A stretch of 62,903 nt of DNA, the filler included, from Reclinomonas americana ATCC 50394 (Eukaryota), in NCBI GenBank assembly GCA_048213135.1. It is 22 parts of 22 records of this genome, joined end to end, with 100 filler letters (N's around TTAATTAATTAA, not from the genome) between each part and the next. Parts side by side here need not be neighbours in the genome. Positions count along the whole stretch, not along the records: positions 1 to 7,213 come from AFZH01021777.1; 21 more parts are not named here. The stretch is one strand, 5' to 3'. Shown piece by piece: positions 1 to 62,903 of the stretch (positions are counted from its first letter, which is position 1; every line of letters starts with the position of its first letter). The position numbers and the translations under genes were made by a program. Under the pieces are notes generated by a model. It was not told where the DNA came from. It did not search any database and worked only from the letters and a program-made list of their open reading frames with translations.

Positions 1-31
<31 letters not shown>

Positions 32-342
32 GCACACACATATATACCTTTCATGCAACAACGAATCGAACTTGAGTCCTTTCGCCTCCCGCGTCCCTCT
101 CTCCGTCACACCCCGCACTCTCTTCCTCACTCATCCATGACACGTGATACAGCAGGCGACCATCAAACAAGGGCGTGCTGCAGAAAGAAAGATACGTCGG
201 ATGTCCCGCATGACATTGATCTCACGACGCAGCACAACGCAAGACGCCACGAGAACAAGCCGACTGTGTGTGTGAGACGTTTGAGCGACAAGGTGCATCC
301 TGCTGACGAGCGAGAAAAGAAGCCAAGATCTGCGACGAGAAG

Positions 343-3300
343 ATGTCGGTGAGTTTTATTGATTGCGTGGGGGACGCTTGTTGTTCGCTTGCTTCCCCTC
401 TCCTCTCTCTCTCATCGCTTGTCGCTCACTGTCCTTGTGTGCATCACAGTTCTCTGTGAATGTGAGTGCGGCGCATGATTCGTCGCTGTCGGTGGTGGTG
501 GCGGGCATGTCGGCCATGTCCACTCTCGCAGACTTGCTGCGCGAGGCCACACGCTTGCTGCGTGAGAAGAGTGGAGATGGGGCGATGGAGATTGTGGGGG
601 TGGAGAAACCAGCACCGCATGATGTCGCAGTCGTGGGTGGTGTTCCAATCGCTGGACTTGGCATCAACTCATCCACTCATGTCGTCGTCCGTCTGACACA
701 TTGGGGGGCCCCGGAGTCGAGTGGAGGGAGTGGAAGTGAGAGTGGAAGGTATGTGTTTGTGAATCATCCTCTATGGCAGCATGTAACTCACTCTCAAGTC
801 CTCGCGCAGCAACTCGGAGCGAGTGACTCGGTTTGTTCTGCTTGCCTTCGTCATCCTCCTCTCCCTTCTTGTTCCTCTCTCGGGGTGAGTCTGTGCTGAC
901 TGTGTTCGTGTGCACGCACAGTATGATCAACTTAAATCGCATCAACATGGCCTTTGAGGTGGTGGAGGAGGCCATCCGCCTGCGCTGTCAACGCGCACTG
1001 TCGCATTTCAGTCGTGATCATTCCGACTTTGATGTGCGGGCGTGGGTGCCGAGTTTCACGCCTGCTGGCATGGATGCGGCGGCAGTGAAGGCATGGCGAG
1101 GGCGATATGCGCCAGTCATTGGATGGCAGGTCAAGTTGTTCGAGGAGAAGCAGCCGGTGGTGTTGGCCTGGCGTGCTGCATTCGACGCCGAATCCTCGTC
1201 CGACCCTCCGTGTGACGGTTTCGATACGACAGCACTAACCTCCATCATGCTGAATGGTGGTTTTGTTGAGGATGACGGTCACGAGCTGCTGCTGATTGAC
1301 GATGCTGATGAGCGGAAGGCCGTGGAGGAGCTGAATGATGTGAGGAAGGGATTGGCTCACAAGGACCTCGTGCTGACGGATGCCACTGTACAGCATTACA
1401 CTGGCGACGGTGGTGTTTTGCTCTCCATCCTCTCTCGACTGCAATTGATGGTTGATGAGCATGCTCGATATTCTGCTCGTATCTGTGAGGCACGCCACGT
1501 CGAACACTTCATCAGCACATTCGAGGAGCGACTGCATCGACTGGCAATGCGCGAGCTCTCTTTCTACCAAGAGGACGAGAGTGTGCGCAAGGACATGCAG
1601 ATGTATGTGCCGCTGCTGTGCTCACGTGAGCGTGATGTCTCGTCGAGAGACAAGATGACGGATCTGTTGACGGAGGTGGATGTCTTCCTCTCCGACACCA
1701 ACACCACGCAGCGTGTGTTGGTGCTGTTAGGCAATAGTGGAGCCGGCAAGACTAGCACCGTGTCGGTGCTGGCCGAGCGAGCATGGCGACAGTGGCAGAC
1801 GAGAGAGAGTCAACGAGTGCCGGTGCGTGTGCCTCTTGGTGCACTGCGCAATGCCGACGAGCGATTGTTGGAGGAGGCACTTGAACGACTGTCACCCGAG
1901 TTGGGATTCAGCGAGTCGGATGTACGACGGTTGAAGGAGGAGCCATTGCTGTTGTTGCTTGACGGGTACGACGAGTTGTATCGTGGCGTGAATGTGTTTG
2001 TCAAGAACCAACTCGATGTGTGTCGTGATATGAAGGTGATTATCACTTGTCGAGGTGATTACGCACTGACGGCACTGGGTGGTGTTGCGCAGTATCGACG
2101 GTACTTTGCACCAGTGGATGCACGCGGACAGTTGCGCATGCAACAGCTGATGGTGCGACACATTTCACCGTTCAACATGGAACAGATTGAGGAGTACTTT
2201 GAGCGCCTGGTGCAAGTGGTCGGTGATGACGATGACGATGACGGTGAGGTGCGATGGTCGACTGCCGAGGAGTACATTTGTGCACTGATGAGTGTACATG
2301 GACTGGATGCACTAGTGTCGAATCCGTTCCTGCTGGCAGTGGTGGCTCGTGTGTTGCCGCAGTTGGTGGCAAGTGGAGTGCAGCGACCGACTCGGCGTGA
2401 TGTGTTCGACCGATTCATCCGACAGTGGATTGAGAGGGAGCAGGAGAGGCAGACGCGTCTCGGTGCGGAGCGTGTGCCGAGTGTGGAGATGTGTTTGGCG
2501 TTCTGTGAGGGACTGGCACGGTTGATGCACGAGAGGAATGTGGTGCGTGTGTCTGTGACGGAGAGACGGTTAGGTGATGAGGAGGGTGACTTTGGTGGTG
2601 CGCCACTCGCCTTGCGACGAGTGGAGGAGGGAGTGTTTGACAAGTTCCTCGGTTACAAGAACCAGCATGTGCGTGTGTGCTGTCCGATTGTACGACGGTA
2701 TGGAACAAGTCAGTGGGGATTCGTGCATCTGTCTTTGCTGGAGCACTGTGTGACACGGCATGTGTGTGCATGGGAGGCGTGGGATGAGGAGAGAAGATTG
2801 ACGATGTGCACCGGCATGTGCTGGCAGTGCGATTGCTGAATGATCGACCGTCGTTGGTGGAGCAGATGGCCGAGGTGGTGCGACGATCTCCTGCGCTGCA
2901 AGCGAGACTGTGGGAGGTAATTGAGATATCACGGGAGGTGGATGAGGAGCGAGTGGCGAAGACAGCCGCGAATGCAGCGACGGTGTTGTGTGTGGCGCAA
3001 GTGTCGTTCAGTGGGCGCGATTTGTCGGGTGTGCGAGTGAGAGGTGCGGATTTGAGGGATGCGGCGATGCAGAGGACAGTGTGGAGGGGGGCGGACTTGC
3101 GAGGGGTGAATGTGTGCATGGCGTTCGCGAGGGAGGCGGATTTCAGAGGGGCGGATGTAACGGGGGTGAAGTGGCCGAGGAAGCCGATGGAGGGGCACAC
3201 GGAGGAGGTTAAGTCTGTTGCCGTGACACCCGATGGTCAGTACATTCTGAGTGGCAGTAAGGACAGGACTGTACGGGTGTGGTCGGTGGCAAGTGGCGAG

Positions 3301-6120
3301 GAAGTGCGCCGACTGTATGGCCACACGGGTCCGGTGCATGCAGTAGCAGTGACACCCGATGGTCAGTACATTGTAAGTGGTAGTGAAGACAAGACTGTAC
3401 GGGTGTGGTCGGTGGCAAGTGGCGAGGAGGTGCGCCGACTGGAAGGCCACACGTGGGAGGTGTGGGCAGTGGCGGTGACACCCGATGGCCAGCACATTGT
3501 AAGTGGCAGTCACGACAAGACTGTGCGATTGTGGTTGCTGGCAAGTGGCGAGGAGGTGCGCCGACTGGAAGGCCACACGAGTGAGGTGCATGCAGTGGCA
3601 GTGACACCCGATGGTCAACACATTGCAAGCGCCAGTGGGGACAAGACTGTACGGTTGTGGTCGGTGGCAAGTGGCGAGGAGGTGCGCCGACTGGAAGGCC
3701 ACACGAGTGTGGTGTATGCAGTGGCAGTGACACCCGACGGCCAGCACATTGTGAGCGGAGGTGGAGACCAGACTGTGCGAGTTTGGTCCCTGGCAAGTGG
3801 CAAGGAGGTGCGCCGACTGGAAGGCCACACGAGTGGGGTGCATGCAGTGGCAGTGACACCCGATGGCCAGCACATTGTGAGTGGCAGTGATGACAAGACT
3901 GTTCGAGTGTGGTCGGTGGCATGTGGCGAGGAGGTGCGCCGACTGGAAAGCCACACGAGGGAGGTGTGGGCAGTGGCAGTGACACCCGATGGCCAGCACA
4001 TTGTGAGTGGCAGTAAGGACAATACAGTACGGGTGTGGTCGGTGGCAAGTGGCGAGGAGGTGCGCCGACTGGAAGGCCACACGAGTGAGGTGCATGCAGT
4101 GGCAGTGACACCCGATGGCCAGCTTATCGTGAGTGGCAGTTTGGACGGGACAGTGCGGGTGTGGTCGCTTTCAAGTGAGTACGACGTGTGCCGACTAGAA
4201 GGCCACATGGATGCGGTGCTTGCAGTGACAGTGACACCCGATGGCCAGCATATTGTGAGTGGCAGTATGGATAATACTGTGCGATTATGGTCGGTGGCAA
4301 GTGGCGAGGAGGTGCGCCGACTGGAAGGCCACATGAGTGAGGTGTGGGCAGTGGCAGTGACACCCGATGGCAAGCTTATCGTGAGCGCCAGTGGGGACAA
4401 GACTGTACGGTTGTGGTCGGTGGCAAGTGGCGAGGAGGTGCGCCGACTGGAAGGCCACACGGGTGTGGTGTATGCAGTGGCAGTGACACCCGACGGCCAG
4501 CACATTGTGAGTGGCAGTGATGACAAGACTGTACGGGTGTGGTCCCTGGCAAGTGGCAAGGAGGTGCGCCGACTGGAAGGCCACACGAGTGGGGTGCATG
4601 CAGTGGCAGTGACACCCGATGGCCAGCACATTGTGAGTGGCAGTGATGACAAGACTGTTCGAGTTTGGTCGGTGACAAGTGGCGAGGAGGTACGTCGACT
4701 GGAAAGACACACGAGTGGGGTGTGTGCAGTGGCAGTGACACCCGATGGCCAGTATATTATGAGTGGCAGTTGGGATGAGACTATACGGGTGTGGTCGGTG
4801 GCAGGTAGCGAGGTGGTGCGCCGACTGGAAGGCCACACGAGTGGGGTGTGTGCAGTGGCGGTGACACCCGATGGCCATTACATTGTAAGTGGCAGTGGGG
4901 ACGAGACTGTACGGATGTGGTCGGTGGCGACTGGCGAGGAGGTACGTCGACTGGAAGGACACACGAGTGGGGTGCTTGCAGTGGCAGTGACACCCGTTGG
5001 TCAGCACATTGTGAGTGGCAGTTGGGACGAGACTGTACGGATGTGGTCGGTGGGAAGTGGCGAGGAGGTGCGCCGACTGGAAGGCCACACGAGTGAGGTG
5101 CATGCAGTGGCAGTGACACCCGATGGCCAGCATATTGTGAGCGCCAGTGGGGACAGGACTGTGCGATTGTGGTCGTTGGCAAGTGGCGAGGAGGTGCGCC
5201 GACTGGAAGGCCACACGAGTGTGGTGTATGCAGTGGCGGTGACACCCGATGGCCAGCACATTGTGAGTGGCAGTCATGACGGGACTGTACGGGTGTGGTC
5301 GGTGGCAAGTGGCGAGGAGGTACGCCGACTGGAAGGCCACACGCGTGAGGTGTGGGCAGTGGCAGTGACACCCGATGGCCAGCACATTGTAAGTGGCAGT
5401 CACGACAAGACTGTGCGATTGTGGTTGCTGGCAAGTGGCAAGAAGGTCCGCCAGTTGGAGGGCCACACGTGGGAGGTGTGGGCAGTGGCGGTGACACCCG
5501 ATGGCCAGCACATTGTGAGTGGCAGTAAGGACAAGACTGTGCGATTGTGGTTGCTGGCAAGTGGCGAGGAGGTGCGCCGACTGGAAGGCCACACGTGGGA
5601 GGTGTGGGCAGTGGCGGTGACACCCGATGGCCAGCACATTGTGAGTGGCAGTATGGACAATACAGTACGGGTGTGGTCAGTGGCAAGTGGCGAGGAGGTA
5701 CATCGGCTGGAAGGCCACACCAGTTGGGTTCTTGCAGTGGCAGTGACACCGGATGGTCGCTACATTGTGAGTGCATGTCGGGACAAGATTTTACGGGTGT
5801 GGTCGGTGGCAAGTGGCAAGAAGGTCCGCCAGTTGGAGGGCCACACGAGTAACGTTAATGCAGTGGCAGTGACATCCGATGGCCAGCACATTGTGAGTGG
5901 CAGTTCTGACAAGACTGTACGGGTGTGGTCGGTGGCAAGTGGCTCTGAGGCGCACCGACTAGAAGGCCACACTAGTGGGGTGCTTGCAGTTGCAATGACA
6001 CCCAATTACAAAGACATTTTCCCGCCTTGGAGTATTTCGCTTCTTGTGCGCCTTCGTGAGGAAATGCTCAAGCGTGTAATCGGCTCCTTCCTGCCTGATT
6101 TCGCCGATGTAATTCGGTGA
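343..6120 (+). CDS. NLR-like STAND protein, copy 1 (Ubl - HEPN-like - NACHT - pentapeptide - 22 WD40), interrupted by a frameshift near 2802; split gene or pseudogene
   Basis: Predicted exons 343-348, 450-748, 810-830, 922-2839 (stop), with the WD40 frame continuing 2806-6120. Walker A GNSGAGKT, Walker B LLLLDGYDE, sensor-1 IITCR, NPFLL, winged-helix FVHLSLLEH, pentapeptide ADLRD/ADLRG/ADFRG, then GH...W repeats. Alignment with copy 2 shows a 7-nt deletion at the frame switch. Confidence 0.9.
450..700 (+). other. N-terminal ubiquitin-like (beta-grasp) domain exon of NLR copy 1
   Basis: MS|FSVNVS...STLADLLREA...LGINSSTHVVVRL resembles the ubiquitin pattern (MQIFVK...TLSDYNIQKESTLHLVLRL). Copy 2 reads KLKTLGINSSIHLVVRL. 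Confidence 0.6.
923..1500 (+). other. HEPN-like (DZIP3/Swt1-type) putative RNase effector domain of NLR copy 1
   Basis: Helical region with FDTTALTSIML followed by R-x4-H (RKGLAH, 1343-1360). The paralog has the canonical RNELVH (11122-11139). Confidence 0.65.
3187..6003 (+). repeat. Tandem array of 22 full plus 1 partial 126-bp (42-aa) WD40 repeats
   Basis: Unit EGHTxxVxAVAVTPDGQHIVSGSxDxTVRVWSVASGEEVRRL, counted directly. DNA is nearly identical between units. Confidence 0.97.
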
Positions 6121-8244
6121 CAATTACGACTGCGTGCTTGCAATGTCCGTCTTGTTGTTGCATTGAGTTGATCGATAATGCGGATACGCATGTGATCCTT
6201 GCGCTCATCTTACGTGTCGTGGGCATTGATCGAGCTGCACAAGGTATCCTACTCGTTACCCGCTTCCTGTGTGCAGAGTAAGCTCAGCTATCTGACAAAG
6301 CACTACAGGTTTTTTGCCGTTGCCTCTGGCTGTATCTGCAGTCGATAACGGTGATCATTGGTCAAGTTTTCCGTAACACTGCGGGGAAGTCGATATTGTC
6401 AGGCGTGTCGTCTTCATCACTTCGCGTGTATTCGACAGCAATGCTTCATCCTCATATCATTGTAAACATTTGATGGGAATGCGTTCTTCGAGTTCCTGAA
6501 GCACATATGCGTCGTAATTTACTGGCAGGAGATGATACAAGAGTTGTCACTAGATCCCGACGAGTGCGCGTGTGATCACTGTGCAGTGGCTGATGGGAAT
6601 CGCGTGTTATGATTTCGCGGCGCGGATGTCGTTTGACTTGCTGTGCCGGCGACACGTGCGACACCGCGCCAATGTTCTTGGCGTGAGATGACACTGCGAA
6701 AAGTGTATTCTGGGCCTTTGTCGTTGACGCATGATCTCGAAAGCAAGGAATAGCAGTGGCAGTGAATGCCTGCGTGGTTCAGCGAGCATCATGAACGTGC
6801 AATATAGTTACTTATCCACTTCATGTATCCTCCACAATGAGAGAGACAAAGGAGACTCAAAACGCAGGAACACAACAAGTGGCAGACACAGAATCACACT
6901 CACAAAAACAATCACAATCATGCCGCAGTCACGATGGCGCGTGTTCATGCGGGCTGCGACAGTTCCGAGACGTCGGTGCTCAACTGAATGGTGGGCATGC
7001 GACTGTACATGCAGGCGGCCACTCCATGTTTTGGTCGAGTACACCAGAGACATCAATCGCATGATCGAGCATACCTCAAGCGTGGTCATGCTCACACTGC
7101 AACCGGCGTTGCATGACGGGAAAGAGAGAGAGAGAGAGAGGAGGACGAAGAGAGAGAGAGAGAGAGAGAGAAGAGAGAGAGAGAAGAAGAGAGAAGAAAT
7201 AGAAGAAGAGAGANNNNNNNNNNNNNNNNNNNNNNNNNNNNNNNNNNNNNNNNNNNNTTAATTAATTAANNNNNNNNNNNNNNNNNNNNNNNNNNNNNNN
7301 NNNNNNNNNNNNNTCTCTGTCTCTCTCTCTGTCTCTCTCTCTCGCTCTCCTTCCCTCCACCAACATTCGCCATAGCGTCCCTCCCCACTCGAAAATGATA
7401 TTCTCTCTCACTCCATTTCTCACCCCACATATTCACAATGGCCAATGACCAGACGTATCCCAGAAAGTATGAGAGGGATTCTCCACATTTCAGGCTTTCC
7501 TCTTTTTCACACGACCTCTCTCTCTCTCTCTGAATTCCCGTGTATCACGCTTATCATCCAAGCACGCGGTTCAACTGAGAACGCACACCATGAAATGTGA
7601 TCAAGAAAAGTGGATAGAGAGATATTGTGGTGGAAAAGAGAGTGAAGGAGAACATTGGGTGTGCGTGGATGAATGGATACAAGAGAGAAACACGGAGATG
7701 ACGAAATGAGACGAACAAAGAGCAGCAGGAACGAGAGAAAGCGAAAGCATGAGAGCACGAGAGCGACGGTGATGAGACGAAGAGAGACAACCACACACGG
7801 ATGGAGGATGCAGAGATATGCATGACAGACCACGAAAACTGAGCAAGAATACGCGCGCACACAGACGACGATCACACTCCCAAAGACCAAGGAGGTGAGA
7901 GTCGACGCCGAGAACCAGGGAAAAGGAGGAAATAAGGGAAAGACAGGAAGGAGAATGCAACGGATGGAAATGGAGGGAGATGCAAGAGGCTGCTTTCTCA
8001 CGCTAGGAGAGGAAGAGAGAAATAGAGAAGATTCAGGAGGAGACAGAAGGGATGAGAGGGGACGGAGAGGGGAAAAAAGGACAGGATGTCAACACGATAT
8101 GCACGGTGATGGAGACGATGAAGGCGATATGCAGAAAGAGACGAACCAACGGCACGTACACATGCATACACGCGACAGCAAGCACTCGAAAATGACGGAG
8201 GAAAGAAAACAGAAGATGAGGAAGAAGGAGAGAGAGGAGAGGGC

Positions 8245-8685
8245 GGAGAAGGAGAAGCACGTGTGCGTGTCCAGGCAGTATCACAAATGAGGTGAAAAGG
8301 GACGGAGAGCGGAGTGAGAGAGAGGAGAACCCTACAAGAACAAGCCCGACAGAGAGCAGCTCAGTGCGACAAGCATGTGTGTGGCAATGGTGATTCGCAG
8401 AGACGGAGATGTAAGACACAAGGGAGAGAAGATGAAGGGACAAGTACGCAGAAAGGGATGCAAATGGATGAAGGGTGGAAGTGGAGAGAAGAGTGGAGAG
8501 CGAGAGAGGAAAGGGTGGAGAAGGAGAAGCACGTGCGCGTGTTCAGGCAGTATCACAAATGAGGTGAAAAGAGACGGAGAGCGGAGTGAGAGAGGGGAGA
8601 ACCCTGCAAGAACAAGCCCGACAGAGCAGCTCAGCGCGACAAGCATGTGTGGCACAATAATGATCAGAGACGGAGATGCAAGACG
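8245..8685. repeat. Two ~170-bp direct repeats (~8245-8418 and ~8516-8684) in a purine-rich spacer
   Basis: GGAGAAGGAGAAGCACGTG...GACGGAGATG occurs twice. The paralogous region (~16640-16815) has one copy. Confidence 0.8.
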
Positions 8686-9450
8686 AAGGGAGGGAGAAGG
8701 GGCGAGTGCGAGAGAGAGAGAGAGGAGAGTGGGAGGGGGACGATGAACAAATGATGTATATGTGGGTGGGGGGAAGAGAGAGTAGGATCAGGACGGAGAG
8801 GCACACACGGGAAATGAATACAGGGAACACATGTGAAAACAATGCAAGACAACAGGCAAAAAGTGAAAGAGAGGCGCACGCATGCGGAAAGAGCAGGATG
8901 AGAGGAGAATGTGAGTGAATGAGAATGGATGCGAGGAGGATAAGCAGCGAGTACGCACGAAATACGGGAGGTGAGGGAAGCGGAGGAAGAAAAGGACGAT
9001 GTGAGTGATTCACACACACGGATGCGATTCGTACAAGGTATACAGACAAGCACGCACACGCGAGATGATGAGCACCCAAAGAAGGAAGAGAAGAGAGAAG
9101 AGAGTGTGTGAGAGAGAGAACGAGAAACGGAAGAGGGTGTTGATCAATCACGTCACACATGCGCGGTGCGCTCACACGAATCAATGACACGCATACATGC
9201 ACGCCGAGGAGGGTGAAGAGAGAGAGAGAAGAGAGCGCGAGAATGTGATCAATCACAACGAGAATGCAGCGCACATACGCACAGAGGCAAACAACGAGAC
9301 GCACATGCACATGCGCACGCGCAACAATGTTCACTCGGAGGAAAAAGAAGAGAGGGGAGAGAGAGAGGAGAGAGAAGGATTCATTTCTGCGTTCAATGCA
9401 CACTACGCGAAGAATTCTCTCCCTCTCTTTCTCACTCGCTCGCTCACTCG

Positions 9451-9493
<43 letters not shown>

Positions 9494-9694
9494 CGTCGTT
9501 ACCNNNNNNNNNNNNNNNNNNNNNNNNNNNNNNNNNNNNNNNNNNNNTTAATTAATTAANNNNNNNNNNNNNNNNNNNNNNNNNNNNNNNNNNNNNNNNN
9601 NNNAGAAGGAAGGTAAGTACGTTACTTCTTCGTTCGTTACTACGTACACACACACGACGAACGTACTACTCTCCTCTCTCTCTCCCCCCCCCTC

Positions 9695-9739
<45 letters not shown>

Positions 9740-10057
9740 CACACACACACACACACACCATTCACGCAACAACGAATCGAACTCGACTCCTTTCGCCTCC
9801 CACGTCCCTCTCTCCCTCACACCCCGCACTCTCTTCCTCACTCATCCATGACACGTGGCACAGCAGGCGACCATCAAACACGTGCGTGCTGCACAAAGAA
9901 AGATACGTCGGGTGTCCCGCATGACATTGACGATCTCACACGCACAGCACAACGCACACCGCCACGAGAACAAGCCGACTGTCTGTGTGAGACGTGTGAG
10001 CAACAAGGTACATCGTGCTGAAGAGCGAGAAGAGAAGCCAAGAATTGCAACGAGAAG

Positions 10058-13000
10058 ATGTTGGTGAGTTGTATTGATTGAGTGGGGGACGCTTGTTGTT
10101 CGCACGCTTCTCCGTGTCTTCTCTCTCACTCGTCGCTTGTCACTCACTGCCTTTGTGTGTGCGACAGTTCTCTGTGAATGTGAGTGCGGCGCATGATTCG
10201 TCGCTGTCGGTGGAAGTGGCGGGCATGTCGGCCATGTCCACTCTGGCGGACTTGCTGCGCGAGGCCACTCGCTTGCTGCGCGAGAAGAGTGGAGATGCGG
10301 GAATGGAGATTGTGGGAGTGGAGAAGCCCGTGCCGTATGACTTGGAGGATGCGACTGTGACGAAGCTGAAAACACTCGGCATCAACTCATCAATACACCT
10401 TGTTGTCCGTCTGACACTTGGCGTGGCGCTACAGCCGAGTGGAGGGAGTGGAAGGCATGTGTGCTGGATGCTTGCGAATCATGTCACTGCGCCAAATATG
10501 CAGCTCACTCTCGCTCCTTCGCACAGCAACTCGGAGCGAATGACTCGGTGTGTTTCTTGCCTTCGTCATCTTCCTCTCTTCTCTTCTTTGTTCTTCCACT
10601 CGGATTGAGTCTGTGCTGATTGTGTTTGTTTGTGCACGCACAGCATGATCAACTTCAATCGCATCAACATGGCCTTTGAGGTGGTGGAGGAGGCCGTGCG
10701 TCTCCGTTGTCAACGCGCGCTGGCTCAGTTCAGTCGCGATCATCCCGACTTTGATGTGCGGGCGTGGGCTTCGGATTTGTGGTTTCCGCGTATCATGCAT
10801 TGTGACTTGTGGAAGTGGGTGCCCTGCTTTGTGTTGGCTGGCATGCACATGCATGAGGCGGCAGTGAAGTCTTGGCGTGGGCGACACGCTCCACTTCATC
10901 CTGGGCGAGTCATGTTGTTTGAGGAGAAGCAGACGGCGGCGTTGGCCTGGCGTGCTGCGTTCGACGCCGATCCATCATCCGACCCTCCGTGTGACGGATT
11001 CGACACAACGGCACTCACGTCCATCATGCTTTTTGGTGGCCTGGTACTCGAGGACGGTCGCAAGGTGTTGTTAACGGATGATGCGGACGAACGAAAGGCG
11101 GTGGAGCTGTTGCGAGTGGTCAGAAATGAGTTGGTCCACGGATCATCGGCATGGAACGAGGCCGGTGTGCAATTGTATCTCGGTGACGGCGGTGTGTTCC
11201 TCTCCTTCCTCGGCAAGCTGCGCCTTCCTGTCGATGCAGTCGCCAGATTTGCGACGCGGATTCGCGATGCGCGCCATCTCGACTTTAACGTCAGCACATT
11301 TGAGGAGCGACTCTATCGACTGGCGGCGCGTGAGCTCTCATTCTACCAGCACGACGAGAGTTTGCGCAAAGGCATGCAGATGTATGTTCCACTGCTGTGC
11401 TCACGCGATCGTGACGTCTCATCGAGGGAGAAGATGATGGATCTGTTGACGGAGGTGGATGTTTTCCTCGCCGACGCCAACACCACGCAGCGTATGCTGG
11501 TGCTCTTTGGCAACAGTGGGGCCGGCAAGACCACCACCATGTCGATGCTGGCCGAGCGAGCGTGGCGACAGTGGCAGACAAGAGAAAGCAGAAGGGTGCC
11601 TGTTCGTGTGCCCCTTGGTGCTCTGCGCAATGCCGATGAGCGACTGTTGGAGGAGACACTGGAGCGACTGTCTCCCGAGTTGGGATTCAGTGAGTCGGAT
11701 GTGCGACGGTTGAAGGAGGAACCACTGCTGTTATTGCTTGACGGGTACGATGAGTTGTACCGTGGTGTGAATCTGTTTGTCAAGAACCAGCTGGACGTGT
11801 GTCGCGATGTGAAGGTGATTATCACTTGTCGTGGCGATTACGCACTGACGGCACTGGGTGGTGTGCCGCAGTATCGACGGTTGTTTGCACCGATAGATGC
11901 ACGAGGACAGTTGTGCATGCAGCAGTTGATGGAGAGATATATTGCGCCGTTCAGCAAGGAGCAGATTGAGGAGTACTTCGAGCGACTGGTGCAGGTGGGT
12001 GGTGATGATGATGATGACGGTGGAGTGCGATGGTCGACTGCCGAAGAGTACATTCGTGCACTGCAAAGTGTGCATGGACTGGATGCACTGGTGTCGAATC
12101 CTTTCCTGCTAGCAGTGGTGGCTCGTGTGTTGCCGGAGTTGGTGGCGAGTGGTGTACAACGACCGACTCGGTGCGATGTGTTTGACCGATTCATTCGACA
12201 GTGGATTGTGAGGGAACAGGAGAGGCAGACGCGTCTCGGTGCGGAGCGTGTACCGCGGGAGGAGACCTGTTTGGCGTTCTGTGAGGGACTGGCACGGTTG
12301 ATGCATGAGAGGAATGTGGTGCGTGTGTCTGTGTCGGAAAGTCGGTCGTGGGATGATGGTGGAGAGGATGATGACGACTTTGGCGGTGCACCTCTCGCCT
12401 TGCGACGGGTGGAAGAGGGACCGTTTGACAAGTTCCTGGGCGAGAAGAACCAGCATGTGCGAGTGTGCTGTCCGATTGTGCGACGGTATGGGACGACGCA
12501 GTGGGGATTCGTGCATCTGTCGTTGTTGGAACACTGTGTGGCACGCCATGCGTTTGCATGGGAGACGTGGGATGAGGAGAGGAGATTGACAATGCACGAT
12601 GTGCAACAGCATGTACTGGCAGTACGACTGCTGAATGATCGACCATCGTTGGTGGAGCAGATGGCCGAGGTGGTGCGACGATCTCCTGCGTTGCAACCGA
12701 GACTGTGGGAGGTGATTGAGATGTCACGCGAGGTGGATGAGGAGCGAGTGGTGACGGCAGCAGCGAATGCTGCGACAGTGCTGTGTGTGGCACAAGTGTC
12801 GTTCAGTGGCCGTGATCTGTCGAGTGTGCGAGTGAGGGGTGCGGATTTGAGGGATGCGGTGATGCACAGAACGGTGTGGAGAGGAGCGGATATGCGAGGG
12901 GTGAATGTGTGCTTGGCGTACGCGAGGGAGGCGGATTTCAGAGGGGCGGATGTGACGGATGTGAAGTGGCCGAGGGAGCCGATGGTGGGACACGCGGGTT

Positions 13001-13788
13001 GGGTGCGTGCAGTGGCAGTGACACCCGATGGTCAGCACATTGTGAGTGGCAGTGATGACAAGACTGTACGGATGTGGTCTGTGGCAAGTGGCGAGGAGGC
13101 GCGCCAATTGGAGGGCCACACGTTGTCGGTGTCTGCAGTTGCAGTGACACCCAATGGTCAACACATTGTGAGTGGCAGTCGGGATAAGACTGTACGAGNN
13201 NNNNNNNNNNNNNNNNNNNNNNNNNNNNNNNNNNNNNNNNNNTTAATTAATTAANNNNNNNNNNNNNNNNNNNNNNNNNNNNNNNNNNNNNNNNNNNNTC
13301 AGCACATTGTGAGTGGCAGTGGTGACAACACTTTACGAGTGTGGTCGGTGGCAAGTGGCGAGGAGGTTCGCCGCCTGGCAGGCCACACACATGCGGTGTA
13401 TGCAGTTGCAGTGACACCCGATGGCCAGCACATTGTGAGTGGCAGTTCTGATGAGACTGTACGGGTGTGGTCGATGGTAAGTGGCGAGGAGGTGCGCCGA
13501 TTGGAAGGCCACACGAATGCGGTGCGTGCAGTGACAGTGACGCCCGATGGCCATCACATTGTGAGTGGCGGTGATGACAAGACTGTGCGGATGTGGTCTG
13601 TGGCAAGTGACGCGGAGGTGCGTCGACTGGAAGGCCACACGAATAGGGTGAATGCAGTGGCACTGACATCCGATGGCCAGCACATTTTTCAACGTGAGAA
13701 GGCTGTACTTCTTGTGCGCCGTCGTGAAGGACTGCTCGAGCGCATTCTCGGCTCTTTCCTTCCTGATTTCACCGATGTTATTCTGTGA
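10058..13788 (+). CDS. NLR-like STAND protein, copy 2 (Ubl - HEPN - NACHT - pentapeptide - WD40), apparently intact; the WD40 array is broken by an assembly gap
   Basis: Predicted exons 10058-10063, 10168-10454 (GC donor), 10527-10547, 10644-13198, gap, 13299-13788. Motifs RNELVH, GNSGAGKT, LLLLDGYDE, NPFLL, FVHLSLLEH, pentapeptide and WD40 units are in one open frame. C-terminal tail GSFLPDF is shared with copy 1. Confidence 0.9.
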
Positions 13789-14791
13789 TGAGCACAACTG
13801 CGAGCGCGTATGAACCCTCGAATACATGCCAGTTTATTTTTTATGAGGTCACGTGATGTAAACATGCGTGTAATCTTCGCCCTCAAGTTGTATGCCGTGT
13901 GTGTTGATTGACCATCACGAGATAATCCACTCGTTGTCCACTTTCTCTGTTGCAAGAAACCACAGCGACCTGACGATGCACTGCACCGCCTGTTTGCTGT
14001 CGCTTCTGCCTGCATCTTTCGCCGATGAAGGTGACCGTTGATCCAGCTCCCCCTTGACACCGCGGAGGTCGTTGTTGCCAAGCACGCCGTCTTCATCGCC
14101 TCGCATTCATTTTACTGCGATGCGACATCGTCATACCATGTAAGCATTCGACGGAAATGCGTTCTTCGAGTTCCAGAAGCACACATGCGTCGCAATTTAC
14201 TGGCAGGAGATGAAACAAGAGTTGTCACTGGATCCTGACGAGTGTGCGTGCAGTGGCTGATAGGAATCTCGTGTTATGATTTCGCGGCGCGGATGTCGGT
14301 TGACTTGCTGTGCTAGCGACACATGCGATACCGCGCCATTGTTCTTTGCGTGTGACGAAACTGTGAGTAGTGTATTGTGAGCCTCTGTCGTTGACGCATG
14401 ATCTCGAACGCAAGGAATAGAAGCGGCATTGAATGTCTGCGTGGTTCAGCAACTGCGCAATACGGACCTGCTATTTGTTTACTCATCCATTTCATTATCC
14501 TCCACAATGAGAGAGACAAAGGAGACTCAAAACGCAGGAAGACAACGAGAGGCAGACACAAAATCACTCTCAAAAAACATTCACAAACGCGTCACTGTCA
14601 CGAGGACGCATGTACATGCGGGTTGCGACAATTCCGAGACGTCGGTGCTCAACTGAATGGTGGGCATGTGACAACACATGCAGGCGGCCGTTCCATGCGA
14701 TCGGTCAAGTACACCAGTCACATGGTCGCATGATCGAGCATACCGCAAGCGTGGTCATGCTCACACAGCAACCGGCGTTGCATGACGGGAA

Positions 14792-14843
<52 letters not shown>

Positions 14844-17028
14844 TAGAGAGAGAGAAGAANNNNNNNNNNNNNNNNNNNNNNNNNNNNNNNNNNNNNNNNN
14901 NNNTTAATTAATTAANNNNNNNNNNNNNNNNNNNNNNNNNNNNNNNNNNNNNNNNNNNNAAAAGAGAGAGAGGAAGATAATGAAGGAGAGACAAGAAGGA
15001 GAAGCGCTCTCACGTGGTGAATTTCACCATGAAGACATGGGGTGAAAAGAGTGAAGAGATTCACTCACACTGACATCTCCAGTCAAAAAGACCATCGTAG
15101 CGATCCTTCCACCCACACTGTCACCTGATCACTCACATGGCGTGGTATGAATGATCGAGACAAGCGACCAATTCAAGCTCATGCCCCGCACATGCACACT
15201 CTCTCTCTCTCTTCTCATGTATCTCTGTACTCTTTCCCCTCTGCGTAACAATCAGGGACACAGAGAGCGACATGGAAGAGACAACTCGATGTTGAGATGA
15301 GGGGAGAGCGACAAAGACACATGCTCATCACCGGCATTGGGCGAATAGAAATAAGGGACATCCTGCAAGTAAGGGAGACAGAGAGGGAAGAGACAGACCA
15401 ACAAACCAATAGGCAAAGTATTCCTGCTGGCGATTTACAAAGCAGCGACGAAATGCAGTCTCTCTGTTGATGCCACACATGAAAACAATGCCCGTCGCAT
15501 GTAATGAGAGAACAAACAACAACAACGATCCATGTACGTGAGAGAGATGGAGAAAAACGGACGCAGGTGGACGAGATGGATGGTGCGTTTTGTGCTCCAT
15601 GCATCACCAGCCAAGCCTGTGGAGACAAGGAATAAGCAGGAGAGACGGGAGAAGAGAGAGAGAAGAGATGGAGATGAATGACTCCCACAATGCCACCAAC
15701 GCAGAGAAGGCATAATGGATGCGCTTTCTCCTCTCTCTCTCTCCTTCCCTCCATCACCATACACAATAGCGTCTCTCCCCACTCGCAGATGATGTTCTCT
15801 CTCTCCTCCATTTCTCACCCCACACATTCACGGTCACCAATGACCAGACGTATCCCAGAAGGAATGAGAGATATTCTCCACATTTCAGGCTTTCCTCTTT
15901 TTCACACGACCTCTCTCTCTCTCTCTAAATTCCCATGCACCACGCTCATCTCCCAAGCATGCCGTTCAACAGAAAAAAACACACCATGAAATGTGATCAA
16001 GAAAAGTGGGAAAGAGAGATTGTGGTGGAAAAGAGAGAGAGGGGGGAGGAGGAACATTGGGCGTGGATGGATAGATGGATAAAGGAGAGAAACACAGAGA
16101 TAACGAAAAGAGATGAACAAAGAGCAGCAGGAACGAGGGAAACGAAAGCATGAGTGCACGAGAGATGAGACGAAGAGAGACAACAACACACGGATGGAGG
16201 ATGCAGAGATATGCATGACAGACCACGATAAAATGAGCAAGAATACGCGCACATGGACGACGCTCACACTCCCAAAGAACAAGGAGGTGAGAGTCAATGC
16301 CGATAACCAAGAAGAAAAGAGACAATAAGAATAGATGAAAGGAAAGACAGGAAGGAGAATGCAACGGATGGAAATGGAGGGAGATGCACGAGGCTGCTTT
16401 CTCACGCGAGGAGAGGGAGGGGGGAAAATTCAGGAGGAGACAGAAGGGATGAGAGGGGAAGGAAGAAGGAAAAAAGGACAGGATGTCAATTCAATTTGCA
16501 CGGTCATGGAGACGATGAAGGCGATAAACAGGAAGAGACGAATCAACGGCACGTACACACGAATACACGCGACAGCAAGAACTCGAAAATGACAGAGGAA
16601 AGAAAAAAAGCAGACGAGGAGGAAGGGGAGTGGAGAGGGTGGAGAAGGAGAAGCACGAGTGCGTGTTCATGCAATATCACAAAATGAGGTGAAATGGAGA
16701 TGAAGAGCGGAGTGACAGAGGGTAACCACCCTGCAAGAACAAGCCCGACAGAGAGCGGCTCAGCGCAACAAGCATGTGTGTGGCAATGGTGATCAGAGAC
16801 GGAGATGCAAGACGAAGGGAGAGAGACGGGGCGAGTACGCAGAAAGGGATGTAAATGGATGGAGGGTGGGAGAGGGAGAGAGAGAGAGCGAGAGGGACAA
16901 TGGACAAATGATGCGTGTGTGCAGTAGGNNNNNNNNNNNNNNNNNNNNNNNNNNNNNNNNNNNNNNNNNNNNTTAATTAATTAANNNNNNNNNNNNNNNN
17001 NNNNNNNNNNNNNNNNNNNNNNNNNNNN

Positions 17029-17745
17029 TGCTCCGCACACGGCGAGTCATGATCAGCGGTCGGCGGTGTGTCAACACCTTCACCGCCGAGTTGATCAACA
17101 GAGAGGCCGCTCGCTCCACCACAGAGTACAGGCCGAGACCACCTTTCGACAGCGGAGTGTAGAGGAAGGGTGTGCCGGAGTCGTTGTCGAGGCCAAGGCC
17201 GAGTCGGATGTTGTCGCGGATCTTGCAGTCGATTGTGGCGAGCACTTCCGGCTGGAGCTCCACGGCCGACATGACAAAGGTGGCCTTGGTGAGGACGAAG
17301 CGGCGAACGGCATCCACCTTCTGGAGCGGCAACAACGACGACGACTGCTTGGTGGCCTCGATCGGAGTGAAGAGCTGCTTCTCCAGCATCTTCGTCACTT
17401 GCTTCTTCGCCTCACTTGTACGAGTCGGTGAGTAGAACGGGTAGCCAAGCCAATGATCGCACTCAGTGACAGATGACATGGATCGCAACGCGGTGCCAGC
17501 CATCAGCAGCTCGGGATCGAACTCCTCCGCCACAAAGTTCTGCGCCAGCATCGGACCATGGCCAGAGCCAACACCAATTGCACAATGACTTCTGCGGGTT
17601 GTCGGCGATGCGAGACCACTCTGGCAAACGCTTGGGCAGATCCAGGACCAGCTGCGCCTCACGAACAGAAGACACCACCACGTGACGATCATCGGCAAAG
17701 GCAGAAACACACACACGAATGTCGGAATCGCAGACAGAGTAATCA
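17029..17745 (-). mobile_element. Decayed non-LTR retrotransposon fragment: reverse transcriptase catalytic region and thumb
   Basis: AFADD catalytic motif (FADD at 17688-17699) followed by W...NPQKS. After a frameshift come WLGYPF and FLYTPLSKGGLGL, the typical RT thumb of non-LTR elements. Confidence 0.85.
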
Positions 17746-18470
17746 ACACGAAGGGCACATGTGCACAGCTGCGGAGAGAGAAAAAATGCGCGCGCGCATG
17801 CGCATTGTTGCAATTGGGGAGAGGCATGCTGACCATGGAGAGACGCGTGTGAAGCGGAAAATGTTTGCGAGTGTGTGCGTGCAGCGCTCTCCAACGCCAA
17901 TGACCCGGCGAGGGCGTGTTGAACACTGGACACAATGGGATGAGACGTTGGCTGCACACCAAGAGTCGACTTCGACCACAAACTTGGGGTACCGCTGTGC
18001 CCCAGGTGCCGGAGCCGGGAAGCACCCCGTCCCCTTGCTTTCTTAGTCTACTGTACCCCGTACCCGGTGGACAAAAAAGGACTGCACCCCAGCACCCCAA
18101 GTTCCTTGCACCCCCCCCACTGTGTGTGATTGTGTGTGAGATTGCCGATGAAAATTCCGATGTACTTCCCTCGTCGTTCCTGCGTTTTGTGTGCAATGAG
18201 CTTGGACGTTGTCGTGTATGGTATGCCACTGGTGCACACTCTGCGCTGTGTCTTCTGCTGTTCTGTTGTGTTGCAAGTGCGCGCGCGCCATGTTGTCCGT
18301 CCGACGCGCTCTTCCACATACACGCACACTCTCTCTCTTCCACACGCACACATTCACGCTCTCTCTCCTTGTGCTCTTGTGTGTGCTGTTGTTGGGGCGT
18401 GTTGTGGGCAGCGCCATGTTGTGTTGATACTCACACACACACGCGCACTCTCTCTCACACACACACACAG

Positions 18471-19330
18471 GGCCGAGTCTGGCCACGCTGTTGTTCGAGT
18501 GCGCCTCCGACAATGACGACTTTGTTGCGTTTCTTCTCTTCTTGTTGTTGTTGTTGTCAGCGGATGAATTCCTCACTCTCTTTTTCTCTCTCTCTCTGTG
18601 TGTGTGTGTGTGTGCTTTTGCAGGAGGGATTGTTGATTGGTTCCGCGTGCTATCACACGTCGACAGAGCGCGCCGACTTTTCCGACTCGCGACACACTGC
18701 AGATATCATCAAAGTCGGTCAGTCACTCATCTCTGCAAGTTGTCTCTCCCTGCTCTCTCCTGCTCTTCTCCACCTCTGCAACTTGTTTCTTCTTTCCTTC
18801 TCTCTCCCTCTTCCCTTTGCCTCAGTCTCTCACTATCTCATTCTTTTACCTCATCCTCCTTCTCCTCCCTCCTCCTCCTTCTCATCCTGCCTTCTCATTC
18901 ACTCCCTTCTCCTTGTCCTCCTCCTTCTCCTCACAGGCATCGAGGGCATCATGCCGACGGGCCCACTGCACAGCTTTTACGGCTCAAGTGCTGCGCTGGA
19001 CACGGACGCATTCGAACGACATCTGGCACAGTGCCCCAAGGACAAGGTCTCCCTTTGCTGTCGCCTTATCTTCTTCTCCGTCTCCGTTGTTGCGCTGAAT
19101 GTCACACGCAGCGAGTGATTGGCTTCTTCCGGTTCCGACGAGGCACCTCGGCGCGGCCGTCGTTGCAGGAGCGAGCATTGGTGCGCTCGGTGAACGAGTA
19201 TCTGCATGCGCGGCGCAGTGTCGACGATGTGCCGGTGATGCTGCTGGGGATTTTCGCCCGCGAGGTCGACCACAATGCGTGCACGCACTCGTTTGATTAT
19301 GCCTTTTTCAACCAGAATGCGGCGTTGCGT
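18471..19330 (+). CDS. Abraxas/FAM175-like MPN- domain protein (BRISC/BRCA1-A subunit), partial
   Basis: Exons 18471-18523, 18624-18717, 18937-19046, 19112-~19330 join to GPSLATLLFECASDNDDF-EGLLIG...HSFYGSS...VIGFFRFRRGT...PSLQE, matching the Abraxas pattern EGFLLG...SFY...VVGWYKFRR...RE. Confidence 0.75.
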
Positions 19331-19596
19331 CAACAATGTGGTCACTCGCTTGCACTGAGATCTGTCGTGTTGCTGAATCCCCTGTTCTCTCTCTCTCTTT
19401 CTCTTTTCCCTCTCTGTGTGTCTCTGTTTCTGTCTCCCTCTGCCGTCTCTCTCTTCCCTCTGTATCTCTCTCTCTCTCTCGCTCTCTGTCTCCCTCNNNN
19501 NNNNNNNNNNNNNNNNNNNNNNNNNNNNNNNNNNNNNNNNTTAATTAATTAANNNNNNNNNNNNNNNNNNNNNNNNNNNNNNNNNNNNNNNNNNNN

Positions 19597-22500
19597 GCAA
19601 TCGGGTGAGCGGGGCAGTGTGTGGATGAGAGAGAGAGAGCACGCAGAGGACGCACCAAACGACTCGCTGATCTTCTTGTTTGGTGCGCGAATCTCCAGCC
19701 GCGTCAGATCCGACGACAGGAACACGTGCCTTGCCGCGCATGGTACTGGGTGGCCGTGCAACTGTAGGGAGGCGCGATGATTCTCAGTCAGTGTGCGGAG
19801 GTGACAGAGCGCAGCGGACGAAGCGAGCAGCGTACCATGCACGTCTGGGTCGATTTCGGGTTGGGCTTGAACACCTGGCAACCGCGCAGCATGAACAGGA
19901 CCACGCCCTGCACTTGCTCGAGTTCGTCACCCTCCAACATTGGCGACTGACGAAGAGAAAGAGAAAGAATACATGAGTAATCGAGAGTGTACAAGTAACT
20001 CGAGCCACGCTGATGCAACCAACCTGCGGGCCAAACAAACGCAGTCCCTCGGGCGGCAACAGCTGATGCAAGTGGCCGTTCGCTTCACTCGACACACCGG
20101 TGACCTGAGTCTGTGTCGGCAGACCTACACACAAGAGATGAGCGCAAATGGCGAGAGAGAGAAAGAGAGGCGTGTCGAGTGCTGGCATACCTTCGCTATC
20201 GGAGCTGTCGTACCCGTCGCCGAGATTGTCAAACATCAGCGCGTCGTCGCTCGGCAGCGTCATTCTCGACGGGAGCGATGCATGTCCGTGACCGTTGGAC
20301 GGCGCTGGCCCCCGCGACGACGATAATGAGGATGAACCCTCACCACGGGCGCTGAGATGCGTGGGTGCCGTCGACGACATGGCTCTCGGGGTGGAGTACG
20401 CGCTGGCCGACTTGACTGGCGGTTGCATAGGTGCTGCTGCGGCCATGGACGACGGCGCCGCGGAGCGCAGTGGCGTACGCGCCGCACGTGATCTTGAGGC
20501 AGACTGAGAGCGTGTGGCCGAGGTGGAACGACCGTTGCCACGCGCCGAAGGCACCTCCGGCTCAATGTCGAGCACACGGCGATCGCGACCCGGACTCGCC
20601 GTCGGTGACATGTGGTGCAAGAAGGGCGAGGCTCGTCCCTGCGTCACACACGTCAGACCCACTCATCCGCCCCTGCCTCCCTCACACTGTCAGACAAGGC
20701 ACTCACCCTCTTGCGACTGCTGTCGCGGTACATGGCGTCGGGCAGCTGATCGCCATTCAAAATGCCGCACACCAGCTGATTCTCCACAAACGGATCGGCG
20801 TTGTACTCTGGCGGCAACTCCTCCGGCGTAAAGCCCTCATCCAGACACTGCGAAGCACACACAGGAGACCGATCAGGAAAAAAACTCTTGACAACGCGGG
20901 GCAACAAACGGACTGCACACACCTCGGCTCGTTGCTGATGGAACTCGGCTCGCATCTTTTCAAAATTGCGGTGCGCTCGAGCGGCCATCGCACGCAGCTT
21001 CTTATCGCGGGCGACCGAGTCACGCTGCAACGCATCGTCGTGCTCCACCGCCACACGCTGCGACTCGTCGCGCAGACGTACACATTCGGCAGCACACTGA
21101 CGCAAACTGCAGTCGCAGACAACCAACACCGTGAGCACACCACAACACCAACGGAGCCAGAGGGATTCGATTGAACACGCAACATCTTCGTGGCATTCCT
21201 CAGCTTGCTCTCCCGCACGCCCAGCTCCTGGTCAATGTCGGCAACACTGGCGGTCAACTCCTGCTTTAATCTGGAAATCTCCCTCCGTGTCTCGTCGCTG
21301 TTGGAACACTGGTCAGCGACAACAGCTTCCTTCTCACTTGTGAGAGAGACACACGGCACGCAACATTTGACTTTGCGCCTGCTGCGTCAGGAGCGAACAC
21401 GTGCTCAATTCCGCTTGCCGGTCGGCCACCACCGACTGCAGCCACGTCAGGTGCTCGTCGGCCTTGGCCAATGCCTCCTTTGATCTCGCCAGCTTCTCAC
21501 GATGCTCCTGCAACTCCTTTCGCAGCACGCGGATGCGCTCGTGCGCCGCCGCCGTCTCCTCCTCCATCTTGCGCAACTCGTCCTTCAGCTGGGCCACCTG
21601 CGCCTCGCCCTTGGACAGCTCCTCGGTGCGTCCGTCCTTGGCACTGTCTTGAGCCGCAATCACATCCTGAATCGCCATGTTGAGCTCCGAATGCAGCAGT
21701 CGCAGTTGCTCCTCCGCCCGTCTCCGATCCGAGATGGCGTCCTCGTATTGTTGCACGACCTCACAAAACGCTGCAATGCGCTGCTGCGTCTCCTGTCGGA
21801 CGTGAACCTGTTACCACAAACCACACAAGGAGGGGTGAGCGAATGCACAACAAATCAGGTATCACCCCCTCCCCCGCGAGTTGTTGCCTCACCTCAATGT
21901 CCTTCAGCTGGTCCTCCATCATCTTGAAAGCCAGTTCAGAACCATACGTGTGCTCCATATCACGGAACTCTCCCTGTGCGACAACGAGACGGCCGTGAAC
22001 ATCCTTGCAGACGCATGCACAGAGGCGCAGAGGGTGCACGAAACCTGCTTTGACCGCGCAATCTCCTCCAGCCTAAACTGCAACTGTTGTCGCAGACTGA
22101 TCTCCAGTTGCTGCCNNNNNNNNNNNNNNNNNNNNNNNNNNNNNNNNNNNNNNNNNNNNTTAATTAATTAANNNNNNNNNNNNNNNNNNNNNNNNNNNNN
22201 NNNNNNNNNNNNNNNGCTCGGTGATGCGCGACTCGGACTGCCGAATTTCGCGCTCTGCTCGCTCCTCCAGCTCTCCCAACGTACGCCGCAAGTTCTCAGT
22301 CGTCCTGCTGTGCTGCTGCTGCGCTTCCTCGGCGGTCTTGAGCTCACCAGAGACGCGTTGCCACTCGGCACCACACTGTGCCTCCTGTGTGCCACGCGTC
22401 TGCGAAATCTGCTGCAGTTCGTCCAGCCGCGCCTCCAGCTCCTTGATGCGCGACTGATTCGACTGTGTGCGTTCGTCGCGCTTCCTCTTCAGCTCGTCGA

Positions 22501-24357
22501 TGCGCGCCTGGTGTTGATCGGTGGCCACCTGAGCTGCGTCCCGGTTCAACTGTGCACACACACACAAGGGAGGTCGGTGAGACTGGCGCACACACATGAC
22601 TGCCATCAAGAAAAGAATCCACACGAGCAGACCTCGGCCTGTGCAATCTTTGCATTCTGGTCCACATTCCACTTTTCGAAACGCAGTCGCCGTGCATCCA
22701 GTGCACTCTCCTCGTCTGCCGCCGTCTGGCAGATCTTCTGTACAGAACCACGACCCATGGCACGCAGGTTGTCACTCATCGTGGCCATGTGTTGTACCTT
22801 GCGCTGGAGTGGGAGGAATCACATCAGTGCCAAGCGAGAAGGAGTAACACAGAGAAACAGGGTGCGCGATACAAACCTCATGCTTCTTTCGCATTTCCTC
22901 CATGCGATGCTGGTGTCCCTCCTGCTCCCGCCGGTTCTGTCGCCGATCACGCTCGGCCTTGACACGCAGCGCCGTTTTCCGCCTGCGGAGACCGACGCGT
23001 AAGCAGCAGCTCTCACAAACAGAGGAACTTCGCAACAAACCGTGCTTCCTCGGGAGTCGACTCGCCGCCCACGCTGTGCGGACGACTCTGCGACCGTGAT
23101 GTGGCACGACTCGTCGACGACGGTCGAGGCGAGAGCACGGGAATGGGAAGCGGCGGCACAATTCCGTTAAAGGAGCCTGAGGGGAGGTGAGCGCACATAT
23201 TCACAGCAAAGCAACAAGCTAGATGCGTGCACGCACCACCCAGTGAGGCTTGCTGTTGTTGTTGTTGTTGCTGTTGCTGCTGGCCATGGTGGTGGTGATT
23301 GTGGCTGCGTGTGGGCTGCGATGTTTGTGTCGGAGGCAACGACAGTGTGGCGTGTGGAGCGGGTGGAACAGCAGGCAGCGCCAGTGGTGGCACGGCCGGA
23401 TGGTGGTGGTGCGTTGTCGAAGCACCACCACGACCCTGCTCGGGCGATCCCAGTTGTGAAATGGCAATCTCACGCGCACGGAACAGCAAGCGCTCCCGCA
23501 TCGACGCCGACGACTCCGCCTGCTGCCCCGGCGACGCCGTCGACATGGCCGACGCACCCTCGCCCTCAAACATGACCGGCGACGCTCCGCGCAACAAGTG
23601 CGAATCATCATCGCCAAAATCCTGCGCGAAATCACGAGTCAGACCCGCAGCAGCAGCAGCAGTGGCGACGACAGCGGCGTGGACCAACAGAACATCATGC
23701 GAGTTGAGTGACGACAGCGACGCGCGACCCAAGTGATCGAACGAGGACGACGATAGAGGGGCCTTTTGCTGAATCGTCCGGGCCCGCTGCATCATGCGCA
23801 ACCTCATGTCCGATGACGCAGTCGACGACGAAGTCGGCGCTGCGACAAGTGCAACACATACTCACACTCAGCTCTTGCACGCGCACACCCACACACAGGC
23901 ACAGAGAGCGCACGAGCACGTGTGCGAGTGTGCAAAACAATCACTCACCTGGCGCAGTCGACGTTGCCTTCTTTGCTGCTGCCGGCTGCTGCTGTTGTCG
24001 TGCTGGAGCAGGAGCAGGGACACTGCTTCCACTCGTGGTACTACGTGGTGACAGTCGGTGCTGCTGCTGCTGACTGCTCACACACACACACACACACACA
24101 CACACGCAGACATGAGAGTGAGTGTCACGAAACACACACAAAGTAGCGCGCGCACACACACACACAACGCGCCTCACAACATCGAGAAACGTGGCAGTCG
24201 GGGCCTGCGCCAAGTCTCGCGCTCGCTGCAGAAGCTCCATCGTGCTCTCCTTTTGTCGCGCAAGTTTCTCCTGCGTGCAACTGCTCAGAGACACACACAC
24301 ATCTTCACACAGACAAACACACACTCGCTCCAACCTTGAGCGCGACAAGGTCAACAC
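19597..24357 (-). CDS. Multi-exon long coiled-coil protein with a possible C-terminal PH-like domain; uncharacterised, partial
   Basis: Many E/Q/R/L heptad-rich exons separated by short GT-AG introns. The last exons MLRGCQVFKP...ARHVFLSSDLTRLEI resemble PH-domain strands. Exact structure not resolved. Confidence 0.55.
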
Positions 24358-24653
24358 CGCCGCCGCCGCTCATTGTGTGAGCGAGTGTGTGTGAGAGAGA
24401 GAGTGCGCAGGAAAAACGACTCGCTTGGGTTACGCTTCCGCCAGTTCGCCAATCGCCGGTGACCCGCTCAGCGGTAACCCAACGCAAATACTTCAAATCG
24501 TTCTCCGTCGCTCCGTCGTTCGTCTATCNNNNNNNNNNNNNNNNNNNNNNNNNNNNNNNNNNNNNNNNNNNNTTAATTAATTAANNNNNNNNNNNNNNNN
24601 NNNNNNNNNNNNNNNNNNNNNNNNNNNNACTGGGTGCACACGCCGCAGCGACC

Positions 24654-27600
24654 ATGCACAAGTACGCGGGCAAGAAACGCTTTCTGGAGCAAGTGGACGG
24701 CGGTGCTGCAGCTGCCAGTGGCTCGCCAGCGCCTGCAACAGCAGCAGCAGCAGCAACAGCAGCAGCAGGAGGGGCAGCAGCAGCAGGAGGAGCGAGTGGC
24801 GCCAGTGCTGCAGCTGGTGGTGGCAGTGCGAGTGGCACATCTCGCGCGCCATCTGCGCCCACTGCCGCCACCGCCGCCAGCATGGGCGGTGCAGCAGCAG
24901 CGAGTGGCAACAGTGCGTCGTCACCGCAGCCGCCAGAGCTCAAGAGACAGGCGGTGGAGGGGCCCGGTGGTGGTGCATTCCCGCCGCGCATCGCCGCCAC
25001 TGCGCCCTCTTTGTCGTCAACGCACACAGGCAACAGCATCGCCTCGCCACTCACACCCAGTGCCGCAGCAGGCGGCGCATTCGCCAAGGTGAGCGTTGTG
25101 TGACGCACGTGTGTGTGTGTGAGAGAGAGAGAGAAGAGTGCTCATTGGATTTTGCAGTCGCAGCAGGACAGCTCGGTGTTGACGATGCAGAACCGGCAGC
25201 TGCGTGTGCGCAACGAGGAGTTGAAGCGTGAAGTGGAGGCGCTGCAGCAGTCGTTGGCCGGGCAGCAGCTGACGCAGGGCACGGCGGAGGCGGTGTTGGC
25301 CTCGGTCAATCGCCACTGGGCCAATCTCATACAGAACCTCGGCTTCCTGCTCATGCGAGTGAACACGCAGCCGCAGGCGGCGGCGGTGTTGGCCGATGCC
25401 AGTATGGATGTGGATGTGCAGCCGCGAGCGCACTCGTTGCATGCGTTCATCTCGCGCGTGTTGCAGAGGGATTTGCCAGAGGTGGAGGTTTGATGATGCA
25501 CATATTCCACGCCGTTCTCCCTTGGCACGGTGTTTCTCACATATCCACGCACGTTCACGTGCGGCAGTTGGGTGATGTGGAGGGAGTGCTGAAGCAAGTG
25601 GAGATGGGTCTGCGAGAGCGCAAGCACAAGACGGGCGAGTTGTTGACCAAGATTGTTGTTGCGTGTTTTTTTGTTTGCCGCGGAGTGTCGACGAAGGTTG
25701 CAGTGTGTGTTGACTGCGGCTGCTTGTGTGACACAGGATGCAATCACGGTGCAGCGTCAACGAGGCGACGAGCTGTCGGGGAGGTTGACGGAACTCGCTG
25801 GTTCGCACTCGCTTGTCAGTCGATGTGTCCCCGTGTGTCTGTAATCTCACTGTGTGTGTTACACACGCACAGCGGCAAGTGGTGCGGATAGTGTGTCAAT
25901 ATTGCGGGAGGAGAATGAGCGGTTACGGGAGGAGGTGTCGCAACGGCAGCTGCAAATTGACGAGTTGCAGGTGCGTCGGATCGCTCGTCCTTTCGTCACC
26001 CTCTCTCTCTCGTTCGTTTGCGACTCACTGCTGTCTTTGACTGTGGTGGCAGCTGGCGGCGCAGGAATCGTTGAATGAGAGACTGTCGTCACGCGATCAG
26101 GCGCTGAAAATGCAATCGGATGCCGAACGATACCGCGTGGAGGCTGAGAAAATGCGCGACGAGGTTGAGAATTTGCGACGCCAGCTGGACAAGCTGCGCA
26201 TTGAGAAGCAAGAGTTGGAGCAGGCGGCTCAGTTTGCGCCGCCACCACCACCACCCACACCAATGGCCGTCACACCGTCGGCGCCGTCAGAAGTTGCGTG
26301 CACCCGTGTGATGATGGAGAAAACAAAAGGCGATGCTGACGTTCTCTCTCGGCATGTGCAGCACGAAGAGGTGTTGCAGCGACTAGCCTCCGAGCTGGGC
26401 GACGAACTGCGAGAGGCGCGTGCACTTGCCGAGAGTCGCTTGGCGGAAATCGACAAGGTGCAGCATGAGCTCGACAAGGCACGAAACGATGTCCGTCAGG
26501 CGCACATGGGAGTTGCGTGCTCATCCTCTCCCCTTTCTCGTCCTCCGCCGTCTCACCGCCCTTGTTCACCCCGCAGGCCTTGTCACAACCGGCGGCGCGT
26601 GCAACGGTGGAGAATCTGGAGACGATGCTGAAGCAGAGGGAGAGCGAGCTGGAGGAACTCGGCACCACTGTGGCCAACTTGCGATACGAGAATCTCGGTT
26701 TGGAGGATCGACTCGCCAAGGAGGCGGCAACGTCTGCAGTTGCGGCGCTGTGCGCAGAGGGGGTGAAAGGCGGAGTGGCAGTGCGTGACATGTGTTTCTG
26801 TACAGGAGCAACTGAGGAAGCAGCGTGCCGACTTTGCCGCACAAATGGCGGAGCGCGACAAGGTGGTGACGCAGGTGCGCAACGACTTGGACCAGCTCAA
26901 GATCCAATTGCAAATCTCTCAACAGCAAACCAAGGAGGCCAAGGTATGGAGTTGTAGTGATCNNNNNNNNNNNNNNNNNNNNNNNNNNNNNNNNNNNNNN
27001 NNNNNNTTAATTAATTAANNNNNNNNNNNNNNNNNNNNNNNNNNNNNNNNNNNNNNNNNNNNCCCGCGCCTTCGCCAGACTCTTCTCACCAACGTGTTCT
27101 TCGATGTAGGGCGGGCGCGACATGTCGGGTCGTGTGACGGAGCTGGACGCCATGGTGCAATCGCAGCGTGCCGAGCTGGAGCGGTTGAGACTAGAATTGC
27201 GGGTGAGCAAGGACAAGGCGCGCGAATGGCAGCAGCAGCTGGAGGCCCTGAAGGCTGAGGAACTGAGCAAGCGAGGTGCGGAAGGGGATTGTGTGGTTGG
27301 AATTTTGCGTGTCGAGTCTGACTTGTTCCCTGCGCGCCAGAAATGTACATGCGTTCCCAGTCGGAGGTGGATATCGCCAAAGAGCAGAGCCGAACTGCGG
27401 ACGTGCAGCTTGCTGATTTCAGGAAAAAGAACAAGTTTCGTCGCTCCTCCCCGTTGCGCTACTTCACCTTGGCTCTATGTGTGTGACTAACACGGCGGGG
27501 CATCGCCGCAATGCAGGGAGTTGTCGGAAAAGGTTCAAGATCTGCTGCTCTCGAACGAGGTGTACCAGTCGTCGTCGCGTGACAAGCGTGAGCTGCACGA

Positions 27601-28777
27601 GATCCGATTGGCGGAGAAGGAGCGCACACGTGAACTGGCGCTGATCACGGCCGAGTTGGAGGCGCTAAAGGTGGAGGTGGCAGCGGGTCGGCATGGTCCG
27701 GCGGCTCTGGCCGCTGCAGCAGCGGCGGCAGCTGCCTCGGCACAATCTTCGATGGGTGCGAGTGGCAGCGGCTCGATGGATGTGGTCATGTCACCGGCTC
27801 CCTCAACTCCGGTGCTGGACGGCAGTGGCCACGACGAAGCGCGACGAGAGTTGACAGTTCGTGTCGCATTTTTGGAAGGTCGCGTGGCCGAACTGGAAGC
27901 GGAGCTGGCGGGGCGAAAGGAGGAGTCGGAGGGTTTGATGGCGGAGATCGAAGTCATTAGCGACGCGTTTGCCAAGATGCAGGATCAGAACACAAAGTTG
28001 CTGCGGCAATTGAGTGAGCACGACGACAATCATGCGCAGATGATGGCCGAGGTTTGTTGAATCCCACTGCCCCTCTGATCGTGTTTCTTGCTGACTCGCC
28101 CATGTTTTTCTGTTGAAAACAGAGTGTGCGAGCGCGCTCGGTGCAGTCGTTGTTGCGCGAGGAGAAGGAGGCTGCCGCGCAACGGTTGCAGGCGGCTGAA
28201 GATCTCCGCGTGGCTCAACAAGAGGCACTGCAAGTCGCCGATGCGAAATTGCGCCAGACACAAGAGTTGCTCGACAAGGCGTACGAGGAGCTGCGGGTGT
28301 ATCAGGTGCGAATTTTGATGTGTCGCTGACTCTGTGTGTGTGATGTTGAGAGACCTCATGTCGTTCGTGTGTGGGAGCAGAGCTGGTTCGACAGCCAGAA
28401 ACGCGCCACCAAGGAGGCCCAAGAGGCCGCCATTCATCTTCGTGTGGAGGTGGAAAGTGCACAAAAGGTGCGATGAGGGCATGCTCTTTCTCTTTGTGGA
28501 GGTGGTGGTGGCTGATTGCGGATCTCTTTGGTGCAGATTGTGGAACAAGTCAATGAGCAGCAACAGCAACTGCAGGCCGAGTTGACGGCGGAGCGGCGAA
28601 GGAGTATGTTGGTGGCCGAGGAGCTGGACACCCTAAAACGCAAGTTGCAGCGGTTCCAGTCAAGTTCGTCGTCCGCACCCGAATTGGAGGACTTGGAGGC
28701 ACAGTTGGCGGAGACCAAACGACGACTCAAGTGCAGTGTGTGTCAGGAACGCGAAAAGAACATGGTCATAACACGGT
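24654..28777 (+). CDS. BRE1: E3 ubiquitin ligase BRE1 (RNF20/40, HUB1-like), multi-exon, 3' end in gap
   Basis: SVLTMQNRQL...VNRHW, long coiled coils, LMAEIEVISDAFAKMQDQNTKLLRQLSEHDD, and the start of the C-terminal RING (LKCSVCQEREKNMVITR). Confidence 0.88.
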
Positions 28778-28951
28778 GAGACGAATCGTTTGGATGCACA
28801 CGCGCGCGACTGGTGTTGTTGATTGCACTGTGCTGACTCTTTTTTTCCGTTNNNNNNNNNNNNNNNNNNNNNNNNNNNNNNNNNNNNNNNNNNNNTTAAT
28901 TAATTAANNNNNNNNNNNNNNNNNNNNNNNNNNNNNNNNNNNNNNNNNNNN

Positions 28952-29600
28952 CCGAGTTCAACCGTATCCAAAACATCAACACACACACCAATCTTGAGAC
29001 AGCAGCAGGTTCCTTGTGTGTGTGTGTTCGCTCTAGATCTCGGAGCTCCGAACAAGTCGAGAACTGCGATCTTCACCGCATAAGCGTGGTTGACCAGTGG
29101 CTTTGACGCACTTGCAGACGCATAGCGTTCAACGAGTCGTCTTGGCGAAGGGGCACGCCAACTCCACCACCTGGACCGAGCAGATCTCACCAGTCCTCTC
29201 TCTGGTGTGAACCAAATGGATGAGGTCCGGCTTGAGCCTGGCCAAGTTGGCGTGGTTGGCAATGTCCACCGCCGCAGGCAGCAAGTCGACGTCGACACAC
29301 TCGCGCAACAGCTGGCACGCCACACCGTCCACCTTGGGGCGCCGCACCAGAGTCGCTTGAAGGACGCCAAACACGTTGTCGTGGCGCGTCGTCCACAAGC
29401 CCTTCAGCTTTTCACAGCCGTTGAGCAAGTGACCGAGCGACTCCACAGAGTGCGTTGCCGCGCTGATGACAGTGCCGCCTTGTTGTTGAGCATGACGGAG
29501 TTGGTCCGCATCTTGCACAGGAAGCGTTGCTCCTTCTCGCTGATGCCGTTGCCCTGAACCACCACGTCATGGGTTCCAACAGCAGCCTTCTGCAGAGAGT
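28952..29600 (-). mobile_element. Decayed RLE-type non-LTR retrotransposon 3' fragment (partly deleted CCHC knuckle plus restriction-like endonuclease)
   Basis: EQRFLCKMRTN...ESLGHLLNGC...RHDNV...LKPDLI...VVELACPF. Near-identical to copies at ~32.7-33.2 kb and ~35.2-35.7 kb. Confidence 0.85.
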
Positions 29601-30822
29601 CGACAAAGGCCAGCCCACAATATGACGCTTGGAGCAGAAGTGTAACATCGCAGGCAAAAAGCGAGCGGCAAAGGGAAACACAACACCACCGTCAGCCAGC
29701 CGTCCGACCACCATGACCAGCGGAGGCTGACCAGCACACTGACACCCAACTTCAGAGCGTGCCCGAGAGCCGAGAGCAACACCCATCAGATTGGAGCGAA
29801 CAGCGCGACGATCGCGAGGAGCGCTTCGGATCAGTGGCCACTTGGAAGCGAGTACCTGCAACAGGAGCAACCGCAGCAGCACCAGCCGGAGGAGCAACAG
29901 GAGACAACAACACAGAGAAATACCGCTGTGGCGAGTGGCAACTGGCAGCTGTTGGCGACTGACGTCTGTGACCTCCTCGTTCGTTTGTCGCAGCGGTCGG
30001 CAACGGCGAAAAATCGTCAACACGACCATTACTTCTCTCACATACCGTACTCTCTTTCGACGGTTTGGCGTCGCTTTGGATCCGCCGGGGTGCCCCGGTG
30101 TCGGTACATGCAGCGTCGGAGAAGCACCATTGATGCCACAGCACCATGTGCATCTCGGGGAGGCAGCGCGAGTCTGCGTCAGCTTCAGTAATGCATCTCC
30201 TGCACGGCTGCCAGAGCCACGCGCGCACATTCCAGCTCGCAGTACTANNNNNNNNNNNNNNNNNNNNNNNNNNNNNNNNNNNNNNNNNNNNTTAATTAAT
30301 TAANNNNNNNNNNNNNNNNNNNNNNNNNNNNNNNNNNNNNNNNNNNNCTAGTTTTCTCTGCTTCTTTCTCTCCATTTCTCCCACTGTTATTTTTTGCTTT
30401 GTCTGCACACACACACAAACACACATACGTTCAACTTTGCGGAGGAAATCTAGAGTGCTTAGAGCGTGGCGAGTTGTGGGGGGTTTCCCATGGTCTGATC
30501 GAAGTGCCTATATTTCCAAATTTGGCATATCCTTTTGCCAGTATGTTGCATGATATCTCTCTCTTCACGCATGCACGCATTCACACGCTGTTTTTTGCGC
30601 ACAAGAGAGAGAGAGGGAATGAAACTGATAGTACATACCAACGCGGCACACGGTGGATGTGTGTGTGTGTGTGAGTGTGTGAGTCTCTTTATGGTGCACA
30701 CAGCTCGCGCCAGCTTCCTGTGTGATCGTGTGTTCATCTTTACACCGCGATCCTTCGTCGAAGTGACCAACTCATTGAGTTGCCGATGCTAACCAGTACT
30801 GTGGATCGTGTGTGCGTGCAGG

Positions 30823-32373
30823 ATGCCTGTACAGAACTCCACAGACCCGTTGTTGGTTGCTCTGCTGGAGAAGCAGCAACAGATGCTCCAGGAGCTCATG
30901 CTGCAGCAGCAACAGATGTTCCGGGTGCTAACGGACGCCGTCCTAGAAATAGGCGCCGGCCTGCGCCGTGATGCTGCGCAGCCGCCACAGCAATCGCAGT
31001 CCAGTGCTGGCAGTCTCGAGACATTGTGGCACAACACGGTAAGACCGGCGGACATATCGCGACATCTTTTCGATGGGGAGCTGCTTATTGTATTGTGTGC
31101 GTGCAGACTTCGCGGCACAAAGTGTGCGCGTTGAGCTGCGTTCGAGGTGGCATGTATCGCTTGGCCCAGTTTTCTCGCGAGCTCGAGGCAACAAGCGCTG
31201 CGGCTGGCAGCAGCAGCGTTGAACCAAGGGGCTTCTGGAAGGAGATTGACGCCTGTCATATCTTTCCTCTCAACCCGAGTCGCGCATGCACGGATGCTCT
31301 CCGCGTGTGTGCGTCGGACATGCTCGTTGACCATGGTGCTGATGTCTCGCATGTGACCAATGGCGAGGTTCGTGAATGTGATGTATCTCCATTGTTCTCC
31401 ATGTCGAGTAGTGGCAGTCTATTGTTAACAAGACTCACCAGGTCTACAAATTTTCGAATTGGAGGGATGCCGAGACGCTGTTTCTGCGCATCACTGGTGT
31501 CGCGACCAGCGGAGATTTGCCAGCTTGCTGCCACTATGCGGTCACCGCCGGCCGCAGTATGAACAAGACAATCCTGAACTGCGTGAGGAACTTTGTGGCG
31601 TTGCCGAAACGTCTTCATACGAGACTTGACGCCCACTGCATCCTGCTGTCGGTGAGTCCTTGTAACTTATATGTTTGTTGTGCCGCGTCTTCTAATTAGT
31701 GCGTGCATCAATGCATCCATGTGTCTGTCGGTGTCGACGAACAGTTCGATGGAGAGGTCTGGGATGCGCGTTCTTGCGAAAAAATCATGACTACGGCGCT
31801 TGATGGCCAGTACCGATGTGTGGTGGATGGCACGTGCACCGGTGAGTCGCTAATGCTGATGCTGCTGGTCTTGTCGTTGCTGCCGTGATGGTATGGTGCA
31901 TTGTTGCTGAGAAACTTTTCTTTGACTTGTCAGTGCACGAGAATTGCGGTGGATCGTTCCGCGTCTGGCGGCAGGACTGCCCTGCTCACATGCGACCACA
32001 CCGTCAGATACTGCTGGTCCACCACATACTGGTCTATCGCAAATTCACCACCATATGGGCTGAACAAGACGCGGTGTTCCCGTGGCGCCAATTCTACAAT
32101 GACGATTCGGTCAACAGTCCGTATGACTTCCTGCGGCGCCACGGACTGAAAGACTTTGACATCGACGACGATGCGGTACTTCATACTCGTTGCATCGGTC
32201 ATGTATATGTGTGTTCTTTTTCACTGACCGTTATACTCCTCCCCCAGTTGCAGGCACTATGCGAACAGCTGGATGAATCGGACGGTCGACTGGGCCTGAG
32301 CAATGGTGATCTGGCTCTCAATCCGAATTTGACAGATTCCGAATCCAGCGCTAGCAGCGGTCGCGATCTGTAG
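30823..32373 (+). CDS. Spliced HNH endonuclease (HNH_2 / Crinkler-type CR-HNH-like), copy A
   Basis: Exons 30823-31038, 31107-31367, 31442-31651, 31745-31841, 31934-32175, 32248-32373 join in frame. Motifs KVCALSC, DACHIFP, NCVRNFVALPKRLHTRLD and RPHRQILLVH. An acceptor-like site just before the ATG suggests a possible upstream exon. Confidence 0.75.
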
Positions 32374-32549
32374 TCGAGACGTCGACATGTACAGGTCTAC
32401 GGCTGCCAGATCCATACGACAACTCAAGTTCCCCATCTACAACTCTTTCTGCGATACAGTACAGTAATCAGATGCATGCGAGACACTTGTCAAAAGAATT
32501 GCTTGCCACTTGGTGAGCAATGGCAGCTGCAGATAATAATAGAAACTTC

Positions 32550-33879
32550 ACTAGTACTGATCCATACACAACAATGAGCATCTAGATCTCTACCAATGAT
32601 CGCCGACAAGCCTCGTGTGCTTTCCTTCTACAACTAAAACTGTTTTAAGTGTGTTGCCGATGTTGAGAATAAAGCCCTATTCAGGACACACAGCCTCCAT
32701 CGAGGTCACAGGGAGCACCACCAGCTCAACTTTGACCTGATCGCTGCGCCGACCTTCTGCTTGATGGCCTTGACCAACGACTCGTGCTTGGTCTTCTTGC
32801 CGTTGACAGCGGACTTGACCGAGTCTTCGTTGCAATTGGCGAAGGGGCACGTCAACTCCACCACCTGGACCGAGCAGATCTCACCAGTCCTCTCTCTGGT
32901 ATGAACCAAATGGATGAGGTCCGGCTTGAGCCTGGCCAAGTTGGCGTGGTTGGCAACGTTCACCGCCGCGGGCAGCAAGTCGACGTCGACACACTCGCGC
33001 AACAGCTGGCACGCCACACCGTCCACCTTGGGGCGCCGCACCAGAGCCGCGTGAAGGACGCCAAACACGTTGTCGTGGCGCGTCGTCAACAAGCCCTTCA
33101 GCTTTTCACAGCCGTTGAGCAAGTGACCGAGCGACTCCGACTCCTTGCCACAGAGTTGGCACAGCGAGGCAGGGCCACCCGGGTTGCCGCGTTGATGACC
33201 GCCACCTTGTTGTTGAGCATGACGGAGTTGGTCCGCACCTTGAACACCCTCAGAAAAAACACAACTACATGTACAGTATGCACTTCATGATCAAAGAACC
33301 AGGCAGCCGCCCTTCTTCACCTTTCTTCTTCGGTTCAACGACAGCAGTGCATGCGCAGATGGCGACAGCGAGGCAACCAGCAGCCGCAACAGTGAGCCAC
33401 CGAGGCAGGCGCGACTCAGAAATGCGCTGCTGTGGGAATCGACTCAGCCTCTGTTTGCCACCACTGAACGCCCACACTACAAAGTCCTCCTCGCCTTTGG
33501 GAACCCTTCGACCCGCCGTCAGGCGGCGTGCCACCTCCTTCTTGTGCATCACGCTACACCAAATCGGCGCAGTGATTGTCAGTCGGCGGCACGCATCGGC
33601 GTCGACGTCAACGTTGCCACCAGAGGCACTGCCACTGCTGTCAGCACTCATGTCCAGCTCAGCAAGGAGCTCTTCACCGACTCGGTCCAGTCCAACGGCC
33701 GGCTCGGGGAGCATGGACAGGAGCGATCCGGCCTCGGCGTTTTGCTGCAGCTGCACGAGGCGGTCATCGTCCACCGTGAACACGCTCTGTCGTAGAACAT
33801 CGAGAATCCCAACAGCGTTGCCCGCCCGCCCAATGAAGAAGCGGGTTGCTACTTCGTCAGTACTTTCGTCGTCGCTCAT
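32550..33879 (-). mobile_element. 5'-truncated, frameshifted RLE non-LTR retrotransposon remnant, copy A
   Basis: CQLCGKESESLGHLLNGC (C-x2-C-x7-H-x4-C), RHDNV, KPDLI, VVELTCPF, KKTKHESL. The upstream ORF 33265-33879 is probably the RT-to-RLE linker (less certain). Confidence 0.85.
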
Positions 33880-34031
33880 TAATCAACGGGATGATGGTCA
33901 CCACATACAAATCCGACATTTTCGACTGTTTNNNNNNNNNNNNNNNNNNNNNNNNNNNNNNNNNNNNNNNNNNNNTTAATTAATTAANNNNNNNNNNNNN
34001 NNNNNNNNNNNNNNNNNNNNNNNNNNNNNNN

Positions 34032-34856
34032 CACCGCCGGCCGCAGTATGAACAAGACAATCCTGAACTGCGTGAGGAACTTTGTGGCGTTGCCGAAACG
34101 TCTTCATACGAGACTTGACGCCCACAGCATCCTGCTGTCGGTGAGTCCTTGTAACTTATATGTTTGTTGTGCCGCGTCTTCTAATTAGTGCGTGCATCAA
34201 TGCATCCATGTGTCTGTCGGTGTCGACGAACAGTTCGATGGAGAGGTCTGGGATGCGCTTTCTTGTGATCAAGTCAAGACTACGGCGCTTGATACCGGCC
34301 AGTACCGATGTGTGGTGGATGGCACCGGTGAGTCGCTAATGCTGATGCTGCTGGTCTTGTCGTTGCTGCCGTGATGGTATAGTGCACTGTTGCTGAGAAA
34401 CTTTTCTTTGACTTGTCAGTGCACGAGAATCCCGGTGCACCGTTCCGCGTCTGGCAGGACTGCCCTGCTCACATGCGACCACACCGTCAGATACTGCTGG
34501 TCCACCACATACTGGTCTATCGCAAATTCACCACCATATGGGCTGAACAAGGCGCGGTGTTCCCGTGGCGCCGATTCTACAATGACGATTCGGTCAACAG
34601 TCCGTGTGAATTCCTGCTGCGCCACGGACTGAAAGACTTTGACATCGACGACGATGCGGTACTTCATACTCGTTGCATCGGTCATGTATATGTGTGTTCT
34701 TTTTCACTGACCGTTATACTCCTCCCCCAGTTGCTGGCACTTTGCAAACAGCTGGATAAACCGGACGGTCGACTGGGCCTGAGCAAGGGTGATCTGGCTC
34801 TCAATCCGAATTTGACAGATTCCGAATCCAGCGCTAGCAGCGGTCGCGATCTGTAG
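34032..34856 (+). CDS. HNH endonuclease, copy B (5' part in gap)
   Basis: Same exon layout and motifs (RNFVALPKRLHTRLD, RPHRQILLVH) as copy A, with many amino-acid changes. Confidence 0.75.
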
Positions 34857-35009
34857 AGGTCTACAACTGCCAGATCCATACGACAACTCAAGTTCCCCAT
34901 CTACAACTCTTTCTGCGATACAGTACAGTAATCAGATGCATGCGAGACACTTATAAAAGAATTTGCTTGCCACTTGGTGAGCAATGGCAGATAATAATAG
35001 AAACTTCAC

Positions 35010-36328
35010 TAGTACTGATCCATACACAACAATGAGCATCTAGATCTCTACCAATGATCGCCGACAAGCCTCGTGTGCTTTCCTTCTACAACTAAAACTG
35101 TTTTAAGTGTGTTGTCGACGTTGAGAATAAAGCCCTATTCAGGACACACAGCCTCCATCGAGGTCACAGGGAGCACCACCAGCTCAACTTTGACCTGATC
35201 GCTGCGCCGACCTTCTGCTTGATGGCCTTGACCAACGACTCGTGCTTGGTCTTCTTGCCGTTGACAGCGGACTTGACCGAGTCTTCGTTGCAATTGGCGA
35301 AGGGGCACGTCAACTCCACCACCTGGACCGAGCAGATCTCACCAGTCCTCTCTGGTATGAACCAGATATCGATGGGTGAGGTCCGGCTTGAGCCTGGCCA
35401 AGTTGGCGTGGTTGGCAATGTCCACCGCCGCAGGCAGCAAGTCGACGTCGACACACTCGCGCAACAGCTGGCACGCCACACCGTCCACCTTGGGGCGCCG
35501 CACCAGAGTCGCTTGAAGGACGCCAAACACGTTGTCGTGGCGCGTCGTCCACAATTGCAAGCCCTTCAGCTTTTCACAGCCGTTGAGCAGGTGGCCAAGC
35601 GACTCCAACTCCTTGCCACAAAGTGGGCACAGCGAGGCAGGGCCACCCGGGTTGCCGCGTTGATGACCGCCACCTTGTTGTTGAGCATGACGGAGTTGGT
35701 CCGCACCTTGAACACCCTCAGAAAAAACACAACTACAGTATGTACTTCATGATCAAAGAACCAGGCAGCCGCCCTTCTTCACCTTCGGTTCAACGACAGC
35801 AGTGCATGCGCAGATGGCGACAGCGAGGCAACCAGCAGCCGCAACAGTGAGCCACCGAGGCAGGCGCGACTCAGAAATGCGCTGCTGTGGGAATCGACTC
35901 AGCCTCTGTTTGCCACCACTGAACGCCCACACTACAAAGTCCTCCTCGCCTTTGGGAACCCTTCGACCCGCCGTCAGGCGGCGTGCCACCTCCTTCTTGT
36001 GCATCACGCTACACCAAAGCGGCGCAGTGATTGTCAGTCGGCGGCACGCATCGGCGTCGACGTCAACGTTGCCGCCAGAGGCACTGCCACTGCTGTCAGC
36101 ACTCATGTCCAGCTCAGCAAGGAGCTCTTCACCGACTCGGTCCAGTCCAACGGCCGGCTCGGGGAGCATGGACAGGAGCGATCCGGCCTCGGCGTTTTGC
36201 TGCACGAGGCGGTCATCGTCCACCGTGAACACGCTCTGTCGTAGAACATCGAGAATCCCAACAGCGTTGCCCGCCCGCACAATGAAGAAGCGGGTTGCTA
36301 CTTCGTCAGTACTTTCGTCGTCGCTCAT
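35010..36328 (-). mobile_element. RLE non-LTR retrotransposon remnant, copy B
   Basis: CPLCGKELESLGHLLNGC, RHDNV, KPDL, VVELTCPF; frameshifted. Confidence 0.85.
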
Positions 36329-36518
36329 TAATCAACGGGATGATGGTCACCACATACAAATCCGACATTTTCGACTGTTGTTTCTCGCCGTTTCCGTGAT
36401 GTCAGAAAGAGTTTCTGGTGCCCACTCAAGATGGTGATCTTCATGCAGCTGTGTTGTTCCATAAACGGCGGTTTCTACTCTCTCTTCTCCTTTTTTTTTG
36501 CTGCAACCACTAACTACT

Positions 36519-45336
<8,818 letters not shown>

Positions 45337-45419
45337 TGCCGCACAACCAACAGTGAGGACAGACACGCTCGCGCCTTCTTCGCGCGCAAAACATAAAATC
45401 ACAGCAAACCCTGTTGGAA

Positions 45420-45804
45420 ATGTGGCGCGACGACGACGATCTTGCTGCTGTGTGGCGCCCGGGTGCGCCCAGTGGCATTGGTGCTGGTCTGTGCATGCAT
45501 ATGCACATGTTTCTCTTTGTTGGTCTTCTGAACACTTTTTGCTCTCACTCTCCTCCTCTCCCTTCCTCTCTTTCCCCCTCTCCTCCTCCTCTCTCTCCTC
45601 CGTGCAGGTATCGGTGGTGCGCGCGTCGGCTCGTCGGTTGGTGACATTGAGGGATTTGACATGCACGAAGACGATGAGCGGGAGACGCGACACCAGGCAG
45701 CGCGATTAATGCGCACTGCGTGGCGCAATGAGCGGTGTGCGCCTGAGCTGTTGCCGTACCAGGCCATCCTCGTCGACATTCTGCGTGGTCACATTGAGAA
45801 GATG
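45420..45804 (+). CDS. SLD5: GINS complex subunit SLD5 (GINS4), 5' part
   Basis: LMRTAWRNERCAPELLPYQAILVD...HIEKM matches the Sld5 N-terminal W.NE..APELLPY motif. Donor GTGAGA at 45805. Confidence 0.85.
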
Positions 45805-45920
45805 GTGAGAGGAGAGGGNNNNNNNNNNNNNNNNNNNNNNNNNNNNNNNNNNNNNNNNNNNNTTAATTAATTAANNNNNNNNNNNNNNNNNNNNNNNNNN
45901 NNNNNNNNNNNNNNNNNNAC

Positions 45921-46691
45921 CGTGGCCGGCTGCTATTCGGTGGATGTACCGATGGCACGTTCCGCGTGTGGCAGGCGGCAACTGGCCAGCAGGTAGACAA
46001 GTGGCGGGTGCCGTCATACTCGCGCGGCCACATCACCTCGCTGCACTTGTCGCGCGACGAGCGTACACTGGTGGCGACGGCCGGCGACAACACCGTGCTC
46101 CAGTGGCATCGCTCATCGGCGGACTCCAGCTTTGCCAGTCGACCACCACGAGACATTCGCGGCCACACCGGAGTGGTGGAGAGCGTCACCATGACCCCAG
46201 ACGACCGCTTCATCATCAGCGCCAGCCGCGACGAGACGGTCCGTGTGTGGACAACCGACGGCGGATCGCCGAAAGAGGTGCGTCGCGTGACTGTACACGA
46301 CACAGCGCACGTGCAACACGTCGCCGTGGTATCCACACACGCCAACGACATGCGCGTGGTCAGCACCGGCGACGACGGATCCATTCGCGTGTGGTCGCTG
46401 CATGACGACACCTCCCTCGTGCACCGCTGGAAGCGTGCACCGCCCACCTCCGACAATCCCCTAGCAGCATTCACCGCCGACGGTCAGCACATGATCGACG
46501 CCGTTCCCTGCTCCGTCAGCCGCGGAGTGCTCCTCCGCGTGTGGTCTCTCACCACTGGCCGTCCCGTGCGCTTCTTCGTCGCACAGTGCGACGCCGCTGT
46601 GACGAGTCTACGCGTGCTCACTGCGCCACACAACGGAGGCACGCAGGTGTTTGTCGGCTGCGACGATGGCTCAGTGCATTGGTGGCAATGA
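45921..46691 (+). CDS. WD40-repeat protein, C-terminal part (divergent repeats)
   Basis: GHTGVVESVTMTPDDRFIISASRDETVRVW, STGDDGSIRVW, VGCDDGSVHWW, then stop. Confidence 0.85.
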   Translation, partial: RGRLLFGGCTDGTFRVWQAATGQQVDKWRVPSYSRGHITSLHLSRDERTLVATAGDNTVLQWHRSSADSSFASRPPRDIRGHTGVVESVTMTPDDRFIISASRDETVRVWTTDGGSPKEVRRVTVHDTAHVQHVAVVSTHANDMRVVSTGDDGSIRVWSLHDDTSLVHRWKRAPPTSDNPLAAFTADGQHMIDAVPCSVSRGVLLRVWSLTTGRPVRFFVAQCDAAVTSLRVLTAPHNGGTQVFVGCDDGSVHWWQ

Positions 46692-46739
46692 GCGTGAGAG
46701 GACAGTGAATCGAAAGTTTTTTTGTAACTCGCGGCACGA

Positions 46740-47870
46740 ATGATGGACACGAGTGGAAGTGGCGGTGGCGGTGGCGGTGGCGGGGGAGGAGGCCGCTCAA
46801 GAGGGCGAGGTGCGTGAGCGAGCGCGAGAAGAAGAAGAATGCAGTGGACGATTCATGCATTGCACCATGCGGCGACTTCTATCTATCGCTGTCTCTCTCC
46901 ATGCATCCACATGTGCATGCTCACTGTGGAGCGTATGTGCACAGGTCGCGGTGGTCGTGGACGCGGTGGAGGTGGCGGTCGCGGTGGACGTGGTCGCGGA
47001 GGTGACGGCTACCATGGAGGAGGTGGCGGCGGTGGCTTTGGTGGTGGTGGTGGAGGAGGAGGAGATGTTGGTATGCAGGGCATGGGTGGTGGTGGTGGTG
47101 GTGGCGGTCGCGGGGCTGGTGGTGGCGGTGGCGCGGGCGGTGGAGGGAGATGGGGCATGGCATACGGAGGCGGAGGCGGAGGAGGCGGCGGCGATGGAGG
47201 GAGAGGCGGAGGACAAGTCACGCAGGGTGGAGGTTGCGTTGTTGTGCATGCTGCTGCTGCTGCTGTGTGTGAGAGAGTGATTGATTGACTGTGTGCGTGT
47301 GTGTGTAGCGGCTTATGGAGCGCGGCGGTCGGGACGGAGAGGTGGGCGTGGTGGCGGTGGAGGCTATGATGGTGGTGGTGGCGGCGGTGGCGGTGGTGGT
47401 GGTATGATGCTTGATGGTCGGCCACCTCGTGGTGGTCGTGGTCGCGGTGGCGGGATGCAGTTGCGGTCCAGCTTTGGCAACATTCCGCAGGGCGCAGCGG
47501 TTGTCTCGGCGCCGACTATCTTTGTTGCGTGGGCAGTCTCTCTCTCTCTCTCTTTGTGTGTGTGGGTATGTGCTGAGTGGGGAGAGATACGTGCGTGCAG
47601 GTCAAGGCGACCAGAGGCGATTTCAGTGGGGTCTCGTCGGCTGTGGATCTCGTCGAGTACATGCGATCGCAGTCGACAGCTCCCTGGTCGTATCACAATG
47701 TTGCGTGCAGGTGTTGTGTGGGAGATGATGCTGGCAGTGTGATGACTGGGAAGAGCGTTTGCAGGCCAAGTTCTTGGCCAATGGGCACACGATGGTGATT
47801 GACCTGGCGAATCCGGCCGATGCGTCGACGGTCTTGGCGCTCACCGGCCTCTCGTACGGCGGATTGACGG
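46740..47870 (+). CDS. Gly/RGG-rich RNA-binding protein followed by a non-canonical RRM-like domain; possibly Mex67/NXF1 N-terminus, partial
   Basis: MMDTSGSGGG..RGRGGRGRGG exons, then VKATRGDF...DLVEYMRSQ...MVIDLANPADASTVLALTGLSYGG, reminiscent of the Mex67 RNA-binding domain. The LRR and NTF2 parts are not visible. Confidence 0.45.
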
Positions 47871-47986
47871 TGTGTGTGTGTGTGTGNNNNNNNNNNNNNN
47901 NNNNNNNNNNNNNNNNNNNNNNNNNNNNNNTTAATTAATTAANNNNNNNNNNNNNNNNNNNNNNNNNNNNNNNNNNNNNNNNNNNN

Positions 47987-48205
<219 letters not shown>

Positions 48206-48216
48206 TATCCAACTCA

Positions 48217-50090
48217 CCGCTCGGGGAGGCGTATCCGATGGCGCACTCGCATCAAAGGACGTTGCCGTCACACGCATTCTTGCACTAGGCGAGACACCAA
48301 ACGGCGTTCCTTGTCCACCAACAATATCACCTCGGAGACCGCGATTCGTGGCTGCTGGAGGCACGCGCGCCGCCGCAACAATAGAGGGGCGCGGTGGCCG
48401 TGGAGCCTCACCCTGCTGAATGAGCGGATTGTGGTCGACTGATGCCGACGATGGTGCGTCGCCGGCCACCGACGAAGTCACACTGGGCGAGTGACGAGAT
48501 GGCACCGCAGCCGCGGTCGCCGTGGGCTGGATCAGTGGATTGCCAAAGTGCGGCCCCTGCACCGACTTGCGGCGGTCGAAAAACAGCACATCCTGCTCTG
48601 GTGCATCAATGGCGGCCTTGGACGCCCGAGGCGGCGTCGGTGGCTGCGGCGCACCACGCTGCCAGCGAGCAGAGCCATCGGTGGCGCTGTCGTCATCGGC
48701 GGTGGCTGCCGACGCGGTCATCGTCGTCGTCGTCGTACCCCCAGCAGCAGCGGCGGCGGGCGGCTCACCACCACCACCGTAGGATGCATCCATGTCCCCA
48801 CCGCCTGGACTGCCACCGTATCGCCACGCATCCTGGGCGTGCAGTCGAGCCAGCGTTTGCTCCACACCGAAATTCGACGACGCAGCATCGCTGACCGACA
48901 TGGTCGACGCTCGCGAATCAATGTCCGCACTGCAACGCAATGCGTGAATAACACAGCGCACAGAAAGAGAAAGAAGAGAGAGAGGGAGCAAGCGACTCAC
49001 CCTGCCATGGCCGATTGGTGATGGTGCACGTGGGCGCGCAGCGTGTCGCGCACCGGCTGGTGAGTGAGAATGTGATGCGGCAGGCGATTGGCGACTCCGT
49101 GCTGCGGAACACGGCTGGCTGCGTGGCCGCCGACCACTGGCATGCGCGGATGCGTGGTGGGGTCACCGATCGGGAAGCCACCGTGTTGTGTCAGTGGCTT
49201 GGGTGCGGTGCGATAAATGGCATCCATGTCCGACTCATAAGCCGTCTGTGCCAGCGCGTCGATTTCCTGCGCAAGGTCGCGCGTGTGCCGCCTGTTGGTG
49301 GTGGCCAGCAAATGCGGATGGGTGATGGACGCTGCGCACGACAGAGAGTCAGCAACCAAACTTGAACATACTTGCAAGATCCACCCTCGTGAAAACGCAA
49401 CTGGTCAAGTGCATGGCTGCTCGCTCATTCACCGCCAGCGCCTCATTCGTCACAATATTGTAGCCGTGTATGATGTGCTCCTCGTCACGTGCAGCATGCG
49501 TCCGGTTGGCTGCTCGCTCCATCTCTCTGCGCAACGCAACGCAACGCACCGAGTCAGCAAGACAGTCGCTCACGCACAGTAACGAGCCCTCGGTACTCAA
49601 CAGCTGATGGTGCTCCTCACTCTTGTGCTTGTAGCCCTCGGCAACCTCCATCATCTCGGCGCGCTTGCGAACGCGGGCGTTGGTGAGGTTGGTGCGCTGG
49701 AGATCGTCGAAGCGCGACTCGTCCTTGACATCGTTGCTGACGACATTGTAGGCCATGCCCTCGCTCTTCTGCGCCGCCGGCGGCAACGTATCGTAACAAT
49801 GTTCTCGCACGCGCTCCGCTTTCGCCGCCGTCTCCGCCTCCACCGCCATGTCCACGTTGGGATTGTAGTACTTTTGTGTAAGCGGATCAAACACGCGTGC
49901 CCGCCAGAACGCATCCATGGCATCGTCCACAGTCTGCTCCCAGTCGGCTTGCGCCTTGCGCAAGTGGTCCACCTTGTACTCGTTGGTCACCAGGTTGTGA
50001 TCCAGCCGATCATTGTACTTGGAGTACTTGCGTCCCTTTTGCGCCCACGTGACATCCGGCGGTCGTCGCGACGGCTCCACCGCCTGTACC
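48217..50090 (-). CDS. Uncharacterised multi-exon protein with recurring (H/Y)N(L/V/I)V(T/S)N motifs, partial
   Basis: HNLVTNEY, FDPLTQKYY, EGMAYNVVSN, HGYNIVTN; canonical short introns. Confidence 0.6.
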
Positions 50091-50222
50091 AGCGTGATGA
50101 GAGACAGATGGCGCGGGGAAGNNNNNNNNNNNNNNNNNNNNNNNNNNNNNNNNNNNNNNNNNNNNTTAATTAATTAANNNNNNNNNNNNNNNNNNNNNNN
50201 NNNNNNNNNNNNNNNNNNNNNA

Positions 50223-53009
50223 ATGTCTTCCGAGGGAGGCAGCAGCAGCACGCGTCGCCGCGGTGGCGACGGCGACGATGCTGGCGATCGTGGTGATCGT
50301 GGTGAGCGTCGTCGCAGTGGCGGCGGCGGCGGCGGTGATGGGGATGGTCGTGATGCATCAGGAGATGGCCTCGCCCACGCCGGCGACAAGCGGCAACGCG
50401 AGAAGCGTCGTGCGGCCTCTGTCAGCAGCAGTGGCAGCAGCAGCAGCAGCAGTGGAGGTAGTCGGTCAAGTTGCGTGTCTGGGGACATGTCCACCTGGCC
50501 ACTTGTGTGTTTCGCGCGCGCTCATCCCCTCCTCTCTCTCTCTCTCTCCTCTGCCAGAGCACCGCCGCCGTCGGCATCGACGTCGCGGCGCCTCGTCCTC
50601 GTCATCCTCGTCGTCCAGCTCAGAAGACGACCGCCGTCGCAGCAGCAGCAGCAGGAAGCATGCACCACCACCCAGCAGAGTTGCATTCGCACTTGTCTTG
50701 TGCGCTGCCTTTGTTGTGACTTATTGTGTGTGTGTGCGTGTGCAGTCGGATCACAGTGGTCGATCACCACCAGACCGCGGCAATCGACCAGTGGTGCATG
50801 ACTGGGGCACAGAGGTGGATTATGATCTGGAGAGACGAAGGGAACGTGAGCGGCAGATGCGTGAGCGTGCTTCCGCGGCGGGATCATCGAGTCGACGTGG
50901 TGGTGGTGGTGGTGGTCGTGGCGACGAAGATGATGGGGAGCGTGAGGAGGACTGGGAACCGAAGCCACGAACTGCGGCAGCGGCGACATCGACAGCAGCG
51001 CCGCCGCCGATGACGCAGGAGGAGATCAATGCGCTGATGCAAAAGTTCCGCACGGGTGGCGTCTACATCCCGCCGGCCAAGCTGGCCATGTTGAAGCAGC
51101 ACATCACGGACAAGTCGTCGAACGAGTACCAGCGCATGACGTGGGATGCACTGAAGAAGAGCATCAACGGTCTGGTCAACAAGATCAATGTCGCCAACAT
51201 CAAGAACATCATTCCCGAGCTGTTCCACGAGAACCTCATTCGTGGACGTGGTCTCTTTTGCCGCTCCATCATGAAGGCGCAAGGTAACTCGGGCGTCGCG
51301 CCCGGCGGAGAGGAAGAGCAACGAGTTGTCTGACACTCNNNNNNNNNNNNNNNNNNNNNNNNNNNNNNNNNNNNNNNNNNNNTTAATTAATTAANNNNNN
51401 NNNNNNNNNNNNNNNNNNNNNNNNNNNNNNNNNNNNNNCTACGCTCTGGCTGTGTTGGCGGCTCACGATGCAATGCGATGACAGCAATTTTCGAGCGCTT
51501 CCGCAGCATTCTGCACGAGGGCGAGATCGACAAGCGTGTACAGTATCTGATTGAGGCACTGTTTGCGGTGCGCAAGAAGGAGTTTGCCGAGCATCCGGGT
51601 GTGCTGCCGTCGTTGGATTTGGTCGAGGCCGACGATCAGATCACTCACGAGCCGTCATTGGAGGATGATTTGGATCTGGGCGAGTCTAATGGTTTGTATG
51701 TTTGCATTGGAGTGGATAGCTGCTTTCCTCCTCACACACTCATGTGCGCGTCGCGGTGCAGATTACTTCCGCTTCGATCCGGATTACGAGGAGAATGAGG
51801 AAAAGTACGGCGAGATCCGCAAGGAGATCCTGGGTGACGACGATGTCGACGATGCTGTGATGTATGAGTCGGAGGAGACGGATGATGAAGAAGAGGGTGC
51901 GATCGGGTTTATGTGGGTGTGCAGGTGCGCTGGCTCAGGTGCTCATCTGTCCGTGCAGAGAGAGCCAAGCAGGAGATTCGAGACAAGACCGAGCAAGACA
52001 TGGTCAACTTCCGTCGCCAAGTGTACCTCACCATCATGTCGAGTGTGGACTTTGAGGAGTGTGCACACAAGTTGCTGAAGTTCCAGATCAAGGAAGGTTG
52101 GTGTTGTTGTGTTCGTGTCTTTCGTCCCCCCTCGCACGCTCAACAAATATGTGCGCCGTGAGCAGGAATGGAAAAGGACATGGCGGAGATGGTTGTCGAA
52201 TGCTGCTGCCAAGAGCGCACATTCTTGCGCTTCTACGGACTGCTGGGACAGCGCTTCTGCAACCTCAATGCGGCCTACCAGGAGGCGTTTGATGATTTGT
52301 TTGCACGACAGTACGAGTCGGTGCATCGCTTGGAGACGAACAAGCTGCGCAACGTGTCGAAGCTGTTTGGCCACTTGCTGTACACGGACGCCATGCCGTG
52401 GAGCGTGATGCAGTACATTACACTCAGCGAGGAGGCCACCACCAGTTCGAGCCGTATCTTCATCAAGTATCTCTTCCAAGGTGAGGGCCACTCGGATGAT
52501 TTTTGTTTTCGGAGTGCCGCTGACGATGTTGTTGTTGTTGTAGATCTTGCGGAGCACATGGGTCTGGCGAAGCTCAATGCGCGTCTCAAGGATCCCACGA
52601 TGCAGCCGTTCTTTTCGACGCTGTTCCCGCGCCAGAACCCTCGCGACACGCGTTTTGCCATTAATTTTTTCACTGCCATTGGTCTTGGCGCGCTCACGTG
52701 AGTTTGTGTGGGGGACGGTGGTGTGGATGACGGTGTTTCCTCACTCGGAGTGTTTTGTAGTGACGACCTGCGCGAGTTCTTGAAGAATGCACCGAAGCAA
52801 ATCATGGAGGACGACGACTCGTCGTCGAGTGACTCGGACAGCAGCAGCGACGATAGCAGTAGCGATGACAGTGATTCGTCATCATCCTCGTTGCGTGCCC
52901 AGTGCGTCCTCTCTCTTTTTGATGCGCAGTAGTAGCGCGCTCACTGGCTGTTTTTGATAGATCGTCGGATTCAGATTCACCGCCGCCGCGCAAACGCAGA
53001 AAGAAGTAA
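50223..53009 (+). CDS. CWC22: Pre-mRNA splicing factor CWC22 (MIF4G plus MA3), spans a gap
   Basis: [89 protein letters not shown]. Confidence 0.97.
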
Positions 53010-53496
53010 TGTAGGTGATAGAAAAGCGAGGGTTGGAGGGTCGCAGCCAGGCGGGGTGGAAAATGAAANNNNNNNNNNNNNNNNNNNNNNNNNNNNNNNN
53101 NNNNNNNNNNNNTTAATTAATTAANNNNNNNNNNNNNNNNNNNNNNNNNNNNNNNNNNNNNNNNNNNNCGTGCGGCCTTTGTCGAGTGCGTGCAGCTGTG
53201 TGTCGAGGCCGCCAACGAGGCCGCGAGTATGCGACGACTCGAGGAGAGGATACGCACGCTGAAGAGCCAACTGAAGCAGTGACACAGCTATTCTTATTTC
53301 TTACACACTTGTTTGGTTCTTTTACAACACGTTTCACAAAAACAAGCGCACACACCAACACAAAAAAAAAAGAAACAAGCAGACACACCACGAGCAAAAG
53401 TCTGCCTTCTCACTATTTTTTCGCTTCCCCAGAGAAAAAAACTCAACAAACAACACCTGGGGGAACAGGAAGAAAAGGAGAGAAAAGAAAGGAAGC

Positions 53497-54866
53497 TCAG
53501 CCAAAGTACCTGTTCATGTAGGTCACCATGGCCACGTCGCGTGTGCCCTTGGGCTCGTAGAACCTCGGCAGCTTGGAGAAGCTGGTGCCGTTGCGCGTCC
53601 GCGACGACGATCGCGATCGCGACGTGGCATCGACCTTGCAATCCGACGACCACACCTCCGGTCGCTCCCGCTTATCCGCCAAGTCGGTATCGCGCGGCGT
53701 GCGCGATCCAAACGCCTGACTGCTCTTCCTCGGCGTCATCTTGTTGCTCGACGCCGGCGTATGCGCATGCTCCGCGCGCGGATTCGACGAGTCACGTCGC
53801 TTCTGCACATTGGCCGCCGTCGCGCGCGCATACAGACGATCCCACACCTGCGGGTCGCCTGCCCGTCCATCCGAGCGCGCCGACAATGGCCGCCCACGCG
53901 GAGTGGTGCTCGCGGACGTGGCCGACGCCGGTCGCTTCAGCGGCGACTGGCTCGCCGAGGCCGACGCACCTCCACCGCCTCCCGCCGCCGCGCCCTTTGG
54001 CGGCAACTTTTGCGGCGAGTCCATCGGCAACGGTCGCCGCAACGGCGCCACTGCTCGCTTCGAGTCGGCGCGCGTCACCTGCCCGCGAATGTTGCTGTTG
54101 AAGGTGCTGGTCTGGAAGGTGTCGAGCGACACGGCCTCGTGTCCCGGGCCCGGCACATGCTTTCGCGCGGCAGCCTCCTCGTCGACAAAGCTCCGACGCC
54201 GTGTGTCGACTCCAAATGGCGACTTTTGCTGCCTCGCGGCCGTCGGCTGGTACTCGCCATCATACGACAGCTCGGGGCACACTATTACATATGTAACGAA
54301 AAAAAGCGTTAGCGCCCGGAATCGTCGAAAACGGACATGAAGAGCACCAATCTCGGGGGAATCATCGCACATGCTCACACTCGACAACACACACACACAG
54401 CGACACACTCAACAGGCGATACACGGGCAGAGTGACAGAGGGAGGGAGAGAGGGGAGGGCATGCAACCGCAATTTGCGTGCCAGACGCGTGCCTATACTT
54501 GTTTCTCTCTTGCCACTCACCACTCTCAATCTTGGCAAAGATGGTGGGTGCTGCGGCGCCTCCAAAGGTGCCTACTGGTCGCGACGGGGGCAGGTCGCGG
54601 GACGAAGGGGTGCGGCTGATGGCGCTGTGTCCCGAGGTGGTTGATCGCGGAGTGGCCGTCGATCGTGGTGTGGTGGCCTGTCCCGCCAGCTGTGCGCTGC
54701 GCGGGGTCATGGTGCCGGCCGCGCTGCGTGGAGTGTGACTGGTGGGGCCGCTGCCGCTGTGCGCCTGTGCAGGCTGCGGGGGGAGCGGAGGCCGCGAGGG
54801 CGAGTGGCGAGGCGAGGCCACACTGATTGGCCGTGGGGACTTGGAGGGTGGAGGTGCTGACGACAT
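53497..54866 (-). CDS. Low-complexity S/T-P-R-rich protein with one PGPG motif; uncharacterised
   Basis: Two long minus-strand ORFs (54375-54866 and 53497-54408), probably joined by splicing. Repeated TPR/SPR tripeptides and VPGPGH. Confidence 0.55.
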
Positions 54867-55044
54867 TGGGAAAGCGATGTGTGATTCTTCTTCTGCTTCT
54901 CACGCTCTTCTTCCACTCTCCGAGGATGTGATCTCAAACTTTGCAAAAAAACACGGTTTTTCCCGTCCAAAAGCATGCAATCCGTCCTTTTTCATCTTTT
55001 ACTCCGCTCGATCATTGTCGGCTGCCCTGCTCCTGGCTGCCCTT

Positions 55045-58000
55045 TCAGAAGTACGGCTGCAATTCCACGTCCTTCTTGGCCAGCTCCAGCAGCATGGGGT
55101 CGTCGAAGAATTTGTTGATGCTCACATCGTCGCTCATGCCCTGCACCGATACATCGTGTCAGATCGATTGGTTCCCACTGTGCCGTTTCTTTTCCGCCTC
55201 TCTCCTTCTCACTCACCTTTCGTCGACGAGTCTTGACCATAAAGTCGCGTGCCAGCGCCGGTGCCGGGCTCGGCTCCAGCGGGCGCAGAATAATGTTCTT
55301 GTCCAGCGGGTCACCAGGCACCACCGACCAGTGATCAAATGTTGACTGCGCGGGCGGACGAGACAATGAGGCCCAATCGATCCATAACGACACACACACA
55401 CCCACACACACATGCGGCGGCAACGTACCTGGCAGAACGCTTGTCCTTGCGTGTGCACGCGGATATCGGTCTCCAGTCCGAACGAGTCGATCACCGGCAC
55501 GTATGCGTGCATGGTGTACAGCGGCGAGCCGGGCTTCGGCTGGTCGCTGACCACGTGTCCACGACGCCGCTGCAGCACCGTGGTGATGGAGGGCACGCAG
55601 TCCACGGGGCACTCAATTTCGACATAGTACATCGGCTCCATCAGACGCGGCGTGGCCATCAGGAACGCCGAGTAGCACACGCGGCGTGCCGTGGGAATAA
55701 TCTGACCGCCACTGCGATAAATCGGCTCCTGGGCAATGGACGCGTCCAGGATCTTGAACTTGGCACCACGGATGGCTGCGCGCAGAACACAGCATGTCAG
55801 CGACACTACGGGCGCCACACTTTTATCCTACACACACCCCTCAACGCAACGTTCTTCACACAGGGGTCCCTCGCGCGTGGCCCACTGGAAGCCTTGCACG
55901 ATCGAATCGCGCACACCAAACAGCAGCTTCTTGTCGACCTCCGACGGCAGTGTGTCGTCCAGCAGGATGTTGGGCCCTCGTGAGTCGGGCCCGAATGCCC
56001 AGATGGAGCGCGCCGCCAAAATGTCCCACCCGTACTTGGGTTGCTGGAAGAAATCGGCCAGCGTCTTGCGGTCCCAGTTGAGATCCACGAGACCCGTCTC
56101 AATCTCCAGATCGAGTCCCTTTTCCAGTGGTTCCGCAATCATCGTCAGCTTGTTCCTGCGAAACAGAGAGAGAGAGAGAGTCGATGAGTTCATCACGTCG
56201 AATGAATGTCTACACAAACAAAACACAACTTCTTGTTGGGGGTCTCGGCAAAGCACTTGAGCGACGACGTGTCGGCCACAGTCTCGCAGAACGACACGAT
56301 CGGGTCGGCGACCTTGACCTCGATGTCCGAGTACAAGCGACGCAAATCGTGCAGCACGGCATCGAGGTACAACTCGCCGGCACCAAACAGCACGTGCTCG
56401 CCACTCTCCTCGGCCTTGGTGTGCGCCATCGGGTAGCTCTTGCTGACCTTGCGCAGGCCGTCGAGCATTCTTGGCAATTCGGACGGATTCAGCGGCTCAA
56501 TGGCCACCTTGACCACAGACAGCGAGTTGAATTTCAGCGGTCGGAAAATGTGCAGCTCCTCCGTCGCCGACGCCGACACCACCGTCGCCGTCTTCATGAT
56601 GGTCGGGTCGATGCCCTCCAGCAGAACCCAGTTGCCGGCAGGAACACGCGCCACTTCGATGCGGTATCTGCGCGCACAAGGTTGAGGGACACACACACAC
56701 ACACACGACGTGCTCTCCATAGCGAACCGTGCTTCGTAGATCCACACTTTTGAGATGGTGGCCACCGCCATGTCCTCCTCATCAAAGCTCGAGTACGCCT
56801 CTCCCAGCACCTTGACACGCTCGCCGAGACGCGCCGTGCCACTCATCACGCGACCGAGTGCGTCGAATGTTGAGCAGTCGGGCTTGTGATACAGCTTGGT
56901 GATGTTGATGACCAGCGGCCCGGCAGGATCCACTCGTGCCATGGATTGCGCAAAGTCACCATCAAGCGGGCCAGTCCACGTATTGAGCACCTTGGCCGGT
57001 GCACCCACCTCGGGTGACGGCAAGTGGTGCACCATGGTGTCCACGAAACCATTCGGCTGCAAGCAACAACACAACAAAAAGGGTGTGAGAGAGCAGGTAC
57101 ACAGACAGCTGTCAGAAGTGTCACGCACCTCCTGGAAGAACGCCTGCAACACGTGTCGCAACAGCGGCTGCACGTCCTCCTTCAGTTGCGAGTTGCGCAG
57201 ACGCACGCCAATCGAGTCGAGAGTGGTCTTCAACGTGGCCGGCTCCTCGCCGAGCACCTGACTGTACAACTTGTAGATCGGCTCCATCACAAACTGCACA
57301 AATGTGCGCTCGGAGCCCTCTCCACTCGGTGCCTTGCCCACAAAGCCGCGTGTCTCCGCATCGAACCACACATCGCCCCACAATCGTCGCACAAACCTCG
57401 CCAGGTCAAAGTCCACACCTGTGAAAAAAGAACAAGTGAGACTCTCACTTCCACGATGCCTCTCCTCTTCTTCTTCCTTCACTCACCAAACATGTCGACG
57501 TAGATGCGTGCAAACGACGGCAGCGTAAACGACCAGCCGTGCAGACCCGAAGCGAAAATGACATTGCCACGCTCGGGCGACAGGTACATGGCCGAGGCGC
57601 GTGTGGGCGCCAGCTGTGCCACCAACGAGTTCACCTCCTCAATCGTGTGTCGCAGCTTGTGGTAGGCGTCGCGCGGCGGGATCTTCAATTCGCAAATCAG
57701 CCGGTCCACCTTGTTGATGGCCAGCACGATCGGGATGTCCTCCTGCAGCGCCTGCCGAATGCACCGCCGTGTCGTGTTCATCACACCCTCGACGGCGTCG
57801 ACCACCACCACCGCACCGTCGCACAGTCGCAGTGAGGCGGTGACCTCGTCCATAAAGTTGGCGTGGCCGGGTGTGTCGATAATGTTCATGAGGAACGACT
57901 TGTTGCGCAAATCCTGCAGCACCAGCGTCATCGGCATGCACTTGATGCCGAGACCGCGTTGCTGCTCATCCACGCGTGTATCCGTGTAGCGCAGCTGTGC

Positions 58001-58127
58001 GCAGGGAGGAGAAGCACGATGTGTGGCGAGTGAGTGGTGGCGCGATGATGCGGGAGGTGCAATGGGAACCAACCTGCTCGGCCGCCTCACGATCGGTGAC
58101 ATGCGTGTGTCGCACCAGCAGATCCAT
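55045..58127 (-). CDS. SNU114: U5 snRNP GTPase SNU114/EFTUD2, 5' end in gap
   Basis: [86 protein letters not shown]; all introns checked are GT-AG. Confidence 0.98.
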
Positions 58128-58229
58128 NNNNNNNNNNNNNNNNNNNNNNNNNNNNNNNNNNNNNNNNNNNNTTAATTAATTAANNNNNNNNNNNNNNNNN
58201 NNNNNNNNNNNNNNNNNNNNNNNNNNNGT

Positions 58230-61200
58230 ACATACTACTTCCGTGCTGTTGGCACCTCTGTTGATGCACCATCTGGGGTATCCGACGCACCCAAATCTTT
58301 CTCAACTGTCCTCACCTTGGCAGCCACAAGTGTCGCGCCAGTGTCCGCTGTTCTGAATGCCTCACTCGACCCTGGCGCACTGGGTGCTGCGAGTGCTTCA
58401 TTTTTGTATTCCACATCGCCAACACTGGCCACCGGCGTGGTCACGGTGACGTCAGCTGCAGTGTCGCCCGCTGGCCCATACTCGACGCCCGGTGCTGTCG
58501 CGGTTAGTGCGACTGTCAGTGGGCTATCAGCCAGCACCACATACTTCTTCCAGGTGACGGTGTCCATTGATTCGAACTCCCCATCAACTTCGCAAGTAGT
58601 CTTGAATGGTGGGACTCGTTCATTCTCCACTAGTCCGCTTCCGGATCTGACCACCACTGCTGCCACCGCGGTGACCGTCAGCAGCGCCATTCTCAACGCC
58701 TCCGTGGGAACCAATGGCGGCAGCACAGTAACGGTTTCGTTTCAGTACTCGACGGACTCATCGTTTGTCACGGGTGTGGTGACTATCTCCAATATCTCGC
58801 CTTCCCCGACTGTGACTTCAACAGCGCCGGTCAGTGTTAGTGCGACGGTTTCTGGCCTTGCTCCCCTTCTTACCTTCTTCTATCGTGTGGTTGGCACGAC
58901 AATGGACTTGATGGCACCGCAATTGGGTACAGCTCTGACGTTTTCCACTGTGGAAACGTCAGCAGTGACCGACCTGACTCCGCAGAGTGTGGTGTTCCGC
59001 GGCGCACTGAATCCTGCTGGCCAGAGCTGCACGGCTGTGTTCCAGTACAGCACGTCGTCGACTCTGGCCACAGGCGTCACCACTGTGAGCGTTCTGACGC
59101 CCTCGTCACCTTACACTGGCGCTACTCGCATAGACGTCGCGGCCACTGTCACTGGTCTCACTCCGCTGACGACATACTACTTCCGCCTTGTGGTGACAGT
59201 GACGGCCACAATGCAGGAGCTGCAGGGTGCAACACTATTCTTCATCGCCCCCGGCAACCCCACTGTCACGACGGTGGCCCCCTCCTCTGTGTTCCAGACG
59301 ACAATCACCCTCAACGGCACTGTTGATCCGAAGAACAACAGCGCAGTCACCGTGACGTTTGAGTACAGTCTCGTTGCGGATATCGATCTGTCAAGTGGAC
59401 TGACGGTGGTGACGACAACCACGCCGGCTGGGCCGTTCTCAGGCAGCGGATCGCAGACAGTGTCGGCGGTCATTGTCGGCCTCCAACCAAACACGAGCTA
59501 TTCGTATCGTGTGGTGGCTGTGGTAGTTGGCAATTCGCCGCAACGTGGTTCAATTCTCACAGCAACAACCCCCGGGCTGCCAATTGTGACGGTCGGAAGT
59601 GCCACGGTTATAACAGCTGGCTCGGCGACACTGTCAGCAACGGTGAATCCTTCCAATGGTCGCGCCGATACAGTGTCATTCATTGTTGCTACCGACGCCG
59701 CGTTCACCGCCAATGTGATCACCGTGACGAACACCACTCCAGTTGCGCCCATCACCGGATCCACTCCTGTGACTGTCACTGCCGTTGTGAGCGGACTCAG
59801 CCCAGTCACCATGTACTATTTCAAGTTCGCAAGCACTGTTCAGGGTGTATCGCCAGCGCAGGAGTCCATGTCGGCAACATTTGCAACACCCAACGCGCCG
59901 GTTGTTGTGAGCCTGGCGGCTGTGGTGACAGGCCCGACATCGGCGACGCTGGGAGGCACGGTGAACGCGCAAGGTGGATCGACGGTCACAGTTTCGATCG
60001 AGTTCTCCACATCCATGACGTTTGCGAGTGGAGTGCTGACTGCATCTGCAGTGTCGCCAGTCACCGTCAGCGGCACCAGCACCGTGAATGTGACTGGTAG
60101 TGCAGCCGGTCTCACGATAAGCACGCAGTACTACTTCCGCGTTGTGGCCACCACGAGTGGTGGAGCTTTTGTGCGGTACGGCAACGTGGTTCCATTTACA
60201 CCATTCAACCTTCCTGTTGCCACCAGCTCATCCGCCACTGTGACGAGCGCCGTGTCGGCGACGCTGGGAGGCAGTGTGAATGCGCAAGGTGGACCGACAG
60301 TCACTGTGTCGATTGAATACTCCCTATCCATGTCCTTTGCGAGTGCTGTGTTCACTGCGTCGGATGTGTCGCCAGCCAGTGTCAGCGGCAGCATGGACAC
60401 TGCAGTGACGGGCAGTGCAACGGGCCTGACACCCAACACGCAGTACTACTTCCGCATCGTGGCCACCACGAGTGGTGGAGCGCCTGTGCAGTACAGCAGT
60501 GCGCTGCCATTCACCACGTTCAAATTGGCCACTGCCACCAGCTCGCCCGCGACTGTGACAAGTGCCGTGTCAGCGACGCTGGGAGGCAGTGTGAATGCGC
60601 AAGGTGGACCGACAGTCACTGTGTCGATCGAGTACTCCACATCCATGACGTTTGCGAGTGGTGTGCTGAGTACTTCGACAGTGTCACCTGTCACCGTCAG
60701 CGGTACAACAACTGTGACTGTGACGGGTAGTGCAGCAGGTTTGTCACCCAACACGCAGTACTACTTCCGCATTGTGGCCACCACGAGTGGTGGAGCGCCT
60801 GTGCAGTACAGTGGTGCGCTGCCATTCACCACATTCAAGTTGGCCACTGCCACCACCTCGCCTGCTACCGTGACAAGTGCCGTGTCGGCGACGCTGGGAG
60901 GCAGTGTAAATGCGCAAGGTGGACCGACAGTCACTGTGTCGATTGAGTACTCCACATCCATGACGTTTGCGAGTGGCGTACTGACTGCATCTGCAGTGTC
61001 ACCGACCACCGTGAGCGGCAGTGTGGACACGGCAGTGACGGGTAGTGCAACAGGTCTGTCACCCAACACGCAGTACTACTTCCGCATTGTGGCCACGACA
61101 AGCGGTGGAGCGCCTGTGCAGTACAGCGGTGCGTTGCCATTTACCACGTTCAAGTTGGCCACTGCCACCAGCTCATCCGCCACTGTGACGAGCGCCGTGT

Positions 61201-62903
61201 CAGCGACGCTGAGTGGCAGTGTGAACGCACAAGGTGGACCGACTGTCACTGTGTCGATTGAGTACTCCACATCCATGACGTTTGCGAGTGGCGTATTGAC
61301 TGCATCTGCAGTGTCACCGACCACCGTCAGCGGCAGCATGGACACGCCAGTGACGGGTAGTGCGACGGGCCTGACACCCAACACGCAGTACTACTTCCGC
61401 ATTGTGGCCACCACGAGTGGTGGAGCGCCTGCGCAGTACAGTGGTGCGCTGTCGTTCACCTCGTTCAAGTTGGCCACTGCCACCAGCTCGCCCGCCACTG
61501 TGACGAGCGCCGTGTCGGCGACGCTGGGAGGCAGTGTGAATGCGCAAGGTGGACCGACTGTCACCGTGTCGATTGAGTACTCCACATCCATGACTTTCGC
61601 GAGTGGCGTACTGAGTGCGTCGGCAGTGTCGCCTGCAACCGTCAGCGGCAGTATGGACACGCCAGTGACAGGAAGTGCGACAGGCCTGACACCCAACACG
61701 CAGTACTTCTTCCGCATTGTGGCCACCACGAGTGGCGGAGCGCCTTTGCAGTACAGCAATCCGCTGCCATTCACCGCGTTCAAATTTGCCACTGCCACCA
61801 GCTCGCCCGCGACTGTGACGAGCGCCGTGTCGGCGACGTTGAGTGGCAGTGTGAATGCGCAAGGTGGACCGACTGTCACCGTGTCGATTGAGTACTCCAC
61901 ATCCATGACGTTTGCGAGTGGCGTACTGACTGCGCCGGCTGTGTCACCGACCACCGTCAGCGGTACTACAACTGTGACTGTGACGGGCAGTGCAGCAGGC
62001 CTGTCACCCAACACGCAGTACTACTTCCGCATCGTGGCCACGACAAGCGGTGGAGCGCCTGCGCAGTACAGTGGTGCGCTGTCGTTCACCTCGTTCAAGT
62101 TGGCCACTGCCACCAGCTCATCCGCCACTGTGACGAGCGCCGTGTCGGCGACGCTGGGAGGCAGTGTGAATGCGCAAGGTGGACCGACAGTCACTGTGTC
62201 GATTGAGTACTCCACATCCATGACGTTTGCGAGTGGCGTACTAAATGCATCTGCAGTGTCACCGACCACCGTGAGCGGCAGCATGGACACGCCAGTGACA
62301 GGAAGCGCGACGGGCCTGACACCCAACACGCTGTACTACTTCCGCATTGTGGCCACGACAAGCGGTGGAGCGCCTGCGCAGTACAGTGGTGCGCTGTCGT
62401 TCACCTCGTTCAAATTGGCCACTGCCACCAGCTCGCCCGCGACTGTGACAAGTGCCGTGTCGGCGACGCTGGGAGGCAGTGTGAATGCGCAAGGTGGACC
62501 GACTGTCACTGTGTCGATTGAGTACTCCACATCCATGACGTTTGCGAGTGGCGTACTAAATGCATCTGCAGTGTCACCGACCACCGTCAGCGGCAGCATG
62601 GACACGCCAGTGACAGGTAGTGCAGCAGGATTGACACCCAACACGCAGTACTACTTCCGCATCGTGGCCACCACAAGCGGTGGAGCGCCTGCGCAGTACA
62701 GTGGTGCGCTGTCGTTCACCACATTCAAGTTTGCCACTGCCACCAGCTCGCCCGCCACAGTGATGAGTGCCGTGTCGGCGACGCTGAGTGGCAGCGTGAA
62801 CGCGCAAGGTGGACCGACAGTCACTGTGTCGATTGAGTACTCAACGTCCATGACGTTTGCGAGTGGCGTACTGACTGCATCTGCAGTGTCACCGACCACG
62901 GCC
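58230..62903 (+). CDS. Very large intronless S/T-rich protein with ~15 tandem 105-aa fibronectin type III-like domains; open at both ends
   Basis: One + strand frame of 1558 codons with no stop seen, absent from the ORF track because it runs off the window end. Unit SATLGGSVNAQGG...SIEYSTS...GLTPNTQYYFRIVATTSGG, with an exact 315-bp period from ~59890 on. Confidence 0.9.

Follow-up and report, generated by a model that had tools for sequence, protein, structure and literature searches.

Two tandem paralogs were identified at positions 343-13788 of the window (the whole stretch of 62,903 nucleotides, filler included, analysed from Reclinomonas americana ATCC 50394). With fair confidence, these can be read as the tandem duplicates of a eukaryotic receptor gene of the NLR (STAND) type, in which one long exon encodes a HEPN-like head, a NACHT domain, a pentapeptide segment and a WD40 array, and whose products would act as ligand-switched RNases. 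The copies share about 84% DNA identity (83.6-84.4% by blastn; also aligned globally), and no further copies were detected in the window by tblastn. The flanks 3' of both copies were found to be duplicated too, with 6246-7188 resembling 13925-14859 and 7329-8510 resembling 15724-16897. The receptor gene has been duplicated in tandem and all of its modules are under purifying selection, with a dN/dS between the copies of 0.15-0.30 in each module compared to 0.6-1.25 in non-coding controls.

Gene models and genomic context

The features of the two copies are listed below, with the evidence for each in brackets.

343-6120, + strand: copy 1 (blastn, global alignment)
343-348, + strand: proposed exon 1 of copy 1 (ATG TCG), with the donor GTGAGT behind it (read from sequence alone)
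349-449, + strand: copy 1 intron 1, ATG TCG/GTGAGT...CAG/TTC, in frame (splice signals)
450-748, + strand: copy 1 exon 2, N-terminal module of about 100 amino acids; CAG acceptor ending at 449, GTATGT donor from 749 (splice signals)
749-921, + strand: copy 1 intron 2, AAG/GTATGT...CAG/T ATG, in frame (splice signals)
923-1561, + strand: copy 1 HEPN-like helical domain, 213 amino acids, at the start of exon 3 (profile, atlas, hhalign and MAFFT evidence)
929-955, 1082-1096, 1220-1237 and 1343-1360, + strand: copy 1 head motifs N-x-x-R-I-x-x-A-F, AVKAW, FDTTAL and RKGLAH, respectively (sequence)
1712-2206, + strand: copy 1 NACHT, with Walker A at 1730-1753, Walker B at 1946-1975 and IITCRG at 2039-2056 (PF05729, E=3.9e-9; 37 bits, cut-off 26.7)
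2800-2839, + strand: frameshift in copy 1, which lacks at 2800/2801 7 bp that copy 2 has (global alignment, reading frames)
3001-3105, + strand: copy 1 pentapeptide repeats (PF00805, E=1.9e-8)
3223-6003, + strand: copy 1 WD40 array, 22 units of 126 nt, then a C-terminal tail with its stop at 6118-6120 (Tandem Repeats Finder, Pfam)
10058-13198, + strand: copy 2, continued by a tail at 13299-13788 on the following contig (blastn, global alignment)
10058-10063, + strand: copy 2 proposed exon 1, ATG TTG/GTGAGT, in the same place as in copy 1 (sequence comparison)
10168-10454, + strand: copy 2 exon 2, with a GC donor (AAG/GCATGT at 10455) and an alternative in-frame GT at 10461 (sequence)
10645-11340, + strand: copy 2 HEPN-like domain, 232 amino acids, with FDTTAL at 10999-11016 and RNELVH at 11122-11139 (sequence, alignment)
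11341-13198, + strand: NACHT, pentapeptide segment and first WD40 units of copy 2, a single open frame up to the gap, with Walker A at 11509-11532 and Walker B at 11725-11754 (sequence, Pfam)
13299-13788, + strand: end of copy 2, in the following contig of the scaffold, with the final WD40 units and the C-terminal tail (tail similar to that of copy 1)

Splicing of the proposed exons is predicted from their signals; the donor and acceptor positions of exons 2 and 3 are kept in both copies and would join in phase 2. In copy 1 the NACHT and pentapeptide/WD40 parts lie in different frames due to the 7-bp deletion relative to copy 2, the NACHT frame terminating at a TGA (2837-2839) and the sensor frame being open from 2788. 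The preliminary description, in which neither the frameshift nor the gap and GC donor of copy 2 featured, had proposed a spliced model with a ubiquitin-like exon and a helical domain ahead of NACHT and WD40; its splice signals were recovered in copy 1, while the joining of NACHT and sensor in that copy was contradicted by the frameshift. In copy 2 the frame is open from 10645 to an assembly gap (N44-TTAATTAATTAA-N44) which breaks the WD40 array, and as a result of this gap the array is covered only in part.

The frameshift in copy 1, with a stop 37 nt downstream, raises the question of whether the duplication is recent and has left decaying pseudogenes in one copy or in both, with no functional receptor made, at least from copy 1. 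The GC donor of copy 2, a 51-nt in-frame insert in its head (at about 10765-10815) and the draft state of the scaffold, which has 21 gaps, point the same way. Decay is nevertheless judged distinctly unlikely given the low dN/dS of all modules relative to the non-coding controls, the sensor frame of copy 1, which is still entirely open over 3.3 kb, and the open frame of copy 2; furthermore, the direct repeat in which the frameshift stands is short, and recent slippage or misassembly could account for the shift. It is very improbable that the contigs derive from a bacterial contaminant or symbiont carrying an ordinary intron-less HEPN-NACHT-WD40 defence gene. Bacterial ORFs are among the closest relatives of the receptor body, HEPN-NACHT is a bacterial theme (bioRxiv 10.1101/2022.07.19.500537) and the main ORF from 923 onwards requires no intron, but the same scaffold carries the eukaryote-only genes SNU114/U5 snRNP GTPase (split over at least 4 frames) and RRP5, coding density is low, the duplicated intergenic stretches are rich in purines and contain microsatellites, the upstream exon is coding with canonical splice signals in copy 1, and a quick tree placed both copies outside any bacterial group on a long branch of their own. 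The window is eukaryotic, and its host lineage gave no close match among plants, fungi or named protists.

The NACHT-pentapeptide-WD40 body and its relatives

The NACHT, pentapeptide and WD40 domains are present, and the STAND/NLR architecture is real. Walker A (GNSGAGKT), Walker B (LLLLLDGYDE) and IITCRG are intact in both copies, the PF05729 score of copy 1 lies above its cut-off, and PF00805 was recovered in both copies (E=1.9e-8 and 1.1e-7). Tandem Repeats Finder resolved the copy 1 array into 22.1 copies at 85% matches and Pfam reported 22 WD40 stretches, so that the full NACHT, WD40 sensor and pentapeptide segment of the preliminary description were all borne out. The mean nucleotide identity among the 22 WD40 units was 84%. 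Positions 13, 15, 36, 37 and 39 of the unit were found to be hypervariable, with 65 nonsynonymous and 1 synonymous changes compared to 73 and 79, respectively, elsewhere in the unit; these predicted ligand-facing positions are diversifying.

Residues 226-851 of copy 2 were colinear with an ORF from Mycoavidus (29% identity, E=4e-66), the Mycoavidus and Gammaproteobacteria ORFs together ranging from E=4e-66 to 1e-52, and 29 relatives of the body were collected from Mortierella, Linnemannia, Mycoavidus, Glomeribacter and Tatlockia. NACHT-PPR-WD40 NLRs have been described in Mortierellomycota fungi and in the endobacteria Mycoavidus and Glomeribacter (Ciach et al. 2024, PMC11291939), and the clade is known to span Mortierellomycota, Burkholderia-related endobacteria and some Gammaproteobacteria. 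Sequence comparison showed the body to be a distant member of this clade, its placement inside the clade being taken from the quick tree with long branches only, where a single EukProt entry grouped with the branch of the two copies at weak support (SH-aLRT 83). A HEPN-like head was found in none of the 29 body relatives and in none of 15 scanned bacterial upstream regions; the N-termini of the relatives were other domains (TIR, Mrr, helical) or short. Among the relatives examined, the predicted HEPN-like head is specific to the two genes described here.

The HEPN-like head and the upstream exon

The head is probably a HEPN domain, a reading made with good confidence; within the superfamily it most likely belongs, as a highly diverged member, to the Swt1/Abi2 branch and is closest to bacterial PF18731 proteins of the Ava_2192 type. 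At E<=10, PF18731 (HEPN_Swt1) was the sole Pfam family returned for the copy 1 head (E=0.1), with residues 129-156 aligned to profile positions 74-101 and spanning the R-x4-H motif; copy 2 gave no match to PF18731 in Pfam. As the copy 1 score (13.3 bits) is below the gathering cut-off of the family (27.5 bits), the domain is referred to as HEPN-like and not as a certified PF18731 member. The top two matches of the head in a protein-atlas search were Swt1-like HEPN clusters (0.86 and 0.85), and the PADLOC profile CARF_HEPN matched copy 2 across the R-x4-H motif (E=0.034). When both copies were aligned by hhalign against 50 bacterial PF18731 members (drawn from 34/301, 18/301 and 2/5 genomes), a score of 29.0 was obtained (P=5e-4, at a probability of only 31.7%), which exceeded all 150 column shuffles (mean 13.1, sd 2.3, maximum 21.5) and the reversed template (11.1). 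In global mode the score was 15.7 compared to 3.2+-2.6 for the null (maximum 14.0), with none of 120 shuffles reaching the real score. Searching copy 2 with an HMM of the PF18731 members yielded only 4.7 bits, compared to at most 3.4 bits for unrelated proteins, and phmmer recovered no true relatives of the head among 1.84 billion representatives.

An unguided MAFFT alignment placed the four head motifs colinear with PF18731 members. Columns conserved at >=90% in the family (D101, E136, R141, A145 and H146) are all present in copy 1, where RKGLAH occupies residues 141-146; copy 2 (RNELVH, residues 160-165) has L in place of E136 and V in place of A145. D101, within FDTTAL, aligned with the family Asp (>=90%) of D-x-[ST]-A-L-L and is kept in both copies, and the residue following the motif R, which is usually N, D or H, is N in copy 2 and K in copy 1. 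In the C-terminal half of the head (dN/dS 0.15) the R and H are kept at a dS of 2.1, at which synonymous sites are saturated, although this conservation rests on one comparison as only two sequences are available. FDTTAL and R-x4-H stood as previously described, and the putative RNase head retains both the catalytic R-x4-H and the Asp that precedes it. The earlier assignment to HEPN_DZIP3/Swt1 was narrowed: Swt1 was the sole family recovered by any method, while PF18738 (DZIP3/hRUL138-like HEPN) was not reported for either copy at E<=10, a level at which HMMER filters may hide very weak matches.

The HEPN fold is a four-helix up-down bundle in which an insert separates helices 2 and 3. In its core, the R-x4-6-H motif lies at the end of helix 3 (PMC3710099), and in both AF2 runs a predicted helix (128-145) ended at R-x4-H. 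These models had a pLDDT of 42.5, too low for use, when built from the two copies alone and of 69.6 when built with an alignment dominated by HEPN members, the latter being circular as evidence for HEPN due to that alignment. Foldseek gave no match with the pLDDT 69.6 model (best E=1.1), and VIA with the HEPN-alignment model matched HEPN chains at Z 5.5-6.7, a range that the tool itself rates as noise where helical bundles are compared; the HEPN chains among the matches listed were 2hsb, 8vz6 (AbiF), 4rgp and 6tug (Csm6), 3c8g, 4pqz (Swt1) and 9oik (HepS).

In exon 2, purifying selection in the proposed frame was observed over the 5' half of the exon (dN/dS 0.15; 10 synonymous and 5 nonsynonymous changes; binomial P=9e-4) relative to intron and upstream pseudo-codons, which served as the 0.6-1.25 controls, and this exon of about 100 amino acids is coding and in frame in both copies. 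It probably adds another N-terminal module to the receptor. The proposal that this module is ubiquitin-like gained no significant match: no ubiquitin-clan hit was found at E<=10 in Pfam or NCBIfam, nor among PDB sequences; in an atlas search with exon 2, clusters of ubiquitin and of Rad60-SLD came only 16th and 22nd (score 0.87), a weak lead, and the module may be of this type.

Two alternative accounts of the N-terminus were weighed. The head could be a non-catalytic helical adaptor or regulatory domain as in other NLRs, signalling via partners, with R-x4-H and FDTTAL present by chance or as a relic. Every HEPN match is indeed sub-threshold, the structural searches gave no clear match, relatives with the same body have helical N-termini of undescribed role (NNH6 in two bacterial ones), and Swt1 itself is probably inactive (PMC3710099). 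This account is nonetheless unlikely when set against four colinear family motifs rather than one, the presence in copy 1 of all the most conserved PF18731 residues, an hhalign score above every local and global shuffle, the agreement of independent methods (Pfam and atlas) on one Pfam family, and the retention of R and H where synonymous divergence is saturated. Somewhat less easily set aside, though still the less likely course, is that the upstream exon is not part of the receptor but belongs to the 5' leader, to a small ORF of its own or to a different transcript, with translation starting from ATG 923 (10645 in copy 2). An ATG stands right after the proposed acceptor in both copies, the HEPN alignment starts at residue 1 of exon 3, where bacterial PF18731 members start with M-x-I/M-S/T-N in the same column, the exon 2 donor of copy 2 is GC, and the junction of exons 2 and 3 is predicted from sequence. 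On the other side are the purifying selection on exon 2, the kept donor and acceptor positions that make its phase 2 joining to exon 3 possible in both copies, the lack of a stop of its own ahead of the donor, and the retention in both copies of the exon 1 ATG and GTGAGT donor. For the head, the preliminary HEPN claim was supported in part, as Pfam, atlas, hhalign and MAFFT converged on Swt1, at a sub-threshold Pfam score.

Proposed mechanism and comparison with known systems

It is proposed that binding of a ligand at the WD40 propellers would release the NACHT switch, that NTP-dependent oligomerisation would then bring HEPN heads together, that adjoining heads would form a composite R-x4-H RNase site, and that cleavage of RNA would either arrest or kill the cell or destroy the RNA of an invader. 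In the HEPN superfamily, RNase activity is metal-independent and relies on R and H. We infer oligomerisation, RNase activity and a role in immunity or allorecognition; HEPN as a STAND effector has precedent (PMC3710099, PMC9646362, bioRxiv 10.1101/2022.07.19.500537). More tentatively, and as a possibility rather than an expectation, a non-animal eukaryote, distant from all plants, fungi and named protists sampled, may have taken a bacterial-type NACHT-pentapeptide-WD40 body and added a Swt1-type HEPN RNase head and a spliced ubiquitin-like module. The product would be an active receptor for suicide or defence that cuts RNA and is diversifying. If true, no HEPN-armed NLR would have been known before from outside Metazoa and Bacteria, and the genes would be a direct case of effector swapping on a STAND chassis transferred between domains.

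In HET-E/NWD WD40 repeats, the d-a loop and the b-c turn each have a conserved residue with a hypervariable position on either side (Paoletti et al. 2007, PMC1805685). The window genes resemble the fungal NACHT-WD40 allorecognition receptors HET-E/HET-D/NWD in their near-identical WD40 units and in the pairs 13/15 and 36-37/39 around a conserved D and V. They differ in having a pentapeptide segment and a NACHT nearest to the Mycoavidus/Mortierellaceae clade, and no HET, HeLo, Goodbye or similar head was found on them in Pfam searches.

The KEN RNases of RNase L and Ire1 are activated by induced dimerisation or oligomerisation, and a similar sensor-driven assembly of an active HEPN RNase is proposed for the window proteins. 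The KEN domains are themselves HEPN domains (PMC3710099). The switch in the window proteins would be a STAND NTPase and not a pseudokinase or kinase, without a circularly permuted KEN and without 2-5A or ER-stress input.

With NACHT-PPR-WD40 NLRs the window genes share the order of NACHT, helical region, pentapeptide and WD40, and some 620 residues align colinearly (25-30% identity, E values reaching 4e-66 and 4.7e-37); the kinship is distant, and among the relatives examined the HEPN-like head is confined to the window genes. In the pearl oyster, a DZIP3/hRUL138-like HEPN lies N-terminal to NACHT, followed by LRR, TPR or WD40, in more than 50 genes (PMC9646362), and CXorf38-type HEPN is reported with NACHT/DEATH in cnidarians and cephalochordates (PMC3710099). 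These animal receptors are alike in combining an N-terminal R-x4-H HEPN, a NACHT and a repeat sensor (LRR, TPR or WD40) and in forming tandem, expanded and variable families; they are unlike in that the window head matched PF18731 and not the DZIP3-type PF18738 (E<=10), and in that the window NACHT body is of a bacterial-like clade, with a pentapeptide segment and a possible extra N-terminal exon.

Among bacteria, HEPN effectors have been described on STAND/NACHT defence proteins (Kibby et al., bioRxiv 10.1101/2022.07.19.500537) and in HEPN-STAND-TPR proteins such as Npun_F6454 (PMC3710099). These, and the HEPN-AAA+ proteins of the Ava_2192 type, share with the window genes a Swt1-clade HEPN directly N-terminal to a P-loop NTPase switch and an effector-switch-sensor logic, and bacterial PF18731 members were the best sequence match of the window head. 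The window head differs in that helices 1 and 2 are separated by a far longer insert and in scoring below the Pfam cut-off; the genes differ in their location, a eukaryotic nuclear scaffold, and in having predicted introns and an additional coding exon upstream. The suggestion that the domain combination was undescribed was too strong, given HEPN-NACHT in oyster, cnidarians, cephalochordates and bacteria and NACHT-PPR-WD40 in Mortierellomycota/Mycoavidus; an RNA-cutting head on an NLR is a known design, which the window genes probably share, on another protein body and in a host that is neither animal nor bacterium.

The tandem gene pair and its scaffold

Two tandem paralogs, which share 83.6-84.4% DNA identity, were identified within positions 343-13788, and no third copy was found within the window. 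The duplicated unit also takes in a downstream purine-rich spacer; the spacers 3' of the two copies (7314-9503 and 14960-16928) have an A+G content of 67% and 64%, respectively, on the + strand. The (CT)n and (CA)n microsatellites lie at contig ends (1-50 and 9680-9760). The window is interrupted by 21 gaps (from 7214-7313 to 58128-58227), each consisting of 44 N, TTAATTAATTAA and a further 44 N, where TTAATTAATTAA carries stop codons in all six frames; the 21 gaps indicate a scaffold of approximately 22 contigs of 1-5 kb each, so features which cross a gap are not contiguous.

Features of the window
343-6120: copy 1, on the first contig
343-354: copy 1 proposed exon 1 and its donor (ATG TCG, then GTGAGT)
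450-748: copy 1 exon 2, open (acceptor CAG ends at 449, donor GTATGT at 749)
921: end of the acceptor CAG of copy 1 exon 3, which starts T+ATG ATC AAC
10058-13198: copy 2, with its tail at 13299-13788 on the next contig
40482-43121, - strand: RRP5-like rRNA-processing gene (S1, S1_RRP5 and OB_RRP5 domains)
55213-58171, - strand: SNU114/EFTUD2-like U5 snRNP GTPase (GTP_EFTU, D2, EFG_III, EFG_IV and EFG_C over at least four ORFs)
58176-62903, + strand: 1576-aa ORF which begins just past a gap and continues off the window end

The sequence represents a draft scaffold of a eukaryote and bears eukaryote-only genes; bacterial contamination was rejected as the source of the receptor pair because such genes lie elsewhere on the scaffold. 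Introns are indicated in the SNU114-like gene by the spread of its domains over ORFs in different frames. Its closest relatives, scattered among plants, fungi and protists, are only 42-67% identical; a protist host is plausible. The ORF at 58176-62903 is dense in FN3, PhoD_N and purple-acid-phosphatase-N-like repeats, which suggests a giant Ig-like-fold repeat protein.

The donor and acceptor positions around intron 2 of copy 1 place the join of exon 2 (approximately 100 amino acids) to exon 3 in phase 2. Copy 2 has the same layout except for its second donor (GCATGT at 10455), and a further GT six bases past this donor is also in frame. Comparison of the 5' half of exon 2 between the copies revealed 10 synonymous and 5 nonsynonymous differences (dN/dS 0.15, binomial P=9e-4), while intron and upstream stretches treated as pseudo-codons gave dN/dS values of 0.6-1.25; the proposed frame of exon 2 is thus a coding one, and the predicted splice joining it to exon 3 is likely. 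Translation from the ATG at 923 is a live alternative which would leave the upstream exons out of the protein: this exon 3 ATG coincides with the beginning of the bacterial relatives of the head, the HEPN-like domain which precedes the NACHT.

The preliminary description had read exon 2 as ubiquitin-like (Ubl). The exon is indeed coding, but no ubiquitin-clan sequence match was obtained in Pfam, NCBIfam or PDB sequences, and in the protein atlas ubiquitin and Rad60-SLD clusters came no higher than ranks 16 and 22 (score 0.87). Judged by eye, the strand/helix pattern looks like that of a beta-grasp, as does the LGINSS-x-H-x-VVRL ending. A designed helical protein returned by the PDB sequence search (E=1.7) was rejected as a relative, and sub-threshold matches to UGSC and Methyltransf_8 were regarded as noise. 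Vertebrate sacsin, in which a Ubl is linked to a HEPN protein according to passages of a HEPN survey (PMC3710099), provides a precedent for the pairing.

The paralog pair and coding exon 2 of the original gene structure were upheld, but a frameshift in copy 1 and a gap in copy 2 had been overlooked. A 7-bp stretch of copy 2 is missing from copy 1 at 2800/2801; the NACHT frame consequently terminates at 2837-2839, and the sensor (the pentapeptide/WD40 part) lies in another frame, open for 3.3 kb. A small intron spanning the frameshift was rejected, since copy 1 stays homologous to copy 2 without a break on either side and the sole candidate is a 22-nt GT..AG stretch. Two WD40 units into its array, copy 2 meets an assembly gap. 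It also carries a 51-nt in-frame insert (10765-10815) in the head loop after helix 1, which starts with GT and ends with AG and could represent either a short intron or inserted coding sequence.

Divergence between the copies is uneven. The dS is 2.1 in the C-terminal half of the head (1223-1561 versus 11002-11340) and 0.86 over the 3' half of exon 2 (621-746 versus ~10339-10452), compared to ~0.3-0.45 in the surrounding NACHT, intron and upstream sequence (91% identity for the upstream part). Such unevenness resembles a mosaic history, in which either gene conversion homogenised the greater part of the unit or a patch was brought in from a less closely related paralog.

The N-terminal head and the Swt1-type HEPN family

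The head, a 213-aa domain at 923-1561 in copy 1, is an orphan by ordinary searches. No true relative was found among 1.84 billion representatives using phmmer, where a match at E=2.4e-4 to a repetitive bacterial surface protein with many weak matches was discarded as spurious. The head alignment gave no matches to PDB sequences at E<=10 and none in NCBIfam, and in metagenome scans none of the 199 stretches matched by the head alignment, nor any of the 594 matched by the NACHT part, was confirmed as a relative. The sole Pfam family at E<=10 was PF18731 (HEPN_Swt1; E=0.1, 13.3 bits), over the R-x4-H stretch. The best two protein-atlas clusters were also Swt1-like HEPN (0.86 and 0.85, rated by the tool as leads only), and the copy 2 head matched the HEPN end of the PADLOC CARF_HEPN model (E=0.034).

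The head was then compared with 50 bacterial PF18731 domains (matches in 2/5, 34/301 and 18/301 genomes; seven further matches without loci were left out). Using hhalign, the two-copy head alignment scored 29.0 against these domains (P=5e-4, probability 31.7%), compared to 13.1+-2.3 (maximum 21.5) for 150 column shuffles and 11.1 for a reversed template; in global mode the score was 15.7, compared to 3.2+-2.6 (maximum 14.0) for 120 shuffles. Unguided MAFFT alignment placed four motifs in the same order in the head and in the PF18731 domains.

Motifs common to the head and the PF18731 domains
Motif 1: N-x-x-R-[IV]-x-x-A-[LF], at the extreme N-terminus of the head
Motif 2: G/K-x-W
Motif 3: D-x-[ST]-A-L, the FDTTAL of the preliminary description
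Motif 4: E-R-x-x-V-x-E-L-x-x-[VT]-R-[NK]-x-[WL]-A-H

All PF18731 columns which are at least 90% conserved (D, E, R, A, H) are present in copy 1. The C-terminal half of the head, where dS reaches 2.1 compared to ~0.43 in the flanks, has a dN/dS of 0.15, and the proposed conservation of the R and H residues held: D, R and H are kept in both copies (n=2 sequences) despite this divergence. In both AlphaFold2 (AF2) runs the R-x4-H motif closes a predicted helix; passages of the HEPN survey place the motif where helix 3 ends and an acidic residue in helix 2 (PMC3710099).

Structure prediction using the two copies alone gave an unusable model with a pLDDT of 42.5, rising to 69.6 (pTM 0.58) with a 52-row alignment; as these rows are mostly HEPN members, the AF2 model is not independent evidence. 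Foldseek of the model against the PDB gave a best E of 1.1. Among the matches listed by VIA against representatives were 2hsb (Z 6.7, rmsd 3.7, 96 aligned), AbiF 8vz6 (Z 6.5, rmsd 6.6, 153 aligned) and the yeast Swt1 C-terminal domain 4pqz (Z 5.5, rmsd 4.9, 122 aligned), along with Csm6 (4rgp and 6tug), YggD 3c8g and HepS 9oik, but acyl-CoA dehydrogenases and further helical bundles reach the same Z values, a range which the tool rates as uninformative for helical proteins and in which a second VIA comparison also stayed. Csm6 and HepS are taken here as HEPN proteins. The HEPN survey (PMC3710099) classes 2hsb, 3c8g, AbiF and Swt1 as such.

Against membership of the family, the Pfam score does not reach half of the PF18731 cut-off, copy 2 alone scores 4.7 bits on an HMM of PF18731 members (barely over background), the residue after R in copy 1 is K, and there are only two head sequences. 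The preliminary description had proposed a HEPN head and had named Swt1 as one of two candidate families; all of the weak signals point to Swt1, but at a sub-cut-off Pfam score. On balance the head is probably a true HEPN domain, and with somewhat less confidence it is predicted to be catalytically competent.

The receptor body and its relatives

The NACHT match (37 bits, Pfam cut-off 26.7) includes GNSGAGKT, LLLLLDGYDE and IITCRG in both copies, and pentapeptide repeats were detected at E=1.9e-8 and 1.1e-7. The WD40 array of copy 1 consists of 22 units of exactly 126 nt each, with a mean identity of 84%. Five positions per unit are variable, namely 13 and 15 beside the D of S-x-D-x-T and 36, 37 and 39 beside the V after GHT; relative to consensus codons these hold 65 nonsynonymous changes and 1 synonymous change, compared to 73 and 79, respectively, at the other 37 positions. 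The pattern is like that reported in passages on HET-E/NWD proteins (Paoletti et al., PMC1805685), where paired selected codons around a conserved one lie in the d-a loop and b-c turn, on the interaction face of the propeller.

A protein search with the head plus NACHT ORF returned no homologous proteins at near lengths. Residues 226-851 of copy 2 are colinear with an ORF of Mycoavidus cysteinexigens (29% identity, E=4e-66) and with tandem ORFs of two Gammaproteobacteria MAGs (24-26% identity). When the search was limited to the NACHT region, 29 proteins were obtained at E<=1e-5 (25-31% identity, with one short match at 39%); the named source organisms were Mortierella, Linnemannia, Mycoavidus, Glomeribacter and Tatlockia, and one of the 29 is an EukProt entry. 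None of the 29 exceeded 3.4 bits for a HEPN head using an HMM built from PF18731 members. In a quick tree search of 34 rows, from which five of the 29 relatives (P0023, P0032, P0033, P0035, P0036) were left out and the bacterial ORF L005 was dropped because its alignment was too short, the window genes formed their own long branch outside the fungal/endobacterial group, weakly joined to the EukProt entry (SH-aLRT 83; placement not robust).

Bacterial loci with a related sensor were scanned upstream of it in 15 of 79 cases. A NACHT match was present in 14 of the 15, the heads identified were TIR (2), Mrr nuclease (1), HTH (1) and DUF4062 (1), and a HEPN head was found in none of the 15.

Individual loci differ in layout. 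Two Gammaproteobacteria MAG loci (L014 and L073) each carry 3-4 ORFs with a window-like NACHT (E=1e-11 to 1e-34), several of which extend through pentapeptide and WD40 repeats. Among the Mycoavidus loci, L015 and L031 have one full NACHT-pentapeptide-WD40 ORF each, and L052 and L077 match over the pentapeptide-WD40 part only, with no NACHT found upstream in L052. A ParA-like domain and Mrr nuclease precede NACHT-pentapeptide-WD40 in L020, as do NNH6 and TIR in L030; NNH6 and TIR also precede NACHT and WD40 in L045, which gave no pentapeptide match in the scanned upstream part and aligns with the window's pentapeptide residues. The heads of L020, L030 and L045 illustrate head swapping on this chassis.

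Putative mechanism and known receptors

HEPN RNases build their active site from two domains. By analogy with other STAND receptors and HEPN RNases, from which each step is drawn, a non-self or altered-self ligand would be bound by the hypervariable WD40 face, nucleotide exchange and oligomerisation of the NACHT module would follow, the N-terminal HEPN heads would pair, and the resulting RNA cleavage would halt growth, kill the cell or destroy invader RNA; the findings themselves comprise domain identities and selection patterns only. The gene pair is a compact test case, with one large exon, a clear candidate catalytic dyad and a sensor with textbook hypervariable positions.

The preliminary description had regarded the domain combination as undescribed. 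This was too broad, as HEPN-NACHT and NACHT-PPR-WD40 (PPR, pentapeptide repeats) have each been described, but titles, abstract openings and passages of the papers retrieved gave no Swt1-type HEPN either on this body or in any eukaryote other than animals. A full-text search found no report on HEPN and NLRs in protists, and neither 'HEPN' nor 'RNase' occurs in the main text of a large fungal NLR effector-domain survey (PMC9815663). The novelty lies in the HEPN subfamily, the bacterial-like body and the eukaryotic lineage, each of which differs from those described, and possibly also in the addition of a spliced N-terminal module.

Bacteria, fungi, plants and animals share an immune logic built on STAND/NLR receptors whose death or defence heads can be exchanged, and the present pair adds no new principle; its worth lies in evolutionary reach and experimental tractability. 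HEPN domains on STAND/NACHT proteins are described, in the relevant passages, for bacteria (PMC3710099; bioRxiv 10.1101/2022.07.19.500537), for cnidarians and cephalochordates (PMC3710099) and for oysters, with more than 50 NACHT genes bearing a DZIP3-type HEPN, followed in some by WD40 (PMC9646362). They also occur in other metazoan death-domain networks. The body of the window genes has the NACHT-PPR-WD40 architecture which sections of Ciach et al. (PMC11291939) report as common to Mortierellomycota and their endosymbiont. Should the HEPN reading prove correct, the RNase-effector solution would have been put together once more, in a third eukaryotic setting and on a NACHT-PPR-WD40 body known to move between fungi and endobacteria.

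What the first reader, a model, noticed from the sequence alone, without database searches (positions are those of the whole stretch)
3187..6003. WD40 array homogenised except at a few hypervariable, ligand-facing positions
Seen: the 22 units are almost identical, but variation concentrates at GHT-x-x-V-x (EE.K, GP.H, WE.W, SE.H, SV.Y, RE.W, DA.L, SG.C, SW.L, SN.N) and S-x-D-x (KDR, EDK, HDK, GDQ, LDG, MDN, WDE). Known: equivalent top-face positions are hypervariable in the Podospora HET-E/HET-D NWD repeats, which evolve concertedly under positive selection. Inference: a diversifiable recognition surface.
Basis: partly seen in the sequence, partly recalled or inferred. Interest (0 to 1): 0.75.

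Follow-up and report, generated by a model that had tools for sequence, protein, structure and literature searches.

The report
Diversifying WD40 sensor of protist NLR
This is the sensor end of an immune-receptor-like gene in a microbial eukaryote: 22 look-alike propeller blades whose partner-binding residues are driven to differ by selection, drawn from a repeat pool shared by dozens of genes, although this particular copy appears broken by a frameshift.

Summary
The 22 units (126 bp) are 84% identical, not almost identical; 65 of 140 non-consensus residues fall at 5 of 42 codons (6, 7, 9, 25, 27). At codons 7/9/25/27, fixed beforehand from Podospora, dN/dS is 3.2 against 0.36 elsewhere. This repeats in 194 paralog units (2.3) and exceeds all 45 neutral simulations. 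The sites match the WD40 top-face hotspots. The array ends a gene built as probable HEPN RNase, NACHT, pentapeptide, WD40, from a large family. This copy carries a 7-bp deletion between NACHT and array, so it is probably a recent pseudogene (no reads were available to check). Beyond the finding: the same repeat type fills arrays of genes with other heads, another NACHT, and NACHT-less stand-alone propellers. Units show no positional orthology, linkage fades within about 15 nt, and new units overwrite old arrays from the 5' side. The mechanism is known from fungal NWD receptors; the scale and the cross-architecture pool in a non-fungal microbial eukaryote are the new part. The scan noted this family before, on other DNA of this genome and in two other genomes.

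The parts
343..348 (+). Predicted exon 1 (two codons)
   Evidence: GT-AG splice model gives an open frame into exon 4; an ATG-codon-donor motif matched upstream in 16 of 45 family loci, this one included. No RNA evidence.
450..748 (+). Predicted exon 2: small N-terminal domain without a family match (called ubiquitin-like in earlier scan notes; not tested here)
   Evidence: No Pfam hit for 489-896; clear counterpart in the paralog at 10078-10608; splice model
810..830 (+). Predicted 21-nt microexon
   Evidence: Matched in 26 of 45 family loci by a strict pattern; keeps the frame
923..1570 (+). Helical domain, probable Swt1-like HEPN RNase; R-x4-H motif at 1343-1360
   Evidence: R and H kept in 44 of 45 family members while the residues between them vary; HEPN_Swt1 below cut-off in 13 of 23 members, best E 0.002; Atlas first hit Swt1-like HEPN at 0.85, a lead only; mostly helical model, pLDDT 85; fold searches inconclusive
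1712..2206 (+). NACHT NTPase; Walker A at 1730-1753, Walker B intact
   Evidence: Pfam PF05729 37.4 bits, cut-off 26.7; motifs listed
2801..2839 (+). 7-bp deletion between short GATG repeats, shifting the frame; premature stop at 2837-2839
   Evidence: Stretch is 58 nt here and 65 nt in all 15 other loci matched by the pattern (the window's paralog is listed twice there)
3007..3168 (+). Pentapeptide-repeat linker
   Evidence: Translation; Pfam PF00805 above cut-off in the window's paralog
3187..5958 (+). 22 homogenised 42-aa WD40 units; hypervariable codons 6, 7, 9, 25, 27
   Evidence: four strands per unit in the model; best solved match is the highly repetitive propeller 2ymu
5959..6120 (+). 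Partial 23rd unit and the family's conserved C-terminal tail; stop at 6118-6120
   Evidence: helical, low confidence in the model
10078..13788 (+). Second family member, NACHT and junction intact, array cut by an assembly gap

Best explanation
The array is the sensor domain of an NLR-like STAND protein (probable HEPN RNase, NACHT switch, pentapeptide linker, WD40 propellers) from a large lineage-specific family. Shown: the propeller framework is under purifying selection and codons 7, 9, 25 (also 6, weakly 27) are under diversifying selection; these map to the top face; the same repeat type is shared across genes and across architectures. Inferred: unequal crossing-over changes unit number inside a gene, and short conversion tracts move patches between units and genes, so that the 6-7-9 loop and the 25-27 turn are combined freely; selection keeps new combinations because the face binds changing non-self molecules (virus, intracellular bacterium or incompatible cell); binding frees the NACHT to oligomerise and brings HEPN heads together to cut RNA. 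This copy grew to 22 units and then, recently, lost the frame between NACHT and array, so it is probably a young pseudogene whose repeats may still exchange sequence with the pool.
For: dN/dS 3.2 (LR 40) at the four pre-set codons, 2.9 and 2.5 on separate half-unit trees, 0.36 elsewhere; 2.3 (LR 171) in 194 paralog units without this gene. Neutral simulations with whole-unit or 40- and 15-nt conversion: highest dN/dS 1.8 and LR 3.5 in 45 runs; 0 of 180 reached the observed diversity at those codons, 1 of 180 the observed ratio to silent sites. Tree-free test: first/second positions exceed four-fold sites, p 5e-4 here and 2e-4 in paralogs. Old, position-orthologous units: 2.5, LR 89. Stand-alone propellers 3.2, other-NACHT genes 2.3. 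452 of 470 units carry distinct five-residue combinations; framework distance 13-16% within and between all four gene classes; gene-level Fst 0.057. No slot orthology for new units (0.123 v 0.126) but present for old ones (0.287 v 0.356); mosaic genes are new in slots 1-5 and old behind. Linkage at background beyond about 15 nt, none between the two loops. 44 of 59 family loci are open from Walker A to tail (42 scored plus 2 read by eye). The NACHT branch of this copy has dN/dS 0.30, not different from the family's 0.235.
Against: No ligand, expression or cell-death data. No unit is identical between genes (0 of 470; best 119 of 126 nt), unlike Podospora, so whole-unit exchange between genes is not recent. 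Half of the loci were found by an exact 32-mer and units were filtered at 100 of 126 nt to the consensus, which favours a shared pool. Most framework variants are transitions near 10% and could be recurrent mutation. Silent diversity inside codons 6, 9 and 25 is raised in paralogs (0.51-0.62 v 0.28). The HEPN call is below Pfam's cut-off and no fold search singled out a HEPN. The codon tests are my own implementation, not a standard package.
Confidence: 0.72

Rival explanations
1. Relaxed constraint only: exposed loop residues drift freely while conversion and purifying selection hold the framework, so nothing is being recognised.
For: Surface loops tolerate change; recombination can inflate tree-based dN/dS; codon 27 alone is near 1 in paralogs.
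Against: Amino-acid-changing positions are more diverse than silent sites (0.54 v 0.22); neutral simulations with conversion never gave the observed dN/dS (0 of 45); other exposed positions stay constrained; old units without homogenisation show the same signal.
Confidence: 0.04
2. Targeted hypermutation: a site-directed process (retroelement-like or repair-based) mutates these codons, and the excess of change reflects mutation rate rather than selection.
For: Silent third-position diversity inside codons 6, 9, 25 is 0.51-0.62 in paralogs against a mean of 0.28; change at these codons is saturated even in pairs with few silent differences.
Against: Codon 7 third positions are ordinary (0.30) while its first two are 0.64-0.66; neighbouring codons 8, 10, 28 are not raised; all four bases are exchanged; the raised values fit one residue reached from different parent codons. 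I did not search for a template or a reverse transcriptase.
Confidence: 0.07
3. One past burst rather than continuing exchange: a young master unit spread once through many genes, and units have since diverged independently under diversifying selection.
For: All new units lie about equally far from the consensus; no identical units between genes; longest exact matches between arrays 45-66 nt; the NACHT tree is star-like too.
Against: Linked minor variants at unit positions 99-105 occur in 19-34 of 58 genes and in all four classes; patches of new units sit inside old arrays; silent divergence of units (0.28-0.30) is below that of the NACHT regions (0.36); recent copying inside this array (125-nt exact repeat).
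Confidence: 0.25
4. The 22-unit count or the frameshift is an assembly artefact and the real gene is intact, for example with 14-16 units.
For: Draft assembly of 16,441 contigs; a 125-nt exact repeat six units apart (3784 and 4540); short reads are known to mis-assemble such arrays (PMC12222747, passages); 12 formal GT-AG pairs could splice out the break.
Against: No two units are identical and six-unit blocks are not allele-like; an intact paralog has 21 units and another 20; the deletion lies in unique sequence between 4-nt repeats, as slippage would leave it; each formal intron removes conserved coding sequence; no second allele of the region is in the assembly (best other hit 90%).
Confidence: 0.15

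Closest known systems
Podospora anserina NWD/HNWD receptors (HET-D, HET-E, HET-R)
   Same: NACHT plus 126-bp WD40 units with high internal conservation; diversifying selection at codons 7, 9, 25, 27 on the top face; exchange within and between genes; pseudogenes with intact arrays; arrays mixing conserved and diverged blades (PMC1805685, PMC12222747, passages).
   Different: No HET domain; probable HEPN head and a pentapeptide linker; at least 58 genes sampled against 10; repeats hardly differ between genes (Fst 0.057) whereas Podospora paralogs are mostly well separated (PMC12222747); pool shared with NACHT-less genes; no identical units between genes; host is not shown to be a fungus.
NACHT-pentapeptide-WD40 proteins of Mortierellaceae and unnamed metagenome proteins
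   Same: Closest NACHT relatives found (26-31% identity); the same NACHT, pentapeptide, WD40 order.
   Different: Other N-terminal domains (helical, kinase); their repeats look diverged by eye; I did not test them for selection.
HEPN-NACHT proteins of animals and HEPN-STAND proteins of bacteria
   Same: N-terminal HEPN with R-x4-6-H joined to a STAND NTPase (PMC3710099, passages).
   Different: Here the weak profile match is to the Swt1-like family and the sensor is a homogenised WD40 array; RNase activity is untested.
Highly repetitive WD40 proteins of bacteria, fungi and protists (Hu 2017; solved example 2ymu)
   Same: High internal identity; about 2% of protist WD40 proteins exceed 0.4 internal identity (PMC5587647, passages); best sequence and fold match.
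   Different: In the passages read, that survey treats them as young duplications; it never mentions NACHT.

Membership tests
NWD-type NLR with high internal conservation (Podospora type) | NACHT domain with Walker A and B | tested here: met
   Pfam above cut-off; motifs intact
NWD-type NLR with high internal conservation (Podospora type) | Internally conserved WD40 repeats | tested here: met
   83.6% DNA identity; 784 of 924 residues match the consensus, 0.85, above the 0.7 threshold of PMC13449251; mean pairwise protein identity 76.6% is below the roughly 85% quoted for Podospora
NWD-type NLR with high internal conservation (Podospora type) | Diversifying selection at codons 7, 9, 25, 27 | tested here: met
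   dN/dS 3.2, LR 40; paralogs 2.3, LR 171; codon 27 weak on its own
NWD-type NLR with high internal conservation (Podospora type) | Selected sites on the top face of the propeller | tested here: met
   Secondary structure of the model read with PMC1805685 and the 2-and-16 spacing of the R1-2, R1, D-1 hotspots (PMC4383882); solvent exposure not computed, no coordinates returned
NWD-type NLR with high internal conservation (Podospora type) | Repeat exchange between genes | tested here: inconclusive
   For: no slot orthology, low Fst, shared linked variants, mosaics. Against: 0 identical units between genes
NWD-type NLR with high internal conservation (Podospora type) | Repeat-number polymorphism between isolates | not testable with these tools
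   One assembly only; among paralogs the count runs from about 6 to 22 with a mode of 14
NWD-type NLR with high internal conservation (Podospora type) | One open frame joining NACHT and sensor | tested here: not met
   7-bp deletion in this copy; met in 44 of 59 family loci
HNWD proper (HET-NACHT-WD40 incompatibility genes) | N-terminal HET domain | tested here: not met
   No HET hit in Pfam scans; the head is helical with R-x4-H
HNWD proper (HET-NACHT-WD40 incompatibility genes) | Allele-specific cell death on recognition | not testable with these tools
   Needs experiments
HEPN RNase | Conserved R-x4-6-H motif in a helical domain | tested here: met
   44 of 45; model mostly helical
HEPN RNase | Profile or fold match to a HEPN family | tested here: inconclusive
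   HEPN_Swt1 13.3 bits against cut-off 27.5; 13 of 23 members at E up to 1; Atlas 0.85; HEPN-bearing chains (AbiF Z 6.1, rmsd 4.6, 148 aligned; Csm6 Z 6.1; Cas13 Z 6.4) rank among unrelated helical bundles

The most novel reading that the evidence does not exclude
The organism keeps one genome-wide library of interchangeable WD40 blades. Very short conversion tracts move binding loops among hundreds of units in NLR sensors with different effectors and in free seven-bladed propellers, and broken copies such as this one serve as donors. If the exchange runs fast enough to diversify clones, it would be an antibody-like combinatorial repertoire in a microbial eukaryote, with soluble binders and switch receptors drawing on the same library.
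Probability: 0.15. Interest if true: 0.85.

Novelty: new variant of a known kind. Interest (0 to 1): 0.55.

Why it matters
Repeat shuffling plus selection on four top-face codons has been worked out in filamentous fungi. Finding the same codons selected in a NACHT family only 26-31% identical to its nearest fungal relatives suggests that this is a general, repeatedly reached way to build a recognition repertoire, also in lineages where NLR immunity is hardly described. The sharing of one repeat type between receptors and NACHT-less propellers offers a test of how intergenic exchange works, and the 452 natural binding-face variants on one stable frame are a ready library for binder design. The single window copy matters less: it is probably dead.

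Tried and rejected
No sequencing run was listed for 1500-3300, so the frameshift, the unit count and expression could not be checked. The first neutral simulation was mis-calibrated (saturated) and is not used; one search replaces it. Trees built without the variable codons gave dN/dS of about 6; I quote the lower values, since that design inflates homoplasy. Per-site tests with free silent rates in this gene alone were weak (codons 7 and 9 only). Lineage: an HSP90 exon found no relative above 78% identity and did not place the organism; 'jakobid' comes from earlier scan notes and is not confirmed here. Foldseek on the head domain gave nothing at E up to 0.001, and the wide search gave only generic helical bundles. 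The 22-unit model has pTM 0.40, so how the blades split into propellers is not resolved. Eight literature searches listed no paper on selection in homogenised WD40 NLR repeats of a protist or on a pool shared with stand-alone propellers; the library lacks most subscription papers, and I did not open the supplementary figures S14-S15 of PMC13449251, which may cover protist groups. No complex prediction was run: no candidate partner is known.

Full report
Observation. The window holds 22 gap-free 126-bp WD40 units at 3187-5958 and a partial 23rd to 6003. The units are less alike than stated: 83.6% DNA and 76.6% protein identity on average, 5-37 differences per pair. The concentration of change is real: codons 6, 7, 9, 25 and 27 have 1.9-3.1 bits of entropy against at most 1.3 elsewhere and hold 65 of 140 non-consensus residues.

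Selection. To avoid picking sites after looking, I tested codons 7, 9, 25, 27, which Paoletti 2007 reports for Podospora (PMC1805685, passages). With a codon model of my own (MG94-type), dN/dS is 3.2 at these sites and 0.36 elsewhere, LR 40 against 1; on separate trees for the two halves of the unit it is 2.9 and 2.5. In 194 units of paralogs, without this gene, it is 2.3 (LR 171); there codons 7, 9, 25 are each about 3, codon 6 is 1.7 and codon 27 is 1.0. These 194 are what remained of 388 units after a filter for at least 100 of 126 nt to the consensus and removal of this gene. Neutral simulations with whole-unit copying or 40- and 15-nt conversion gave at most 1.8 (45 runs); 0 of 180 reached the observed diversity at those codons and 1 of 180 the observed ratio to silent sites. 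Without any tree, first and second positions of these codons are more diverse than four-fold silent sites (p 5e-4 here, 2e-4 in paralogs). Old units that keep their slot between 11 paralogs give 2.5 (LR 89), so the signal does not depend on homogenisation. Against a pure selection reading, silent diversity inside codons 6, 9 and 25 is raised in paralogs; codon 7 and the flanking codons are not.

Structure. The model (pLDDT 73.6, pTM 0.40) shows four strands per unit, with codons 6-7 just before strand a, 9 early in strand a and 25-27 in the b-c turn. Paoletti places those pairs on the top face; the WDSP hotspots R1-2, R1 and D-1 have the same 2-and-16 spacing as 7, 9, 25 (PMC4383882, passages). 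The best solved match by sequence and by fold is the highly repetitive propeller 2ymu. How 22 blades divide into propellers is not resolved.

The gene. Upstream lie three small predicted exons and a long one encoding a helical head, a NACHT domain above Pfam's cut-off and a pentapeptide linker. The head keeps R-x4-H in 44 of 45 family members and matches Swt1-like HEPN weakly (13 of 23 members, best E 0.002; Atlas 0.85); fold searches were inconclusive. HEPN joined to NACHT or other STAND NTPases is known from animals and bacteria (PMC3710099, passages). The HEPN lead came from earlier scan notes. The nearest NACHT relatives are Mortierellaceae and metagenome proteins of the same layout at 26-31% identity.

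This copy is broken. The NACHT frame stops at 2837-2839 and the array lies in another frame. The junction is 7 nt shorter than in all 15 other loci matched, with the loss between short GATG repeats. Its NACHT branch has dN/dS 0.30, not different from the family's 0.235 and far below 1, so the break is recent, a rare allele or an error. No reads were listed. Of 59 family loci, 44 are open from Walker A to tail (42 scored, 2 more by eye), 6 are broken, 6 are cut by gaps and 3 showed no Walker A.

The family and the pool. A NACHT-region search gave 170 candidates, of which 40 were scored, all 85% identical or more; an exact 32-mer of the unit occurs 142 times. I fetched 79 stretches. Unit counts run from about 6 to 22 with a mode of 14; one intact gene has 21 and one 7. 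The same unit type occurs in HEPN-type genes, in genes with other heads, in genes with a different intron-split NACHT that share only the pentapeptide and array (75-86% DNA identity), and in NACHT-less seven-bladed genes with their own tail. Among 470 units of 58 genes the framework differs by 13-16% within and between all four classes, gene-level Fst is 0.057, and 452 units carry distinct five-residue combinations. Stand-alone units give dN/dS 3.2 and other-NACHT units 2.3. New units show no slot orthology, old ones do, and many genes are new in slots 1-5 and old behind. Stand-alone genes also come in old and new forms, and one has an old-type tail with new units. Linkage among framework variants falls to background beyond about 15 nt, yet linked variants at positions 99-105 recur in 19-34 of 58 genes of all classes (431 of 470 units after dropping near-duplicates); the two variable loops are unlinked. 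Against continuing exchange: no unit is identical between genes, and the sampling by 32-mer and identity filter favours likeness.

Mechanism. Shown: selection pattern, site position, family, shared repeat type, frameshift in the assembly. Inferred from the NLR paradigm: the face binds changing non-self molecules, the NACHT oligomerises, and the HEPN heads cut RNA. Inferred from the patterns: unequal crossing-over (a 125-nt exact repeat six units apart) and short-tract conversion supply combinations. Direct evidence for such rearrangement exists for Podospora (PMC2873952, abstract only).

Comparison and novelty. It works like the Podospora NWD sensors and meets their sequence-level features, but it is not an HNWD gene (no HET domain) and this copy lacks the single frame. 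Homogenised NLR repeats are reported for fungi, animals, plants and prokaryotes (PMC4986451, passages; PMC13449251, passages and section 12), and highly repetitive WD40 proteins for protists (PMC5587647, passages). [quoted passage not shown] Eight searches listed no paper on this pattern in a protist or on a pool shared with stand-alone propellers; supplements were not opened. The organism is an intron-bearing eukaryote whose HSP90 has no relative above 78%; earlier notes call it a probable jakobid, which I could not confirm. The scan has noted this family and the stand-alone arrays on other DNA of this genome, and similar arrays in two other genomes. Verdict: a new variant of a known kind, interest 0.55.

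Noticed in passing
window 10078-13788: Second member of the family, with intact HEPN motif, NACHT and junction; its array is cut by an assembly gap.
   Followed up: partly
L047, L053, L064, L069, L070, L071, L074, L075, L078, L082 (new units); L056, L062 (old units): NACHT-less propeller genes of about seven blades, most with a conserved tail, in old-unit and new-unit forms; one gene in L056 has an old-type tail with new units.
   Followed up: partly
L045, L052, L061: A different, intron-split NACHT-like NTPase joined to the same pentapeptide and 14-unit cassette; shared sequence begins about 200 nt upstream of the array.
   Followed up: partly
L049, L050, L057, L059: Family members with another, intron-containing N-terminal part; DNA likeness to the HEPN type begins inside the NACHT region. 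The head was not identified.
   Followed up: no
L005, L013, L015, L019, L021, L026, L028, L033, L058, L063, L068, L076: Mosaic arrays: about five homogenised units next to the pentapeptide, then eight or nine old units that keep their slot; a polarity like that of het-e with its cryptic C-terminal blades.
   Followed up: yes
L060: Intact family member with 21 units, a candidate three-propeller sensor.
   Followed up: no
window 58176-62903 (- strand): Long open frame with a 315-bp tandem array (9.4 copies, 87% matches) at 59940-62899.
   Followed up: no
G000: 132 actin-family matches on many contigs, suggesting an expanded actin family.
   Followed up: no

Follow-up and report, generated by a model that had tools for sequence, protein, structure and literature searches.

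Polymorphic toxin/immunity loci and allorecognition loci are subject to diversifying selection. The footprint of a cut-and-paste transposon that passes through a hairpin intermediate is composed of the target-site duplication and palindromic 'P' nucleotides. Such excision footprints are one of the systems with which the present locus has been compared. In short-range template-switch, or quasi-palindrome, mutation clusters, as presented by Loytynoja and Goldman (2017; PMC5453318), several closely spaced substitutions and small indels are produced at once. Duplicated overlapping contigs are, according to Kelley and Salzberg (2010; PMC2864568), false segmental duplications that result from haplotype divergence.

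The stretch of DNA analysed here (the window; 62,903 nt) consists of 22 contigs of 1.1-7.2 kb, joined by separators in which runs of N enclose the core TTAATTAATTAA. This core was counted 21 times, against 0 expected, and the same core is known from pseudomolecules of unfinished genomes (PMC539331). The assembly is rich in gaps. The segments that carry the two versions of the locus are listed below.

30348..33931, no strand: contig c12 (3584 bp), with a separator on either side; carries copy A of the gene in full, along with overlap version A
31543..33931, no strand: overlap, version A, equivalent to 34032-36380 in contig c13, with 95.05% identity over 2404 columns
33932..34031, no strand: artificial contig separator, 44 N + TTAATTAATTAA + 44 N
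34032..37117, no strand: contig c13 (3086 bp), with version B of the overlap first and the 3' end of an RRP5-like gene last

Positions 1196-3583 of c12 (of 3584) align with positions 1-2348 of c13 at 95.05% identity, forming a dovetail of 2.4 kb in which copy A closes c12, copy B opens c13 and the alignment runs up to the opening base of c13 on one side and into the final bases of c12 on the other. Within it, the versions differ by 51 substitutions at 2334 aligned sites and by 11 internal indels. RRP5 domains run on through c13-c16 on one strand, which shows that the order of the contigs is real. The separator at 33932..34031 is the sole place for any duplication junction.

The segment also contains two open reading frames on the minus strand.

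32706..33284, minus strand: ORF minus2 (192 aa), with a CCHC zinc-knuckle region of the zf-RVT type; frameshifted in version B (35164-35746)
33265..33882, minus strand: ORF minus1 (205 aa), no family; A/B divergence 0.5%

The minus2 product reached 16 bits against Pfam zf-RVT (PF13966), which is below the 27.5-bit cut-off, and its Atlas feature matches (0.94-0.96) included one cluster with zf-RVT in 24% of members, to be taken as a lead only. No relatives of minus2 were found among longer proteins or in PDB, and its single-sequence AlphaFold model (mean pLDDT 37.9) was unusable. The ORF looks like a retroelement-derived fragment of the zf-RVT type with at least three local copies, the third copy of the minus2 segment being located at 29142-29519 in contig c11. 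Over 374 columns of this segment, c11 differs from A by 14 and from B by 14 changes, A differs from B by 12, and the private changes (6 in A, 6 in B, 8 in c11) are distributed in a star-like manner.

The first-pass annotation had regarded the two HNH copies as recently duplicated. This was not confirmed, as the copies are dovetailing ends of adjacent contigs and an assembled duplication junction, in the form of a unit end joined to a unit start or of diverging flanks, is absent at c12/c13. Judged from the contigs themselves, one 2.4-kb segment is present in two real sequence versions, and it is about equally probable that these go back to a single locus with two alleles or to a young local duplication. 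The first possibility, under which assembly turned two haplotypes (or culture variants) of a single locus into duplicated overlapping contigs and the differences are allelic, has slightly less than an even chance. As in the systems of that kind, c12 and c13 are scaffold neighbours that align, with 95% identity, only at their facing ends and have unique sequence at the opposite ends, and the alignment stops less than about 10 bp, in fact only a few bases, short of either contig end, which corresponds to the published definition (PMC2864568). Moreover, the versions do not differ in the outer 94-100 bp of the overlap (the first difference occurs 94 bp in and the last substitution about 100 bp before the end), and version B starts in mid-exon with its frame intact. 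Unlike what would be expected of duplicated overlapping contigs, an overlap of this kind occurs at only 1 of the 21 contig junctions in the window, where no other sign of heterozygosity was seen, and the certainly separate minus2 copy in c11 is about as close to A and B (14 and 14) as these are to each other (12). Real, older local duplications are also present nearby (c1 vs c3/c4 at 78-82%; c2 vs c5 at 85%). The scaffold also carries duplicated NACHT-WD40 genes.

The second possibility, likewise just short of an even chance, is a true young local duplication with a unit of at least 2.4 kb, whose junction, and possibly the 5' half of copy B, would be hidden in the gap. The frequency of duplications at the locus and the star-like relationship of the three minus2 copies point in this direction, as do the frequent contig breaks (about every 2.9 kb in the window, often at repeats). 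The missing junction and the fact that both contigs stop inside the similarity speak against it. If only the assembled 2.4 kb had been duplicated, copy B would be 5'-truncated, yet its frame has been kept through three indels and 22 substitutions.

The gene shared by the two versions is described by the following features.

30823..32373, plus strand: HNH-like gene, copy A, six exons, 383 aa, spliced frame open
31577..31636, plus strand: N...H half of an HNH_2-like motif, aa 205-224; unchanged in version B, where it lies at 34066-34125
34032..34856, plus strand: HNH-like gene, version B, 3' 188 codons only, with frame and splice sites intact

The exons of copy A lie at 30823-31038, 31107-31367, 31442-31651, 31745-31841, 31934-32175 and 32248-32373, and all five introns of this model are bounded by GT..AG. 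The exon parts of version B (34032-34140, 34234-34327, 34420-34658 and 34731-34856) begin in the middle of an exon, at the first base of c13. The gene looks coding: the GC content of copy A by codon position (0.61/0.44/0.66) is like that of the conserved genes of the window, its introns have 0.47, and the codon-usage score is highest in frame 0. The term nuclease, used in the first-pass annotation, is putative, since it relies on sub-threshold matches to Pfam HNH_2 (PF13391) obtained by scanning single exons or pieces, namely 13 bits (E 0.099) in the case of A (exon 3) and 15.7 bits (E 0.014) in that of B (a 32-aa piece), both below the 21-bit gathering cut-off. In both versions the match covers profile positions 35-64 of 66, i.e. 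the C-terminal half, and this is what the gene has in common with HNH_2; the low scores, the long spacer between the half-motifs and the lack of detected relatives set it apart. The domain is split by an intron. An upstream His motif (aa 121-126, in exon 2, about 80 residues upstream) was spotted by eye and is assembled in copy A only, and exon 2 alone gave nothing at E <= 1 against Pfam. The description as two HNH copies applies insofar as there are two versions, one of which consists of the 3' 188 codons only, and the statement that the putative catalytic motifs are unchanged holds for the N...H half, which is directly adjoined by the first replaced residue (aa 225), while the upstream motif can be seen in a single copy. 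Exon 3 showed no relative among longer proteins, no usable match in the Atlas and, in the PDB sequence search, a best hit that was unrelated (E 0.063). The C-terminal 146-aa read-through ORF had 0 matches among 1.84 billion protein representatives, and tblastn with the spliced protein against the contigs of the window detected no further copy. By these results the gene is a lineage-restricted orphan with a sub-threshold HNH_2-like motif, putatively a nuclease.

The counts of changes reported earlier were reproduced. Across 187 aligned codons, the versions differ by 19 replaced residues, 2 synonymous changes and 3 in-frame indels (+3, -6, -3), the replacements corresponding to 20 nonsynonymous nucleotide changes, as one codon carries two. 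The claim about the introns was confirmed as well: the three shared introns (93 + 92 + 72 nt) contain 2 differences in 257 bases and 0 indels. The variable patches of the exons are given below.

31769..31835, plus strand: variable patch 1, with R238L, E241D, K242Q, I243V, M244K; in addition a silent change and two indels, an insertion (+3) and a deletion (-6)
31945..31969, plus strand: variable patch 2, with C266P, G268A, S269P and a -3 indel
32068..32304, plus strand: variable patches 3-4, with D307G, Q314R, Y325C, D326E, R329L, Q344L, E348K, E352K, S353P, N361K and one silent change

The -6 deletion of patch 1 is a palindromic hexamer, and version B has a perfect 10-bp palindrome at patch 2. 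The NG86 estimates were dN 0.048 and dS 0.016 (ratio 3.08; Fisher p = 0.13, one-sided binomial p = 0.087), and the pairwise ML codon model gave an omega of 3.4-3.75 (2dlnL 3.6-4.3, p = 0.038-0.057) with a profile 95% interval of about 0.97-22; these tests compare two sequences only and assume independent changes, which the clustering described below violates. An omega of 0.5 was rejected (2dlnL 10.3), and a neutral simulation with the observed 10 transitions and 12 transversions, likewise with independent changes, resulted in P(S<=2) = 0.048. For the C-terminal 190 residues, purifying selection is rejected and the case against neutrality is borderline, not robust. The strong excess of amino-acid changes noted earlier is thus correct in that replacements outnumber silent changes, but statistically it is only borderline, with p values of 0.038-0.13. 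The formal dN/dS check on two sequences has a point estimate of 3.1-3.75, and since this lies above 1 and purifying selection is rejected, the earlier claim stands unrefuted on this point, although omega = 1 is not robustly rejected either. RIP-like mutation was ruled out by the transition to transversion ratio of the exon changes (10:12).

Several contrasts would be accounted for if the C-terminal region of the HNH-like protein were under diversifying (positive) selection, with change favoured in a few surface patches, and some of them count directly against a mutational origin of the excess. Silent changes are fewest in the true frame (2, vs 5 and 7 in the other two), the nonsynonymous to synonymous ratio is 20:2 in the HNH-like gene vs 9:6 between the A and B versions of minus2 (Fisher p = 0.042), and nonsynonymous divergence (20/431) exceeds that of introns and silent sites together (4/387; p = 0.003) as well as that of all other overlap sites (p = 0.0004). 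The introns are without an indel and nearly without change, and the frame is open and the splice sites intact in both versions. The replacements fall in four or five patches, and many of them alter charge or cysteines. The exon vs intron divergence, 22/564 vs 2/257, gives a naive Fisher p of 0.013, but this contrast becomes weaker once the clustering is preserved, as circular shifts equally extreme make up 2.6-3.9% over the overlap and 20% within the gene. By codon position the changes are near uniform (8/9/5), and the 3' flank (2.9%) and minus2 (2.6%) are nearly as diverged as the exons (3.9%). The in-frame 6-bp indel is no evidence for selection, since the mutational class to which it belongs is found across the whole overlap. 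Moreover, the omega interval reaches down to about 0.97, the independence of changes is violated, and nothing found points to a function, partner or conflict. Selection of this kind is considered a rather unlikely cause of the excess. Of the intense diversifying selection that had been proposed, the omega estimate above 1 remains, while neutrality is not robustly rejected and the changes are clustered and tied to palindromes.

This clustering is a property of the whole overlap, where the differences have a dispersion index of 2.3-2.5 and four tandem double substitutions occur among the 51. Taken together with the palindrome association, these values indicate that the changes are not independent. 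Divergence is mosaic, ranging by segment from 3.9% in the exons to 0.5% in minus1, with eight identical runs of at least 100 bp, and in the segment with a third copy 12 sites carry changes private to A or B, which fall into 3 runs (P = 0.013). Such a mosaic, and the lineage-private changes in runs, would fit patchy gene conversion, i.e. short tracts copied into one version from diverged relatives of the family at other places in the genome, and intron-less donors, if there were any, would account for the exon-restricted clusters. We regard this as quite improbable, as tblastn revealed no other HNH-like sequence, and with it no donor, in the window, and the palindromic insertions described below would not be accounted for.

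The 6-bp indels of the overlap have a common form. All six consist of X-X'-X in one version and X in the other, where X' is the reverse complement of X (chance at most 6e-8), and the inserted unit always has 3+3 bases.

31831..31839, no strand: polymorphic site, X-X'-X in A and X only in B; exon, variable patch 1
32524-32532, 33267-33275 and 33745-33753, no strand: other X-X'-X sites in A; B has X only
35365-35373 and 35552-35560, no strand: X-X'-X sites in B; A has X only

Two of these sites can be polarised with c11, and in both the insertion is derived in B. The substitutions take part in the same pattern: 20 of the 51 substituted sites lie within a hexamer palindrome unique to one version, against 9.9 expected (P = 0.0004, or 0.006 with spacing preserved). 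In the window, 71 X-X'-X 9-mers were counted vs about 20 expected; after low-complexity filtering, 17 are in c12 and 11 in c13, and their density in these two contigs is about 14 times the expectation. Plain hexamer palindromes are not enriched in the window (972 vs about 980 expected). The older paralog pairs (c1/c3, c2/c5, c1/c4) contain one 6-bp indel only, which does not have the X-X'-X form, and the signature is therefore not general in the window. A literature search on palindromic 6-bp insertions and footprints, with PMC5499845 on footprints among its results, turned up no description of the X-X'-X pattern among the papers listed.

The structure of the differences also bears on sequencing or consensus errors, which might be expected in contigs that are short (1.1-7.2 kb), of low coverage and interrupted by many gaps. 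Single-base indels are absent among the 11 internal ones, of which 8 are multiples of 3, so the differences do not behave as read errors, and an origin of this kind is extremely improbable. Two small, independent-looking read sets match c12 exactly (31180-31608 and 31180-31591), in a stretch without a variant site. Two RNA runs selected by their species label had 0 matching reads, a result that carries no weight either way.

We infer, as the preferred but tentative cause and with somewhat less than even confidence, that the replacement excess is mutational, reflecting a local multi-change process on weakly constrained sequence; local multi-nucleotide mutation accounts for the data no less well than diversifying selection does. 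Such a process would yield several changes at once, in the form of tandem and closely spaced substitutions, and would also produce the 6-bp insertions, from X to X-revcomp(X)-X, and the substitutions that create hexamer palindromes. The candidate mechanisms are fold-back or short template-switch synthesis and hairpin-type break repair. Striking weakly constrained sequence, it would give mostly replacements, given the share of nonsynonymous sites (about 77%) and the many transversions in the spectrum. The locus resembles the template-switch clusters of PMC5453318 in that neighbouring substitutions and small indels appear to have a joint origin; in addition, the middle 3-mer of all six hexamer insertions is the reverse complement of the 3-mer that flanks it, and two changes in patch 2 perfect an imperfect inverted repeat into the 10-bp palindrome. 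Unlike in those clusters, the unit is fixed at 3+3, the signal is concentrated at one locus, and no nearby reverse-complement source for the exon substitution clusters was found within 150 bp, which also counts against the mutational reading itself. Compared with the excision footprints of cut-and-paste transposons, X-X'-X could be read as a retained 3-bp target duplication together with three P nucleotides, but no such element was seen in the window, and about 15 footprints per 2.4 kb would need an extreme local rate.

A more specific form of the mutational reading, which we consider unlikely, is that the locus is the target of a recurrent palindrome-generating process that diversifies the orphan nuclease-like gene and its neighbours. 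Each exon insertion of the type X to X-revcomp(X)-X would then add two codons, accompanied by palindrome-creating substitutions nearby, as a consequence of hairpin-type break repair or of an element with 3-bp target duplications that was repeatedly inserted and excised. The replacement excess would in that case be the visible outcome of a mechanism that generates diversity locally, perhaps with some sharpening by selection.

The toxin/immunity or host-parasite conflict put forward in the first-pass annotation found nothing in its support. The locus shares with polymorphic toxin/immunity and allorecognition loci a concentration of variation towards the C-terminus of a nuclease-like protein and a scaffold with duplicated NACHT-WD40 genes. 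It differs from them in that neither an immunity partner nor a secretion signal or toxin family turned up, an omega above 1 is not firmly supported and the neighbour is retroelement-like.

The main lesson of the locus is one of caution. Near-identical 'paralogs' with a dN/dS of about 3 would normally be taken as an arms-race gene, and here they stand at dovetailing contig ends, with a borderline test and a replacement count that is probably inflated by multi-nucleotide events. If reads confirm both versions, the locus would make a good small case for the mutational share of dN/dS > 1 in young copies. The X-X'-X insertions are the most unusual observation and, if true, may represent a little-described signature of mutation or repair in a deep-branching eukaryote.

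A Snu114-like ORF in the window has a best identity of 56%, with matches spread over plants, animals and protists, which points to a eukaryote that has no close relative among the full-length proteins searched. Rfam matches in the window numbered 0.

The HNH-like gene is present in two versions, A and B, which are located in adjoining contigs.

30348-33931: contig c12, copy A
34032-37117: adjoining contig c13, copy B

All-against-all blastn aligned positions 1196-3583 of c12 (of 3584) with positions 1-2348 of c13 at 95.05% identity over 2404 columns, from base 1 of c13 to the last bases of c12. The two contigs therefore dovetail, c12 by its 3' end and c13 by its 5' end. The first difference lies 94 bp into this overlap, the final substitution about 100 bp before its end, and nothing in the window connects the segment's end back to its beginning. 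The recent duplication claimed in the first-pass annotation was thus not borne out. The layout fits the "duplicated overlapping contigs" of Kelley and Salzberg, in an excerpt of that paper often two haplotypes of one locus (PMC2864568). However, c12/c13 is the sole junction of 21 with overlapping ends, and the scaffold holds genuine, older local duplications (NACHT-WD40 sequences of c1 versus c3/c4, 78-82%; c2 versus c5, 85%). Two haplotypes of one locus assembled as c12 and c13, on the one hand, and a young duplicate, on the other, are about equally probable. The differences between A and B are real biological variants; the absence of any 1-bp event among the 11 internal indels speaks against read errors. 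Sequencing runs with this DNA contained one exact piece of 412-429 bp (31180-31608), covering no variant site, and no read from the RNA runs aligned.

The gene model of copy A comprises six exons with GT..AG borders at all five introns and encodes a 383-aa protein, whereas version B holds the last 188 codons only. The codon-position GC (0.61/0.44/0.66) resembles that of the window's conserved genes, the introns are at 0.47, and a codon-usage score trained on those conserved genes is highest in the model frame. The exon model can therefore be upheld as sound as far as the sequence tells. In Pfam scans of single exons, HNH_2 was matched at 13 bits in A and 15.7 bits in B, below the cut-off of 21 and by the C-terminal half of the profile only, and the preceding exon gave no match. 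The nuclease function assigned earlier is not borne out by these scores. Searches for relatives came back empty, both for exon 3 and, against 1.84 billion representatives, for the C-terminal 146 aa. The HNH label is weak, and the gene is best regarded as lineage-restricted, its HNH_2-like motif scoring below threshold.

The change counts given previously were reproduced. Over 187 aligned codons, 19 residues are replaced (20 nonsynonymous nucleotide changes) against 2 synonymous changes, three indels are in frame (+3, -6, -3), and 2 of the 257 bases in the shared introns are different. Every replacement lies within aa 225-361. The motifs had been reported as unchanged, which holds for the N...H motif, identical in A and B; the assembly has the upstream His motif in version A only. 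The true frame contains 2 "silent" changes versus 5 and 7 in the two wrong frames, and the changes per codon position are 8/9/5. The NG86 method gave dN 0.048 and dS 0.016 (ratio 3.08; Fisher exact p = 0.13 on these counts; one-sided binomial p = 0.087), and a pairwise maximum-likelihood codon model under three frequency settings gave omega 3.4-3.75 (2dlnL 3.6-4.3, p = 0.038-0.057), with a profile-likelihood interval of about 0.97-22. An omega of 0.5 was rejected (2dlnL 10.3). Neutral simulation at the observed 10 transitions to 12 transversions yielded 5.7 expected silent changes, P(<=2) = 0.048. As a count, the strong excess of replacements therefore holds, although it reaches only borderline significance; likewise, the formal estimate exceeds 1, but its interval does not clear that value. 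In the C-terminal part, purifying selection is absent and the point estimate of omega is above 1, but neutrality is not robustly rejected.

The overlap also contains two ORFs on the minus strand, the HNH-like gene being on the plus strand, and divergence varies along it.

Substitutions between versions A and B (substitutions/sites, divergence)
HNH-like exons: 22/564, 3.9%
HNH-like introns: 2/257, 0.78%
3' flank: 9/307, 2.9%
Minus-strand ORF2: 15/571 (9 nonsynonymous, 6 synonymous), 2.6%
Minus-strand ORF1: 3/585, 0.5%

Diversifying selection on the HNH-like gene is favoured by several contrasts: nonsynonymous divergence is higher than in introns and silent sites combined (p = 0.003) and than at all other overlap sites (p = 0.0004), and the N:S ratio differs from that of ORF2 (p = 0.042). 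However, substitutions are over-dispersed throughout the overlap (index 2.3-2.5), and the exon/intron contrast, matched in 2.6-3.9% of spacing-preserving circular shifts over the whole overlap, is matched in 20% of such shifts within the gene. Diversifying selection is rather unlikely as the explanation of the 20:2 ratio. Four substitution events are tandem doubles, and the transition:transversion ratio is 10:12 in exons versus 22:7 elsewhere (p = 0.041).

Part of the overlap is present in a third, certainly separate copy.

29142-29519: contig c11, about 430 bp of the overlap (minus-strand ORF2 segment)

This copy has 11- and 24-bp deletions and flanks unlike those of A and B. Private changes in 374 ungapped columns number 6 in A, 6 in B and 8 in c11, a star-like relation; A and B therefore resemble each other only slightly more than either resembles the c11 copy. 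Along this segment, the 12 sites at which A or B has a private change fall into only 3 runs by version (P = 0.013). Patchy conversion from paralogs not seen in the window is a quite improbable source of the replacements. There are three local copies of ORF2, which has a CCHC region and a weak zf-RVT match (16 bits); in the Atlas, its feature neighbours are hypothetical proteins of eukaryotes, with zf-RVT in 24% of the members of one cluster. It is open for 192 codons in A and frameshifted in B (35339-35380, c13) by a 2-bp deletion and a 6-bp insertion 18 bp apart. ORF2 looks retroelement-derived and unlike an immunity partner. The proposed toxin/immunity or host-parasite conflict was not supported.

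The part most deserving follow-up is a palindromic insertion signature. In each of the six 6-bp indels, the long version reads X-X'-X (a 3-mer, its reverse complement and the 3-mer again) where the short one has X (chance at most 6e-8), which equals insertion of a hexamer palindrome.

Long X-X'-X form in A: 31831, 32524, 33267, 33745
Long X-X'-X form in B: 35365, 35552

Comparison with c11 allows two of these indels to be polarised, and both are insertions that arose in B. One belongs to a 31-column run in which B also has a private 2-bp deletion and two private substitutions. An A-only 19-mer right after the stop codon (32374-32392) contains two further X-X'-X 9-mers. Moreover, 20 of 51 substituted sites (fifteen in B, five in A) lie in a version-specific hexamer palindrome versus 9.9 expected (P = 0.0004; 0.006 with spacing preserved), and in a replacement cluster at 31945-31969 two changes create a perfect 10-bp palindrome in B. 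Window-wide, X-X'-X 9-mers number 71 versus about 20 expected and, after low-complexity filtering, 63 versus 12 in a reversed-only control, c12 contributing 17 of the 63 and c13 11. Plain hexamer palindromes are not enriched window-wide, and the pattern is absent from the window's older paralog pairs. No reverse-complement donors of the exon substitution clusters turned up in a simple search.

Many of the A/B differences arose in multi-nucleotide, palindrome-associated events, which struck both coding and non-coding parts of the overlap. Where coding sequence is weakly constrained, the outcome of such events is mostly replacements, and a 6-bp insertion is in frame by construction. Therefore, the mutational account at least matches diversifying selection for the 20:2 ratio, and we give it a little less than an even chance. 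The claim of intense diversifying selection is retained only in that omega is estimated above 1 and purifying selection rejected. As to mechanism, we infer candidates only. Hairpin-type repair or excision footprints would be one candidate. Fold-back or short template-switch synthesis would be another candidate (cf. an excerpt of PMC5453318).

The window is discontinuous sequence, 22 contigs of 1.1-7.2 kb delimited by 21 separators: TTAATTAATTAA is present 21 times in 62.9 kb, with 44 N on either side and 0 occurrences expected by chance. According to an excerpt of PMC539331, this core motif is a contig separator in pseudomolecules of unfinished genomes. Two conserved genes bear on contig order and taxonomy.

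36519-45818 (c13-c16), minus strand: RRP5-like gene, split over four contigs
56196-58126 (c21): Snu114/EFTUD2-like gene

The contig order is genuine, because RRP5-type domains (Suf/HAT-like, S1, S1_RRP5, OB_RRP5) continue in succession on the minus strand from c13 through c14 and c15 to c16. The Snu114-like ORF reached at most 56% identity to the full-length proteins searched, evenly spread over plants, animals and protists, and therefore comes from a eukaryote that, in this search, had no close sequenced relatives. Two NACHT-WD40 genes, at 827-6120 (c1) and 10609-14859 (c3, c4), are local paralogs 78-82% identical, with long arrays of 126-bp WD40 repeat units that are very similar (80-86% alike; 22 WD40 stretches in one ORF), and resemble STAND/NLR-type genes whose repeats evolve concertedly. 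Microsatellites, (GA)n, (CT)n or (GT)n, are located at many contig ends (e.g., 7213/7314, 14859/14960, 37218, 47886). The start of c18 (47988-48017) consists of tandem copies of the palindromic hexamer GGTACC, which either repeated insertion of the X-X'-X type or simple slippage could have produced.
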